A stretch of DNA of 64,000 nucleotides from Escherichia coli (lineage in GTDB: Bacteria; Pseudomonadota; Gammaproteobacteria; Enterobacterales; Enterobacteriaceae). The stretch lies in assembly GCF_048403405.1 (NCBI RefSeq), contig NZ_CP183129.1; one strand, written 5' to 3'. The translations under genes and the position numbers were made by a program. The notes below the pieces were generated by a model that searched no databases, was not told where the DNA came from, and saw only the letters and a program-made list of their open reading frames with translations. Numbering within the stretch: position 1 is the stretch's first letter; each line of letters opens with the position of its first letter. Of this stretch, positions 1-64,000 are shown piece after piece.

Positions 1-10097: not shown

Positions 10098-10192
10098 TGG
10101 CGGAAGATCACAGGAGTCGAACCTGCCCGGGACCGCTGGCGGCCCCAACTGGATTTGAAGTCCAGCCGCCTCACCGGAGACGACGATCTTCC
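10098..10192 (-). tRNA. selC: tRNA-Sec (selenocysteine tRNA, selC)
   Basis: Reverse complement of 10098-10192 reads GGAAGATCGTCGTCTCCGGTGAGGCGGCTGGACTTCAAATCCAGTTGGGGCCGCCAGCGGTCCCGGGCAGGTTCGACTCCTGTGATCTTCCGCCA, the 95-nt E. coli selC sequence including the UCA anticodon loop (CTTCAAATC) and 3' CCA. Confidence 0.97.
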
Positions 10193-10484
10193 GCGCCTCG
10201 ATTGCTACATGGAGGCGGGGCGCATTATAGCTACTTCCTTGAGTTTCTACATCCCCCAGATCAGTTTTTTCCGCCTAATACACGCAGCGTATTATCACGA
10301 AAGCATTATAATTCATATAAAACCCATATTTTACAATGATATATGAGCAGAATTAACGCTACCACGATCACATAAAACAAGAATCATAAATTAATAACCA
10401 GATATCGGAATATTCGCTCTCACAGGGATGGTTTACAAAATGCGTTATCGGTCTCAGCACCCCTATAGCATCAAGGAAAAGCAG

Positions 10485-11867
10485 ATGAAGAGTGAAGTGT
10501 TGTCCGTTAAAGAGAAAATTGGTTATGGCATGGGAGACGCCGCCAGCCACATTATTTTCGATAACGTAATGTTATATATGATGTTCTTTTATACCGATAT
10601 TTTTGGCATACCTGCCGGATTTGTCGGAACCATGTTTTTGGTCGCTCGTGCACTGGATGCGATTTCCGATCCTTGCATGGGGTTGTTGGCCGATCGAACG
10701 CGCTCTCGCTGGGGTAAATTTCGTCCGTGGGTACTGTTTGGCGCACTGCCATTTGGGATCGTCTGTGTACTGGCCTATAGCACGCCAGATCTCAGTATGA
10801 ACGGAAAAATGATTTATGCAGCAATTACTTACACCCTACTTACCTTACTTTATACCGTCGTCAATATCCCTTACTGCGCATTGGGTGGTGTAATCACCAA
10901 TGACCCGACTCAGCGTATCTCGCTGCAATCCTGGCGTTTTGTGCTGGCGACCGCGGGAGGCATGCTCTCTACTGTTCTGATGATGCCACTGGTTAATTTA
11001 ATTGGTGGTGATAATAAACCACTTGGTTTCCAGGGCGGTATCGCGGTCCTTTCCGTGGTGGCATTCATGATGCTGGCATTTTGTTTCTTCACCACTAAAG
11101 AACGCGTTGAAGCACCACCTACAACGACGTCTATGCGGGAAGATTTACGTGATATCTGGCAAAACGACCAGTGGCGGATTGTCGGTTTACTAACCATTTT
11201 CAATATCCTGGCGGTGTGCGTCCGCGGTGGAGCGATGATGTATTACGTCACATGGATTTTGGGTTCGCCGGAAGTGTTTGTCGCTTTTCTCACCACTTAT
11301 TGCGTAGGTAACCTGATTGGTTCCGCACTGGCAAAACCGCTGACCGACTGGAAATGTAAAGTCACTATCTTCTGGTGGACGAACGCCCTGCTGGCAGTGA
11401 TTAGCCTCGCGATGTTCTTTGTTCCTATGCAGGCCAGCATCACCATGTTTGTCTTCATCTTCGTGATTGGTGTGTTGCATCAACTGGTGACACCTATCCA
11501 GTGGGTAATGATGTCCGATACCGTCGACTACGGCGAGTGGTGCAATGGTAAACGCCTGACCGGGATCAGTTTTGCTGGCACGCTGTTTGTGCTCAAGCTG
11601 GGATTGGCCTTCGGCGGCGCTCTTATCGGCTGGATGCTGGCTTATGGCGGATATGATGCGGCAGAAAAAGCGCAGAACAGCGCCACGATTAGCATCATTA
11701 TCGCGCTATTCACGATTGTTCCGGCGATCTGTTATTTGCTGAGCGCGATTATCGCTAAACGCTACTACTCACTCACGACGCACAATCTGAAAACCGTTAT
11801 GGAACAGCTGGCTCAGGGCAAACGCCGTTGCCAGCAACAATTCACCTCTCAAGAAGTGCAGAACTAA
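10485..11867 (+). CDS. yicJ: MFS glycoside/cation symporter-family transporter YicJ
   Basis: Start ATG at 10485 with AAGGAAAAG RBS (MKSEVLSVKEKIGYGMGDAA...); 460 aa; immediately followed by yicI. Confidence 0.9.
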   Translation: MKSEVLSVKEKIGYGMGDAASHIIFDNVMLYMMFFYTDIFGIPAGFVGTMFLVARALDAISDPCMGLLADRTRSRWGKFRPWVLFGALPFGIVCVLAYSTPDLSMNGKMIYAAITYTLLTLLYTVVNIPYCALGGVITNDPTQRISLQSWRFVLATAGGMLSTVLMMPLVNLIGGDNKPLGFQGGIAVLSVVAFMMLAFCFFTTKERVEAPPTTTSMREDLRDIWQNDQWRIVGLLTIFNILAVCVRGGAMMYYVTWILGSPEVFVAFLTTYCVGNLIGSALAKPLTDWKCKVTIFWWTNALLAVISLAMFFVPMQASITMFVFIFVIGVLHQLVTPIQWVMMSDTVDYGEWCNGKRLTGISFAGTLFVLKLGLAFGGALIGWMLAYGGYDAAEKAQNSATISIIIALFTIVPAICYLLSAIIAKRYYSLTTHNLKTVMEQLAQGKRRCQQQFTSQEVQN

Positions 11868-11876
11868 GGAACGGCA

Positions 11877-14195
11877 ATGAAAATTAGCGATGGAAACTGG
11901 TTGATTCAACCTGGCCTCAATTTGATTCACCCGCTTCAGGTGTTCGAGGTTGAACAGCAGGGTAATGAAATGGTGGTCTATGCTGCCCCCCGTGATGTAC
12001 GTGAACGTACCTGGCAGCTTGACACGCCTTTATTTACGCTGCGCTTTTTCTCCCCACAGGAAGGTATTGTCGGTGTACGGATTGAGCATTTTCAGGGGGC
12101 GCTGAATAACGGTCCTCATTACCCGCTCAATATTTTGCAGGACGTGAAGGTCACAATCGAAAACACAGAACGTTACGCTGAGTTTAAAAGTGGCAACTTA
12201 AGCGCGCGTGTCAGCAAAGGTGAGTTCTGGTCACTGGATTTTCTGCGTAACGGCGAACGTATTACCGGTAGTCAGGTGAAAAATAATGGCTACGTGCAGG
12301 ACACGAATAATCAACGAAATTATATGTTTGAGCGGCTGGATCTTGGCGTTGGCGAAACAGTTTACGGTCTGGGAGAGCGCTTTACTGCCCTGGTGCGCAA
12401 TGGCCAGACGGTAGAGACCTGGAACCGGGACGGCGGCACAAGTACTGAACAGGCGTATAAAAATATCCCGTGCTATATGACTAACCGTGGTTATGGGGTA
12501 CTGGTCAATCATCCTCAATGCGTCTCTTTTGAAGTGGGATCGGAGAAAGTCTCCAAAGTGCAGTTCAGCGTTGAGAGTGAATATCTCGAATACTTTGTTA
12601 TCGACGGCCCGACGCCGAAAGCGGTACTTGATCGTTATACCCGTTTTACTGGTCGTCCGGCGCTGCCGCCCGCGTGGTCCTTCGGCCTGTGGCTAACCAC
12701 TTCATTTACCACCAACTACGACGAAGCGACGGTAAACAGCTTTATCGATGGTATGGCGGAACGCAATCTGCCACTGCATGTTTTCCACTTTGACTGTTTC
12801 TGGATGAAAGCCTTCCAGTGGTGCGATTTTGAGTGGGACCCGCTGACTTTCCCGGACCCGGAAGGGATGATCCGCCGCCTGAAAGCGAAAGGGCTAAAAA
12901 TCTGCGTCTGGATTAACCCCTATATCGGGCAAAAATCCCCTGTCTTTAAAGAGTTACAAGAGAAAGGCTATTTACTCAAACGCCCGGACGGTTCGTTATG
13001 GCAGTGGGATAAATGGCAGCCAGGTCTGGCGATTTATGACTTTACCAATCCGGATGCCTGCAAATGGTACGCCGACAAACTGAAAGGTCTGGTCGCGATG
13101 GGCGTTGATTGCTTTAAGACCGACTTTGGCGAACGTATTCCAACCGATGTTCAATGGTTTGACGGTTCCGATCCGCAGAAAATGCATAACCATTATGCGT
13201 ACATCTACAACGAACTGGTGTGGAACGTGCTCAAGGAAACCGTTGGCGAGGAAGAAGCCGTCTTGTTTGCTCGCTCGGCCTCCGTTGGTGCGCAGAAATT
13301 CCCGGTACACTGGGGTGGCGACTGTTACGCTAACTACGAATCAATGGCGGAAAGCCTGCGCGGTGGTTTGTCTATTGGCCTTTCAGGTTTTGGCTTCTGG
13401 AGCCACGATATCGGCGGCTTTGAGAATACCGCTCCGGCGCACGTTTACAAACGCTGGTGCGCGTTTGGTTTGCTCTCCAGCCATAGCCGTTTACATGGCA
13501 GCAAATCTTATCGTGTGCCGTGGGCCTACGATGATGAGTCCTGTGATGTGGTGCGCTTCTTCACGCAACTGAAATGCCGCATGATGCCGTATCTGTATCG
13601 TGAAGCTGCTCGTGCGAACGCGCGGGGTACGCCGATGATGCGGGCCATGATGATGGAGTTCCCGGACGATCCGGCTTGTGATTACCTTGACCGTCAATAC
13701 ATGCTAGGCGACAACGTGATGGTTGCTCCGGTGTTCACTGAGGCGGGCGAGGTGCAGTTCTACTTGCCGGAAGGTCGCTGGACACACCTGTGGCACAACG
13801 ATGAACTCGACGGTAGTCGCTGGCATAAACAGCAGCACGGCTTTCTGAGTCTGCCCGTTTATGTGCGTAATAACACCCTACTGGCGCTGGGCAACAACGA
13901 GCAACGTCCCGATTACGCGTGGCACGAAGGCACGGCATTCCAGCTCTTTAATCTGCAAGACGGGCATGAAGCTCTTTGTGAAGTGCCCGCTGCTGACGGT
14001 TCGGTGATCTTTACTCTAAAAGCAACACGTACTGGTAACACGATTACTGTGACTGGTGCGGGCGAGGCGAAGAACTGGACACTGTGCTTGCGCAATGTTG
14101 TGAAAGTAAATGGTCTGCAAGGTGGTTCGCAGGCTGAAAGTGAGCAGGGGCTGGTGGTGACGCCTCAAGGGAATGCGCTGACAATTACGTTGTAA
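11877..14195 (+). CDS. yicI: Alpha-xylosidase YicI (glycoside hydrolase family 31)
   Basis: 772 aa; GH31 motifs (WIDMNE-like region ...KTDFGE..., catalytic Asp context); conserved operon partner of yicJ. Confidence 0.9.
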
Positions 14196-14247
14196 TCAAT
14201 TTAAGAAATGCCGGGTACGTCTCAATCGTACCCGGCGAGATTGATTT

Positions 14248-15957
14248 TTACTGCACCGGCTCCGTCGACGTAACTTCGCCACTGGAAACGACGCCTGCAT
14301 TCATGGTTTGAGTCACTTGCTGCTTTGTGGCGTTCATGGCATGCAATTGCCCGCTAACCGTAGGTTTCAGCGGGATATTGGCCTGAATATCGCCGCTGGC
14401 GGTAAGCTGAATATTGCCGTCGCCAGTCAACGGTAATTCAGGCCATCCCCACTGTTGCAAAATATTCACCGGCACACCGCGTCCATTCAGGCTGATATGG
14501 GTCTGACGTTGTGGCGTTTGTGAAACACTGGCGGTGGCTTCCAGAATGCCTTTTTCAGTAAATGCACTCAGTTCGCTGATATTCACCGTGCTGCTGTTGG
14601 CGGTCAGCGCCAGCGATGGGCGACGAACATCAACACGATTGAATGTCGCGGCGGCGGCATTCAGATTCGCCGAACCACTCCAGACGCCCCATTTATGATC
14701 GGTAACCAGCGTCAGATTGGCACCGTAACCATCGAGCGCGGTGAGCTGCCACGGGAAGTCAGGGTCGATATCAATGATCAGATTGCGGCTGGCGCTAAAT
14801 CTCTTCAGTTGCAGGCTGTTTAACCAGCCGGGTGTCGTTTCCATCCACAACTGTTGCCAGTTTTTCGGCAAGGTATATTCCAGCCCGGCAATTGCCGCAT
14901 CATCAAGGATCAACGTTTTCCCGTTGCGCAGCCAGTTCCCGGACGTTCTGACCATGCCCCCTTCCCAGCGGCTGGTGAACTGGCGCAGTGCTACGCCCTG
15001 CGGGGAAAATTCTGCGTTTATAATCGGATCAAATAAATGCAGCGAGCCATAAATAAACTCGCTAGCGTTCATCGACAGTTTGCCTTCCTGTGTCTGCCAG
15101 TCATCTTTACTGAAGGTCATGTTGCGCAAGCTGAGATCGAGGTCGGTCACCGCCCAGTCCGGACCTTGCAAACGAGCATCGATCACTTCCAGGCGACCAA
15201 TCTGCAACGACGGGACAGAGCGTAATGGCGCAAAGAAGTCGGTTAGCGATTTTTCGCTTTGTAGACGGATATCCGCCAGCCGCAGATTTTCCACTTGCCA
15301 GCTGCCGTCGGCGTTACGCTGCGCGTTTCCGGTTAATGTCCCGCGGGCGATGTCGGCACCCAGGTTAGTCAGCGTAACGCGATCGTTATCAATACTGCCT
15401 TCAATCAGTACATTGGTGGCAGGAACATCATTGAGCGAAAGCGATCCGGCACTAAACTGAATCTGCGCCTTCGTACCCAGCACTTTACCGGCTTCTGGTG
15501 ACCACGGAACCACGCCGCCATTTACCCGCTGCGCGCTCAGTTTCCATTCGCTATTCGGGCTATTAAACGCCATATCACGCAGTTGCAGACGATCGGCTTT
15601 GAACGGTAGCGGCGCGGTCTGGTCGGTGAGATTCAGCGTCCCGTTTTCCAGCAGGATGGTATCGACATGGCGTGGTTCGGTCAGTTGCCGACTGCTTAGC
15701 GCAATGTCGACACTTTTTGCCACCAGGGTCGCGGGCTGACCATCACGGCCGAACGTGACGTTCTCCAGCACGATATGAGATGGCGCGGAAAAACGGTGAT
15801 CCATCGCCCCGAAGGCCAGATGATAGTCGCTATTCTCGGAAACCCATGCGCTGATATGTTCTGCTCCCCAGCGGGTTTGCAGAAGAAAATAGAGGCCAGC
15901 GATCACCACTAACAGAGCGATGAAAATGTAGAGAAGCAGCTTCCCAATAAATTTCAT
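14248..15957 (-). CDS. yicH: AsmA-family protein YicH
   Basis: N-terminal membrane anchor MKFIGKLLLYIFIALLVVIAGLYFLL then large periplasmic domain; start trimmed to MKFIGK by K-12 homology. Confidence 0.85.
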   Translation of the reverse strand: MKFIGKLLLYIFIALLVVIAGLYFLLQTRWGAEHISAWVSENSDYHLAFGAMDHRFSAPSHIVLENVTFGRDGQPATLVAKSVDIALSSRQLTEPRHVDTILLENGTLNLTDQTAPLPFKADRLQLRDMAFNSPNSEWKLSAQRVNGGVVPWSPEAGKVLGTKAQIQFSAGSLSLNDVPATNVLIEGSIDNDRVTLTNLGADIARGTLTGNAQRNADGSWQVENLRLADIRLQSEKSLTDFFAPLRSVPSLQIGRLEVIDARLQGPDWAVTDLDLSLRNMTFSKDDWQTQEGKLSMNASEFIYGSLHLFDPIINAEFSPQGVALRQFTSRWEGGMVRTSGNWLRNGKTLILDDAAIAGLEYTLPKNWQQLWMETTPGWLNSLQLKRFSASRNLIIDIDPDFPWQLTALDGYGANLTLVTDHKWGVWSGSANLNAAAATFNRVDVRRPSLALTANSSTVNISELSAFTEKGILEATASVSQTPQRQTHISLNGRGVPVNILQQWGWPELPLTGDGNIQLTASGDIQANIPLKPTVSGQLHAMNATKQQVTQTMNAGVVSSGEVTSTEPVQ

Positions 15958-16077
15958 GGTCTTCCATCCCGTGAAATGCACATAAGGGAGTTATGCACGA
16001 TTTACGCGCAATCCTCAAGGCGGGAATGGTGAAAGAGGTGAGACTGCGGCGGTAATTATCTTACCGCCGCCAGTGAA

Positions 16078-17469
16078 TTACTGTTTTTCTGGTGGGAAAA
16101 TCAGATTCAGCACGATGGCAGTAATACCGCCCGCGGCGATCCCGGAGGAGAGCAGGTTTTTCAGCCACTCAGGGGCAAACTGCAAAATCAGCGGCTGCTG
16201 AGAGACGCCCAGACCAACCGCCAGCGACAGCGCGATAATCAGAATCGCCCGACGGTTCAGCGGCTCACGAGACACAATGCGCACACCGGAGGCGGCGATG
16301 GTGCCAAACATTACAAGCGTTGCGCCGCCCAGAACCGGTTCTGGAATATGTTGTACAAAACCGCTCACTGCCGGGAACAGACCCAGCACGATCAACATCA
16401 GCGCGACGACAAAACCGACATAGCGGCTGGCAACACCGGTTAACTGGATCACTCCGTTGTTCTGCCCGAAGCAGGAGTTCGGGAAGGTGTTAAACACCGC
16501 CGAAACAAACGAGTTCAGGCCGTTTGCTAGCACGCCGCCTTTCAGGCGTTTCATGTACAGCGGACCGGACACTGGCTGTTCGGAAACGTCAGAGGTCGCC
16601 GTGATATCGCCAATGGTTTCCAGTGAAGTGATCATAAAGACCAGCATCAGGGGTAGCAGCAGACTCCATTCAATGCCAAGACCGTAATAGAGCGGCGTTG
16701 GTACCATAATCAGTTCTTGCGTCATCGGTTCGTTGCTTTCTGGCAACATGCCCATAAACCACGCCAGCGCATATCCGGCCGCCATCGCAATCACCAGTGA
16801 GGCCACGCGTAAGTAAGGGTTACGTTGACGGTTAAGCAGGATAATTAAGGCTAAAACCACGCCTGCCAGCAGCAGATTTTTCGGTGCGCCGAAGGTGTTA
16901 TCGCTCATGGCTGCGTAACCGCCGCCAATGGAGGTCAGCCCCACCTGAATTAGCGACAGGCCGATAATCATCACCACAACGCCAGAAACCAGCGGCGTAA
17001 TAATGCGGCGCGCCAGATGCAGAACACGGGAGATCACCATCTCGGTGCAACTTGCCAGCATCAACGTGCCGAACAAAGCCGCCATCATGGTAGGAACATC
17101 AGCACCACCGGTTTTCAGCGCGGTACCGCCCATAATCAGCGGGGCAACAAAGTTGAAGCTGGTGCCCTGAATAGACAACAGCCCGGAGCCAACCGGACCC
17201 CAGGCCTTAATTTGAATAATCGATGCCACACCGGAGGCAAACAGCGACATACTAATAATGTGTTGCGTGTCTTGTGCCGGTAAACCCAGCGCCTGGCAGA
17301 TTAATAGCGCTGGCGTGATCACCGCAACGAACATCGCCAGCAAATGCTGACAGGCGGCAAACAGAGTTTGAGGAAGCGGCGGACGATCTTCAAGACGGTA
17401 AATCAGTTCGCTGTTTTGAGTCTGCGCAACCGGTTGCGCATTTTCTGACTCGAGGGTGGAAACAGACAT
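16078..17469 (-). CDS. xanP: Xanthine permease XanP (NCS2 family)
   Basis: 463 aa from [12 protein letters not shown]...; NCS2/xanthine-uracil permease hydrophobic profile; conserved K-12 position. Confidence 0.9.
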
Positions 17470-17747
17470 CGAAAACAATCCCGTGGTAGCAAAGCGGGCA
17501 TTTTAGCTGACCGAAAGAGAAAAGCAAACGTTTGCTACGGCCTCTGCTAAATATTTAAATGAGATAAATGCACTTTTTTATATAACTTTTGGTATTTTTC
17601 TGCTTAAAATCCATGCCATTTGTTCATTAACAGCTGAGAATTTGACCCAGGAAAGCATAACTCGATACCCGTCATAGTTCATAAGTTGCCACTGCGCGAT
17701 GAAGTATGACGAGTATGAAAGAGTGATGCGGATACAAAGGAGTAACT

Positions 17748-18953
17748 ATGTTTCATCTCGATACTTTAGCAACGCTTGTTGCCGCAACGCTGACGTTGCT
17801 GCTCGGGCGTAAGTTGGTCCATTCCGTCTCCTTTTTGAAGAAATACACCATACCGGAACCTGTTGCGGGTGGTTTGTTGGTGGCGTTAGCGCTACTGGTA
17901 CTGAAAAAAAGCATGGGCTGGGAAGTCAACTTTGATATGTCCCTGCGCGATCCGTTAATGCTGGCATTCTTCGCCACCATTGGCCTGAACGCCAACATTG
18001 CCAGTTTGCGTGCCGGTGGGCGTGTGGTTGGCATCTTCTTGATTGTGGTTGTTGGTCTGTTGGTGATGCAAAATGCCATTGGCATTGGTATGGCTAGCCT
18101 GTTAGGGCTTGATCCGCTGATGGGGCTGTTGGCCGGTTCTATTACGCTTTCCGGCGGTCACGGTACGGGCGCTGCGTGGAGTAAATTGTTCATTGAACGC
18201 TATGGCTTCACCAATGCGACGGAAGTGGCGATGGCCTGTGCGACGTTTGGTCTGGTGCTGGGCGGCTTGATTGGCGGTCCGGTAGCGCGCTATCTGGTGA
18301 AACACTCCACCACGCCGAACGGTATTCCGGATGACCAGGAAGTCCCGACGGCGTTCGAAAAGCCGGATGTGGGCCGCATGATCACCTCGCTGGTGCTGAT
18401 TGAAACTATCGCGCTGATTGCTATCTGCCTGACGGTGGGGAAAATTGTTGCGCAACTTTTGGCTGGCACTGCTTTTGAACTGCCGACCTTCGTCTGTGTA
18501 CTGTTTGTTGGCGTGATTCTGAGCAACGGTCTGTCAATGATGGGCTTTTACCGCGTCTTTGAGCGTGCGGTATCCGTGCTTGGTAACGTAAGCCTGTCGT
18601 TGTTCCTGGCGATGGCGCTGATGGGGCTGAAACTATGGGAGCTGGCTTCGCTGGCGCTGCCGATGCTGGCGATTCTGGTGGTACAGACCATCTTCATGGC
18701 GTTGTATGCCATCTTCGTTACCTGGCGCATGATGGGCAAAAACTACGATGCGGCAGTGCTGGCTGCGGGTCATTGTGGTTTTGGCCTCGGTGCAACGCCA
18801 ACGGCAATCGCCAACATGCAGGCGATCACTGAACGTTTTGGCCCGTCGCACATGGCGTTCCTGGTAGTGCCGATGGTCGGTGCGTTCTTTATTGATATCG
18901 TTAACGCGCTGGTGATTAAGCTGTATTTAATGTTGCCGATTTTTGCCGGTTAA
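17748..18953 (+). CDS. gltS: Sodium/glutamate symporter GltS
   Basis: 401 aa polytopic membrane protein MFHLDTLATLVAATLTLLLGRKL...; conserved neighbour of recG. Confidence 0.9.
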   Translation: MFHLDTLATLVAATLTLLLGRKLVHSVSFLKKYTIPEPVAGGLLVALALLVLKKSMGWEVNFDMSLRDPLMLAFFATIGLNANIASLRAGGRVVGIFLIVVVGLLVMQNAIGIGMASLLGLDPLMGLLAGSITLSGGHGTGAAWSKLFIERYGFTNATEVAMACATFGLVLGGLIGGPVARYLVKHSTTPNGIPDDQEVPTAFEKPDVGRMITSLVLIETIALIAICLTVGKIVAQLLAGTAFELPTFVCVLFVGVILSNGLSMMGFYRVFERAVSVLGNVSLSLFLAMALMGLKLWELASLALPMLAILVVQTIFMALYAIFVTWRMMGKNYDAAVLAAGHCGFGLGATPTAIANMQAITERFGPSHMAFLVVPMVGAFFIDIVNALVIKLYLMLPIFAG

Positions 18954-18961
18954 CCGATGAA

Positions 18962-18990
18962 GCGGCGGTCTTCTCACCGCCGCCTTTTAC
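18962..18990. terminator. Bidirectional intrinsic terminator between convergent gltS and recG
   Basis: GC stem GCGGCGG/CCGCCGC with 8-nt loop followed by CTTTTAC; overlaps the recG stop codon. Confidence 0.5.
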
Positions 18991-21068
18991 GCATTCGAGT
19001 AACGTTCCGTCTCCGGCATCCAGCGTTCTATCAGGGCTTTTGCCTGTTGTGGGTAACGTTCGTGAATATGTCGCGCCAGGCGCTGAACTTCCGGGATCAT
19101 CGCCTGATCGCGCAGTAAATCCGCCACTTTAAACTCAGCATTACCCGTCTGACGCGTACCTAACAGTTCACCCGGTCCGCGAATCTCTAAGTCTTTCTGT
19201 GCAATCACAAAACCGTCGTTGCTGTCGCGCAGTACCTGCAGGCGAATTTGCGCCGTTTTAGAGAGCGGTGTTTTGTAGAGCAACACGCAGTGAGAAGCCA
19301 CCGCACCACGACCTACACGCCCGCGAAGCTGGTGCAACTGCGCCAGACCCAGACGCTCCGGGTTTTCGATAATCATCAGGCTGGCGTTAGGCACATCAAC
19401 GCCGACTTCAATAACGGTAGTGGCAACCAGCAGGTGTAGCTCACCTTGTTTAAACGACGCCATCACCGCCTGTTTCTCGGCAGGTTTCATCCGCCCGTGT
19501 ACCAGGCCAACATTCAACTCTGGTAGCGCCAGTTTCAACTCTTCCCAGGTAGCTTCCGCCGCCTGCGCTTCCAGTAATTCTGATTCTTCAATGAGTGTGC
19601 ACACCCAGTACGCCTGACGCCCTTCAGTCATACAGGCGTGGCGCATGCGGTCGATAATATCGTTGCGGCGGGTATCCGGGATTGCCACTGTCGTCACTGG
19701 CGTGCGGCCTGGCGGCAGCTCATCTATCACCGAGGTATCGAGATCAGCATACGCAGTCATTGCCAGCGTTCGGGGGATCGGCGTGGCGGTCATGATCAAC
19801 TGATGAGGATGGAAGCCCTGCTGCTGGCCTTTCTCCCATAACGCCAGACGCTGATGCACGCCAAAACGATGCTGTTCGTCGATAATCACCAGCGCCAGAC
19901 CGTTAAACTGCACCTGTTCCTGGAAGATGGCGTGTGTACCGACAATCATCTGCACCTGACCGCTGGCGATGGCTTCCTGCTGTGCCAGTCGCGCTTTACC
20001 TTTCTGCTTACCGGCGAGCCAGCCCACTTCGATACCGAGCGGTGCAAACCAGTTGCGGAAGTTATTCGCGTGCTGCTCGGCGAGTAATTCGGTTGGTGCC
20101 ATCAATGCCACCTGTTTGCCGTGGGCAATCGCACGCAGCGCGGCGAGGGCGGCGACCAGCGTTTTACCGGAACCTACATCGCCCTGCACCAGGCGCATCA
20201 TCGGCGCATCCAGCGCCATATCGCGCTCGATCTCCGCCACCACGCGTGCCTGTGCGCCCGTTGGCTTGAACGGTAAGGCTGCGAGGAGTTTATTTTTCAG
20301 CGCGTCATTGGCGCTAAGCGGCTGGGCATGGAAACGTTGTGCACCAGCGCGTAACGCCAACATGCTGAGATTGTGCGCAAGCAGTTCTTCCAGAATCAGA
20401 CGGCGTTGTGCCGGATGCTGCCCGGTTTCGAGATCGCTAAGCTGTAGCGTCGGCGGCGGGCGGTGCAAAGTGCGCAACGCTTCCGGTAGCGTCATCATTC
20501 CTTGTGACAGTTCCGGCGGCAGGAGTTCTTCAATGGCGCAGGTGTCGAGCAGATCCAGCGCCTGGTCGGTTAATTTACGCAGCGTAGCCTGCTTTACGCC
20601 TTCCGTAGTTGGGTAAACCGGCGTGAGCGTTTCCTGTAATTCTGGCGTGCTGAGATCGCCCTGCACGCGGTATTCCGGGTGGATCATCTCCGCACCATAT
20701 TTACCGCGCTTTGCTTCGCCATAAGCCAGTACACGGCGGCCCGTCGCCAGGCTATTTTTCATTGCCGCGTTGAAATTGAAAAAGCGCATGGTGAGGATGC
20801 CGGAACCGTCGCTGATCTGGCAGGTCATCATCCGCCGACCGCCGAAGGAGATATTGCAGTTCAGCACTTCGCCTTCCACCGTGGCATAAACGCCCGGTAG
20901 TAGTTCTCCGATGGGGTAGAGATGGGTGCGATCTTCGTAGCGCAGGGGAAGGTGTAAGAGTAGATCCTGCACGGTATGCAGGTTGATTTTCGCCAGCTTG
21001 TTACTAAGCGCTGCACCAACGCCCGTTAGGGAACTGAGCGGGACAGCATCTAACAGGCGACCTTTCAT
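18987..21068 (-). CDS. recG: ATP-dependent DNA helicase RecG
   Basis: 693 aa from MKGRLLDAVPLSSLTGVGAA...; Walker A GDVGSGKT, DEQH box, helicase motifs; start trimmed from ORF-track start. Confidence 0.95.
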   Translation of the reverse strand: MKGRLLDAVPLSSLTGVGAALSNKLAKINLHTVQDLLLHLPLRYEDRTHLYPIGELLPGVYATVEGEVLNCNISFGGRRMMTCQISDGSGILTMRFFNFNAAMKNSLATGRRVLAYGEAKRGKYGAEMIHPEYRVQGDLSTPELQETLTPVYPTTEGVKQATLRKLTDQALDLLDTCAIEELLPPELSQGMMTLPEALRTLHRPPPTLQLSDLETGQHPAQRRLILEELLAHNLSMLALRAGAQRFHAQPLSANDALKNKLLAALPFKPTGAQARVVAEIERDMALDAPMMRLVQGDVGSGKTLVAALAALRAIAHGKQVALMAPTELLAEQHANNFRNWFAPLGIEVGWLAGKQKGKARLAQQEAIASGQVQMIVGTHAIFQEQVQFNGLALVIIDEQHRFGVHQRLALWEKGQQQGFHPHQLIMTATPIPRTLAMTAYADLDTSVIDELPPGRTPVTTVAIPDTRRNDIIDRMRHACMTEGRQAYWVCTLIEESELLEAQAAEATWEELKLALPELNVGLVHGRMKPAEKQAVMASFKQGELHLLVATTVIEVGVDVPNASLMIIENPERLGLAQLHQLRGRVGRGAVASHCVLLYKTPLSKTAQIRLQVLRDSNDGFVIAQKDLEIRGPGELLGTRQTGNAEFKVADLLRDQAMIPEVQRLARHIHERYPQQAKALIERWMPETERYSNA

Positions 21069-21073
21069 GGTAC

Positions 21074-21763
21074 TTACCCTGCAGCTTGCATAGTGGCCCA
21101 CCAGTCGGCATCGGCTTCAATTTCGCCCTGCTGATTGACGTGGGGGTAAGGCAGGCCTTTGCGTTTTGCGATTTTCGCCAGCACCGGATAGCCGCCTTCA
21201 AACAGCAGGCGTTGTTGCTCTGCTTCCGGCAACATGCTGTTTTCACGCAGGTACATGCCCGCATTTTGCCGCTGGCGCTGGGCTTCGTAAAGAATGAGGG
21301 CTGAGGCAACGGAAACATTCAGCGATTGCACCATGCCAATCATCGGAATGATGATGTCCCGATCCGCCAGGGCCAACGCTTCCTGCGTGATGCCTGTTTT
21401 CTCCTGTCCCATCAAAATACAGGTCGGGCGAGTGTAATCAATTTCGCGGAAATCGACAGCGTTATCAGAAAGATGGGTTGCCAGAATCTGCATGCCCTGG
21501 CCTTTCAGATGAGCGACGGCATCGCCAATGGTGCGGTGCGTTTTCACCTGTACCCAGCTGTTACTACCCGCAGCTGCCGAAGCCATGGTGCGCATCCGGC
21601 TACCAGGCCAGACAGCATGAACTTCATGTACACCAACGGCATCTGCGGTACGAATAATCGCAGAAACGTTATGAGGTTTGTGGACCTGCTCCATGCAGAC
21701 GGTCAGATCAGGCTGCCGCCTGGCGAGCATTTCGCAGATACGTGCATAACGTGTTGGGTTCAT
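21074..21763 (-). CDS. trmH: tRNA (Gm18) 2'-O-methyltransferase TrmH (SpoU)
   Basis: 229 aa SpoU-family methyltransferase; sits between spoT and recG in the spoT operon. Confidence 0.93.
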   Translation of the reverse strand: MNPTRYARICEMLARRQPDLTVCMEQVHKPHNVSAIIRTADAVGVHEVHAVWPGSRMRTMASAAAGSNSWVQVKTHRTIGDAVAHLKGQGMQILATHLSDNAVDFREIDYTRPTCILMGQEKTGITQEALALADRDIIIPMIGMVQSLNVSVASALILYEAQRQRQNAGMYLRENSMLPEAEQQRLLFEGGYPVLAKIAKRKGLPYPHVNQQGEIEADADWWATMQAAG

Positions 21764-21769
21764 AAAACA

Positions 21770-33497: not shown

Positions 33498-34918
33498 TAA
33501 TCACCCCATAGTGAAGAAAAGTTACTGCTGGCTGCTGGCTGTGATACCTGCTCAGATTGCGGCAATGTCTGCGACGAAGAAGACGTTCCTCTGTCAACTG
33601 CTGAAATAACCCGCAAAGCATCATAAGCTCGACCAGAAGCAGCTTTCAGCGAATTGAACTGGTTTTCCATCTTCCGGCGCTTGGTATCAATGGTTTTTGT
33701 GGAGTCGCCAGGCTGAGGGAAATACATTTGATAATATTTTGACATTTCAGCAGGTACGATAGCTGCCCCTGTTTCCTGACGGAGTATTGCCATTATTGCG
33801 TCATTAGCATTAACAACGTATTGCTGCTCTGTTGGGCTGAGCGTTAAGTTAGCCAGCGTCCCATTACCCAAAGCATTATTAATGATCGCCACTCGCTGTG
33901 GGCTAAGCTGGTCTTTCAGTGTATCTATTGAATCAAGAGCATCCCTAACCCTGTATGCAAATCCAGCAGCTTTTTTAGCCCCTTCTGGCGACTTTTCCAT
34001 GATCTTTTGGGCTGTTGGCAAAGCTATTGGACGAAACCCATCTCCAGATATTGGCTGGTTTAGTTTTCCCTGCTCTTCACTTCCGTCTGTGTAGTATTTT
34101 GTGACAGTGCCATCATCGTTTTCTCTAACACTCATTAATTTTTTGGCGTTTGTATTAATTCCAGCCGCTGCCGCAAATGCCGCCGCCCCCTCTGGATCCG
34201 CCTTTAACATTTGAGCGTACTGATTGTAATTCTGCATTGCTGCTGTTGGTGCATATGCTGACGTTAACGCATTTGCTCGGCTAATATCCTGCCCTCTCGC
34301 CTGAAGTGCTTCGCCAGCCTGATTGCTGCGGATTGTCTCTGCCAGCCTGCCTCGCTCAATATCCCGACCTTCCATTTGATCTTTGATATTGAAATACTTC
34401 TCATGACCGAGAGAAAACAGTGCCATACTACCAGCAAGCCGCTGGAATCCCTGTGGATCATTAACATGCATTTCGGCAACAGACTCAGGAGAAATTCCCA
34501 AGCGACGCATTTCATCTTCGTTATCTGCTATGAATTTTCCAAATGCCCCAGTTCCGAGCGAAGATGCGATTTGAGCACTAGTCGCAAGATGACCAATAGA
34601 ATTTCTCTGGTCGTCATCAATAAAGCCCATCCCTTTCTGAACGCTTTCAAATTCTTCTGGATACTCAGAAATAAGACTGCGCATTTTGTTTCTGTCTCCA
34701 GACTCAAAAGCCCCGGCATATGCTTTCTGAAACTCTGATTTACGCTGTTGTTGACGTGCCTGCTGATTAATCTCAGCAACGCCTCTTAGCCCCTGTAGCG
34801 CCATTAAACCTACGTTTGGCTGCTGCTGATACTGCACAGGCTGAGGAACGGAAGAACGAGGAGCATTATCATTTTGCGGTGCCATGCTAGGCAGCCCGCC
34901 AAGTTGCCATGTCGTCAT
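33497..34918 (-). CDS. Cargo operon gene 3: hypothetical 473-aa Gln/Ala-rich protein; candidate ejection-protein (P22 gp20-like) homolog
   Basis: Translationally coupled to flanking genes (shared boundary positions 34918 and 33497); no TM segments or catalytic motifs recognised. Confidence 0.6.
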   Translation of the reverse strand: MTTWQLGGLPSMAPQNDNAPRSSVPQPVQYQQQPNVGLMALQGLRGVAEINQQARQQQRKSEFQKAYAGAFESGDRNKMRSLISEYPEEFESVQKGMGFIDDDQRNSIGHLATSAQIASSLGTGAFGKFIADNEDEMRRLGISPESVAEMHVNDPQGFQRLAGSMALFSLGHEKYFNIKDQMEGRDIERGRLAETIRSNQAGEALQARGQDISRANALTSAYAPTAAMQNYNQYAQMLKADPEGAAAFAAAAGINTNAKKLMSVRENDDGTVTKYYTDGSEEQGKLNQPISGDGFRPIALPTAQKIMEKSPEGAKKAAGFAYRVRDALDSIDTLKDQLSPQRVAIINNALGNGTLANLTLSPTEQQYVVNANDAIMAILRQETGAAIVPAEMSKYYQMYFPQPGDSTKTIDTKRRKMENQFNSLKAASGRAYDALRVISAVDRGTSSSSQTLPQSEQVSQPAASSNFSSLWGD

Positions 34919-35595
34919 TAGAATCCAAGCCCCCCAACAAGACCAATAAGCCCACCACCAATAGCCCCGGCGACATTACCTATACCCGGAACAACGGAAC
35001 CAAGTTGCGCACCCGCTAAAGCGCCTGATGCCGCCCCACCAATACCACGCGCAAGACTGGATGGCTGCTGCGCCTGACCTGCACGAATAGCGCCAAGCCC
35101 CTGCAAGAGTTGTCCGGTATTATTGGCGTAGTTTTGCCCTGCTGTTGCCTGCCCTGATGCCGCATTCATCCCGACATTTAGCAGGTTTCCATAATTTTGC
35201 ATTTGCCCACTAAGCCAATTGTTATAAAGCATGGGCGCAATGGAAGATAACTGGTTACTGGTAGCTGTTGAGCCAAGCCCCCCGGTAGCTTCTGCTGAGA
35301 CAAGGTTCTGATAACGGGCCTGATCTGCCTGTGTTTTATATAAACCAGAACCAAAGAAATCATTCGCGGCTTTATTCTGCCCTTCCAGAGTCATCAGTCC
35401 TTGCAGTTGTTGTAAAGCAGGCAATCCGACTTCTGCATACGGCTTGAGATTATTCATCACCGTATTCCACTGCTCGCGCTGCAAATCAATTGCCTGCTGC
35501 TGGGCCTTCGCCTGGGCTTTAGAGGCACCACCATCACCGCCTTTTTCGTATACGGCACGATTGAGATGTTTATGAGCTATATGGGTAATTAACAT
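34918..35595 (-). CDS. Cargo operon gene 2: hypothetical 225-aa protein with C-terminal glycine-zipper segment; candidate ejection-protein (P22 gp7-like) homolog
   Basis: C-terminus GIGGAASGALAGAQLGSVVPGIGNVAGAIGGGLIGLVGGLGF is a glycine-zipper type membrane-inserting motif; Gln/Asn/Ala-rich body; overlaps upstream gene by 7 nt. Confidence 0.6.
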   Translation of the reverse strand: MLITHIAHKHLNRAVYEKGGDGGASKAQAKAQQQAIDLQREQWNTVMNNLKPYAEVGLPALQQLQGLMTLEGQNKAANDFFGSGLYKTQADQARYQNLVSAEATGGLGSTATSNQLSSIAPMLYNNWLSGQMQNYGNLLNVGMNAASGQATAGQNYANNTGQLLQGLGAIRAGQAQQPSSLARGIGGAASGALAGAQLGSVVPGIGNVAGAIGGGLIGLVGGLGF

Positions 35596-36050
35596 TCGCT
35601 GAGTTCCTTATATTGTTGCCGTGTTAACTGATAAAGCGTTACGCCGACGGGTTTACCACATCTGATATATGCATCGGCCAGGTGACCAACACGGGTAGCG
35701 CCAAGCAAACGGATAATTGCCCGTCCGTATTTCGTGGTGTCAGGAACCATGGTGATGCTGTTAAGGAATGGTGAGTTTTCGAGAAGCCATTTGCAGAACA
35801 ATCGATGCCCTTGCAGTGCATATTCACCACGGAATCCGGGGTCGTACACCGCATGGCATTCAACAATGCTATGCCAGAAGTTACGCACTTCATGAACGCC
35901 TGTCAGCACTAATCCTTCGTAGATGCCGAGATATACCGCATCAGGCTTGATGTAGTACGTGTGCCCCGGCTCAACAATATTTTCGGTATTGCCAGGCTCG
36001 TTAAGAAAGGCCTGTAATCGCACCGGGTTATCAATAAATTTTAGTTCCAT
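35589..36050 (-). CDS. Cargo operon gene 1: hypothetical 153-aa soluble protein
   Basis: First gene of the coupled four-gene operon; several conserved-looking His/Cys (HEVRNFWH, ECHAVYDPGF); no family recognised from memory. Confidence 0.55.
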   Translation of the reverse strand: MELKFIDNPVRLQAFLNEPGNTENIVEPGHTYYIKPDAVYLGIYEGLVLTGVHEVRNFWHSIVECHAVYDPGFRGEYALQGHRLFCKWLLENSPFLNSITMVPDTTKYGRAIIRLLGATRVGHLADAYIRCGKPVGVTLYQLTRQQYKELSEC

Positions 36051-36676
36051 GCGGTGCCATCCGTTTTCACATACAGCCTGCCAGCGCCTTATCTATTAAC
36101 CCTCGTGCAATTTCATGCAGAGTTGGCGCTACTCCAATTCCTGATTTTTTACGCTGCTCTTCCTGAATTTTCTTTATCGCTTCCATTTGCTTCTCACTTA
36201 TCAATACCGGCTTTACTGAAATAGCCATAACGCCCCCTTAGAACTGTATAAAACAACAGTTATTATAGTTTCGCAAATCGCAATATTCATCATCGTAATT
36301 GCAAAATATGAAACAAATAGCACAAAAAAATGCCACCGCTCAGTAGCTGGTGGCATCGTTCTGTGTGTCAGGTTTTGACAGGTTTTTTATGGACTCTAAA
36401 AACTATATTTATGGTGTCGCATTACTCTTTACGGCAGGCGCTTTTCAGTTCTGCCCTTGCTTCTGGCTCCATTGGTAATTTGATTCGCGATCAGCTATGC
36501 GGATGGTTTGCTGAACAGGCATAACAACTTCTCAGAGGCTGTTTTTTGAACTACGAAAATTTCGTAGTGCTCACTTTCAAAAACGTCACGCCCTTGTACA
36601 CAGGATTTTACGAAAGTCTCGTAAAACACTCTCTGATGCCAGCCAGGTGTTGTGCGCATCAATTCAGTCACATTGT

Positions 36677-36787
36677 GTTGGTTCAAAATACCGTGTTGTT
36701 GGTTCAGTGTTGGTTCAATAAAAAGAATAAAATCCTTATAAAACAATACTCTTTACAAATTGAACCAACTGAACCAACTGAACCAAC
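36677..36787. repeat. Iteron array 2 (ori-like), inverse arrangement of array 1, immediately downstream of the primase gene
   Basis: GTTGGTTCA at 36677-36685, 36698-36706, 36709-36717; tandem TGAACCAAC at 36761-36769, 36770-36778, 36779-36787; internal spacer CTCTTTACAAA is the inverse of TTTGTAAAGAG in array 1. Confidence 0.8.
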
Positions 36788-36812
36788 ACCTTTTCTACGC
36801 ACATGAAGAAGC

Positions 36813-39572
36813 TCATTCTTCAGATGAGTTATAATCTCCTGGCTGGTAATTGAGTACATAAACGTTTATTTGTCGTCCCTGAATACGTGGTGATTTTCTT
36901 TGGTATCCACGACCGCTGTTTGGTGGGGTTAGCATCCCGGCTTTTTTCAACACTTCAGCAAACTGTTTTGCGTTGAAACCACATGCGATCTCCTTTTCAA
37001 ATGTGGCCGGGAATGTGTAGAAAATCATTGGGCTTTCGTCATGTTCTCCACGCTGACGGTATCCGGCTAAATCTTTGATGGGCAAATCTGCCGGGCTGTA
37101 TGGAAATGGTGCAAAACGGCTAAGCCCATAGGCATTAAGAAATGCCTCCGTTTGTTCAATAATCTGCTGATGCTCTTTGTTACCTGTGCCGAACTCGCGC
37201 AACCATGCGTTATAGCTGTGCTGTATCGCATCACGGCATGTCTGAGCATCCCAGCCTGTTACAACCTCGCCTAACAACAATGCGGCCTCCAGAATGGCAA
37301 ATCGCGCGGCTACACGGTGAACCTGCTCACCATAATCGGGTGGGATCAGGCTTCTCCATCTGCTTTCGCAATCACGAACAGTTTTAATAGCCTGTTGCTG
37401 GTGGTCTGCCAGCCATTTAATCCACTCACGCCCGGCTGCGCCATGGTGATGCTGGTAAGCGTCTTTCAGTGCGTCTGCGTGCTGTTTTCCGTTCTGGTAA
37501 TCGTGAAAGCGTACTGCTTTACTCAACGGAATATTCAGCAGTCGCACCAGTTGCCCGGCTTTGGTTTTTCGCCCGGAAGTAGCGATAAATGTTTCTAAAT
37601 CCATTTCTCCGGTGCTGATTGCCACTGTACGCCAGCGTTTTAGATCCCGGTTTCCACCATCTTTAGCGCCTTGCAGTTTCCCTACACCGTTAAATAACGC
37701 ATAGGCAGACTGTGAAACGCTGACAGGATCAGCGCCCTGACCAACTTCATCAAGCGGCATTAGTCCGTCATTGTGGGCGGCGGCCTCATTTGCCAGCCCC
37801 AGCGCGGTTCCGTACCTCGTCAGCCGCAGTAAATCAGGGTTGCCGTATAAGCTGCTCGCCACGTTTGCCGTGGTGGTCTTACCTGCGCTCGACTGCTCAT
37901 AGAAATGAATGCCGAACCCGTCAGCGCCCACCAGCCCAATCAATGGTGCTGCCAGTGCTGCGCCGATCCCGGTCATCATTGAATAGTTACCAAAGGCCAG
38001 ACGCGCCACGTTATCACGCCAGCTTTGCGCGCTCCCTGAGACGGTATATCCGGCTGCGGCTGAGCTTCTCCCGCTGAACAGCACAGGATTTTCAGGTGTT
38101 CCGATGATTTCCCCATCAGGCATGATGTACGCTCCGCATTGCCAGCCAGTGGCATGAGCAACACGCCACAATTCACGAGAGCCACTGCGTTGTAGCCAGT
38201 CTGCCAGTATTGCTCTGAGGCTGCTTTTGGTCGTGACATTTACCCCACCAGCTTTAAGTGTGCGCCATCCTTCACGTTCACCAATATCAGCCAGTGGAAT
38301 GGCAGCGGTTGTCGGCGTTTCAGAACCAAACGACAGCCAGCGAAGAATGAGATACTGGTCTTTATCGTCTCTGCCAGTACCGATAACGCTTAACGGAGAA
38401 CATAACCAGCTTTCGTTATTGATGATTTCTCCACTCTGGCTGTCAGCTCTCGGAGATACCCAATAAATACCATCCTCGCGGCTTTCTATTCTTGGTTTCA
38501 GTGGGTCGGTATCCATAACCTTAAAATCGCTTCCCTCAATGGTCTGTGGCTCCTGTTTCACGCCATTACCCTGTGGTTGGTACATTGACTTATTGAACGC
38601 TTCTGTGGCGCATTTAATGCCGTGTTTTTGGTGGTAATCATTCCAGTCTGCTTTGTGACCTGTCGGGGGTAATGCCACCCATCCAGAAACAGATAAAGCT
38701 GCTTTTTCTGCTGCTATTCTCCCCGTGTTTTGTCTTCCTTCGCTGTGGTCGTTATCCGCAGCAATGATGATTTGTGCTGAAGGAAATTTATCCCGCAGTA
38801 CCTGGGCGACATATAACAGGTTCCCGGCATCAATCGCCGCCACTGTCAGCGCCTCTGGACGAATTAAATGGGCAGATAATGCCGTTGCTAGCCCTTCTGC
38901 GATTAAGATGCTCTGTGTTGTTTCTGGTGCGTTTATGGCGTGATATGCCCCCCGCTTTGCTGAACCTGTCAGGAGTCTTTTTTCACCATGTGAGGTAATA
39001 GTCTGTGCTGCTGTGACTGCGCCGGATTTATCCACCAGCGCCAGCAACAGAGATCCATCGGGCAACACGGGGAATGTAAAATCACCTACCCCTTTCGCAA
39101 CCAGATAATCAGATTTGCCGTTTACAGCCTTTCTGCGCATGTCATCAAACTGACGGGAAAACGTATCCCGTCTTTGTTGTTCGTCCTTCTCCGCCCTTTT
39201 CAGGCGCTCCTGTTCGCGTTGCTGGCGCTCGGTTTCCAGTTGTTCCCGTTTCTGGCTGGTGGCTTCTGGTGTTTCCGTTGTCCGGTAATCAATACCCAGA
39301 ACATCAGCGGCAAGCAGCGCCGCCTCTGTTGTGTCGCAGTTATTTACGCGTTTAATTAAATCCAGCCCATCACCAGCGCCGCACTGATTACAGATGAAGC
39401 TACCGCGCCCGTTGTCATCGAACCGGAATCGATCTTTGCCCCCACATGCAGGGCAGGGAGCATGACGGCGCGGAGAGTCAGGGACATTTATGTTCAGGCA
39501 GCCCAGCACATGAGGCCAGTTGTTTTCAGACGCACTGATAACCTGACGGATAAGATCAATGTTTCGCATCAC
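36813..39572 (-). CDS. Replication primase-helicase (zinc-finger + TOPRIM + helicase-like domains; P4 alpha / PICI Pri-Rep type), 919 aa
   Basis: N-terminal Cys4 motif CPACGG...CNQCG; TOPRIM-like acidic motifs (LIAEGLATAL..., IIIAADNDHSEG); P-loop-like SSAGKTT in the C-terminal half; followed directly by iteron array 2. Confidence 0.8.
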   Translation of the reverse strand: MMRNIDLIRQVISASENNWPHVLGCLNINVPDSPRRHAPCPACGGKDRFRFDDNGRGSFICNQCGAGDGLDLIKRVNNCDTTEAALLAADVLGIDYRTTETPEATSQKREQLETERQQREQERLKRAEKDEQQRRDTFSRQFDDMRRKAVNGKSDYLVAKGVGDFTFPVLPDGSLLLALVDKSGAVTAAQTITSHGEKRLLTGSAKRGAYHAINAPETTQSILIAEGLATALSAHLIRPEALTVAAIDAGNLLYVAQVLRDKFPSAQIIIAADNDHSEGRQNTGRIAAEKAALSVSGWVALPPTGHKADWNDYHQKHGIKCATEAFNKSMYQPQGNGVKQEPQTIEGSDFKVMDTDPLKPRIESREDGIYWVSPRADSQSGEIINNESWLCSPLSVIGTGRDDKDQYLILRWLSFGSETPTTAAIPLADIGEREGWRTLKAGGVNVTTKSSLRAILADWLQRSGSRELWRVAHATGWQCGAYIMPDGEIIGTPENPVLFSGRSSAAAGYTVSGSAQSWRDNVARLAFGNYSMMTGIGAALAAPLIGLVGADGFGIHFYEQSSAGKTTTANVASSLYGNPDLLRLTRYGTALGLANEAAAHNDGLMPLDEVGQGADPVSVSQSAYALFNGVGKLQGAKDGGNRDLKRWRTVAISTGEMDLETFIATSGRKTKAGQLVRLLNIPLSKAVRFHDYQNGKQHADALKDAYQHHHGAAGREWIKWLADHQQQAIKTVRDCESRWRSLIPPDYGEQVHRVAARFAILEAALLLGEVVTGWDAQTCRDAIQHSYNAWLREFGTGNKEHQQIIEQTEAFLNAYGLSRFAPFPYSPADLPIKDLAGYRQRGEHDESPMIFYTFPATFEKEIACGFNAKQFAEVLKKAGMLTPPNSGRGYQRKSPRIQGRQINVYVLNYQPGDYNSSEE

Positions 39573-39927
39573 CGTACCCCACGTGGTCTATAGCGTTTGC
39601 GATATGGCTAACCAGCATCTGCCACTTGGTTATTCCGTAATCAGTCAGCATGCCATCATTGTTTAGCCACATATCAAATTCAGCGGTTGTCGCAAGTTTC
39701 CACTTATCGCCGTGGACAGTCCTCATTGCTGGGTACATGAATGCGCAAATCAGATCACAAACATCTGACGGCTTCAGAGATGTAGTAATAGTGCGTCCCT
39801 CTGGCGTCTGAATTGCCATTTTCTCTTCACCAGTAGAATGAAGGTTATGAATCCACACAGCACCAGCAATCTTTGCCACCTGCTCTCCGATTGCGGAGCT
39901 AAGCGCCATTTCTGCATTTTCACGCAT
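39556..39927 (-). CDS. Hypothetical protein, 123 aa (element replication/regulatory operon)
   Basis: Overlaps primase start by 17 nt and the upstream ORF by 8 nt (coupled operon). Confidence 0.5.
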   Translation of the reverse strand: MRENAEMALSSAIGEQVAKIAGAVWIHNLHSTGEEKMAIQTPEGRTITTSLKPSDVCDLICAFMYPAMRTVHGDKWKLATTAEFDMWLNNDGMLTDYGITKWQMLVSHIANAIDHVGYGDAKH

Positions 39928-40261
39928 GAGAACCTCCCGCTACAGTTGCGCCCATGTCATTAACCATGCTTTGCCATATCTCACGCCCGACGTCAGTCAA
40001 TCTGTCCTTAGTGACGCAACGATCAAGAAGCTCGATCCCCACGGTTTCCCACTGCGGGTAGAACACTTTCATGGCTGCCAGTGCGTAACTATCGATCAGG
40101 CTGCGAACGCCTTTTACTCCATTGACGATTTCCACACGTACGGCCTCTCCGTCCGCATCAATCATGAAATAGTCCCCGCCGCTGGTGGAGGTAATGTGGT
40201 TATACAGTGCTGACGCATACTTATTTGCCAGCGCATTCAGTCGGAAATTTTTAGTAATCAT
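39920..40261 (-). CDS. Hypothetical protein, 113 aa
   Basis: Co-directional, translationally coupled ORF in the small-gene operon upstream of primase. Confidence 0.5.
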   Translation of the reverse strand: MITKNFRLNALANKYASALYNHITSTSGGDYFMIDADGEAVRVEIVNGVKGVRSLIDSYALAAMKVFYPQWETVGIELLDRCVTKDRLTDVGREIWQSMVNDMGATVAGGSHA

Positions 40262-40271
40262 GGTTCCATCC

Positions 40272-40874
40272 TCAGTGCGTCACTGGTTCCGATGGCATGC
40301 CGTTTTCATTCAGTTCAGCTATAAAGCTGTTGTGAAGTTCAGCAAGCGTTTCACGACCAAATGGAGTCAGTGCTCCTTGTTCCACATCCATCATGGCTCT
40401 GTAGAAAATGATGGAGCGTTCTGTGCCAGACTCGATGCCAAAACGTTCTATCATCGCGCCCTCAATGTTGTTTGCCATAGCGAGGCGCTCTGCTACTGGA
40501 TACAGCGGCATGGCGACGATGCCGTTGGAATAAACAGCCACTTCGGAAGGATTGCCAGTATCATCAATGATGCTGACAGTGCCGTTTTCCTCTCTCATTT
40601 CCAGCATGAATACTGTTGCGATCAACCATCTCCACATAATGACGTTATGCTGTGATGTGTAATCGAAATATCCCTGGTTGCCGCCATCGGCAATAGCGAG
40701 ATGTATTGACATACCTTCATCTGGTTTATCGTCATAATCCCCGGCATCCAGACGATTTACGGCATCAATATATGAGACGGTCTCAACGCGTTCTGTCATG
40801 CCATCGTTGCTGCGGTGCATGATGTTTACGCCGTCAGGCGTTGCTTCTGCCTGGAAAGTTAAGAAATTATTCAT
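40272..40874 (-). CDS. Hypothetical protein, ~200 aa
   Basis: ORF-track ORF 40272-40979 trimmed to the internal Met (MNNFLTFQ...) because the longer reading overlaps the upstream 73-aa ORF; GAGG-type RBS. Confidence 0.45.
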   Translation of the reverse strand: MNNFLTFQAEATPDGVNIMHRSNDGMTERVETVSYIDAVNRLDAGDYDDKPDEGMSIHLAIADGGNQGYFDYTSQHNVIMWRWLIATVFMLEMREENGTVSIIDDTGNPSEVAVYSNGIVAMPLYPVAERLAMANNIEGAMIERFGIESGTERSIIFYRAMMDVEQGALTPFGRETLAELHNSFIAELNENGMPSEPVTH

Positions 40875-41088
40875 GTTTCGCCTCGCCTGAATGATTCTGT
40901 AACTCATATTTGCCCAACAATTCGTCTGCTTCCTGAATAGCTTCTGGTACGCCATTGAGCAGTGACATAACCGCGCCAATCATTAACTTGTCTCTGTTGC
41001 TGGGGCTGGCCCCTTCAAGCCAGAACCCTAAAACAGTCTGAACCTGTTCGATGCGACATTGCGCTTCAATGAGCTGGATGTTGGTCAT
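40867..41088 (-). CDS. Hypothetical small protein, 73 aa
   Basis: Coupled small ORF (overlap ATGA-type with neighbour at 41085-41088). Confidence 0.4.
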   Translation of the reverse strand: MTNIQLIEAQCRIEQVQTVLGFWLEGASPSNRDKLMIGAVMSLLNGVPEAIQEADELLGKYELQNHSGEAKHE

Positions 41089-41348
41089 TTCGCACTCTCC
41101 GCATCGATTAAACTGATATCTATCAGAGAGGTAACTTTTTGTAGCCAGCTAGTGATTACTGTCGCCTGTTCCCCTCCCACCGATGGAAGAATCTCATTCA
41201 TCACATGAACCAGACCTGTGCGCGCTCTGGTAAGCCGTTCAGTCGTGCGATCTGCAAGAGTGAATGTGTCTGGATATGGTTCTTCACGGCTCAGCAATGA
41301 TTCAATTTCCAGCTCACACGGATGACGATAAATTAAGTTGATATTCAT
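41085..41348 (-). CDS. Hypothetical small protein, 87 aa
   Basis: Coupled small ORF in same operon. Confidence 0.4.
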   Translation of the reverse strand: MNINLIYRHPCELEIESLLSREEPYPDTFTLADRTTERLTRARTGLVHVMNEILPSVGGEQATVITSWLQKVTSLIDISLIDAESAK

Positions 41349-41539
41349 TTTTCACCCCCAAGAATTACCAGCTCTGCACGGGCATCGTTAACCAAAGATG
41401 AGCACGCTTTAATCGCATCCACGACATCAGTAGCGTCCATTTCTTCAGCCGAAAGACTGACAGCAACCAGGACAGCCGCTGCTTGCTCGATTAATTGAAG
41501 TGCGGACGTAAGGCGAGGGGTATTAATTGAGTTATTCAT
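41345..41539 (-). CDS. Hypothetical small protein, 64 aa
   Basis: Coupled small ORF in same operon. Confidence 0.4.
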   Translation of the reverse strand: MNNSINTPRLTSALQLIEQAAAVLVAVSLSAEEMDATDVVDAIKACSSLVNDARAELVILGGEK

Positions 41540-42599
41540 TGGTTGCCCCCGTTTTTACTGGCATTTCGCCACCTTCCAGCAGGAAATGAACGTCACGAAC
41601 GGCGAGATCCAATATCGCGAGTAACGCCTTCAGTCTTTCGTCTCGTGAGGGAGAGTTGCTCACCAGAATGTCGTTAATCACTTCTGTCAGTGTGATGATC
41701 TGGCTTGTGCGTTCGAGGGGATCCATATGCACATCGTAGGTTTTAATCATGTGCCACCTCCATGCGGATACGACCAGCAAAAAAGCAGACGTGATCGCGC
41801 ACCAGAGAACGGCGAGCATCGCGTTCAGACTCGGCAGCAATATGATGAATTCTGGCGGTAATTGTCGGGCAATCGCGGCGAACTGCGGCGATAATCCAGA
41901 TAAATTGCGGTTTTTGGGTAGGGGTAGTAGCCAGCATGTGGCAGCCTCCATTCGATAGCATGTAACGCTACCACCGGAAACGCCAATTTCGCTGGTGGTA
42001 GCCCAGACAGGGTTGGCGTAACCGGCTCGAATGGATACCGGCGCTTCCGAAGAAGCCCCTGCCTGAGCCACCATTGATTGACAAAGGCGCTGGATTATAC
42101 ACCAACGCCCAAAAAATGGGTGAGTCAGACCTACGACATAAAAAAAGACGCTCGGCGCGTCATATGTCGCCATTCGATTTACCAGGACGCCAATCCCGGC
42201 ACCCGTTTTATGAGGTGCCTTATAACCATAAACCGTGTTGCCGCATAACGGCAAGCTCTTTTTTATGGACTCCGAAAACTCGCTATTGGAAGCACCAGAT
42301 GCACAGTACATCGCGCTCATTTCGTTAACGTCACGCGCGCGGATGAAGGTTTTTGTGGAGTCACTACGCGAGCGGAAGACATCATCTACGACCAGAAATT
42401 TTCTGGCGCAGCCGCTGACCTTCTCAATGCTAATATCATCGCCCGAGATTTCTGGTATGGTTAAGGCATCCGTTCCGACCACCAGCAAATGATAAACTTT
42501 GCTTGTATCTGCTGTATTAATGCCTGACTTTGCCGTCATATTGCTGGATTTTGGCGACATACCAGCCAGTGAAAATGTCTTCTTCTGGACGGGTATCAT
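41532..42599 (-). CDS. Hypothetical protein, 355 aa (C-terminal half of reading frame is of doubtful coding quality)
   Basis: Start overlaps the stop of the upstream small gene (42596-42599), supporting a real start; C-terminal half is Trp/Cys-rich and may reflect a frameshift or separate small genes. Confidence 0.4.
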
Positions 42600-42772
42600 T
42601 GGTTAACCTCCGCGAACTCCTTCATGAAACGCGCCAGCGGTTGTACGCATGGCGATTGATACCCGTCGCGATAAAACGTCACTCGGTTGTGAGACACGCT
42701 TTCGACAGTAACGAGTGCTCCGTGGGCATCTTTGTAGCGTTTTTGTGGTTGTGGTGTTCCTGTTGGCTTAGA
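42596..42772 (-). CDS. Hypothetical small protein, ~58 aa
   Basis: ORF-track ORF 42596-42862 trimmed to the internal Met (MSKPTGTPQ...) that overlaps the antirepressor-like gene stop by 4 nt. Confidence 0.4.
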   Translation of the reverse strand, partial: SKPTGTPQPQKRYKDAHGALVTVESVSHNRVTFYRDGYQSPCVQPLARFMKEFAEVNQ

Positions 42773-43601
42773 CATTGAGCGCCTCCAGACGCTTGGCGAG
42801 CCAGCGTTGCGACAGGCGGGTGAGTTCTCCTTTGCGCTGCTCATATTCCATGCCCATATCAATTAACGTGATATTGGTGCTTTCGAGATATGAGAGGTGC
42901 TCAAGCTGTTCTGCGTTCATATGGTCGCGAGGTTCGCCAGAATAGCCATTTATCCGCGCCCACTGCTTAGCAGTTAGCCCACCAAGAACGATACGAGAAA
43001 TCATATTGCTCTCGTTTGTGTAGTGGTGTTGCTGCGTCATTTTCCCCATCTCGGCACGGGCCATATTCAGCGCATCGCACATTGGCTTAAAGTTGTTTGC
43101 GGCACTAATACGGGCTTTTAGCTGGCGACGATAGCGGGCGGCGATTTCAGGCACGGTACGCTGTAATTCTTCCTCGCACTGGATGAAATAACGGCGGATA
43201 GCGCGACCCTGATCATTGCGTTCGATCATTGCCAGTTCTTTCGCCATTCCGACACTTAACAGATAGTCTTTGCCGGGTCTGCCAGAGTGCTTTATCTTGC
43301 TGTAAGCCGCGCCATTCGGGCTTTTCCCCAAATTTGGGGAAATTGTTTTATGGACTGAGTAATCGTGCCCAATGGTGAAGTCATATTCAGAGATGCGATC
43401 AGTGATCCATGTAGAGAAGTCTTTTCCCACGCCCAACGCTTTGTGTAACGCTTTTGCGCTAACAATATTGGTTTCACGCCCACCGATATGACCAGGAATA
43501 ACCGGGACAATTGCGGCAAATTCATTACCGTTAATTGTGCCCAGAGAGGCGTTCAGATGAGGGGCGGCCTCAGAAATTAATCTGCTTTTTTCGATGTTCA
43601 T
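42768..43601 (-). CDS. Phage antirepressor-like protein (AntA/KilA-type N-terminal domain), 277 aa
   Basis: N-terminal region ...IVSAKALHKALGVGKDFSTWITDRI... resembles AntA/KilA-N antirepressor domains; C-terminal coiled-coil; typical of satellite/prophage regulatory modules. Confidence 0.55.
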   Translation of the reverse strand: MNIEKSRLISEAAPHLNASLGTINGNEFAAIVPVIPGHIGGRETNIVSAKALHKALGVGKDFSTWITDRISEYDFTIGHDYSVHKTISPNLGKSPNGAAYSKIKHSGRPGKDYLLSVGMAKELAMIERNDQGRAIRRYFIQCEEELQRTVPEIAARYRRQLKARISAANNFKPMCDALNMARAEMGKMTQQHHYTNESNMISRIVLGGLTAKQWARINGYSGEPRDHMNAEQLEHLSYLESTNITLIDMGMEYEQRKGELTRLSQRWLAKRLEALNV

Positions 43602-43613
43602 TTTCAGTCTCCG

Positions 43614-44045
43614 TTAGGCGGCGTTAAACGCGTTCGGGTAGAGTTTCAGAATGTCGGCAATTTCCTGCTGAGAAAGTCCGTTGTGATCATTTATGTTCGC
43701 AAGATGGTTAACATGAGTGATCACTTTCAGAACATCACCACGGCAGGAGAAACGGTAGCGAAGGTGTGTTCCGATACCATCAGGATTCTTTTCGTCGATA
43801 CGCTCCAGAGTGATTCCAAGCTGGCGTTCTAACTCTGTTGCATAGTTACGACCAGAAGACAGACGGCAGTAGCGAAGAATGTCATTTTCTGTCCATCCCT
43901 CTATACCAGTACGCAGCATATAGACTCTGGCACGATGCTTTTTCGGTGTGCGCTTTGGTGCTTGAAGGGATTTTGTCAGGGGCGTAACATCAGATACGCG
44001 AATATCTGAATTAGCCGCCTGTAATGGGCGGTTTTTCTTTTCCAT
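43614..44045 (-). CDS. Hypothetical basic protein, 143 aa
   Basis: Immediately downstream of alpA, start/stop abut (44045); Lys/Arg-rich N-terminus. Confidence 0.5.
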   Translation of the reverse strand: MEKKNRPLQAANSDIRVSDVTPLTKSLQAPKRTPKKHRARVYMLRTGIEGWTENDILRYCRLSSGRNYATELERQLGITLERIDEKNPDGIGTHLRYRFSCRGDVLKVITHVNHLANINDHNGLSQQEIADILKLYPNAFNAA

Positions 44046-44248
44046 CAGGCCACCTTCCCGCGGCGTTCTGCCAGCCAGTTGTGAATCTCAACCGCATCAA
44101 ACGCAGTTATTTTTTCTCCCAGCTTTACCGGACGTGGTAGTGAACCGTTTCTTACTTTACGGTCGATGGTGGATACACTAACGCCCAGCAATTCAGCCAG
44201 GCGGAAGCGTCTGATATAGCCTTTTGTAGGAATAGTGTCGGTGTTCAT
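44045..44248 (-). CDS. alpA: AlpA-family transcriptional regulator (prophage CP4-57-type excisionase-like HTH)
   Basis: 67 aa; MNTDT..IRRFRLAELLGVSVSTIDRKVRNGSLPRPVKLGEKITAFDAVEIHNWL is the canonical AlpA/MerR-like HTH pattern. Confidence 0.85.
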   Translation of the reverse strand: MNTDTIPTKGYIRRFRLAELLGVSVSTIDRKVRNGSLPRPVKLGEKITAFDAVEIHNWLAERRGKVA

Positions 44249-44311
44249 GCTTCCCGTAACCTCTTAGCGATAGTTGTTGCTTCGTTACGGGAGGAAGTAT
44301 CTGTACATATA

Positions 44312-44346
44312 TGAACAATAAAAAGGCACAGTAATGATACTGTGCC
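44312..44346 (-). terminator. Intrinsic terminator after the 321-aa cargo gene
   Basis: Perfect 8-bp stem GGCACAGT/ACTGTGCC with 6-nt loop, followed on the minus strand by TTTTTATTGTT. Confidence 0.6.
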
Positions 44347-44362
44347 TGAATAGTTAGCTACT

Positions 44363-45328
44363 CTACCCCTTACCGTTGGCGGCAGCACGTAAGTGTCTCA
44401 AAATCACATCTTCATTTGTGATTGCTAACGGTGGAATTTCGTCTTTATGAGCCACTATGCAATCCCGCCACTTCTCAGGGCTTATTTCTTTCTTTTTGCC
44501 ACGGCATTCATCAGGATACTTTGACAAAAGATATATTGCAGATTTGAAAAGTTTTTCCCTGTTTTCAGCATGTCTCTCGGCATTATGGTTGCTATTTTTT
44601 ATTTCAGGTATTAGTTCCTGTTCTACCGCCATTTCGTATCGTTTTTTGCTCTTAGCTGCGTCAAAACTTCCATTAACCTTTGCGTCATGAAGGTATTCTA
44701 AATCAGCCTTTGTTATATAAATGTTTTTATCTGACAGGCTACTCAGGTGAATTTGGGAACTTTGCATTTTGAATTTATATAGATCACAATCAAATGTTGC
44801 TTCAAGTCGCACATATGGTTCTCCACATTCTTGTGAATGATAATGTCGTGTTGTTCTACCGCGTACACGCAACAATCCACATGCAATTGATTTTCTTACA
44901 ATAAAAGAGTTTTTGCCAATTTGTTCAAAAACATTTTTATTGTCGCTGTCTTCAACTGTCAGTGGTTTATGTGCATAAAATAGCTCATAAGCACCGCTTT
45001 CAGATGCTGGGATATAAACTTCGTTGCTTGCGCTGGTAATAAGAAAAGGAAATGTAAACCTTACTTCTTCTGGGTACATAAGTAATAAATCAGTTATAAA
45101 ATTAGCATCTTTTTTGAAGTGGATGGTGGCATCAGATTCAATGAAATCAAGAAAGTCAGCATAGACATAAAAGTCTATATGTAGTCTATCTTTCCAATGC
45201 CATATATCATCAATTTCACAATTTAATAATTTTGATGCTCGCTCTATCGTGCAGTAGTCCAAAGGTGGAATACCTGATTCCTGCCATAAATTTCTATGCA
45301 CCACTGTTGTTTCATGAGAGTCGTTCAT
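44363..45328 (-). CDS. Hypothetical AT-rich cargo protein, 321 aa, between integrase and alpA
   Basis: Markedly AT-rich codon usage compared with flanking int and alpA; own terminator; no motif recognised. Confidence 0.6.
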   Translation of the reverse strand: MNDSHETTVVHRNLWQESGIPPLDYCTIERASKLLNCEIDDIWHWKDRLHIDFYVYADFLDFIESDATIHFKKDANFITDLLLMYPEEVRFTFPFLITSASNEVYIPASESGAYELFYAHKPLTVEDSDNKNVFEQIGKNSFIVRKSIACGLLRVRGRTTRHYHSQECGEPYVRLEATFDCDLYKFKMQSSQIHLSSLSDKNIYITKADLEYLHDAKVNGSFDAAKSKKRYEMAVEQELIPEIKNSNHNAERHAENREKLFKSAIYLLSKYPDECRGKKKEISPEKWRDCIVAHKDEIPPLAITNEDVILRHLRAAANGKG

Positions 45329-45423
45329 TGCGTCACCTTTTACGCTGCGCCTTATTTTGTGATTGAGCCAGGCGGTAAGGCTTCCCGCTTTTCGCCCCGT
45401 CGAGCTAGGCTCAATCTATTCAG

Positions 45424-46683
45424 TTAGTTCGCCCTTCTGAGAGGCGTTACGTTGTAGTCTTTTCCGCTTTCCAGTGCCACCAGCAGATCAGCCCACTGTG
45501 CCAGTGCTGCTTTACGCTCATCAAAATACTGATGGCGGTTATAAATCCCCTCTACGCCCTTAATGCGATGATTGAGGCATCGTTCCGCCACGACAGGATC
45601 AACACCCAACGCTGCTAAATGAGTACGTGCGGTGCGTCGGAAGTCGTGAATCGTGAAATTAGGCACATCCGGCATTTCGGCGCGAACCTTAGCCAGTGCT
45701 ACGGGCAAAGTGCTTTCCTGAATATGTGGGATCATTCTGTTTTGCATCTTCCTGGCTGGAAGCACCCATGCGCTATTACATGAAAAGGTGTGTAGCTCTC
45801 TCAACCATTCAACGGCTGGGGAAGGTAGAGGTATATCAATAGGGTCTCCGTTTTTGCTGCGTTCTTCCGGCAAATGCCATACCGCACCATCTAAATCAAA
45901 CTCTTCCCATCGTGCGGCGCATAACTCCATCTTACGAACGCATAGTGCCAGCAATAGCTTAAATGTCAGTTCGTTCTGGCGGCTGAATCCTTTTGCGGTG
46001 CGCATAGCCTCGAATAGCCTGATAAGCTCATCGCGAGTTAGCCAACGGTCGCGGGAAACCTCTTTACCACCAGCATCAGATACTTCAAACGCTGAACAAG
46101 GGTTTATCTCCAGAGCGTGGCGTTTTATCCCGTAGTCAAAGATACGGCGTGTCCAGCGTAATACATCTGTTGCTATCGTTGGTGCTCCTCGGTCAACGAT
46201 ACCTTTCAACATGTCGTCAATGTGGCGTGGCTTAACGTCCTCTACCTTCATATGCCCAATGCAGGGGTTAATATCCTTATCAATTCTCCGGCGAAGGATA
46301 TCGGGATGTTTCCATCTCGGAAGTATCTGGCGCTCGAAGTATTCGGAGGCCAGATCTGAAACACGCATGGCGTTTTTCTCAGCCTCCATTTTTGCCAGTG
46401 CTTCAGCTTTTCGTTCCTGTTTCTCTGCTGCTACGTCATAGCCAAGAGCAACTCTGGCTGACAGCTCTTTTGCTGTTTCTCTGGCTTTTGATAGTGACAG
46501 TTCGGAGTAAGAGCCTATAACCATAGCCCGCTGCTTTCCTGCGAGCTTATAGCGGAATCGCCAGAACGGGGCTGTGTAGTTTTTGGGGTAGCAAATATAA
46601 AGGCCGTTGCCGTCTGCCTTGCCATCAAATCTGTCTCCCGCCTTTATCCATGCGCGGATCTGCATATCTGTGAGTTTTGGCAT
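45424..46683 (-). CDS. Tyrosine recombinase, P4-type integrase, 419 aa
   Basis: From MPKLTDMQIRAWIKAG...GNGLYI (P4-integrase N-terminal arm-binding pattern) to C-terminal catalytic region with ...HDFRRT...LNH..., ending ...GIYNRHQY (tyrosine nucleophile context); adjacent to right-end repeat. Confidence 0.9.
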   Translation of the reverse strand: MPKLTDMQIRAWIKAGDRFDGKADGNGLYICYPKNYTAPFWRFRYKLAGKQRAMVIGSYSELSLSKARETAKELSARVALGYDVAAEKQERKAEALAKMEAEKNAMRVSDLASEYFERQILPRWKHPDILRRRIDKDINPCIGHMKVEDVKPRHIDDMLKGIVDRGAPTIATDVLRWTRRIFDYGIKRHALEINPCSAFEVSDAGGKEVSRDRWLTRDELIRLFEAMRTAKGFSRQNELTFKLLLALCVRKMELCAARWEEFDLDGAVWHLPEERSKNGDPIDIPLPSPAVEWLRELHTFSCNSAWVLPARKMQNRMIPHIQESTLPVALAKVRAEMPDVPNFTIHDFRRTARTHLAALGVDPVVAERCLNHRIKGVEGIYNRHQYFDERKAALAQWADLLVALESGKDYNVTPLRRAN

Positions 46684-46740
46684 TGCGAATACCTGAATAT
46701 CGAATATGGGTGTGTACATAAAGCAATGTACATGAAAGTC

Positions 46741-46764
46741 ATTATGTACACCTCTATGTACACG
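46741..46764. repeat. Right-end direct repeat (putative attR core / integrase-binding repeats)
   Basis: ATTATGTACACCTCTATGTACACG; 22/24 identical to 28810-28833; additional TGTACA motifs at 46711-46740. Confidence 0.55.
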
Positions 46765-46808
46765 CATATTGTGCGCTTTATTGCGTCGTTATGATAGCTC
46801 ATGATAAC

Positions 46809-46846
46809 AAAAAAGCCCGACATTTCGCGGGCTTTGTGGTTTTTTG
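46809..46846 (-). terminator. Intrinsic terminator downstream of yicC
   Basis: GC hairpin AGCCCG...CGGGCT flanked by A-run and T-run on opposite sides (bidirectional-looking). Confidence 0.55.
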
Positions 46847-46871
46847 CTGCTTGGTGATTTTTACTGATAGC

Positions 46872-47735
46872 TTATTCGATATTCTGGATCTGCTCGCGCA
46901 TCTGCTCAATCAACACTTTCAGCTCGATGGCAGAATTCGTCACTTCGGCATTGATAGATTTCGACGCAAGAGTGTTCGACTCGCGGTTGAACTCCTGCAT
47001 CATAAAGTCCAGACGACGACCAACCGCTTCTTTTTTCTTCAGAATGTTGTAGGTCTCTTTGACATGCGCTTCGAGGCGGTCCAGTTCTTCGGCAACGTCA
47101 ATTCGTTGTGCCAGCAGAACCAACTCCTGCTCCAGACGGTTGTTTTCCAGTTGCACCTGAGCATCTTCCAGCTTCGCGACCAGACGCTCACGTTGCCATT
47201 GCAGGATTTCCGGCATATGGGCGCGGACTTTGACCACTTCGGCGGTGACGCCTTCCAGACGCTGCTCGATCAATGCTTTCAGCGCCTGACCTTCGGTTTC
47301 GCGTGCGACGATAAAGTCGTCCAGCGTACCATCCAGCGCCGCGAGAATTTCAGCGGCAATCGCGTCGAGATCCTGCTCCTGGGCTGCCATTACGCCCGGC
47401 CAGCGCAGAATATCAACCGGATTTATTTCCCCTTCGTCGCTCTGCATTTTTACCCAGTTCGCGGCGGTTACCAGCTGTTTAGCCAGTTTTTCGTTGAGGA
47501 TCAGCTCACCTTGTGCGCTAACATCTGGTTCATAGCGCAGGGTACATTCCACTTTACCGCGCGTCAGGCGAGAACGAATACGCTCGCGAACGACAGGTTC
47601 AAGGCTACGGAACTGCTCCGGCAGACGAAAGTAAGTTTCCAGATAACGCTGGTTTACCGAGCGCATTTCCCAGGTTGCGCTCCCCCATTCACCCTTGATT
47701 TCACGCCGGGCGTAGGCGGTCATACTGCGGATCAT
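46872..47735 (-). CDS. yicC: Stress-induced protein YicC (YicC-like family)
   Basis: 287 aa MIRSMTAYARREIKGEWGSATWEMRSVNQRYLE...; conserved neighbour of rph. Confidence 0.9.
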   Translation of the reverse strand: MIRSMTAYARREIKGEWGSATWEMRSVNQRYLETYFRLPEQFRSLEPVVRERIRSRLTRGKVECTLRYEPDVSAQGELILNEKLAKQLVTAANWVKMQSDEGEINPVDILRWPGVMAAQEQDLDAIAAEILAALDGTLDDFIVARETEGQALKALIEQRLEGVTAEVVKVRAHMPEILQWQRERLVAKLEDAQVQLENNRLEQELVLLAQRIDVAEELDRLEAHVKETYNILKKKEAVGRRLDFMMQEFNRESNTLASKSINAEVTNSAIELKVLIEQMREQIQNIE

Positions 47736-47861
47736 AGACGTTCCTGTTTATAAAAGGAGAGGTGGAAGGATTATAGCCATCGATGCCTTGTCAGGATAGG
47801 AATAACCGCCGGAAGTCCGTATAATGCGCAGCCACATTTGTTTCAAGCCGGAGATTTCAAT

Positions 47862-48578
47862 ATGCGTCCAGCAGGCCGTAGCAATAATCAGGTGCGTCCC
47901 GTTACCCTGACTCGTAACTATACAAAACATGCAGAAGGCTCGGTGCTGGTCGAATTTGGCGATACCAAAGTATTGTGTACCGCCTCTATTGAAGAAGGCG
48001 TGCCGCGCTTCCTGAAAGGTCAGGGCCAGGGCTGGATCACCGCAGAGTACGGCATGCTGCCACGTTCTACCCACACCCGTAACGCGCGTGAAGCGGCGAA
48101 AGGTAAGCAGGGTGGACGCACCATGGAAATCCAGCGTCTGATCGCCCGTGCTCTTCGTGCGGCAGTAGATTTGAAAGCGCTGGGTGAGTTCACTATTACG
48201 CTGGACTGCGACGTGCTTCAGGCTGATGGTGGCACGCGTACCGCTTCGATTACGGGTGCCTGCGTGGCGCTGGCAGATGCGCTACAGAAGCTGGTGGAAA
48301 ACGGCAAGCTGAAAACCAACCCGATGAAAGGGATGGTAGCCGCAGTTTCTGTCGGGATTGTGAACGGCGAAGCGGTTTGCGATCTGGAATACGTTGAAGA
48401 CTCTGCCGCTGAAACGGACATGAACGTGGTGATGACTGAAGACGGGCGCATCATTGAAGTGCAGGGGACGGCAGAAGGCGAGCCGTTCACCCATGAAGAG
48501 CTTCTCACCTTGTTGGCGCTGGCCCGAGGGGGAATCGAATCCATTGTAGCGACGCAGAAGGCGGCGCTGGCAAACTGA
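47862..48578 (+). CDS. rph: Ribonuclease PH (full length, 238 aa)
   Basis: [39 protein letters not shown]...; reading frame intact through the C-terminus. Confidence 0.95.
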
Positions 48579-48585
48579 TTTTTAA

Positions 48586-48611
48586 GGCGACTGATGAGTC
48601 GCCTTTTTTTT
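48586..48611 (+). terminator. pyrE attenuator (intrinsic terminator in rph-pyrE intercistronic region)
   Basis: Hairpin GGCGACT-GATG-AGTCGCC followed by eight T residues, ~30 bp upstream of pyrE start. Confidence 0.85.
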
Positions 48612-48643
48612 GTCTGTAGAAAAGTAAGATGAGGAGCGAAGGC

Positions 48644-49285
48644 ATGAAACCATATCAGCGCCAGTTTATTGAATTTGCGCTTAGCAAGCAGGTGTTAAAG
48701 TTTGGCGAGTTTACGCTGAAATCCGGGCGCAAAAGCCCCTATTTCTTCAACGCCGGGCTGTTTAATACCGGGCGCGATCTGGCACTGTTAGGCCGTTTTT
48801 ACGCTGAAGCATTGGTGGATTCCAGCATTGAGTTCGATCTGCTGTTTGGCCCTGCTTACAAAGGGATCCCGATTGCCACCACAACTGCCGTGGCGCTGGC
48901 GGAGCATCATGACCTGGACCTGCCGTACTGCTTTAACCGCAAAGAAGCAAAAGACCACGGTGAAGGCGGCAATCTGGTCGGTAGCGCGTTACAAGGACGC
49001 GTAATGCTGGTGGATGATGTGATCACCGCCGGAACGGCGATTCGCGAGTCGATGGAAATTATTCAGGCCAATGGCGCGACGCTTGCTGGCGTATTGATTT
49101 CGCTCGATCGTCAGGAACGGGGGCGCGGCGAGATTTCGGCAATTCAGGAAGTTGAGCGTGATTACAACTGCAAAGTGATCTCTATCATCACCCTGAAAGA
49201 CCTGATTGCTTACCTGGAAGAGAAGCCGGAAATGGCGGAACATCTGGCGGCGGTTAAGGCCTATCGCGAAGAGTTCGGCGTTTAA
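48644..49285 (+). CDS. pyrE: Orotate phosphoribosyltransferase PyrE
   Basis: 213 aa from [38 protein letters not shown]...; PRPP-binding motif [13 protein letters not shown]. Confidence 0.95.
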
Positions 49286-49292
49286 AGAAACT

Positions 49293-49316
49293 CGCCGGAT
49301 GAAAAGTCATCCGGCG
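49293..49316. terminator. Bidirectional terminator between pyrE and slmA
   Basis: 10-bp stem CGCCGGATGA/TCATCCGGCG with 4-nt loop between convergent genes. Confidence 0.6.
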
Positions 49317-49321
49317 TCATA

Positions 49322-49918
49322 TTACTGCAACTGTGCGGCAATTAGCGGCCAGCGGGCGTCAAAATCATCCGTCGGGCGGTATTTAAACTCGCTGCGGACA
49401 AAGCGTGACAGCATACCTTCACAGAAGGCCAGGATCTGGCTTGCCAGCAGGGTTTCATCGGTGGTGTAACCTTCACCCTCACGCATTCTCTTTTCGCGCA
49501 ATACCTGACGCAACTGCGCTTCAATACGCTCGAACAGCTGGTTGATGCGCCCTTGCAGGCGATCCTGTTCAAACATTAGTGCATGACCAGTGAGGATGCG
49601 GGTCAGGCCAGGATTACGCTCACCAAAACCGAGAAGCAGCAACACAATCAGACGCAGGCGCGCTGTGGTGTCCTTCTCATCTTTCAGAATCAGATTGATG
49701 CGAGTAATCAGGCTATCTTCGATAAACTCAATCAGGCTATCGAACATGCGGGTCTTACTGGGGAAGTGGCGATACAGTGCCGCTTCGGAAACGCCGACAG
49801 AGGCGGCCAGTTTTGCCGTCGTGATACGTTGGCTTCCATCGCTGGATTCCAGCATCAGCGCCAGAGACTGAAGTATTTCCTCGCGACGGTTCCTTTTCGC
49901 AGTTTGTTTTTCTGCCAT
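49322..49918 (-). CDS. slmA: Nucleoid occlusion factor SlmA (TetR family)
   Basis: 198 aa from [24 protein letters not shown]...; TetR-type HTH ([20 protein letters not shown]). Confidence 0.93.
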
Positions 49919-50024
49919 GTTACAAAATACCCCTGAAAATAAGCACTTGCCAGGCGGCACCCACGCTATGACCGCAAACGAAATGTTTGCGGCTATGTTA
50001 TGACGTTATTCGGATGCGTATGTG

Positions 50025-50483
50025 TTACTGACGACCAGAGTGACCAAAGCCGCCTTCACCGCGGTCGGTGGCGTCGAAATCTTCCACCAGATTAAATTCA
50101 GCCTGTACTACCGGAACAAAAATCATCTGGGCGATGCGTTCGCCAGGTTGAATGGTGAAGCTGTCCTGACCACGGTTCCACACGGAAATCATCAACTGGC
50201 CCTGATAGTCAGAATCGATCAATCCTACCAGGTTACCAAGCACGATACCGTGCTTATGTCCCAATCCGGAGCGCGGTAGCATCATTGCCGCCAGTGAAGG
50301 ATCGGCAATATGAATCGCCAGCCCGGTCGGAACCAGCGTAGTGTCACCCGGAGCCAGTTCTACGGCGTCGTCGAGACAGGCACGCAGGTCAAGTCCGGCA
50401 GAGCCAGAGGTGGCATAAGTCGGGAGCGGAAATTCCTTCCCAACGCGCGGGTCCAGAATCTTAACGTCGATTTTTTTCATCAT
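50025..50483 (-). CDS. dut: dUTP diphosphatase Dut
   Basis: 152 aa [35 protein letters not shown]...; classic dUTPase motifs. Confidence 0.95.
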
Positions 50484-51681
50484 AACGGGTCACGATCTCG
50501 TCGAGTAATAATTGGCCAAGGAGCTCTTTGCGCTCAAGCGGTAAGACTTTATCTCCGTCCTGCCAGAAAAGGTGTAATGCGTTGTTGTCGCTGTTAAATC
50601 CTTGAGTTGGCTGGGAAACATCGTTCGCGCAGATCAGATCAAGGTTTTTACGGATACGTTTTTGCCGGGCGTATTCTTCCACATTATTTGTTTCGGCGGC
50701 AAATCCAACGACGTAGGGTCGATGGTCTTTTAGTGCGGCAACGCCTGCGACGATATCGGGGTTTTTAACCATTTTTATTGTTAATTCATCACCCTGCGTG
50801 GCCTGCTTTTTGATTTTCTCTGGGGCCACGGTAGCTGCGCGATAATCCGCCACGGCGGCACAGCCGATAAAAATATTTTGCTGCTGTACAGAAGCATTCA
50901 CGGCCGCTTCCATTTCCAGCGCGGTCATCACATCAACACGTTTAACAAACGGTGGCGTCGGTAGTGAAACCGGACCTGATACCAGCGTGACGTTCGCGCC
51001 ACGACGGGCAGCGGCGGCGGCGATAGCAAAACCCATCTTGCCTGAGCTGTGATTAGAGATATAACGCACCGGATCGAGCGGTTCACGCGTCGGGCCGGCG
51101 GTAATCATAATGTTCAGATGTTTCAGGTCGTTGACGGGCGAAAAATGCGCTACCGCCATATCAACAATGGTTAACGGATCGAGCATTCGCCCAGGGCCGA
51201 TATCACCACAAGCCTGACTGCCACTGTCTGGCCCCCAGATGAGCAAACCACGGGAAGCAAGCACCTCTAAATTATGCTGCGTGGCAGCGGCACGGTACAT
51301 CTGCTGGTTCATGGCGGGGAGCACGGCTACAGGCGCAGGTGTAGCCAGACAAATCGTCGATACCAGGTCATTCGCCATTCCGGCAGCAACACGGGCAATC
51401 AAATCTGCCGTGGCAGGGGCGAGAATCACTAAATCAGCCCATTTACCCAGCTCAATATGGCCCATAGCGGCTTCGGCTGCTGGGTCCAGCAGACTGTCGG
51501 AAACGGGATAACCAGAAACCGCCTGCAAGCTAAGTGGGGTGATAAAGGCTTTTGCCGCTTCGGTCATGGCTACGCGGACGTCGGCCCCGCGCTCGCGCAA
51601 ACGACGCACCAGTTCAGGGGTTTTATAGGCAGCAATACCGCCGCTGACGCCGAGAACGATTTTTTTACCGGCCAGGCTCAT
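50461..51681 (-). CDS. coaBC: Bifunctional phosphopantothenoylcysteine decarboxylase/synthetase CoaBC (Dfp)
   Basis: 406 aa from [28 protein letters not shown] (flavoprotein fold); start trimmed from longer ORF. Confidence 0.93.
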
Positions 51682-51846
51682 GATGATTTTTCCTGTTGGG
51701 TGACACCAGAAGTTGGCGATTTTATCACAATACTTTTGTTGTCGTGCCTTCACCTGAGAATCACTTTGCGAGGCGCTTTCCAGGATTGAAAACTGGCCGT
51801 CGATTTAACGGAACGGCTATGACAGGATGCGAGCACCACAAAGGAG

Positions 51847-52521
51847 GTGAAGGTGAAAAACAATGCACAGCTGTTGATGCCGCGCGAAAAAATGCTGAAG
51901 TTTGGTATTAGCGCCTTAACGGATGTCGAGCTGCTGGCGCTATTTCTGCGTACCGGAACGCGCGGTAAAGATGTATTAACCCTGGCAAAAGAGATGCTGG
52001 AGAATTTCGGCTCTCTTTATGGCTTGTTAACCTCTGAATATGAACAATTTAGTGGTGTTCATGGAATTGGCGTGGCGAAATTTGCCCAGTTAAAGGGGAT
52101 TGCTGAACTAGCGCGGCGTTACTACAACGTGCGGATGCGTGAAGAAAGCCCTTTACTCAGCCCGGAGATGACGCGGGAATTTTTACAAAGCCAGCTCACG
52201 GGGGAGGAGCGGGAGATCTTTATGGTGATCTTTCTCGACTCACAACACCGGGTTATAACGCATAGCCGTCTTTTTTCCGGCACGCTAAACCATGTTGAAG
52301 TCCATCCTCGGGAAATTATCCGCGAAGCGATAAAAATAAATGCCTCGGCGCTGATCCTTGCACATAATCACCCTTCGGGTTGTGCTGAACCCAGTAAAGC
52401 GGATAAACTCATTACTGAACGGATAATAAAGAGTTGTCAGTTCATGGATTTACGCGTGCTCGACCATATCGTGATTGGGCGTGGAGAGTATGTTTCTTTT
52501 GCCGAACGCGGCTGGATTTAA
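51847..52521 (+). CDS. yicR: RadC-like JAB-domain protein YicR
   Basis: JAMM-like motif region HNHPSG; conserved position between dfp and rpmB. Confidence 0.85.
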
Positions 52522-52716
52522 CCCGCTATGCGCGATCCTTCGGGATCTTTGTCTGTTCGGGACTTGAGCACATCGCTGAGTCAGCGTATACTACGCCACC
52601 TTTGAGAATCTCGGGTTTGGCATTTGGGCCTGGCAATCGAGAGTTCACATAGAACTGCGATGACCGGGCTGTAAAGCCTGACGAGGCGCCAATACCCCAT
52701 ACGAAGCTCGAGCTAA

Positions 52717-52974
<258 letters not shown>

Positions 52975-52991
52975 GTACTTAGAGGAAATAA

Positions 52992-53162
<171 letters not shown>

Positions 53163-53186
53163 TTCTCGCTTTGATGTAACAAAAAA

Positions 53187-53210
53187 CCTCGCTCCGGCGG
53201 GGTTTTTTGT
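53187..53210 (+). terminator. Intrinsic terminator after rpmBG
   Basis: Stem CCTCGC/GCGGGG (one G-U pair) with TCCG loop followed by TTTTTT. Confidence 0.7.

Positions 53211-64000: not shown

Follow-up and report, generated by a model that had tools for sequence, protein, structure and literature searches.

The region directly upstream of the primase in a stretch of 64,000 nucleotides of Escherichia coli DNA (NZ_CP183129.1, here called the window) carries, with a probability of about 0.8, the immunity segment and early operon of an EcCIMP1-like island, organised in the same way as the left operon of P4, a satellite phage. Judged from its sequence, the host region is a phage-parasitic (satellite) island of E. 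coli. More specifically, an EcCIMP1-like phage-inducible chromosomal island (PICI) lies at about 28.6-46.8 kb, flanked by dinD and yicC, and shows in one orientation, within an island of 10-20 kb, the integrase, AlpA, Bro/antirepressor zone, primase and late zone of Gram-negative PICIs, for which a four-zone scheme has been described (PMC10111431); it has no terminase gene. EcCIMP1 is a PICI from E. coli MP1 that the P22-like phage Kapi1 mobilises, and it is for EcCIMP1 only that helper-dependent excision, replication and transfer are experimental (PMC11773190). Positions 34758-44055 of the window (9.3 kb) are 97.5% identical to this experimentally mobilised island, which supports the placing of the coupled genes in a satellite by the preliminary description. 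The common stretch holds part of gp20, gp7, gp14, the primase, all eight ORFs considered here, antA and orf143, and both islands have this Ash/Icd region as well as the pac fragment, while the integrase, a gp16-like gene, the PerC end and the insertion site differ (yicC/dinD in the window, a tRNA-Thr gene next to proA in EcCIMP1). In work on EcCIMP1 the 'Ash family protein' was handled as a conserved protein (PMC11773190).

Eight consecutive minus-strand ORFs span 39556-42862 (Table 1). This set, previously listed as overlapping and coupled, was reproduced in our analysis, and the RefSeq annotation of NZ_CP077574, which has an identical copy, lists these eight genes as well. The junctions are overlaps of the ATGA, ATGAATAA, ATGTCTAA or ATGCGTGA type, the sole gap being the 10 nt from orf200 to orf113. 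The ATG of the DUF4222 gene overlaps the antA stop (ATGTCTAA), its own stop overlaps the start of a 355-codon frame, coupled to it via ATGA, and the 3' end of that long frame overlaps orf64 (ATGAATAA). None of the products had been thought recognisable; nevertheless, DUF4222, Phage_ASH and, in an alternative frame, an Icd-like protein were all recognised by family models.

Table 1. Features of the early-operon segment and their positions in the window.
Feature	Position	Strand	Remarks
DUF4222 gene, 88/59 aa	42596-42862; annotated ATG start 42775	-	PF13973, 87 bits; RefSeq
eta-like long frame, 355 codons	41532-42599	-	annotated 'ash family protein'; GGAGG-N7-ATG
P22-type terS (gene 3) fragment, nt 259-374 of 489	42336-42451	+	antisense to long-frame codons ~50-88
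pac-site equivalent, 22 bp	42345-42366		GAAGGTTTTTGTGGAGTCACTA
internal promoter candidate	42225-42254	-	TTGCCG-N18-TATGGT; 6 nt upstream of isrK 5' end
isrK/seqA-type leader RNA	42141-42218	-	Rfam RF01394, 67.1 bits (gathering score 50)
C4/CI-type antisense (immunity) RNA	41991-42078	-	Rfam RF01695, 79.5 bits (gathering score 45)
seqC target and icd Shine-Dalgarno	41945-41955	-	TCGAATGG at 41948-41955 overlaps GGAGG at 41945-41949
Icd/Kil-like gene, 64 aa	41743-41937	-	frame different from long frame; NCBIfam NF033153, 71 bits
72-aa gene	41532-41750	-	GGAGG-N7-ATG inside icd 3' end; ATGATTAA overlap
orf64, 64 aa	41345-41539	-	small acidic protein
orf87, 87 aa	41085-41348	-	
orf73, 73 aa	40867-41088	-	phrog_20558
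orf200, 235/200 aa	40272-40979; annotated start 40874	-	phrog_1515
orf113, 113 aa	39920-40261	-	phrog_37628
orf123, 123 aa	39556-39927	-	stop within primase start region
primase	36813-39569/39572		eight ORFs directly upstream

Two structured RNA genes lie under the long frame, an isrK/seqA-type leader and a C4/CI-type antisense RNA, IsrK being a structural homologue of P4 SeqA (PMC4825925). The seqA site (TCGAATGG) is at 42170-42177, in the unpaired linker of the leader RNA, for which a terminator scan detected an intrinsic terminator at 42141-42161, and seqB (CCAUUCGA, complement at 42027-42034) occupies the loop of the second inner hairpin of the C4 RNA. In the whole 64 kb, TCGAATGG occurs exactly three times, as seqA, as the complement of the C4 loop seqB and as seqC on the Shine-Dalgarno sequence of icd. 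The three sites co-vary in six specificities, namely TCGAATGG in the window, TTCACAGG in P4 and, in the related islands, TCTGAAGG (L012), GTAC[G/A]AGG (L007), AATC[G/A]AGG (L006) and CTGTATAG (L009). Nearly all differences between L012 and the window fall at these sites. Over seven variants of the C4 RNA, 28 of 28 pairs are kept and none is broken, with compensatory changes in 11. The pair of isrK and C4 was also found in P4 and five related islands. The internal promoter candidate aligns with TTGCCT-N18-TATAGT upstream of the seqA leader of P4, and the motif is in the same place in six other variants; its hexamers match at 4/6 and 4/6 positions, which is below the threshold of a simple consensus scan, so that promoter activity is something we infer. 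Icd and the Kil portion of P4 Eta share 43% identity (E 9e-9), and an Icd-like annotation is present in other E. coli genomes.

Among the elements of a P4-type module, the structured C4 RNA, the seqA leader, a seqB complementary to seqA and to seqC on a ribosome-binding site, and a long ORF coupled to the gene upstream were all found, in the order of P4, that is, internal promoter, isrK/seqA leader, C4/CI RNA and seqC on the ribosome-binding site of a Kil/Icd-like gene (for the P4 scheme, with PLE, seqA, cI/CI RNA, seqC and nested kil/eta, see the outline in PMC4825925, citing Sabbattini 1995 and Briani 2000). In both, the long ORF begins upstream of the promoter, is coupled to the gene before it and spans the RNAs, P4 eta extending across isrK and C4 and on into kil; the segment matched by Phage_ASH is also shared, and small ORFs and then the primase follow. 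The nesting of kil in frame within eta has no counterpart in the window, where icd and the long frame are read in different frames; kil of P4 is in frame, as is icd in L009 and L016. Therefore, the P4 scheme may not transfer in every detail. Moreover, the long frame of the window extends on into the gene that follows and counts 355 codons where P4 has about 200, and its N-terminal extension carries a fragment of helper terS with the pac site; three extra genes (orf143, antA and DUF4222) stand between alpA and the long frame; none of the small ORFs downstream is related to epsilon, orf151 or cnr of P4; and the sid, psu and delta genes are absent.

The immI region of P1/P7 consists of c4 RNA, icd and ant. 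There, as predicted for the window, the small first gene icd has its ribosome-binding site covered by an antisense RNA, and its translation is coupled to downstream expression. P1/P7 immI and the isrK-orf45-anrP region of Salmonella Gifsy-1 contain the same Rfam families (C4, isrK) as the window, and in all of them an antirepressor gene belongs to the module. In the window, however, the antirepressor is encoded upstream of the RNAs rather than downstream, which places it outside C4 control by that route, and the downstream cargo is the replication module.

The long frame is probably not an ordinary protein gene, but a read-through frame like P4 eta. The preliminary description had divided it into a plausible N-terminal half and a Trp/Cys-rich C-terminal half, possibly reflecting a frameshift or overlapping small genes. 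Trp+Cys amount to 2.4% in residues 1-123, 5.2% in 124-220, 9.5% in 221-283 and 0% in 284-355; therefore, the odd part, which is not ordinary coding sequence, is the middle of the frame and not the entire C-terminal half. The N-terminal half, in turn, includes the antisense strand of the terS/pac fragment and shows no protein-level constraint. Overlapping small genes do exist: beneath the frame are icd, the 72-aa gene and the genes of two RNAs. When 20 relatives were compared, variable sites favoured the third codon position in antA (17/14/41 by codon position) and orf200 (24/16/49), and this bias was absent in the segments of the long frame; the share of variable sites is about 50% in the spacers and C4 and 27% in isrK. 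Across the RNA region, over 278-363 nt, the long frame has 0 stops in seven variants of six specificities, while each of the other two frames has 1-7, and the length difference of one variant within this stretch is in frame (39 nt).

In the comparison with related elements, the long frame is open in most of the 20 and its C-terminal extent varies, with 3 of the 20 (L005, L015 and L016) ending it earlier. The stretch through which it continues, from icd to the 72-aa gene, hardly varies among the relatives; its openness there counts as one event, and the continuation could be incidental. The 72-aa gene, which is coupled to icd, is in frame with the long frame, of which it forms the last 72 codons; it is annotated separately in NCTC9040 (WP_001384866.1) and had no family match in Pfam, NCBIfam or PHROGs. 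In L016 an unrelated gene begins at the same conserved icd junction.

It is unlikely that the 355-aa frame instead encodes a true 'Ash family' regulator, part of the Bro/antirepressor network, with an amino-acid sequence that matters. RefSeq annotates the long frame as a protein in hundreds of genomes, it is open in most relatives with a good Shine-Dalgarno sequence and coupling, and Phage_ASH, a domain counted in the Bro network (PMC10111431), matches with 105 bits. Yet this match (PF10554, 105.2 bits against a threshold of 26) covers residues 124-232 only (nt 41904-42230), exactly the stretch of the two structured RNAs and the start of icd, and it is the translation of the RNA segment. The model also matches the equivalent segment of P4 Eta, again from isrK to the icd start only, so that membership says little on protein function. 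About half of the spacer and C4 sites vary with no third-position bias, in a manner that tracks RNA pairing; the length of the product (241, 284, 289, 343 or 355 aa) and the frame relative to icd differ among relatives; in other genomes RefSeq treats the same DNA as a pseudogene plus Icd; and the N-terminal part lies on the strand opposite to imported terS DNA, its variation following the terS frame. A long polypeptide with a function of its own is nevertheless conceivable.

More improbable still is an accidental origin of the frame, through a frameshift, a sequencing error or chance, as a never-translated open frame over non-coding DNA. Such an origin would fit the odd composition of residues 124-283 (Trp+Cys up to 9.5%), the inconsistent RefSeq annotation of the region between genomes and the three relatives in which the frame changes inside or near icd, but not the conserved openness described above, with a length difference that is a multiple of three, nor the GGAGG-N7-ATG start with its ATGA overlap. 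An identical or nearly identical sequence in two complete genomes (99% identity in others), together with a frame that most of the 20 relatives keep open, excludes a frameshift or sequencing error. The translated eta of P4, as summarised in PMC10111431, also provides a precedent.

Reading the long frame as a read-through frame suggests a switch. In the quiescent state, the promoter inside the frame would produce a short isrK-type leader with seqA, ending mostly at its own terminator, and the C4/CI-type RNA would derive from read-through transcripts. Its seqB loop would pair with seqA and with seqC over the icd/kil ribosome-binding site, blocking icd translation, and transcription would, by analogy with P4, end ahead of the small ORFs and the primase, so that the island would be silent and immune to its own kind. 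Upon induction, transcription would arrive from the upstream alpA region, accompanied by an unbroken ribosome relay from alpA through orf143, antA and DUF4222 into the 355-codon frame. Translation through leader, terminator, C4 and seqC would prevent the RNA-mediated stop, and expression would run on via the coupled small ORFs into the primase. In P4, according to the summary of Forti 1999 in PMC10111431, eta translation from the upstream promoter overrides RNA-mediated termination. On this reading, the long frame would be kept open for the act of translation and not for its amino-acid sequence.

The small ORFs that follow had been proposed as possible helper-interference genes, but searches of Pfam, NCBIfam, PHROGs and PADLOC found no Sid/Psu/Delta- or Ppi/Rpp-like protein among them, and BLASTP gave no match to P4 epsilon, orf151 or orf106. 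All family matches of orf64 in the same four collections were sub-threshold, and orf87 is 62% identical to its counterpart in L009, a divergent island. In the 20 relatives, the counts of variable sites at the three codon positions (1/0/6 in orf73, 3/0/7 in orf113) are too low to decide. About 550 homologues of orf200 were found, the named ones from Enterobacterales; its AF2 model is of low confidence (pLDDT 56) with no fold match. Weak paralogues of each other, orf113 and orf123 form an optional two-gene cassette, missing from L006, L008 and L009, and in islands without it orf200 directly precedes the primase. The predicted model of orf123 is confident (helix, beta-hairpin, two helices; pLDDT 87.8) and had no match in a PDB fold search; PDB sequence searches with orf200, orf113 and orf123 returned nothing relevant.

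The terS fragment on the opposite strand is 92% identical to terS of phage Bas106 over 107 nt, and 93% identical over 116 nt to phage contigs with full terS and terL, which share exactly the 19-nt pac-core string that was the search pattern. Aligned with P22, the fragment matches from the annotated pac site onwards (AF527608 positions 4-25; 16 of the 22 positions of the site agree as counted from the alignment), and the site fits 16 of the 17 positions of the pseudo-pac pattern in PMC11226127, our source for the P22 pac consensus. The 19-nt core recurs exactly in other gp3-type terS genes. Most likely, this pac copy lets gp3-type P22-like helper phages package the island.

A tentative alternative, less probable but of some weight, is that the fragment is no packaging signal but a recombination scar, or a source of antisense RNA against helper terS mRNA. 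It is antisense to the island operon, and therefore the island transcript would carry about 116 nt complementary to that mRNA. In the part downstream of pac, the alleles of the island copies are those typical of different phages, showing that recombination with phages has occurred, and the demonstrated helper Kapi1 has an unrelated TerS and lacks the sequence of the fragment. However, the P22 homology starts exactly at the 22-bp pac site, the core is intact in the contigs with full terS and terL, and among 20 island copies the pac portion has a single variable position (the 5th, G/A/T) while the remainder of the fragment varies. Mobilisation of EcCIMP1 by Kapi1 is, moreover, reported to be extremely inefficient (PMC11773190), which fits a non-cognate helper.

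Gram-negative PICIs with cos sites carry the packaging site of their helper, 11capE sharing 258 bp at 90% identity with the helper cos region (PMC10111431). The window likewise holds a short stretch about 90% identical to a helper packaging-recognition region in an island without a terminase gene. Here, in contrast, the site is a pac (headful) site from inside terS, its packaging role is predicted, and it lies in the regulatory (Bro) zone inside the long frame and not in the late zone. The pac copy thus suggests a packaging route for EcCIMP1-type islands, a point left unexplained in PMC11773190.

The 355-codon frame annotated 'ash family protein' covers a P4-type RNA immunity design carried by an EcCIMP1-like island. 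The eight ORFs that the preliminary description had placed at 39556-42862 were recovered as described, the same set is annotated in RefSeq, and nearly all of them are coupled, as it had claimed, through ATGA, ATGAATAA, ATGTCTAA or ATGCGTGA overlaps. Its suggestions of a satellite setting and of overlapping genes also proved right: window 34758-44055 shows 97.5% identity to EcCIMP1, the phage-inducible island of E. coli MP1, and isrK, the C4 antisense RNA, icd and a 72-aa gene lie beneath the 355-aa frame. There is no frameshift of the kind that it had considered for the Trp/Cys-rich half, as the stretch 39400-43700 has an identical copy in O111:H8 strain 7-54 11A and the frame is free of stops in seven variants. 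Nor are all the ORFs unrecognisable; some match families, such as Phage_ASH (Pfam) and, in another frame, Icd-like (NCBIfam).

The island occupies about 18 kb of the E. coli chromosome between dinD (27695-28531) and yicC (46872-47735), and its borders are approximate because no repeat longer than 12 nt is common to both ends. Homologues of P22 genes 14, 7, 20 and 16 lie clustered in it (31392-36050, minus strand), giving the satellite ejection proteins of its own; capsid, portal and terminase genes are absent. The PerC-family homologue of EcCIMP1 was reported to repress LEE expression (PMC11773190). The window also contains a tRNA-Sec gene (selC, 10102-10192, minus strand) and a JUMPstart element (56197-56235, plus strand), both unconnected with the ash/immunity locus.

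Features of the island and its immunity locus, in gene order as read on the minus strand
Feature	Position	Strand	Remarks
Integrase	45424-46767	-	
int-alpA RNA	45349-45415	-	Rfam RF02996, 60.6 bits; between integrase and 321-aa ORF
321-aa ORF		-	On the integrase side of alpA
alpA	44045-44248	-	orf143 next
AntA/AntB antirepressor (antA)	42768-43601	-	
355-codon frame	41532-42599	-	Eta-like long frame
isrK	42141-42218	-	Rfam, 67.1 bits; inside 355-aa frame, same strand
seqA	42170-42177	-	TCGAATGG in unpaired linker of isrK
C4 antisense RNA	41991-42078	-	Rfam, 79.5 bits; inside 355-aa frame, same strand
seqB	42027-42034	-	Complement of TCGAATGG, loop of second inner hairpin of C4
seqC	41948-41955	-	TCGAATGG on Shine-Dalgarno of icd
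icd (Icd-like protein)	start ATG at 41937	-	NCBIfam, other frame; GGAGG-N7 ahead of ATG
Primase, TOPRIM/DUF927	36813-39569	-	
DUF2824 gene	35589-36050	-	P22 gene 14 homologue
P22_gp7	34918-35595	-	P22 gene 7 homologue
Inj_translocase/gp20	33497-34918	-	P22 gene 20 homologue
gp16-like DNA transfer protein	31392-33497	-	701 aa, transglycosylase region
PerC-family regulator gene	29217-29504	-	Far end of island

The 3' end of isrK is a GC hairpin followed by a T run, and a promoter-like TTGCCG-N18-TATGGT, ending 6 nt ahead of isrK, aligns with TTGCCT-N18-TATAGT of P4. The C4 fold comprises 28 pairs, none of them broken among seven variants and 11 with compensatory changes. In all 64 kb of the window, the octamer TCGAATGG is present at three places. 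We compared the matching sites seqA, seqB and seqC in P4, six E. coli islands and 14 viral-contig loci and distinguished six specificity types, in each of which the three sites change together, so that satellite immunity groups can be typed simply from sequence. The compared locus L012 (4558-4785) and window 41991-42218 form a natural minimal pair for specificity, both RNAs being nearly identical save for seqA, seqB and seqC, where TCGAATGG is replaced by TCTGAAGG.

A perfect TATAAT was also observed at 42093-42098 (minus strand), some 15 nt ahead of the 5' end of C4. This hexamer might act as a further promoter for C4; only the window and L007 types have it, with no convincing -35 element, and we set it aside as a part of the system since the L006 and L009 types do not have it.

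In the stretch between the -35 element and the icd ATG (278-363 nt), all seven variants are free of stops in the long frame, and one type shows an in-frame length difference of 39 nt; the other two frames have 1-7 stops. No segment of the long frame shows a third-position excess of variable sites, even though roughly half the positions vary in the spacers and C4 (27% in isrK); the coding signature by codon position is 17/14/41 in antA and 24/16/49 in orf200. The absence of stops together with the lack of a third-position excess argues that the frame is conserved as an open frame and not as a protein sequence. Its start (GGAGG-N7-ATG) is coupled to DUF4222 by an ATGA overlap. The arrangement agrees with that of P4, whose eta begins ahead of the internal promoter, is coupled to the alpA homologue and extends across seqA and CI into kil; according to the summary of Forti 1999 in PMC10111431, its translation from the late promoter prevents immunity-specific termination.

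The locus departs from the P4-type design in two features: icd lies out of frame, and the read-through frame is fused to the gene that follows. In P4, as in the compared loci L009 and L016, icd is in frame with the long frame, whereas in the window it is not. Unlike in P4, the long frame of the window continues through icd into the 72-aa gene and ends in a ATGAATAA overlap with orf64. The 72-aa ORF has its own GGAGG-N7-ATG within the icd 3' end (ATGATTAA) and is a gene in its own right, because in L016 an unrelated gene begins at the same conserved junction. The Trp/Cys-rich stretch of the frame comprises residues 124-283, over the RNAs and icd; its last 72 residues hold no Trp and no Cys.

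The only Pfam match of the 355-aa product is Phage_ASH, at residues 124-232. This segment (41904-42230) is exactly isrK, C4 and the icd start, and the same coverage was seen in P4 Eta and two divergent relatives; the Pfam model is, here and in P4, a translation of two regulatory RNAs and the icd ribosome-binding site. How this came about historically can be traced in P4 records, where a 137-codon ORF over the RNA region is called 'put. ash gene' (X02534) or 'cI gene product' (X51522); P4 immunity is now ascribed to CI RNA (PMC4825925). RefSeq annotations of identical or almost identical DNA (window, L002, L005, L006 and L040) are incompatible. In some genomes there is a 1068-bp gene for a 355-aa 'ash family protein'; in others there is an Icd-like gene and an 'ash' pseudogene, to which a 'DNA-packaging protein' pseudogene or the 72-aa ORF may be added. 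Hundreds of E. coli genomes have an 'Ash family protein' annotation, and work on EcCIMP1 regards it as a conserved protein (PMC11773190). An RNA immunity switch at this locus changes both the annotation and the comparison of EcCIMP1-type islands.

Between the immunity region and the primase, where P4 has epsilon, orf151 and cnr, the island has small ORFs, and this position suggests that they may have roles in helper interaction or replication control. Pfam, NCBIfam, PHROGs and PADLOC held no functional match for orf64, orf87, orf73, orf200, orf113 or orf123; for orf200, orf113 and orf123 a search of PDB sequences likewise gave nothing, and BLASTP of all small ORFs against P4 proteins gave no similarity to epsilon, orf151 or cnr. 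The AF2 model of orf200 (pLDDT 56) had no PDB match at E <0.05. Among the four small helical ORFs there is no significant paralogy; the sole related pair, orf113 and orf123 (39556-40261, minus strand), are weak paralogues that form an optional cassette, missing in the otherwise similar islands L006, L008 and L009, where orf200 directly adjoins the primase. A ubiquitin-like reading of orf123 was rejected as an artefact of repeat summation: the PDB search values against polyubiquitin (E 4e-15 to 4e-19) summed repeat matches of 7-15 bits, single ubiquitin gave E 0.2-0.6, the confident AF2 model (pLDDT 87.8) consists of a helix, a hairpin and two further helices and is not a beta-grasp, and Foldseek found no ubiquitin match.

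The N-terminal half of the frame, which had been considered plausible as coding sequence, is antisense phage DNA. The plus strand at 42345-42451, antisense to codons ~50-85, shows 92% identity to nt 268-374 of the 489-nt terS of P22-like phages, and against P22 the match starts exactly at the annotated 22-bp pac site (AF527608, positions 4-25). The 19-nt pac-core string of the island is present in four phage contigs with full terS and terL, three of which show 93% identity over terS nt 259-374. Among 20 island copies, the pac part is variable at its fifth position only. In the flank the copies carry alleles characteristic of different phages: GCGGAAGACATC is the Bas106 form, GCAGAACAGGTC the P22 form and GCAGAGAAAGCC a third. 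The distribution of variable sites in the flank (5/5/11) is that of the terS sense frame and not that of the island frame. The phage-type alleles and the terS-frame variation indicate repeated exchange with phage genes.

We propose, with a probability of roughly 0.45, that EcCIMP1-type islands carry a working gp3-type (P22-type TerS) pac copy, antisense in the eta-like frame and renewed through recombination with terS alleles of helpers. A helper pac copy within a read-through frame has apparently not been described previously. It is possible that the fragment is instead a scar or an antisense element, and a working pac copy might serve as antisense RNA against helper terS mRNA too, since its complement is transcribed as part of the island operon. 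The distinct N-terminal segment of island L009 had no match in the phage collection, so a packaging-site cassette cannot be generalised from these islands.

The proposal of a working pac copy bears on EcCIMP1 itself, which contains the same fragment. Experiments with the P22-like phage Kapi1 showed excision and transfer of EcCIMP1; the frequency was very low and the route of packaging unexplained (PMC11773190). Kapi1 TerS (142 aa) is unrelated, and the phage has no sequence matching the pac fragment; its only sizeable DNA similarity to the island is the gene-14-like DUF2824 gene (Kapi1 27948-28536 and window 35461-36050, 81% identity). The presence of the fragment in EcCIMP1 and its absence from Kapi1, with its unrelated TerS, fit gp3-type phages being the putative cognate helpers. 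The pac copy offers a testable answer to how, and with the aid of which helpers, an island that lacks terminase, cos and capsid genes could be packaged. If it works, the true high-efficiency helpers would be P22-like phages of this TerS type, and not Kapi1.

Follow-up and report, generated by a model that had tools for sequence, protein, structure and literature searches.

The inverted repeat immediately upstream of the alpA-like gene in a genomic island of Escherichia coli appears to be a conserved cis-regulatory RNA hairpin at the translation initiation region of alpA, which would place it among known kinds of control. This interpretation is supported by comparison with related loci: the helix covaries, its position relative to the Shine-Dalgarno (SD) sequence and the ATG is fixed, and the length of the loop varies. 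The initial annotation had proposed either an operator or an RNA structure controlling AlpA translation, and it is the RNA structure that these features support. As to function, our leading interpretation, held with slightly less than even confidence, is that of a translational insulator against read-through from the integrase gene (int) or a cargo gene, which would back up the intrinsic terminator at 44324-44347. The repeat is located in an island of ~13 kb between yicC and dinD; coordinates refer to the window, i.e., the whole stretch of 64,000 nucleotides of contig NZ_CP183129.1 that was analyzed (Table 1).

The repeat search identified two perfectly complementary (100%) arms of 9 nt each, 44252-44260 (TCCCGTAAC) and 44284-44292 (GTTACGGGA), which are separated by a spacer of 23 nt; the 8-nt core CCCGTAAC...GTTACGGG spans 44253-44291. 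The initial annotation had correctly recognized the repeat and its position just upstream of the start of alpA, a minus-strand gene, but its span (44251-44289) was off by 1-3 nt and the arms are 9 nt long rather than 8. In the sense of the mRNA, the 5' arm (44292-44284) is followed by the loop (44283-44261), the 3' arm (44260-44252), the trinucleotide AGC, and the ATG (44248-44246). The centroid fold of the leader in the window retains the 9-bp stem (minimum free energy, -16.3 kcal/mol), and the loop is predicted to be mostly unpaired, with only a weak inner helix of 3 bp. The SD-like tract, which had been described as part of the repeat, indeed lies within it, but mostly in the loop: AAGAGG sits at the loop's 3' end, with only the final G paired. 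An equivalent SD-like purine tract was found in most relatives.

Table 1. Features of the alpA region and of related loci. Positions are those of the window unless a locus is named.
Feature	Position	Strand	Remarks
143-aa ORF 3' of alpA	43614-44045	-	Its ATG overlaps the alpA stop
alpA-like gene, 67 aa (Phage_AlpA/HTH_17)	44045..44248	-	Pfam PF05930 Phage_AlpA, E 2.2e-8
Hairpin 3' arm GUUACGGGA	44252..44260	-	Fills the SD-AUG spacer; stops 3 nt before the AUG
SD-like AAGAGG	44260..44265	-	~11 nt 5' of the AUG
Hairpin loop GAAGCAACAACUAUCGCUAAGAG, 23 nt	44261..44283	-	C/A-rich; ends with AAGAG
Hairpin 5' arm UCCCGUAAC	44284..44292	-	Repeat search; overlaps the predicted discriminator/start-site region of the alpA promoter
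Candidate -10 of the alpA promoter, GATACT	44296..44301	-	Positional -10 signal in relatives; predicted
Weak candidate -35, TTTTTA	44319..44324	-	3/6 match; 17 bp 5' of GATACT; overlaps the T run of the terminator
Intrinsic terminator after the cargo ORF	44314..44347 (stem 44324-44347 plus T run)	-	10-bp stem AGGCACAGUA/UACUGUGCCU
Variable cargo ORF, 321 aa	44363..45328	-	No family match; same orientation as alpA
int-alpA RNA motif (Rfam RF02996)	45349..45415	-	60.6 bits; ~1.06 kb upstream of the hairpin
Tyrosine integrase ORF	45424..46767	-	Longest-ORF coordinates; co-oriented; island end beside yicC
C4 antisense RNA (C4-like)	41991-42078	-	RF01695, 79.5 bits
IsrK-like RNA	42141-42218	-	RF01394, 67.1 bits
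Cargo-slot ORFs of sister islands	L002 3609-4532; L003 3156-4106; L004 3162-4007		281-321 aa
Unrelated alpA leader, K-12 CP4-57	L084 3100-3147		CTCTC...GAGAG
Unrelated leader	L040		ACCTC...GAGGT
Unrelated leader	L046		TTACCTCT...AGAGGTAA
Unrelated leader, P4 vis	L085 9030-9085		GCTACC...GGTAGC

Taken by itself, the repeat is no more than chance. In the whole window, 34 perfect 9-nt inverted repeats with spacers of 3-40 nt were counted (11.2 +/- 4.6 are expected in first-order Markov random sequences), and the fold z-score of the leader is only -1.8. The significance of the repeat derives entirely from its conservation and covariation at related loci. Among 5,426 complete E. coli genomes, 188 contain the alpA lineage that carries the hairpin, and the lineage also occurs in several other Enterobacterales; more distant alpA relatives were obtained from a genome scan (Enterobacter, Citrobacter, Pantoea, Dryocola, Erwinia, and Tatumella) and from two scans of viral contigs. 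In nearly all of these relatives, the stem ends 0-8 nt before the ATG of alpA, and the same distance was found for the 3' arm in 32 variants. The arms occur in paired variants (CCTG/CAGG, CTCG/CGAG, CCCA/TGGG, CCCC/GGGG, and GTTAC/GTAAC), and when 27 distinct leaders of related islands were aligned with MAFFT, 89.6% of the cells were paired, compared with 27-43% when the partner column is slid. Compensatory changes on both sides are present in five of the nine pairs of this alignment, the covariation score was reached by none of 500 shuffles, and the same helix was independently recovered by RNAalifold.

The helix has been kept with compensatory changes in Escherichia, Enterobacter, Citrobacter, Dryocola, Erwinia, and Tatumella and in the viral contigs. 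In these comparisons, the identity of the third codon positions of alpA is only 0.50-0.62, which is near saturation, and the upstream DNA (~0.25) is unalignable, whereas the hairpin region has retained an identity of 0.67-0.80 together with its complementarity. It is this compensatory conservation across genera and viral contigs, despite near-saturated third codon positions, that makes it very improbable that the repeat has no function and is merely a palindrome that arose by chance or a scar left by recombination at a mosaic junction, even though chance alone would produce repeats of such a size, the fold z-score is low, and a mosaic boundary lies exactly at the edge of the repeat.

A covariance model built from the alignment yielded one match per alpA locus of this lineage but did not match the leader of alpA in CP4-57 of strain K-12, which shows only a weak complementarity (CTCTC...GAGAG). 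Several unrelated alpA and vis leaders possess an anti-SD-like tract right after a -10-like hexamer, with short complementarity to the SD region (Table 1). Their stems could reflect a convergent layout; they are short and could also be due to chance. A search of Rfam release 15 against positions 30000-50000 (E <= 1) gave no match at 44246-44300, including the int-alpA motif (RF02996) and the c4-a1b1 motif (RF03163), and no description of this alpA leader hairpin was found in the literature searched.

The geometry of the variants favors pairing in RNA over recognition of DNA. The arm cores of the variants are 13, 16, 19, 20, 22, 23, or 24 nt apart, which does not agree with the fixed half-site spacing of an operator whose arms would serve as half-sites for a dimeric protein (AlpA or a repressor) over the start site of alpA. 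Moreover, the arms differ by paired changes (CCCG, CCTG, CTCG/CGAG) among loci whose AlpA helix-turn-helix is identical (the window, L035, L036, L037, and L042). The varying length of the loop and the changes in the arms at a constant helix-turn-helix argue for RNA pairing and against an operator. The same is true for variants that lack the outer pairs, where the stem grows inward and CUUC pairs with the GGAG of the SD sequence; since outer pairs were lost and inner pairs were gained, it is the stability of the stem rather than its sequence that is conserved. The position of the repeat follows the ATG, and one-sided changes are mostly compatible with G.U pairing in the sense of the mRNA (eight G.U versus three C.A), although this asymmetry is modest.

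Outside of the repeat, the island contains no further copy of the half-site CCCGTAAC; copies with one mismatch (34985, 35254, and 45698) are isolated single 8-mers and not arranged as repeats. The operator reading of the initial annotation is thus disfavored, and we rate it as improbable, although a perfect palindrome overlaps the predicted -6 to +3 region, AlpA is known to autoregulate (PMC6092414), and symmetric operators are likewise expected to show compensatory changes. The strand opposite to the alpA leader (44215-44300, plus strand) folds more stably than the leader itself (-24.5 versus -16.3 kcal/mol), forming an 11-bp stem with G.U pairs and an inner stem; neither an antisense promoter nor a gene was evident.

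When the upstream sequences of the relatives were aligned on the stem, a promoter signal emerged at its outer edge. Hexamers that resemble a -10 element (TTTAAT, TTAAAT, CATGAT, AATCAT, TCTAAT, TAAACT, and others) end 0-4 nt before the first base of the stem, and at one offset their average agreement with TATAAT rises to a sharp peak (3.26 versus ~1.9). The signal persisted with one representative for each of 23 unrelated upstream clusters: the mean match was 3.35 at the single offset (versus 1.96 +/- 0.30; maximum 2.61) and 4.13 for the best match in five offsets (versus 3.21 +/- 0.20). Six variants combine ATGAC(A/T), a non-conserved spacer of exactly 17 bp, and CATGAT, AATCAT, or GATTAT ending 0-3 nt before the stem; such an arrangement, in which the hexamers are conserved and the spacer keeps its length but not its sequence, is typical of genuine sigma-70 promoters. 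The candidate promoter of the window (TTTTTA-17-GATACT) is weak, with 7 of 12 matching positions, and was not listed by the promoter scan; its counterpart in sister island L003 is TTTTCA-17-TAGATT. Such weakness is as expected for a promoter that needs AlpA or a helper factor.

Because the -10-like hexamer adjoins the 5' arm, the transcripts from alpA's own promoter probably start within the arm and would lack the hairpin. Within G-U-A-A-C, either the first A or the G is the predicted +1, which corresponds to a position near 44286-44289 in the window. In the literature searched, no paper assigns a start site to alpA of PICIs, and the supplementary data of an E. coli end-mapping study do not include alpA. 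Several relatives (L041, L037, L071, L031, L055, and L046) have a near-perfect dyad, TTCGCACCGAAAA-N-TTTTCGGTGCGA, directly adjoining their ATGAC(A/T) -35 element; the dyad is centered near -50, lies ~35-70 nt 5' of the hairpin, and is a candidate target of AlpA or of an activator encoded by the helper. In the window, the terminator hairpin is found where sister islands have the dyad.

The insulator model combines what was observed (the repeat, its conserved and covarying helix, the fixed position of this helix relative to SD and AUG, the positional -10 signal, and, further upstream, the terminator and genes in the same orientation) with an inferred start site of alpA, a presumed read-through RNA, and a presumed effect on translation. 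Transcripts entering from upstream (from int, from the cargo ORF, or by leakage of the terminator) would hold both arms, fold, and stay untranslated, whereas those from the alpA promoter would begin inside the 5' arm, carry an unstructured, C/A-rich leader of 38 nt, and be translated. In the folded form, the 3' arm would take up the stretch between SD and AUG, and in some relatives the SD sequence itself would be covered, so that the 30S subunit could not dock and neither AlpA nor the product of the coupled downstream ORF would be made. Only the terminator separates alpA from the co-oriented int gene, int-alpA RNA, and cargo ORF, and the hairpin would form a second layer of insulation behind it. 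By blocking the translation of stray transcripts, the hairpin would protect the switch and keep a positively autoregulated master activator safe from stray transcription. Overexpression of AlpA has been reported to cause uncontrolled replication of the island and to impair growth and viability (PMC6092414).

The stem is computed to be stable enough to compete with binding of the 30S subunit. Opening of the region from -18 to +13 has a calculated cost of 16.4 kcal/mol in the read-through RNA of the window but only 5.7 kcal/mol in an RNA starting at the predicted +1 (means over 31 variants, 14.9 versus 7.1 kcal/mol), a gap that follows by construction because the 5' arm is truncated. Several points run counter to the insulator model. 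The SD sequence of the window lies mostly in the loop and is not paired, the assignment of the promoter is based on consensus matches, which are weak in the window, and both the higher stability of the complementary strand and the modest excess of G.U over C.A have to be considered. In the subgroup with CUUC/GGAG pairing (e.g., L062), an SD-sequestering stem of 6 bp remains even in the RNA from the predicted +1 (difference, -0.3 kcal/mol), and damping of the native mRNA may therefore also occur.

This subgroup leads to the close rival of the insulator model, a constitutive leader hairpin. If transcription started upstream of the 5' arm, every alpA mRNA would carry the stem and translation would always be lowered; such a damper would set the threshold of the positive-feedback loop of AlpA, in the manner of the small hairpin at the ribosome-binding site (RBS) of sigG or the leader of IS200 tnpA (PMC4513863, PMC5942855). 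All structural evidence for the helix applies equally to this reading, the promoter match of the window is weak, and the stem of the CUUC/GGAG subgroup, which pairs the SD sequence, persists even from the predicted +1. However, a -10-like hexamer lies 0-4 nt from the stem in 23 unrelated contexts, with a clear -35 element at 17 bp in six variants, and this position puts the +1 inside the 5' arm; in addition, the 22 nt between the T run of the terminator and the stem leave little room for a promoter that starts upstream. We consider a constitutive damper a plausible but less probable alternative. The core that it has in common with the insulator model, namely an RNA hairpin that occludes the initiation of alpA translation, is supported by the comparative data.

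A third possibility is that the stem is opened or closed by a trans-acting factor, such as a protein of the helper phage or the island, Hfq, or a small RNA, and that this is the step that induces the island. The loop is not random: all aligned leaders share the dinucleotide CA at columns 24-25, the closest relatives have conserved GAAGCAACAAC, and CTATC recurs in others. It also contains an (ARN)3-like tract (AGCAACAAC), which we presume would suit the distal face of Hfq. Binding of Hfq to the RBS regions of the IS10 and IS200 mRNAs has been described (PMC4513863). By contrast, the 3' half and the length of the loop vary freely, and the loop and its complement occur nowhere else in the window than at the locus itself, with 11-mer complements at chance frequency. 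The C4-like and IsrK-like RNAs of the island show no special complementarity to the leader, which ranked 1221st and 377th, respectively, among 1751 windows in a crude duplex scan of the operon, and the leader was rejected as a target of these RNAs. A terminator or attenuator was also rejected: the stem is followed by AAGCAUG without a U run and is absent from the terminator scan.

Induction of Gram-negative PICIs is reported to act at the transcription of alpA and to require a helper phage and autoactivation by AlpA (PMC6092414, PMC11773190). Since helper-dependent induction is reported to be transcriptional, the hairpin is better seen as an insulator or damper than as a sensor; together with the -10-like hexamer adjoining the 5' arm, this leaves the "induction switch" of the initial annotation unsupported. 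It is unlikely, if slightly less so than an operator, that the hairpin with its C/A-rich loop is a receptor whose stem is melted or locked by a helper-phage or host factor (a protein, Hfq, or a small RNA), and both the trans-factor switch and the DNA operator are less likely than an insulator or a constitutive damper. If the receptor reading were true, the induction of these satellites would gain a translational checkpoint beside the known transcriptional one, and RNA would be at least one of the targets of the "inducer" that helpers supply to Gram-negative PICIs.

The gene layout of the island matches that of a Gram-negative PICI-like element, with co-oriented int, alpA, and a P4-family primase and a Bro/ant zone with immunity RNAs. 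The minus strand also encodes an AntA/B gene in addition to the primase, and the layout fits the scheme of integration, Bro, and replication zones described for Gram-negative PICIs (PMC10111431). Directly downstream of alpA, the sequence TGATG (44043-44047, minus strand) shares bases between the alpA stop and the ATG of the 143-aa ORF. This overlap suggests translational coupling of the two genes, and control of alpA translation would therefore probably carry on to the next gene; coupling has been reported for vis-eta of P4 (PMC10111431). The integrase CDS in RefSeq is shorter (1,260 nt) than the longest ORF. A search for direct repeats at the attachment sites of the island found none at seed 11. 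A gene for tRNA-Sec (selC), a classic integration site of islands, is located at 10098-10192 (minus strand), ~34 kb from the hairpin.

The C4-like and IsrK-like RNAs fall inside a CDS annotated in RefSeq as "Icd-like" (~41532-42362), which is probably over-extended. The pair looks like an RNA immunity module of the P1/P4 type, and sister island L002 also has a match to the c4-a1b1 target. Two pairs of 22-nt direct repeats (33692-33713/42348-42369 and 36383-36404/42259-42280; 86-91% identical) tie the zone just upstream of the IsrK-like RNA to remote parts of the island and may represent repeated targets or sequences related to the immunity RNAs.

The ORF between int and alpA appears to occupy a swappable cargo slot. 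In three sister islands inserted at this chromosomal site, the cargo ORFs are unrelated and the upstream DNA cannot be aligned, and one of the three has a diverged N-terminus of alpA; nevertheless, all three retain a 40-nt block that coincides with the repeat, with unrelated flanks. At least in L004, there is no detectable DNA homology to the cargo ORF of the window past the edge of the hairpin, and in some E. coli genomes, BLAST homology stops exactly at the outer edge of the stem or covers the repeat alone. One recombination boundary falls right at the outer end of the hairpin (44291/44292). The cargo ORFs of the window and the sister islands had no match in Pfam and PHROGs, and PADLOC gave a single marginal match (PDC-S31, E 0.002) for the ORF of the window, which is a possible source of read-through transcripts into alpA. 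The stem of the terminator that follows it shows compensatory changes in L003. The int-alpA RNA motif immediately follows int and precedes the cargo ORF. In all 12 related loci, ~0.9-1.1 kb separate it from alpA downstream, which implies that it flanks the variable cargo slot and not alpA itself.

Although the int-alpA motif shares the island, the strand, and the interval between int and alpA with the hairpin, it is a distinct element ~0.9-1.1 kb upstream and does not overlap with it in sequence or structure. The proposed logic is known from two transposable elements and from the leader of sigG. Davis, Simons and Kleckner are said to have described in 1985 a fold-back inhibition of externally initiated transposase transcripts in IS10/Tn10, where the 3' half of an inverted repeat reportedly covers the translation start and transcription from the promoter of the element itself begins between or inside the halves, so that only read-through RNA folds and stays untranslated. 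The alpA hairpin resembles this arrangement in the location of the 3' half over the translation start and in the shielding of a mobile element from outside transcription. The sequences are unrelated, however, and whereas IS10 protects a transposase, the gene in question here is the activator/excisionase of a PICI-like island; a counterpart of the antisense RNA-OUT was not seen, and the alpA start is a predicted one. A passage of PMC13181058 cites IS10 for sequestered translation signals (Davis et al. 1985).

The left end of IS200 carries a bidirectional terminator and an SD-sequestering stem-loop in the 5'UTR of tnpA (PMC4513863). Like the alpA region, it has two layers, an intrinsic terminator against impinging transcription and a second inverted repeat at the RBS, but the stem-loop of IS200 is inside the native 5'UTR and pairs the SD sequence directly, and the antisense RNA art200 and Hfq add further control. 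In alpA, the SD sequence lies largely in the loop, the 3' arm blocks the spacer between SD and AUG, and no antisense RNA is known. In Bacillus subtilis, a large hairpin that is present only in transcripts reading through from the upstream operon blocks the translation of sigG, and a small RBS hairpin also damps the native mRNA (PMC5942855). As in the case of alpA, the gene encodes a positively autoregulated master regulator; the differences are in the organism, the involvement of sigma factors, the sequence, and the length of the stem (at least 20 bp in sigG versus 9 bp here).

The island shares the order of int, alpA, the Bro/ant zone with immunity RNAs, and the P4-type primase with the Gram-negative PICIs EcCICFT073 and EcCIMP1, in which AlpA is an autoactivated master activator (PMC6092414, PMC11773190). 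The studies of these PICIs were based on promoter fusions and make no mention of a hairpin in the leader (PMC6092414, PMC11773190). The hairpin of the present lineage, which is absent from Rfam, is a candidate for a new family of cis-regulatory RNAs, and its motif marks the point at which cargo modules and promoter modules are swapped. For this one alpA lineage, a hairpin around the promoter and RBS of alpA, placed behind a terminator, offers a testable answer to the question of what keeps such islands quiet, given that no repressor is known: the feedback loop of AlpA may be insulated from the transcription of the adjacent, freely swapped cargo gene.

Follow-up and report, generated by a model that had tools for sequence, protein, structure and literature searches.

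Gene X, the AT-rich reading frame between the integrase and alpA genes of a satellite island in E. coli, is very probably one allele of a large, undescribed, satellite-only family that is the usual occupant of an int-alpA cassette slot in Gram-negative PICIs and P4-like satellites and that encodes a three-part protein without a recognisable enzymatic domain. The gene lies in a 64-kb stretch of DNA that was analysed as a whole (hereafter the window; features in Table 1) and is annotated as hypothetical in E. coli M160133. Searches of Pfam, NCBIfam and PDB sequences with the X protein gave no match, a full-text literature search for WP_001000004 returned nothing, and the literature that we searched held no description of the X family, of a strict int-X-alpA synteny or of cassette-like allele exchange. 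Already known are variable accessory loci adjoining satellite integrases, and the island around X is a typical representative of a PICI type described before.

Table 1. Features of the int-X-alpA region, with positions numbered along the window.
Feature	Position	Strand	Description
Gene X ORF	44363..45328	(-)	ATG to stop, 321 aa incl. stop codon (ORF list); RefSeq WP_001000004.1 'hypothetical protein'
X residues 20-57	45158..45271	(-)	Acidic N-terminal winged-helix domain, MerR/Xis type; family-defining
X residues 58-200	44729..45157	(-)	Beta-rich centre, hypervariable among alleles; without known fold match
X residues 201-245	44594..44728	(-)	Conserved 'D[LI]xIT' strand, then linker helices (family consensus and model secondary structure)
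X residues 246-321	44366..44593	(-)	Basic helical C-terminal domain, pI 9.0, pLDDT 95-98
int	45424..46683	(-)	P4-type tyrosine integrase, yicC-specific; longest ORF to 46767, start as in RefSeq
alpA	44045..44248	(-)	67-aa AlpA/excisionase-type HTH regulator; phrog_66 at 9.5e-8; Pfam Phage_AlpA on homologues
int-alpA RNA motif (Rfam RF02996)	45349..45415	(-)	In the int-X gap; ends ~20 nt before the X start codon
Terminator-like hairpin	44313..44347	(-)	AGGCACAGUA-UCAU-UACUGUGCCU and U-run; starts 16 nt past the X stop codon
Conserved inverted repeat	44253..44291	(-)	CCCGUAAC-N23-GUUACGGG (also given as CCCGTAAC-N23-GTTACGGG); alpA leader
Swappable cassette	44292..45323	(-)	X ORF past its first codons and 71 nt downstream, including the terminator

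The initial annotation had pointed to an AT-rich 321-aa reading frame between int and alpA, and this observation holds: gene X, flanked by a gene for a P4-type tyrosine integrase and a gene for a 67-aa AlpA-type HTH protein, has a GC content of 0.369 compared to 0.490 for int and 0.505 for alpA, and the drop to 0.35-0.39 is restricted to the X ORF. From this composition a separate acquisition of the gene had been deduced. When eleven loci were compared, the GC content of X was 9-25 points below that of int and alpA in 10 of them. Because low GC recurs at these loci across several genera, AT-richness is a trait of the X family and no sign of a recent arrival of the window copy, and we ruled it out as a mark of recent acquisition. 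What stands of the deduction is that X has a history of its own relative to its flanks, for which the cassette swaps described below speak. The comparison included hosts of 38% and 57% GC.

Gene X had been taken for an orphan, a description that its distribution contradicts. The exact window allele turned up in 76 of the 5426 complete E. coli genomes searched (the integrase type of the window is found in 319 genomes), and its 191 E. coli matches lie on chromosomes without exception. A word-indexed search yielded 48 clusters at 90% identity that span Salmonella, Enterobacter, Cedecea, Pectobacterium, Serratia, Pantoea and others, and a profile search of 1.84 billion representatives retrieved 594 clusters (at 50% identity) with E <= 1e-3, including 164 with E <= 1e-10. 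All 594 profile-matched clusters are unnamed, every named member being called 'hypothetical'. Foldseek against AFDB50 returned 144 matches at E <= 1e-3, and among the 50 matches listed of these 144, which include Aeromonas and Vibrio, all are uncharacterised save one 'DNA-binding protein'. When 144 diverse family members were searched against Pfam, none matched any domain at E <= 1e-3; some members fall into phrog_7144 of the PHROGs, for which no function is given, and the PDB holds no sequence relative of gene X.

We read the genomic context of family members at 19 loci, comprising yicC sites in E. coli, Salmonella, Pantoea, Intestinirhabdus and Tatumella, other sites in Xenorhabdus, Brenneria and Salmonella diarizonae, and further three contigs from metagenomes, one MAG and a record labelled 'Klebsiella phage'. 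X was found directly behind a P4-type integrase gene and on the same strand in 19/19 loci, at a distance of 7-305 nt. Across the eleven loci at which the int-X gap was measured it was 7-115 nt, and the close spacing in several loci (7-28 nt) suggests co-transcription with int. The small gene after X encodes an AlpA or HTH_17 protein in 16 of the 19 loci (it is unassigned in L012, L014 and L017), and a primase gene lies downstream wherever the contig reaches far enough. The integrases beside X belong to at least five lineages that are mutually 20-39% identical, and the X-bearing satellites differ as well, one having P22-like late genes, one being capsid-bearing and one having P4 epsilon and a P2-type capsid domain. 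A tblastn search of 50,697 phage records with two family members produced a single match, which shows the same int-X layout, and a pattern scan of genome contigs with narrow peptide patterns detected 3 loci only. None of the 19 contexts read places the family outside the int-alpA slot; the varied genomic contexts expected of mobile defence cargo were not seen. YfjH, a 318-aa protein from the int-alpA slot of CP4-57 in E. coli K-12, was considered as a homologue and rejected (BLASTP E 0.44, hhalign probability 0.2%, opposite strand).

Compared to island-free E. coli, the X-bearing island spans positions 28743-46871 (18.1 kb) and lies exactly at the yicC stop codon beside dinD. Its junctions were set by comparison with the empty site, as no clean core emerged when att direct repeats were looked for. 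Read from int along the minus strand, the island encodes the integrase, X, AlpA and a 143-aa protein ('PM1773 family' in some genomes), next an AntA/AntB antirepressor, a DUF4222 protein, an 'ash' ORF, several small ORFs and a 919-aa primase, and last the P22-like DUF2824 and DNA-transfer (ejection) proteins, a short accessory stretch and a PerC-family regulator. The integrases of homologous loci carry the Pfam domains Arm-DNA-bind_3, Phage_int_M and Phage_integrase. Searches with Rfam located two immunity RNAs of P4 type, C4 (79.5 bits) and isrK (67.1 bits), within the 'ash' ORF and scored the RF02996 motif in the int-X gap at 60.6 bits versus a gathering score of 35.8; the motif is similarly placed in L005, L020, L021, L024 and L027 (49-70 bits). 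The unidirectional order of int, alpA and primase, a size in the range of ~10-20 kb, a specific att site and the lack of a full set of virion or lysis genes match the organisation of Gram-negative PICIs (PMC10111431), and judged by gene content the island is an EcCIMP1-like Gram-negative PICI. EcCIMP1 of E. coli, a PICI for which mobilisation by the P22-like phage Kapi1 has been shown (PMC11773190), shares with the X-bearing island a backbone of PerC, P22-like DUF2824 and DNA-transfer proteins, primase, AntA/B antirepressor and alpA, and differs from it in its tRNA-Thr site and its integrase. Because a near-identical PICI backbone at tRNA-Thr (98.5% identity over 79% of the island) is accompanied by another integrase, another alpA allele and no X, gene X is part of the integration-zone module and dispensable for the backbone, whose evident accessory slot is elsewhere.

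In E. coli yicC islands with integrases 82-99% identical to that of the window, six classes of gene were found in the slot behind int, namely the window allele (321 aa) and genes encoding proteins of 316 aa (L002/L023), 281 aa (L020/L026), 307 aa (L021), 293 aa (L024/L027) and 216 aa (L019/L025). The classes of 321, 316, 281 and 307 aa clearly belong to the family (E 1e-48 to 1e-110 against family profiles), the 293-aa class resembles it in the N-terminal part only and not significantly, and the 216-aa class is unrelated to it. No Pfam, PADLOC or informative PHROG annotation was obtained for the slot genes of the L019 and L024 type, and no X remnant was detected in the int-alpA gaps of X-less islands. 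Islands with 98-99% identical int and identical AlpA hold alleles that are ~30% identical or unrelated; AlpA WP_001090781.1, for example, is annotated in both L001 and L020. In the comparison with L020, whose flanks are 99% identical to those of the window, homology ends at 44291 and restarts at 45324, and the breakpoints recur with L020, L021, L026 and L027 (44288-44291 and 45324-45325). As identity stops and resumes at these breakpoints, the exchanged unit consists of the X ORF and 71 nt downstream with the terminator, and ORF and terminator are exchanged as one cassette. Its borders are the int-alpA RNA with the ribosome-binding site of X on one side and the alpA-leader inverted repeat on the other. 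On the basis that near-identical flanks carry divergent alleles with recurrent breakpoints, the history of X is separate from that of its flanks. The six slot classes and the recurrence of the breakpoints also bear out the description, in the initial annotation, of a variable position beside the integrase. In the tRNA-Thr copy of the backbone an 'Abi family protein' is encoded at the opposite, PerC-proximal end.

Gene X had further been credited with a strong terminator of its own. The hairpin (44347-44324) has a perfect 10-bp stem and a 4-nt loop and is followed by UUUUUAUUGUU. The terminator pattern alone is no rarer than expected by chance in a 1.8-kb stretch (2 found, 2.1 expected), and the attribution is credible because of the position of the hairpin, its perfect stem and its conservation in relatives: it is kept in Salmonella and Pantoea (L005, L007), with changes that are G-U-compatible on the sense strand. 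The z-score of the intergenic RNA fold is -4.96 versus shuffles. As the palindrome is single-copy in the window and its changes in relatives are G-U-compatible, it behaves like an RNA hairpin or terminator, and we rejected a repeated operator. The 3' arm of the inverted repeat in the alpA leader overlaps the Shine-Dalgarno sequence, and the repeat marks the right-hand cassette edge.

Family alignments revealed homology over the full length of the protein, with four conserved blocks and very uneven conservation; only five homologues match the query over its full length at >= 57% identity. No motif had been recognisable by eye, and the alignments now bring out a conserved N-terminal one, [LI]P.[LF]E[YF]C.[IL].RAA.LL.C...D[LI][LI]HW....G.I.L, which is shared by 205 of 224 proteins and defines the family. 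The N-domain has a MerR-type winged-helix fold that matches the excisionases Xis, TorI and AlpA. Members of the MerR superfamily include MerR, TipA, GlnR/TnrA, RacA, Xis, TorI and AlpA, and also CbpM, which does not bind DNA. At the level of sequence or profile no significant match links X to this superfamily (E 0.046 by hhalign against the family of the neighbouring AlpA), and membership in HTH_17/Phage_AlpA was not found, Pfam HTH_17 being hit by 1 of 144 members with E 0.015. X as a paralogue of the neighbouring AlpA, with which it aligns in the expected register, was likewise rejected, since the hhalign E-value of 0.046 corresponds to a probability of 1%. The net charge of the N-domain is -5 in the query (family median -2), and the 98%-conserved D41 lies in the 'recognition helix' where MerR/Xis proteins contact DNA, the DNA-contact positions of MerR-type proteins being occupied by Asp, Glu, His and Trp in X. 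Because of this acidity and of the conserved Asp, DNA binding by the N-domain is doubtful. The hypervariable centre comprises ~140 residues, none of them an invariant polar residue. The C-domain, with the motif ER.A..RE..L..AI......P..C...W....PPL, is found in 75 of the 224 proteins checked and is 74-86% identical among alleles with unrelated centres. Over the C-terminal 74 codons dN is 0.10-0.25 against a saturated dS between alleles of this subfamily, which shows that the X protein is under purifying selection in its C-domain. No hydrophobic segment was detected in the protein.

Our best guess as to its function, to which we give roughly one chance in three, is that X senses a phage protein by binding it, without acting as an enzyme, and is connected to the int/alpA switch. 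In Gram-negative PICIs it is helper phages that turn on the transcription of alpA; the route is not known, nor is any repressor or sensor of these elements (PMC6092414; PMC11773190). In the quiescent island X would be transcribed together with int, following either int itself or the int-alpA RNA motif, and the terminator of X could keep int-X transcription out of alpA. A diversifying centre suggests a partner that itself evolves fast, a phage protein being the most plausible, which the centre would bind, and the conserved ends might link such binding to the int/alpA switch by acting on alpA or int. X would then serve as an allele-specific helper-phage sensor or anti-activator that resembles Stl in its logic and not in its ancestry. 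The cassette carries ~70 nt just upstream of the alpA leader, so that X allele and alpA upstream DNA would be inherited together, as in lambdoid immunity regions. The more far-reaching version, in which the X family supplies many Gram-negative PICIs and P4-like satellites with their missing sensor of helper phages, binding of a helper protein by the centre lifts, via the conserved winged-helix ends, a block on alpA (or int) and the cassette sets the inducing phages, we hold to be rather unlikely.

We slightly prefer the sensor because X keeps its place without exception beside unrelated integrases and in satellites of different types, has winged-helix ends and lacks any effector; the near-absence of the family from phage records, the pairing of conserved ends with a variable centre, the selection on the C-domain, the alpA-upstream DNA within the cassette and the terminator that insulates alpA also argue for it. 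The closest precedents are the Stl and Rpr proteins of SaPIs and other Gram-positive PICIs, which, like X, lie beside int, are satellite-specific and have alleles that differ between otherwise similar islands (background in PMC6092414). Of what would be expected of a sensor of this type, allelic variability is the one feature seen in X. Both also combine an N-terminal domain of HTH type with a remainder that varies strongly, and share, by analogy, the phage-protein-sensor logic that we propose for X. Yet no sequence or profile similarity connects them, the HTH-like domain of X is acidic and of the MerR/Xis type, and many Gram-negative PICIs do without X. Stl and Rpr repressors are moreover divergently transcribed, whereas X runs in the direction of alpA (the minus strand carries int, X and alpA as well as the genes further downstream, with a terminator between X and alpA). 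Also counting against a sensor are the 98%-conserved Asp in the recognition helix of the acidic N-domain, the X-less integration zone of the near-identical backbone, the genes not detectably in the family that fill two of the six E. coli slot classes sampled, the P4-type RNA immunity (C4, isrK) that the island already has, and the palindrome after X, which occurs once, looks like an RNA hairpin and provides no repeated operator. EcCIMP1, a PICI without X, is inducible and transferable (PMC11773190).

Gene X had been proposed as a candidate single-gene defence or abortive-infection cargo, and positive evidence for this was not obtained. A search of defence profiles, which the proposal had named as a check, was run with PADLOC-DB 2.0 and returned for the query a sole match, to PDC-S31 (E 0.002, residues 183-266), and no matches for 10 other family members or for the alternative slot occupants; being weak and unreproduced in the 10 relatives, the PDC-S31 match was treated as chance. 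A classical abortive-infection toxin or enzymatic single-gene defence system, for which the position and composition of X and this match are the arguments, is very unlikely, since no nuclease, kinase, NTPase, TIR, HEPN or transmembrane feature was recognised (maximum hydropathy 0.84), 0/144 members match Pfam and the centre lacks invariant polar residues. No defence-island context was seen among the loci read, and defence cargo that moves freely would not usually be confined to the int-alpA slot, as X is in 19/19 loci. The same picture would be expected of an exclusion protein that is not an enzyme, so the defence reading stays, with a role inside the element at least as likely. Such a protein would be expressed from the quiescent island, block a protein of the superinfecting or helper phage through its variable centre and be swapped as defence cargo; we give it almost the same chance as the sensor, of which it is the nearest competitor. 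Consistent with exclusion, the slot varies between near-identical flanks and sometimes holds unrelated genes, X is AT-rich, has its own terminator and is dispensable for the PICI backbone, satellites carry defence hotspots beside int (PMC9122126; bioRxiv 10.64898/2026.02.27.708500), and an EcCIMP1-type PICI gives superinfection immunity via an unidentified gene, with no known system detected (PMC11773190). However, EcCIMP1 itself is without X, and its small ORF between int and alpA (EcCIMP1_002), at only ~1/10 the size of UvrB, was rejected as X. The hotspots of P4-like satellites and PICIs (Rousset 2022, PMC9122126; bioRxiv 10.64898/2026.02.27.708500) resemble the X slot in being integrase-adjacent, variable, AT-rich, moron-like and recombined via conserved flanks, but they house many systems that are unrelated to one another, are mostly enzymatic and also turn up at other places in genomes, whereas in the X slot a single homologous family without enzymatic features predominates over at least five lineages of integrase. 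This family was not seen elsewhere, neither in defence islands nor on plasmids, and its sole match among phage records has the int-X layout. The P4-hotspot systems newly validated and named in the latter study (bioRxiv 10.64898/2026.02.27.708500) bear no resemblance to X, none having its architecture. The missing effector domain in 144 members and the inconsistency of the PADLOC result weigh against an exclusion protein too.

A further explanation makes X an accessory of the integrase that modulates recombination directionality, Int activity or target choice via its Xis-like N-domain, as the tight coupling to int in several loci, the excisionase-type fold and the movement of X with the integration zone and not with the backbone might lead one to expect. 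It is weakened because near-identical integrases (98-99%) work with unrelated X alleles or with no family member at all, and hypervariability would be unexpected in the partner of a conserved Int and att site. As AlpA already fills the directionality role (PMC10111431) and the N-domain of X is acidic, we consider this explanation quite improbable.

For the sensor, which we favour slightly, the point of departure is that the switching-on of alpA by helpers in Gram-negative PICIs is an open question (PMC6092414), to which the X family offers an obvious and easily testable candidate. Were X instead an exclusion protein, it would represent a new defence family missed by current defence-finding tools; were it neither, it would be one more satellite gene without an assigned function. 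The X cassette can be likened to lambdoid immunity cassettes, in which a regulator-type gene and adjacent regulatory DNA are swapped between conserved flanks with many specificities per family, and its precise boundaries amount to a natural allele-swap design for specificity tests.

Comparison with the empty site (L032) showed that the island is inserted precisely at the stop codon of yicC; the overlap is only 2 nt, and there is no long direct repeat. The last yicC codons, slightly different, are supplied by the island, and this altered yicC end fits the "attB drift" reported for PICIs that reside at yicC. The features of the island are collected in the table below.

Features of the yicC island, in window positions unless a comparison locus is named
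Feature	Position	Strand	Remark
Island	28743-46871		Comparison with empty site L032
int-alpA RNA motif (RF02996)	45349-45415	-	Rfam, 60.6 bits
Inverted repeat CCCGUAAC-N23-GUUACGGG	44253-44291	-	Conserved, directly 5' of alpA ATG
143-aa protein after alpA	43614-44045	-	
AntA/AntB antirepressor	42768-43601	-	
"ash family" ORF, 355 aa	41532-42599		Contains both C4 and isrK
isrK RNA	42141-42218	-	67.1 bits
C4 antisense RNA	41991-42078	-	79.5 bits
P22-like virion protein homologues	31392-36050	-	Intact
PerC-proximal variable region	28770-31373		Also L022 6252-7229 and L009 27953-28816

The RF02996 motif lies in the gap between the int stop codon and the start codon (ATG) of the 321-aa gene X, and it ends approximately 20 nt short of the latter. 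Its position is unchanged in five related loci carrying four different genes in the slot between int and alpA, and it is missing wherever the slot gene overlaps or abuts int. A terminator, an sRNA and a leader of the slot gene are the candidate roles for this motif. On the other side of X, the inverted repeat has a predicted stem of 9 bp, its 3' arm overlaps the alpA Shine-Dalgarno sequence, and different inverted repeats occupy the equivalent place in the loci of other AlpA types. The repeat could serve as an AlpA operator or as a translational control hairpin, both being candidates.

Downstream of alpA, the gene for the 143-aa protein overlaps alpA by one base (ATGA junction at 44045) and is kept in all yicC islands. 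Pfam-type libraries gave no matches for the protein, and the NCBI annotation of some genomes names it "PM1773 family protein". It adds another uncharacterised gene to the core set of the integration-proximal region. In the AntA/AntB antirepressor, the C-terminal part (residues 165-266) gives a match at E 7.6e-11 to PDC-S22, a candidate family of PADLOC, which we read as a shared domain rather than as a sign of a role in defence. C4 and isrK are P4-type RNA immunity elements that also occur as a pair in three comparison loci (L002, L007 and L021), while L013 has C4 without isrK. Since both RNAs lie within the "ash family" ORF, this ORF may in part or whole be an RNA locus.

The virion gene set comprises a DUF2824/phrog_651 "head morphogenesis" protein, a DNA-transfer protein of 701 aa with a transglycosylase, and two ejection proteins; in E. 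coli M160133 an IS66 element interrupts the 701-aa gene. That these homologues are intact and that the same set is present in EcCIMP1 suggests that the satellite itself provides ejection proteins upon packaging by a P22-like helper. At the PerC-proximal end, this PICI type has its second variable region, which compared with the int-alpA position is the more conventional accessory or defence slot. The window carries small ORFs without annotation there, whereas strain 99_0849 has an "Abi family protein" and M160133 a pair of ImmA/IrrE peptidase genes.

Two further observations concern other records. In the 106-kb record of Klebsiella phage P12620-1 (PQ569648.1, 93181-95441), an integrase, a gene of the X family and an AlpA homologue come in succession, and the record may therefore include host or satellite DNA. 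The pyrE-slmA interval of M160133 (L001, 21334-22293) carries a "reverse transcriptase family protein" gene, which may be a retron-type insertion and is missing from the window, where the alignment skips from 49286 to 49321.

Follow-up and report, generated by a model that had tools for sequence, protein, structure and literature searches.

At the locus described here, rph and pyrE follow one another on the plus strand of Escherichia coli DNA, with a hairpin and a run of T residues in the short space between them. The stretch analysed, hereafter referred to as the window, is 64,000 nt long. The features of the locus are as follows.

46872-47735, minus strand: yicC, the divergent neighbour upstream of rph (Pfam)
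47820-47825, plus strand: TATAAT hexamer between yicC and rph, a perfect -10-type match and candidate promoter element of rph-pyrE (read from the sequence)
47862-48578, plus strand: rph, encoding RNase PH, 238 aa plus TGA (open reading frame list and direct translation)
48528-48532, plus strand: intact G5 homopolymer run, the place of the G loss in MG1655 (rph-1) (MG1655 alignment)
48547-48549, plus strand: out-of-frame TAG, the premature stop of the K-12 rph-1 frame, which is not read in the window
48576-48578, plus strand: rph stop codon TGA, 5 nt (UUUUU) before the attenuator stem
48584-48605, plus strand: pyrE attenuator hairpin, AAGGCGACU / loop GAUG / AGUCGCCUU (terminator scan; same as in MG1655)
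48604-48611, plus strand: attenuator U-tract, T8, with its first two T taking part in the lowest stem pairs
48631-48636, plus strand: Shine-Dalgarno-like GAGGAG, 7 nt before the pyrE ATG (read from the sequence)
48644-49285, plus strand: pyrE, encoding orotate phosphoribosyltransferase, 213 aa (TIGR00336, Pfam, RefSeq start)

The rph frame was found to be open from the ATG at 47862 to the TGA at 48576-48578, a length of 717 nt, and the original prediction that Rph reads through to 238 aa was thereby confirmed. The product scored 380.8 bits against the NCBIfam equivalog model for RNase PH (TIGR01966, cut-off 141.5), with residues 2-236 matched to model positions 1-235 of 236. Both Pfam domains, RNase_PH (PF01138, residues 10-140) and RNase_PH_C (PF03725, residues 157-222), were detected above the gathering score, and the structure of the Pseudomonas RNase PH (1r6l) aligned end to end with residues 2-237 (E = 3.7e-104). 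A 1,001-nt stretch of the window is 100% identical to DNA of strain CFSAN061763, where it is annotated as yicC, rph and pyrE; the RefSeq label for rph in this identical DNA is WP_001247093.1, a common RefSeq protein that is also found in O157:H7 and other strains. Judged from its sequence, the RNase PH encoded in the window should be active. The intergenic region between yicC and rph (47736-47861) was the same as that of MG1655 throughout in a pairwise alignment, and no full promoter was called by a consensus scan at the TATAAT hexamer at 47820-47825.

The claim that the rph frameshift of K-12 MG1655 is absent from this DNA had been put forward together with an alignment to MG1655 rph-pyrE as the means of checking it. 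We carried out this pairwise alignment over 925 nt (NC_000913.3). The sole indel was one extra G in the window, which has GGGGG at 48528-48532 where MG1655 has GGGG, and no frameshift was revealed, as had been claimed. Because one G is deleted from the run, the MG1655 gene yields a translation of 228 aa that ends in ARGESNPL* and is annotated as 'truncated RNase PH'. The K-12 rph-1 allele (MG1655, W3110, EMG2), which is reportedly to be attributed to Jensen 1993, occupies the same locus and is followed by the same attenuator as in the window, but its Rph is altered from residue 224 and ends at 228, whereas that of the window continues to 238. Neither the loss of a G from G5 nor the 228-aa ARGESNPL product that marks rph-1 was found in the window. 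When the G was put back into K-12 rph, the translation again had 238 aa and differed from the window's product in two places: residue 138 is V in K-12 and A in the window, and residue 216 is I in K-12 and T in the window. These are the two non-synonymous changes among 19 single-base substitutions in rph. From 48533 to the pyrE start the window matches K-12 MG1655 base for base, so the regulatory element that was studied experimentally in K-12 is unchanged in the window. Passages of PMC2784333 and PMC9997739 connect the 1-bp deletion in rph-pyrE of MG1655 with lower orotate phosphoribosyltransferase or low pyrE expression, and the latter describes the rph frameshift as common to EMG2, MG1655 and W3110, and as absent from the K-12 strain WG1.

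The sequence that follows rph reads TGA-UUUUU-AAGGCGACU-GAUG-AGUCGCCUU-UUUUUU-G. The terminator scan returned a stem of 9 pairs, 5 of them G-C, with a 4-nt loop and then a T-run, and the G-C core is formed by 48586-48592 with 48597-48603. pyrE lies on the same strand directly 3' of rph, and the two are separated by this G+C-rich hairpin and its U-tract. Folded alone (48579-48612), the hairpin reached -14.7 kcal/mol versus a shuffle mean of -3.5 (z = -6.16), and none of 200 dinucleotide shuffles was as good; in an 86-nt context the fold was not significant (z = -1.45), the signal being diluted relative to the hairpin alone. Minimum free energy folds of 48-nt segments contained spurious outer pairs (GAU...GUC) and were dropped for the measurement of distances.

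The rph-pyrE spacer is 65 nt long. The hairpin begins 5 nt beyond the rph stop, and its U-tract ends 32 nt short of the pyrE ATG, base for base as in MG1655, which is the place where they had been expected; the interval originally marked out, 47862-48611, runs exactly from the rph start to the last U, because T8 ends at 48611. Five unpaired nucleotides thus separate the TGA from the stem. Counted from the stop codon's first base to that of the stem, the distance is 8 nt for the true TGA versus 37 nt for the rph-1 TAG, the rph-1 translation stop being 29 nt earlier than the wild-type stop. No promoter-like site was detected by the promoter scan in the 65-nt spacer, including the portion between the U-tract and the pyrE ATG. 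A search of Rfam gave no family for an rph-pyrE attenuator at the gathering score or at E <= 1; the matches with E <= 1 at the attenuator were all sub-threshold and were to the terminator ends of sRNA families. The pyrE product scored 240.8 bits against TIGR00336 (cut-off 106.8), carries the Pfam domain Pribosyltran and differs from that of MG1655 by one substitution, G61S; its start agrees with the RefSeq annotation. Beyond pyrE, a 10-pair G+C-rich hairpin (CGCCGGATGA...TCATCCGGCG, 49293-49316) lies between the convergent stops of pyrE (49285) and slmA (49322), and the scan called a terminator there for the minus strand alone.

Conservation of this arrangement was examined in Enterobacterales. 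A DNA-pattern scan for the conserved pyrE N-terminus yielded 120 loci from distinct species, and the 118 species in which rph was located upstream of pyrE made up, with the window, a comparison set of 119 loci, all of which keep the rph-pyrE gene order. The gap between the rph stop and the first paired base was 2-7 nt in every one of the 119 loci, and was 4 or 5 nt in 97. The stem had at least 8 pairs in 116 of the 119, the 9 nt that follow the G-C core held at least six T in 118, and a T-run of at least 6 nt directly followed the core in 116. Budvicia diplopodorum was the exception, being without a classic terminator. The spacer from the rph stop to the pyrE ATG ranged from about 57 to 200 nt across the same loci. 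Because the part of the spacer 3' of the hairpin varies so widely, the distance between stop and hairpin appears to be the quantity under constraint. Rph had 238 aa in all 102 species in which the full gene could be read, and AGGAG or GAGGAG preceded the pyrE ATG in the orthologous spacers, as judged by eye without a count.

The stem type of the window was the commonest, being present in 30 of the 119 loci. When 97 distinct sequences from stop to terminator were aligned without guidance (MAFFT, then RNAalifold), the consensus was weak, with 6 pairs, since hairpins with 3-nt loops were misaligned against those with 4-nt loops. We replaced this run by a hairpin finder and by counts on 54 distinct hairpins aligned by their invariant core, GCGAC/GUCGC. 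In these hairpins, four stem positions exchange standard pairs through changes on both sides; for example, G-C, A-U and G-U were counted 43, 6 and 5 times, and U-A, C-G and G-C 30, 4 and 4 times, with no mismatches in the pair counts, which is in part by construction since the finder extends only standard pairs.

The site of the G-run was also compared, and a run of at least five G was present in 98 of the 118 species. In Kluyvera genomosp. 3 YDC799 (CP022114.1), rph has GGGG in place of GGGGG at the same site (about 90 nt upstream of pyrE, which is at 4240 of the extracted locus) and acquires the same ARGESNPL* tail as rph-1; this missing G reflects either slippage that occurred separately or an assembly error in the homopolymer. 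The same single-G loss in YDC799, together with the G-run of at least five in 98 of the 118 species, hints that G5 might be a recurrent slippage site that yields rph-1-like alleles with low pyrE, the window representing the 'on' state of a mutable site. We consider this reading very unlikely; it concerns the site in general, and there is nothing unusual about the window itself.

The frequency of the intact allele was surveyed in 5,426 complete E. coli genomes, in 5,424 of which the rph-pyrE region was found. A 60-mer of MG1655 spanning the deletion had an exact match in 167 of the 5,426, the two exact matches listed being MG1655 and J53. The corresponding 61-mer of the window was exact in 1,012 genomes, with most of the others one to three bases different, and 168 genomes fell in the 90-95% identity band, which corresponds to the four-G allele. 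The K-12 frameshift is thus carried by about 167-168 genomes. These band counts are indirect, as a -1 frameshift that arose separately outside K-12 would be counted with the one-base variants. Two members of the 90-95% band among the matches listed (LIM and CY34) had a 60-nt record span and genomes of K-12-like size (4.62 Mb). The variants with one to three differences appear to be substitutions rather than indels, because the full-length hits among the matches listed span 61 nt. The intact rph allele is the normal state in E. coli, present in almost all natural strains, and is common across Enterobacterales; the one-base defect belongs to the K-12 laboratory lineage.

For the attenuator, the 91-nt stretch 48560-48650 was exact in 4,561 of the 5,424 genomes; in 17 genomes this search gave no match that covered at least 80% of the query. 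With the 1,001-nt query, four of the matches listed were 1 nt short, and three of them were inspected for a hidden rph frameshift. This possibility was rejected for all three, since each has an intact 717-nt rph and has lost the base in the region of the hairpin and U-tract. The strains in question (E. coli DDG220, O157:H7 strain 2149 and 2017.15.01CC; positions 880-915 of the extracted loci) carry one-base attenuator variants: two have T7 for T8, and one has GUCGC-U8 for GUCGCC-U8, a C of the 3' arm having been lost. In E. coli EC556 (NZ_AP027440.1), an IS200C element (880-1655 of the extracted locus, with tnpA at 1056-1514) interrupts the spacer directly behind the U-tract of the attenuator and ahead of the pyrE ribosome-binding site.

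The window shares with the E. coli rph+ pyrE attenuator system the gene order, the 238-aa Rph, the 65-nt spacer, the hairpin AAGGCGACU-GAUG-AGUCGCCUU, the U8, the Shine-Dalgarno sequence and the pyrE start, and nothing of substance in the window is different from that operon. The attenuator of E. coli pyrE is reportedly the work of Poulsen, Bonekamp and Jensen in the 1980s; the rph-pyrE feature is thus already known, and nothing about it is new. The pyrBI leader attenuator of E. coli follows the same logic, in that, according to a passage of PMC7818426, a ribosome close to the polymerase stops the terminator hairpin from forming when low UTP slows the polymerase. pyrBI, however, has a dedicated short leader peptide and reiterative transcription, whereas the 'leader' of pyrE is rph, a full-size functional gene.

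The anatomy of the segment, its identity with K-12 and its conservation were observed directly in this work; a response to UTP and occlusion of the stem by the ribosome would be expected from the identity with the K-12 element and from the literature. Transcripts begun upstream of rph would reach pyrE only when RNA polymerase reads through the attenuator. Scarce UTP would slow the polymerase, so that the ribosome translating rph would be close behind; having arrived at the TGA at 48576-48578, the ribosome would cover or unwind the base of the stem 5 nt further on, the hairpin would not form, and pyrE would be transcribed. With ample UTP, the polymerase would outrun the ribosome, the hairpin would form, and transcription would end at the U-tract. 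A ribosome at a stop codon protects about a dozen nucleotides 3' of the A-site codon, and the distance of 5 nt between TGA and stem is within its reach. On that basis, only a ribosome halted at the wild-type stop would overlie the base of the stem. Because G5 is intact, the ribosome would come within footprint distance of the hairpin in the window, and the polarity defect of K-12 rph-1 would consequently not apply. These considerations agree with statements in the literature: a passage of PMC2784333 (citing Jensen 1993 and Bonekamp et al. 1984) holds that proper regulation of pyrE needs the rph stop to be near the attenuator loop, translation being coupled to attenuation; the role of the distance between stop and attenuator is also raised in part of PMC9997739; and pyrE and pyrBI are placed under UTP-sensitive pausing and attenuation in a passage of PMC7818426 (citing Turnbough & Switzer 2008).

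We conclude that the segment is very probably the wild-type E. coli rph-pyrE bicistronic operon, with a full-length RNase PH and, in its 65-nt spacer, a rho-independent terminator, the pyrE attenuator, that would mediate UTP-sensitive attenuation coupled to translation. No sequence feature that contradicts this reading was found in the window. One could envisage instead that the hairpin is the constitutive terminator of a monocistronic rph and that pyrE is transcribed from a promoter of its own, given that the structure in isolation is a textbook intrinsic terminator and that its sub-threshold Rfam matches were only to terminator ends of sRNA families. The 32 nt between the U-tract and the pyrE ATG, however, offer no promoter-like site, and the gap of 2-7 nt between stop and stem in 119 loci, kept while the downstream spacer varies, points to a constrained distance between translation and terminator. 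In K-12, moreover, genetics connect pyrE expression with where the rph stop lies, as reported in a passage of PMC2784333 that cites Jensen 1993 and Bonekamp 1984, and we regard a separate pyrE promoter as very improbable.

The bicistronic operon could also be wild-type in outline and yet defective, with an open frame that encodes an inactive Rph or with an attenuator disabled by point changes. Residues 138 and 216 of Rph and the G61S substitution in PyrE do differ from K-12, but the A138 of the window is shared by 102 of 102 other species, the V being peculiar to K-12, and T216 was present in most of the C-terminal tails listed (by eye, uncounted). Since the protein is the common RefSeq entry WP_001247093.1 with a full-length TIGR01966 match of 380.8 bits, and the attenuator is the same as that of K-12, a defect of this kind is extremely improbable. 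Homopolymer length errors, for their part, are common in long-read assemblies, and the GGGG of Kluyvera YDC799 may be a real mutation or such an error; G5 might by the same token be a miscall that conceals a frameshifted strain. Against this stands the exact 61-mer with G5 in 1,012 E. coli genomes, the five-G allele being present in thousands, and the four-G strains among the matches listed were of K-12 type (MG1655, J53) or of K-12-like genome size, 4.62 Mb (LIM, CY34). At three variable positions close by, in addition, the window departs from K-12, and two of these differences are synonymous. A miscalled G-run is barely conceivable.

Elsewhere in the window, an 18.1-kb integrase island (28744-46871) lies between dinD and yicC, exactly at the 3' end of yicC (its stop codon), and the empty site was seen in CFSAN061763. 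The annotated features of the island are listed below.

31392-33497: 700-aa open reading frame, no family match
33497-34918: Inj_translocase (P22 ejection-like)
34918-35595: gp7-like (P22 ejection)
35589-36050: DUF2824 (P22 ejection-like)
36813-39572: TOPRIM/DUF927 primase
41991-42078: C4 antisense RNA (Rfam)
42141-42218: isrK RNA (Rfam)
45349-45415: int-alpA RNA (Rfam)
45424-46683, minus strand: tyrosine integrase

Ash and AntA proteins are also encoded in the island, and its genes resembling those for phage P22 ejection proteins are unusual for a P4-like element. A 24-nt repeat (ATTATGTACACC..TATGTACACG) is found near both ends (28810-28833 and 46741-46764). PADLOC gave no defence-system match for the seven island open reading frames submitted. 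The integrase-yicC junction was present in about 300 of the 5,426 E. coli genomes; the island in its entirety was found in 96, with 100% identity in NZ_OZ040716.1. A few kb from selC, the tRNA-Sec gene (10098-10192), genes were noted that encode a tip protein of type III secretion, a translocator resembling SipB and a chaperone of the TPR class (553-5615); they may resemble the ETT2-associated eip cluster of E. coli. On the other side of the rph-pyrE locus, a JUMPstart RNA element (56197-56235; Rfam RF01707, 55.2 bits) precedes the LPS core operon, which starts at 56285 (rfaQ/waaQ in the matching strain), and is ordinary for that locus.

For the rph-pyrE segment itself, the finding has little import beyond correct annotation. 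The mild pyrimidine limitation that is typical of K-12 MG1655 and W3110 is not to be expected in this strain, and its RNase PH should be active, which is relevant for comparisons of growth or of tRNA processing with K-12.
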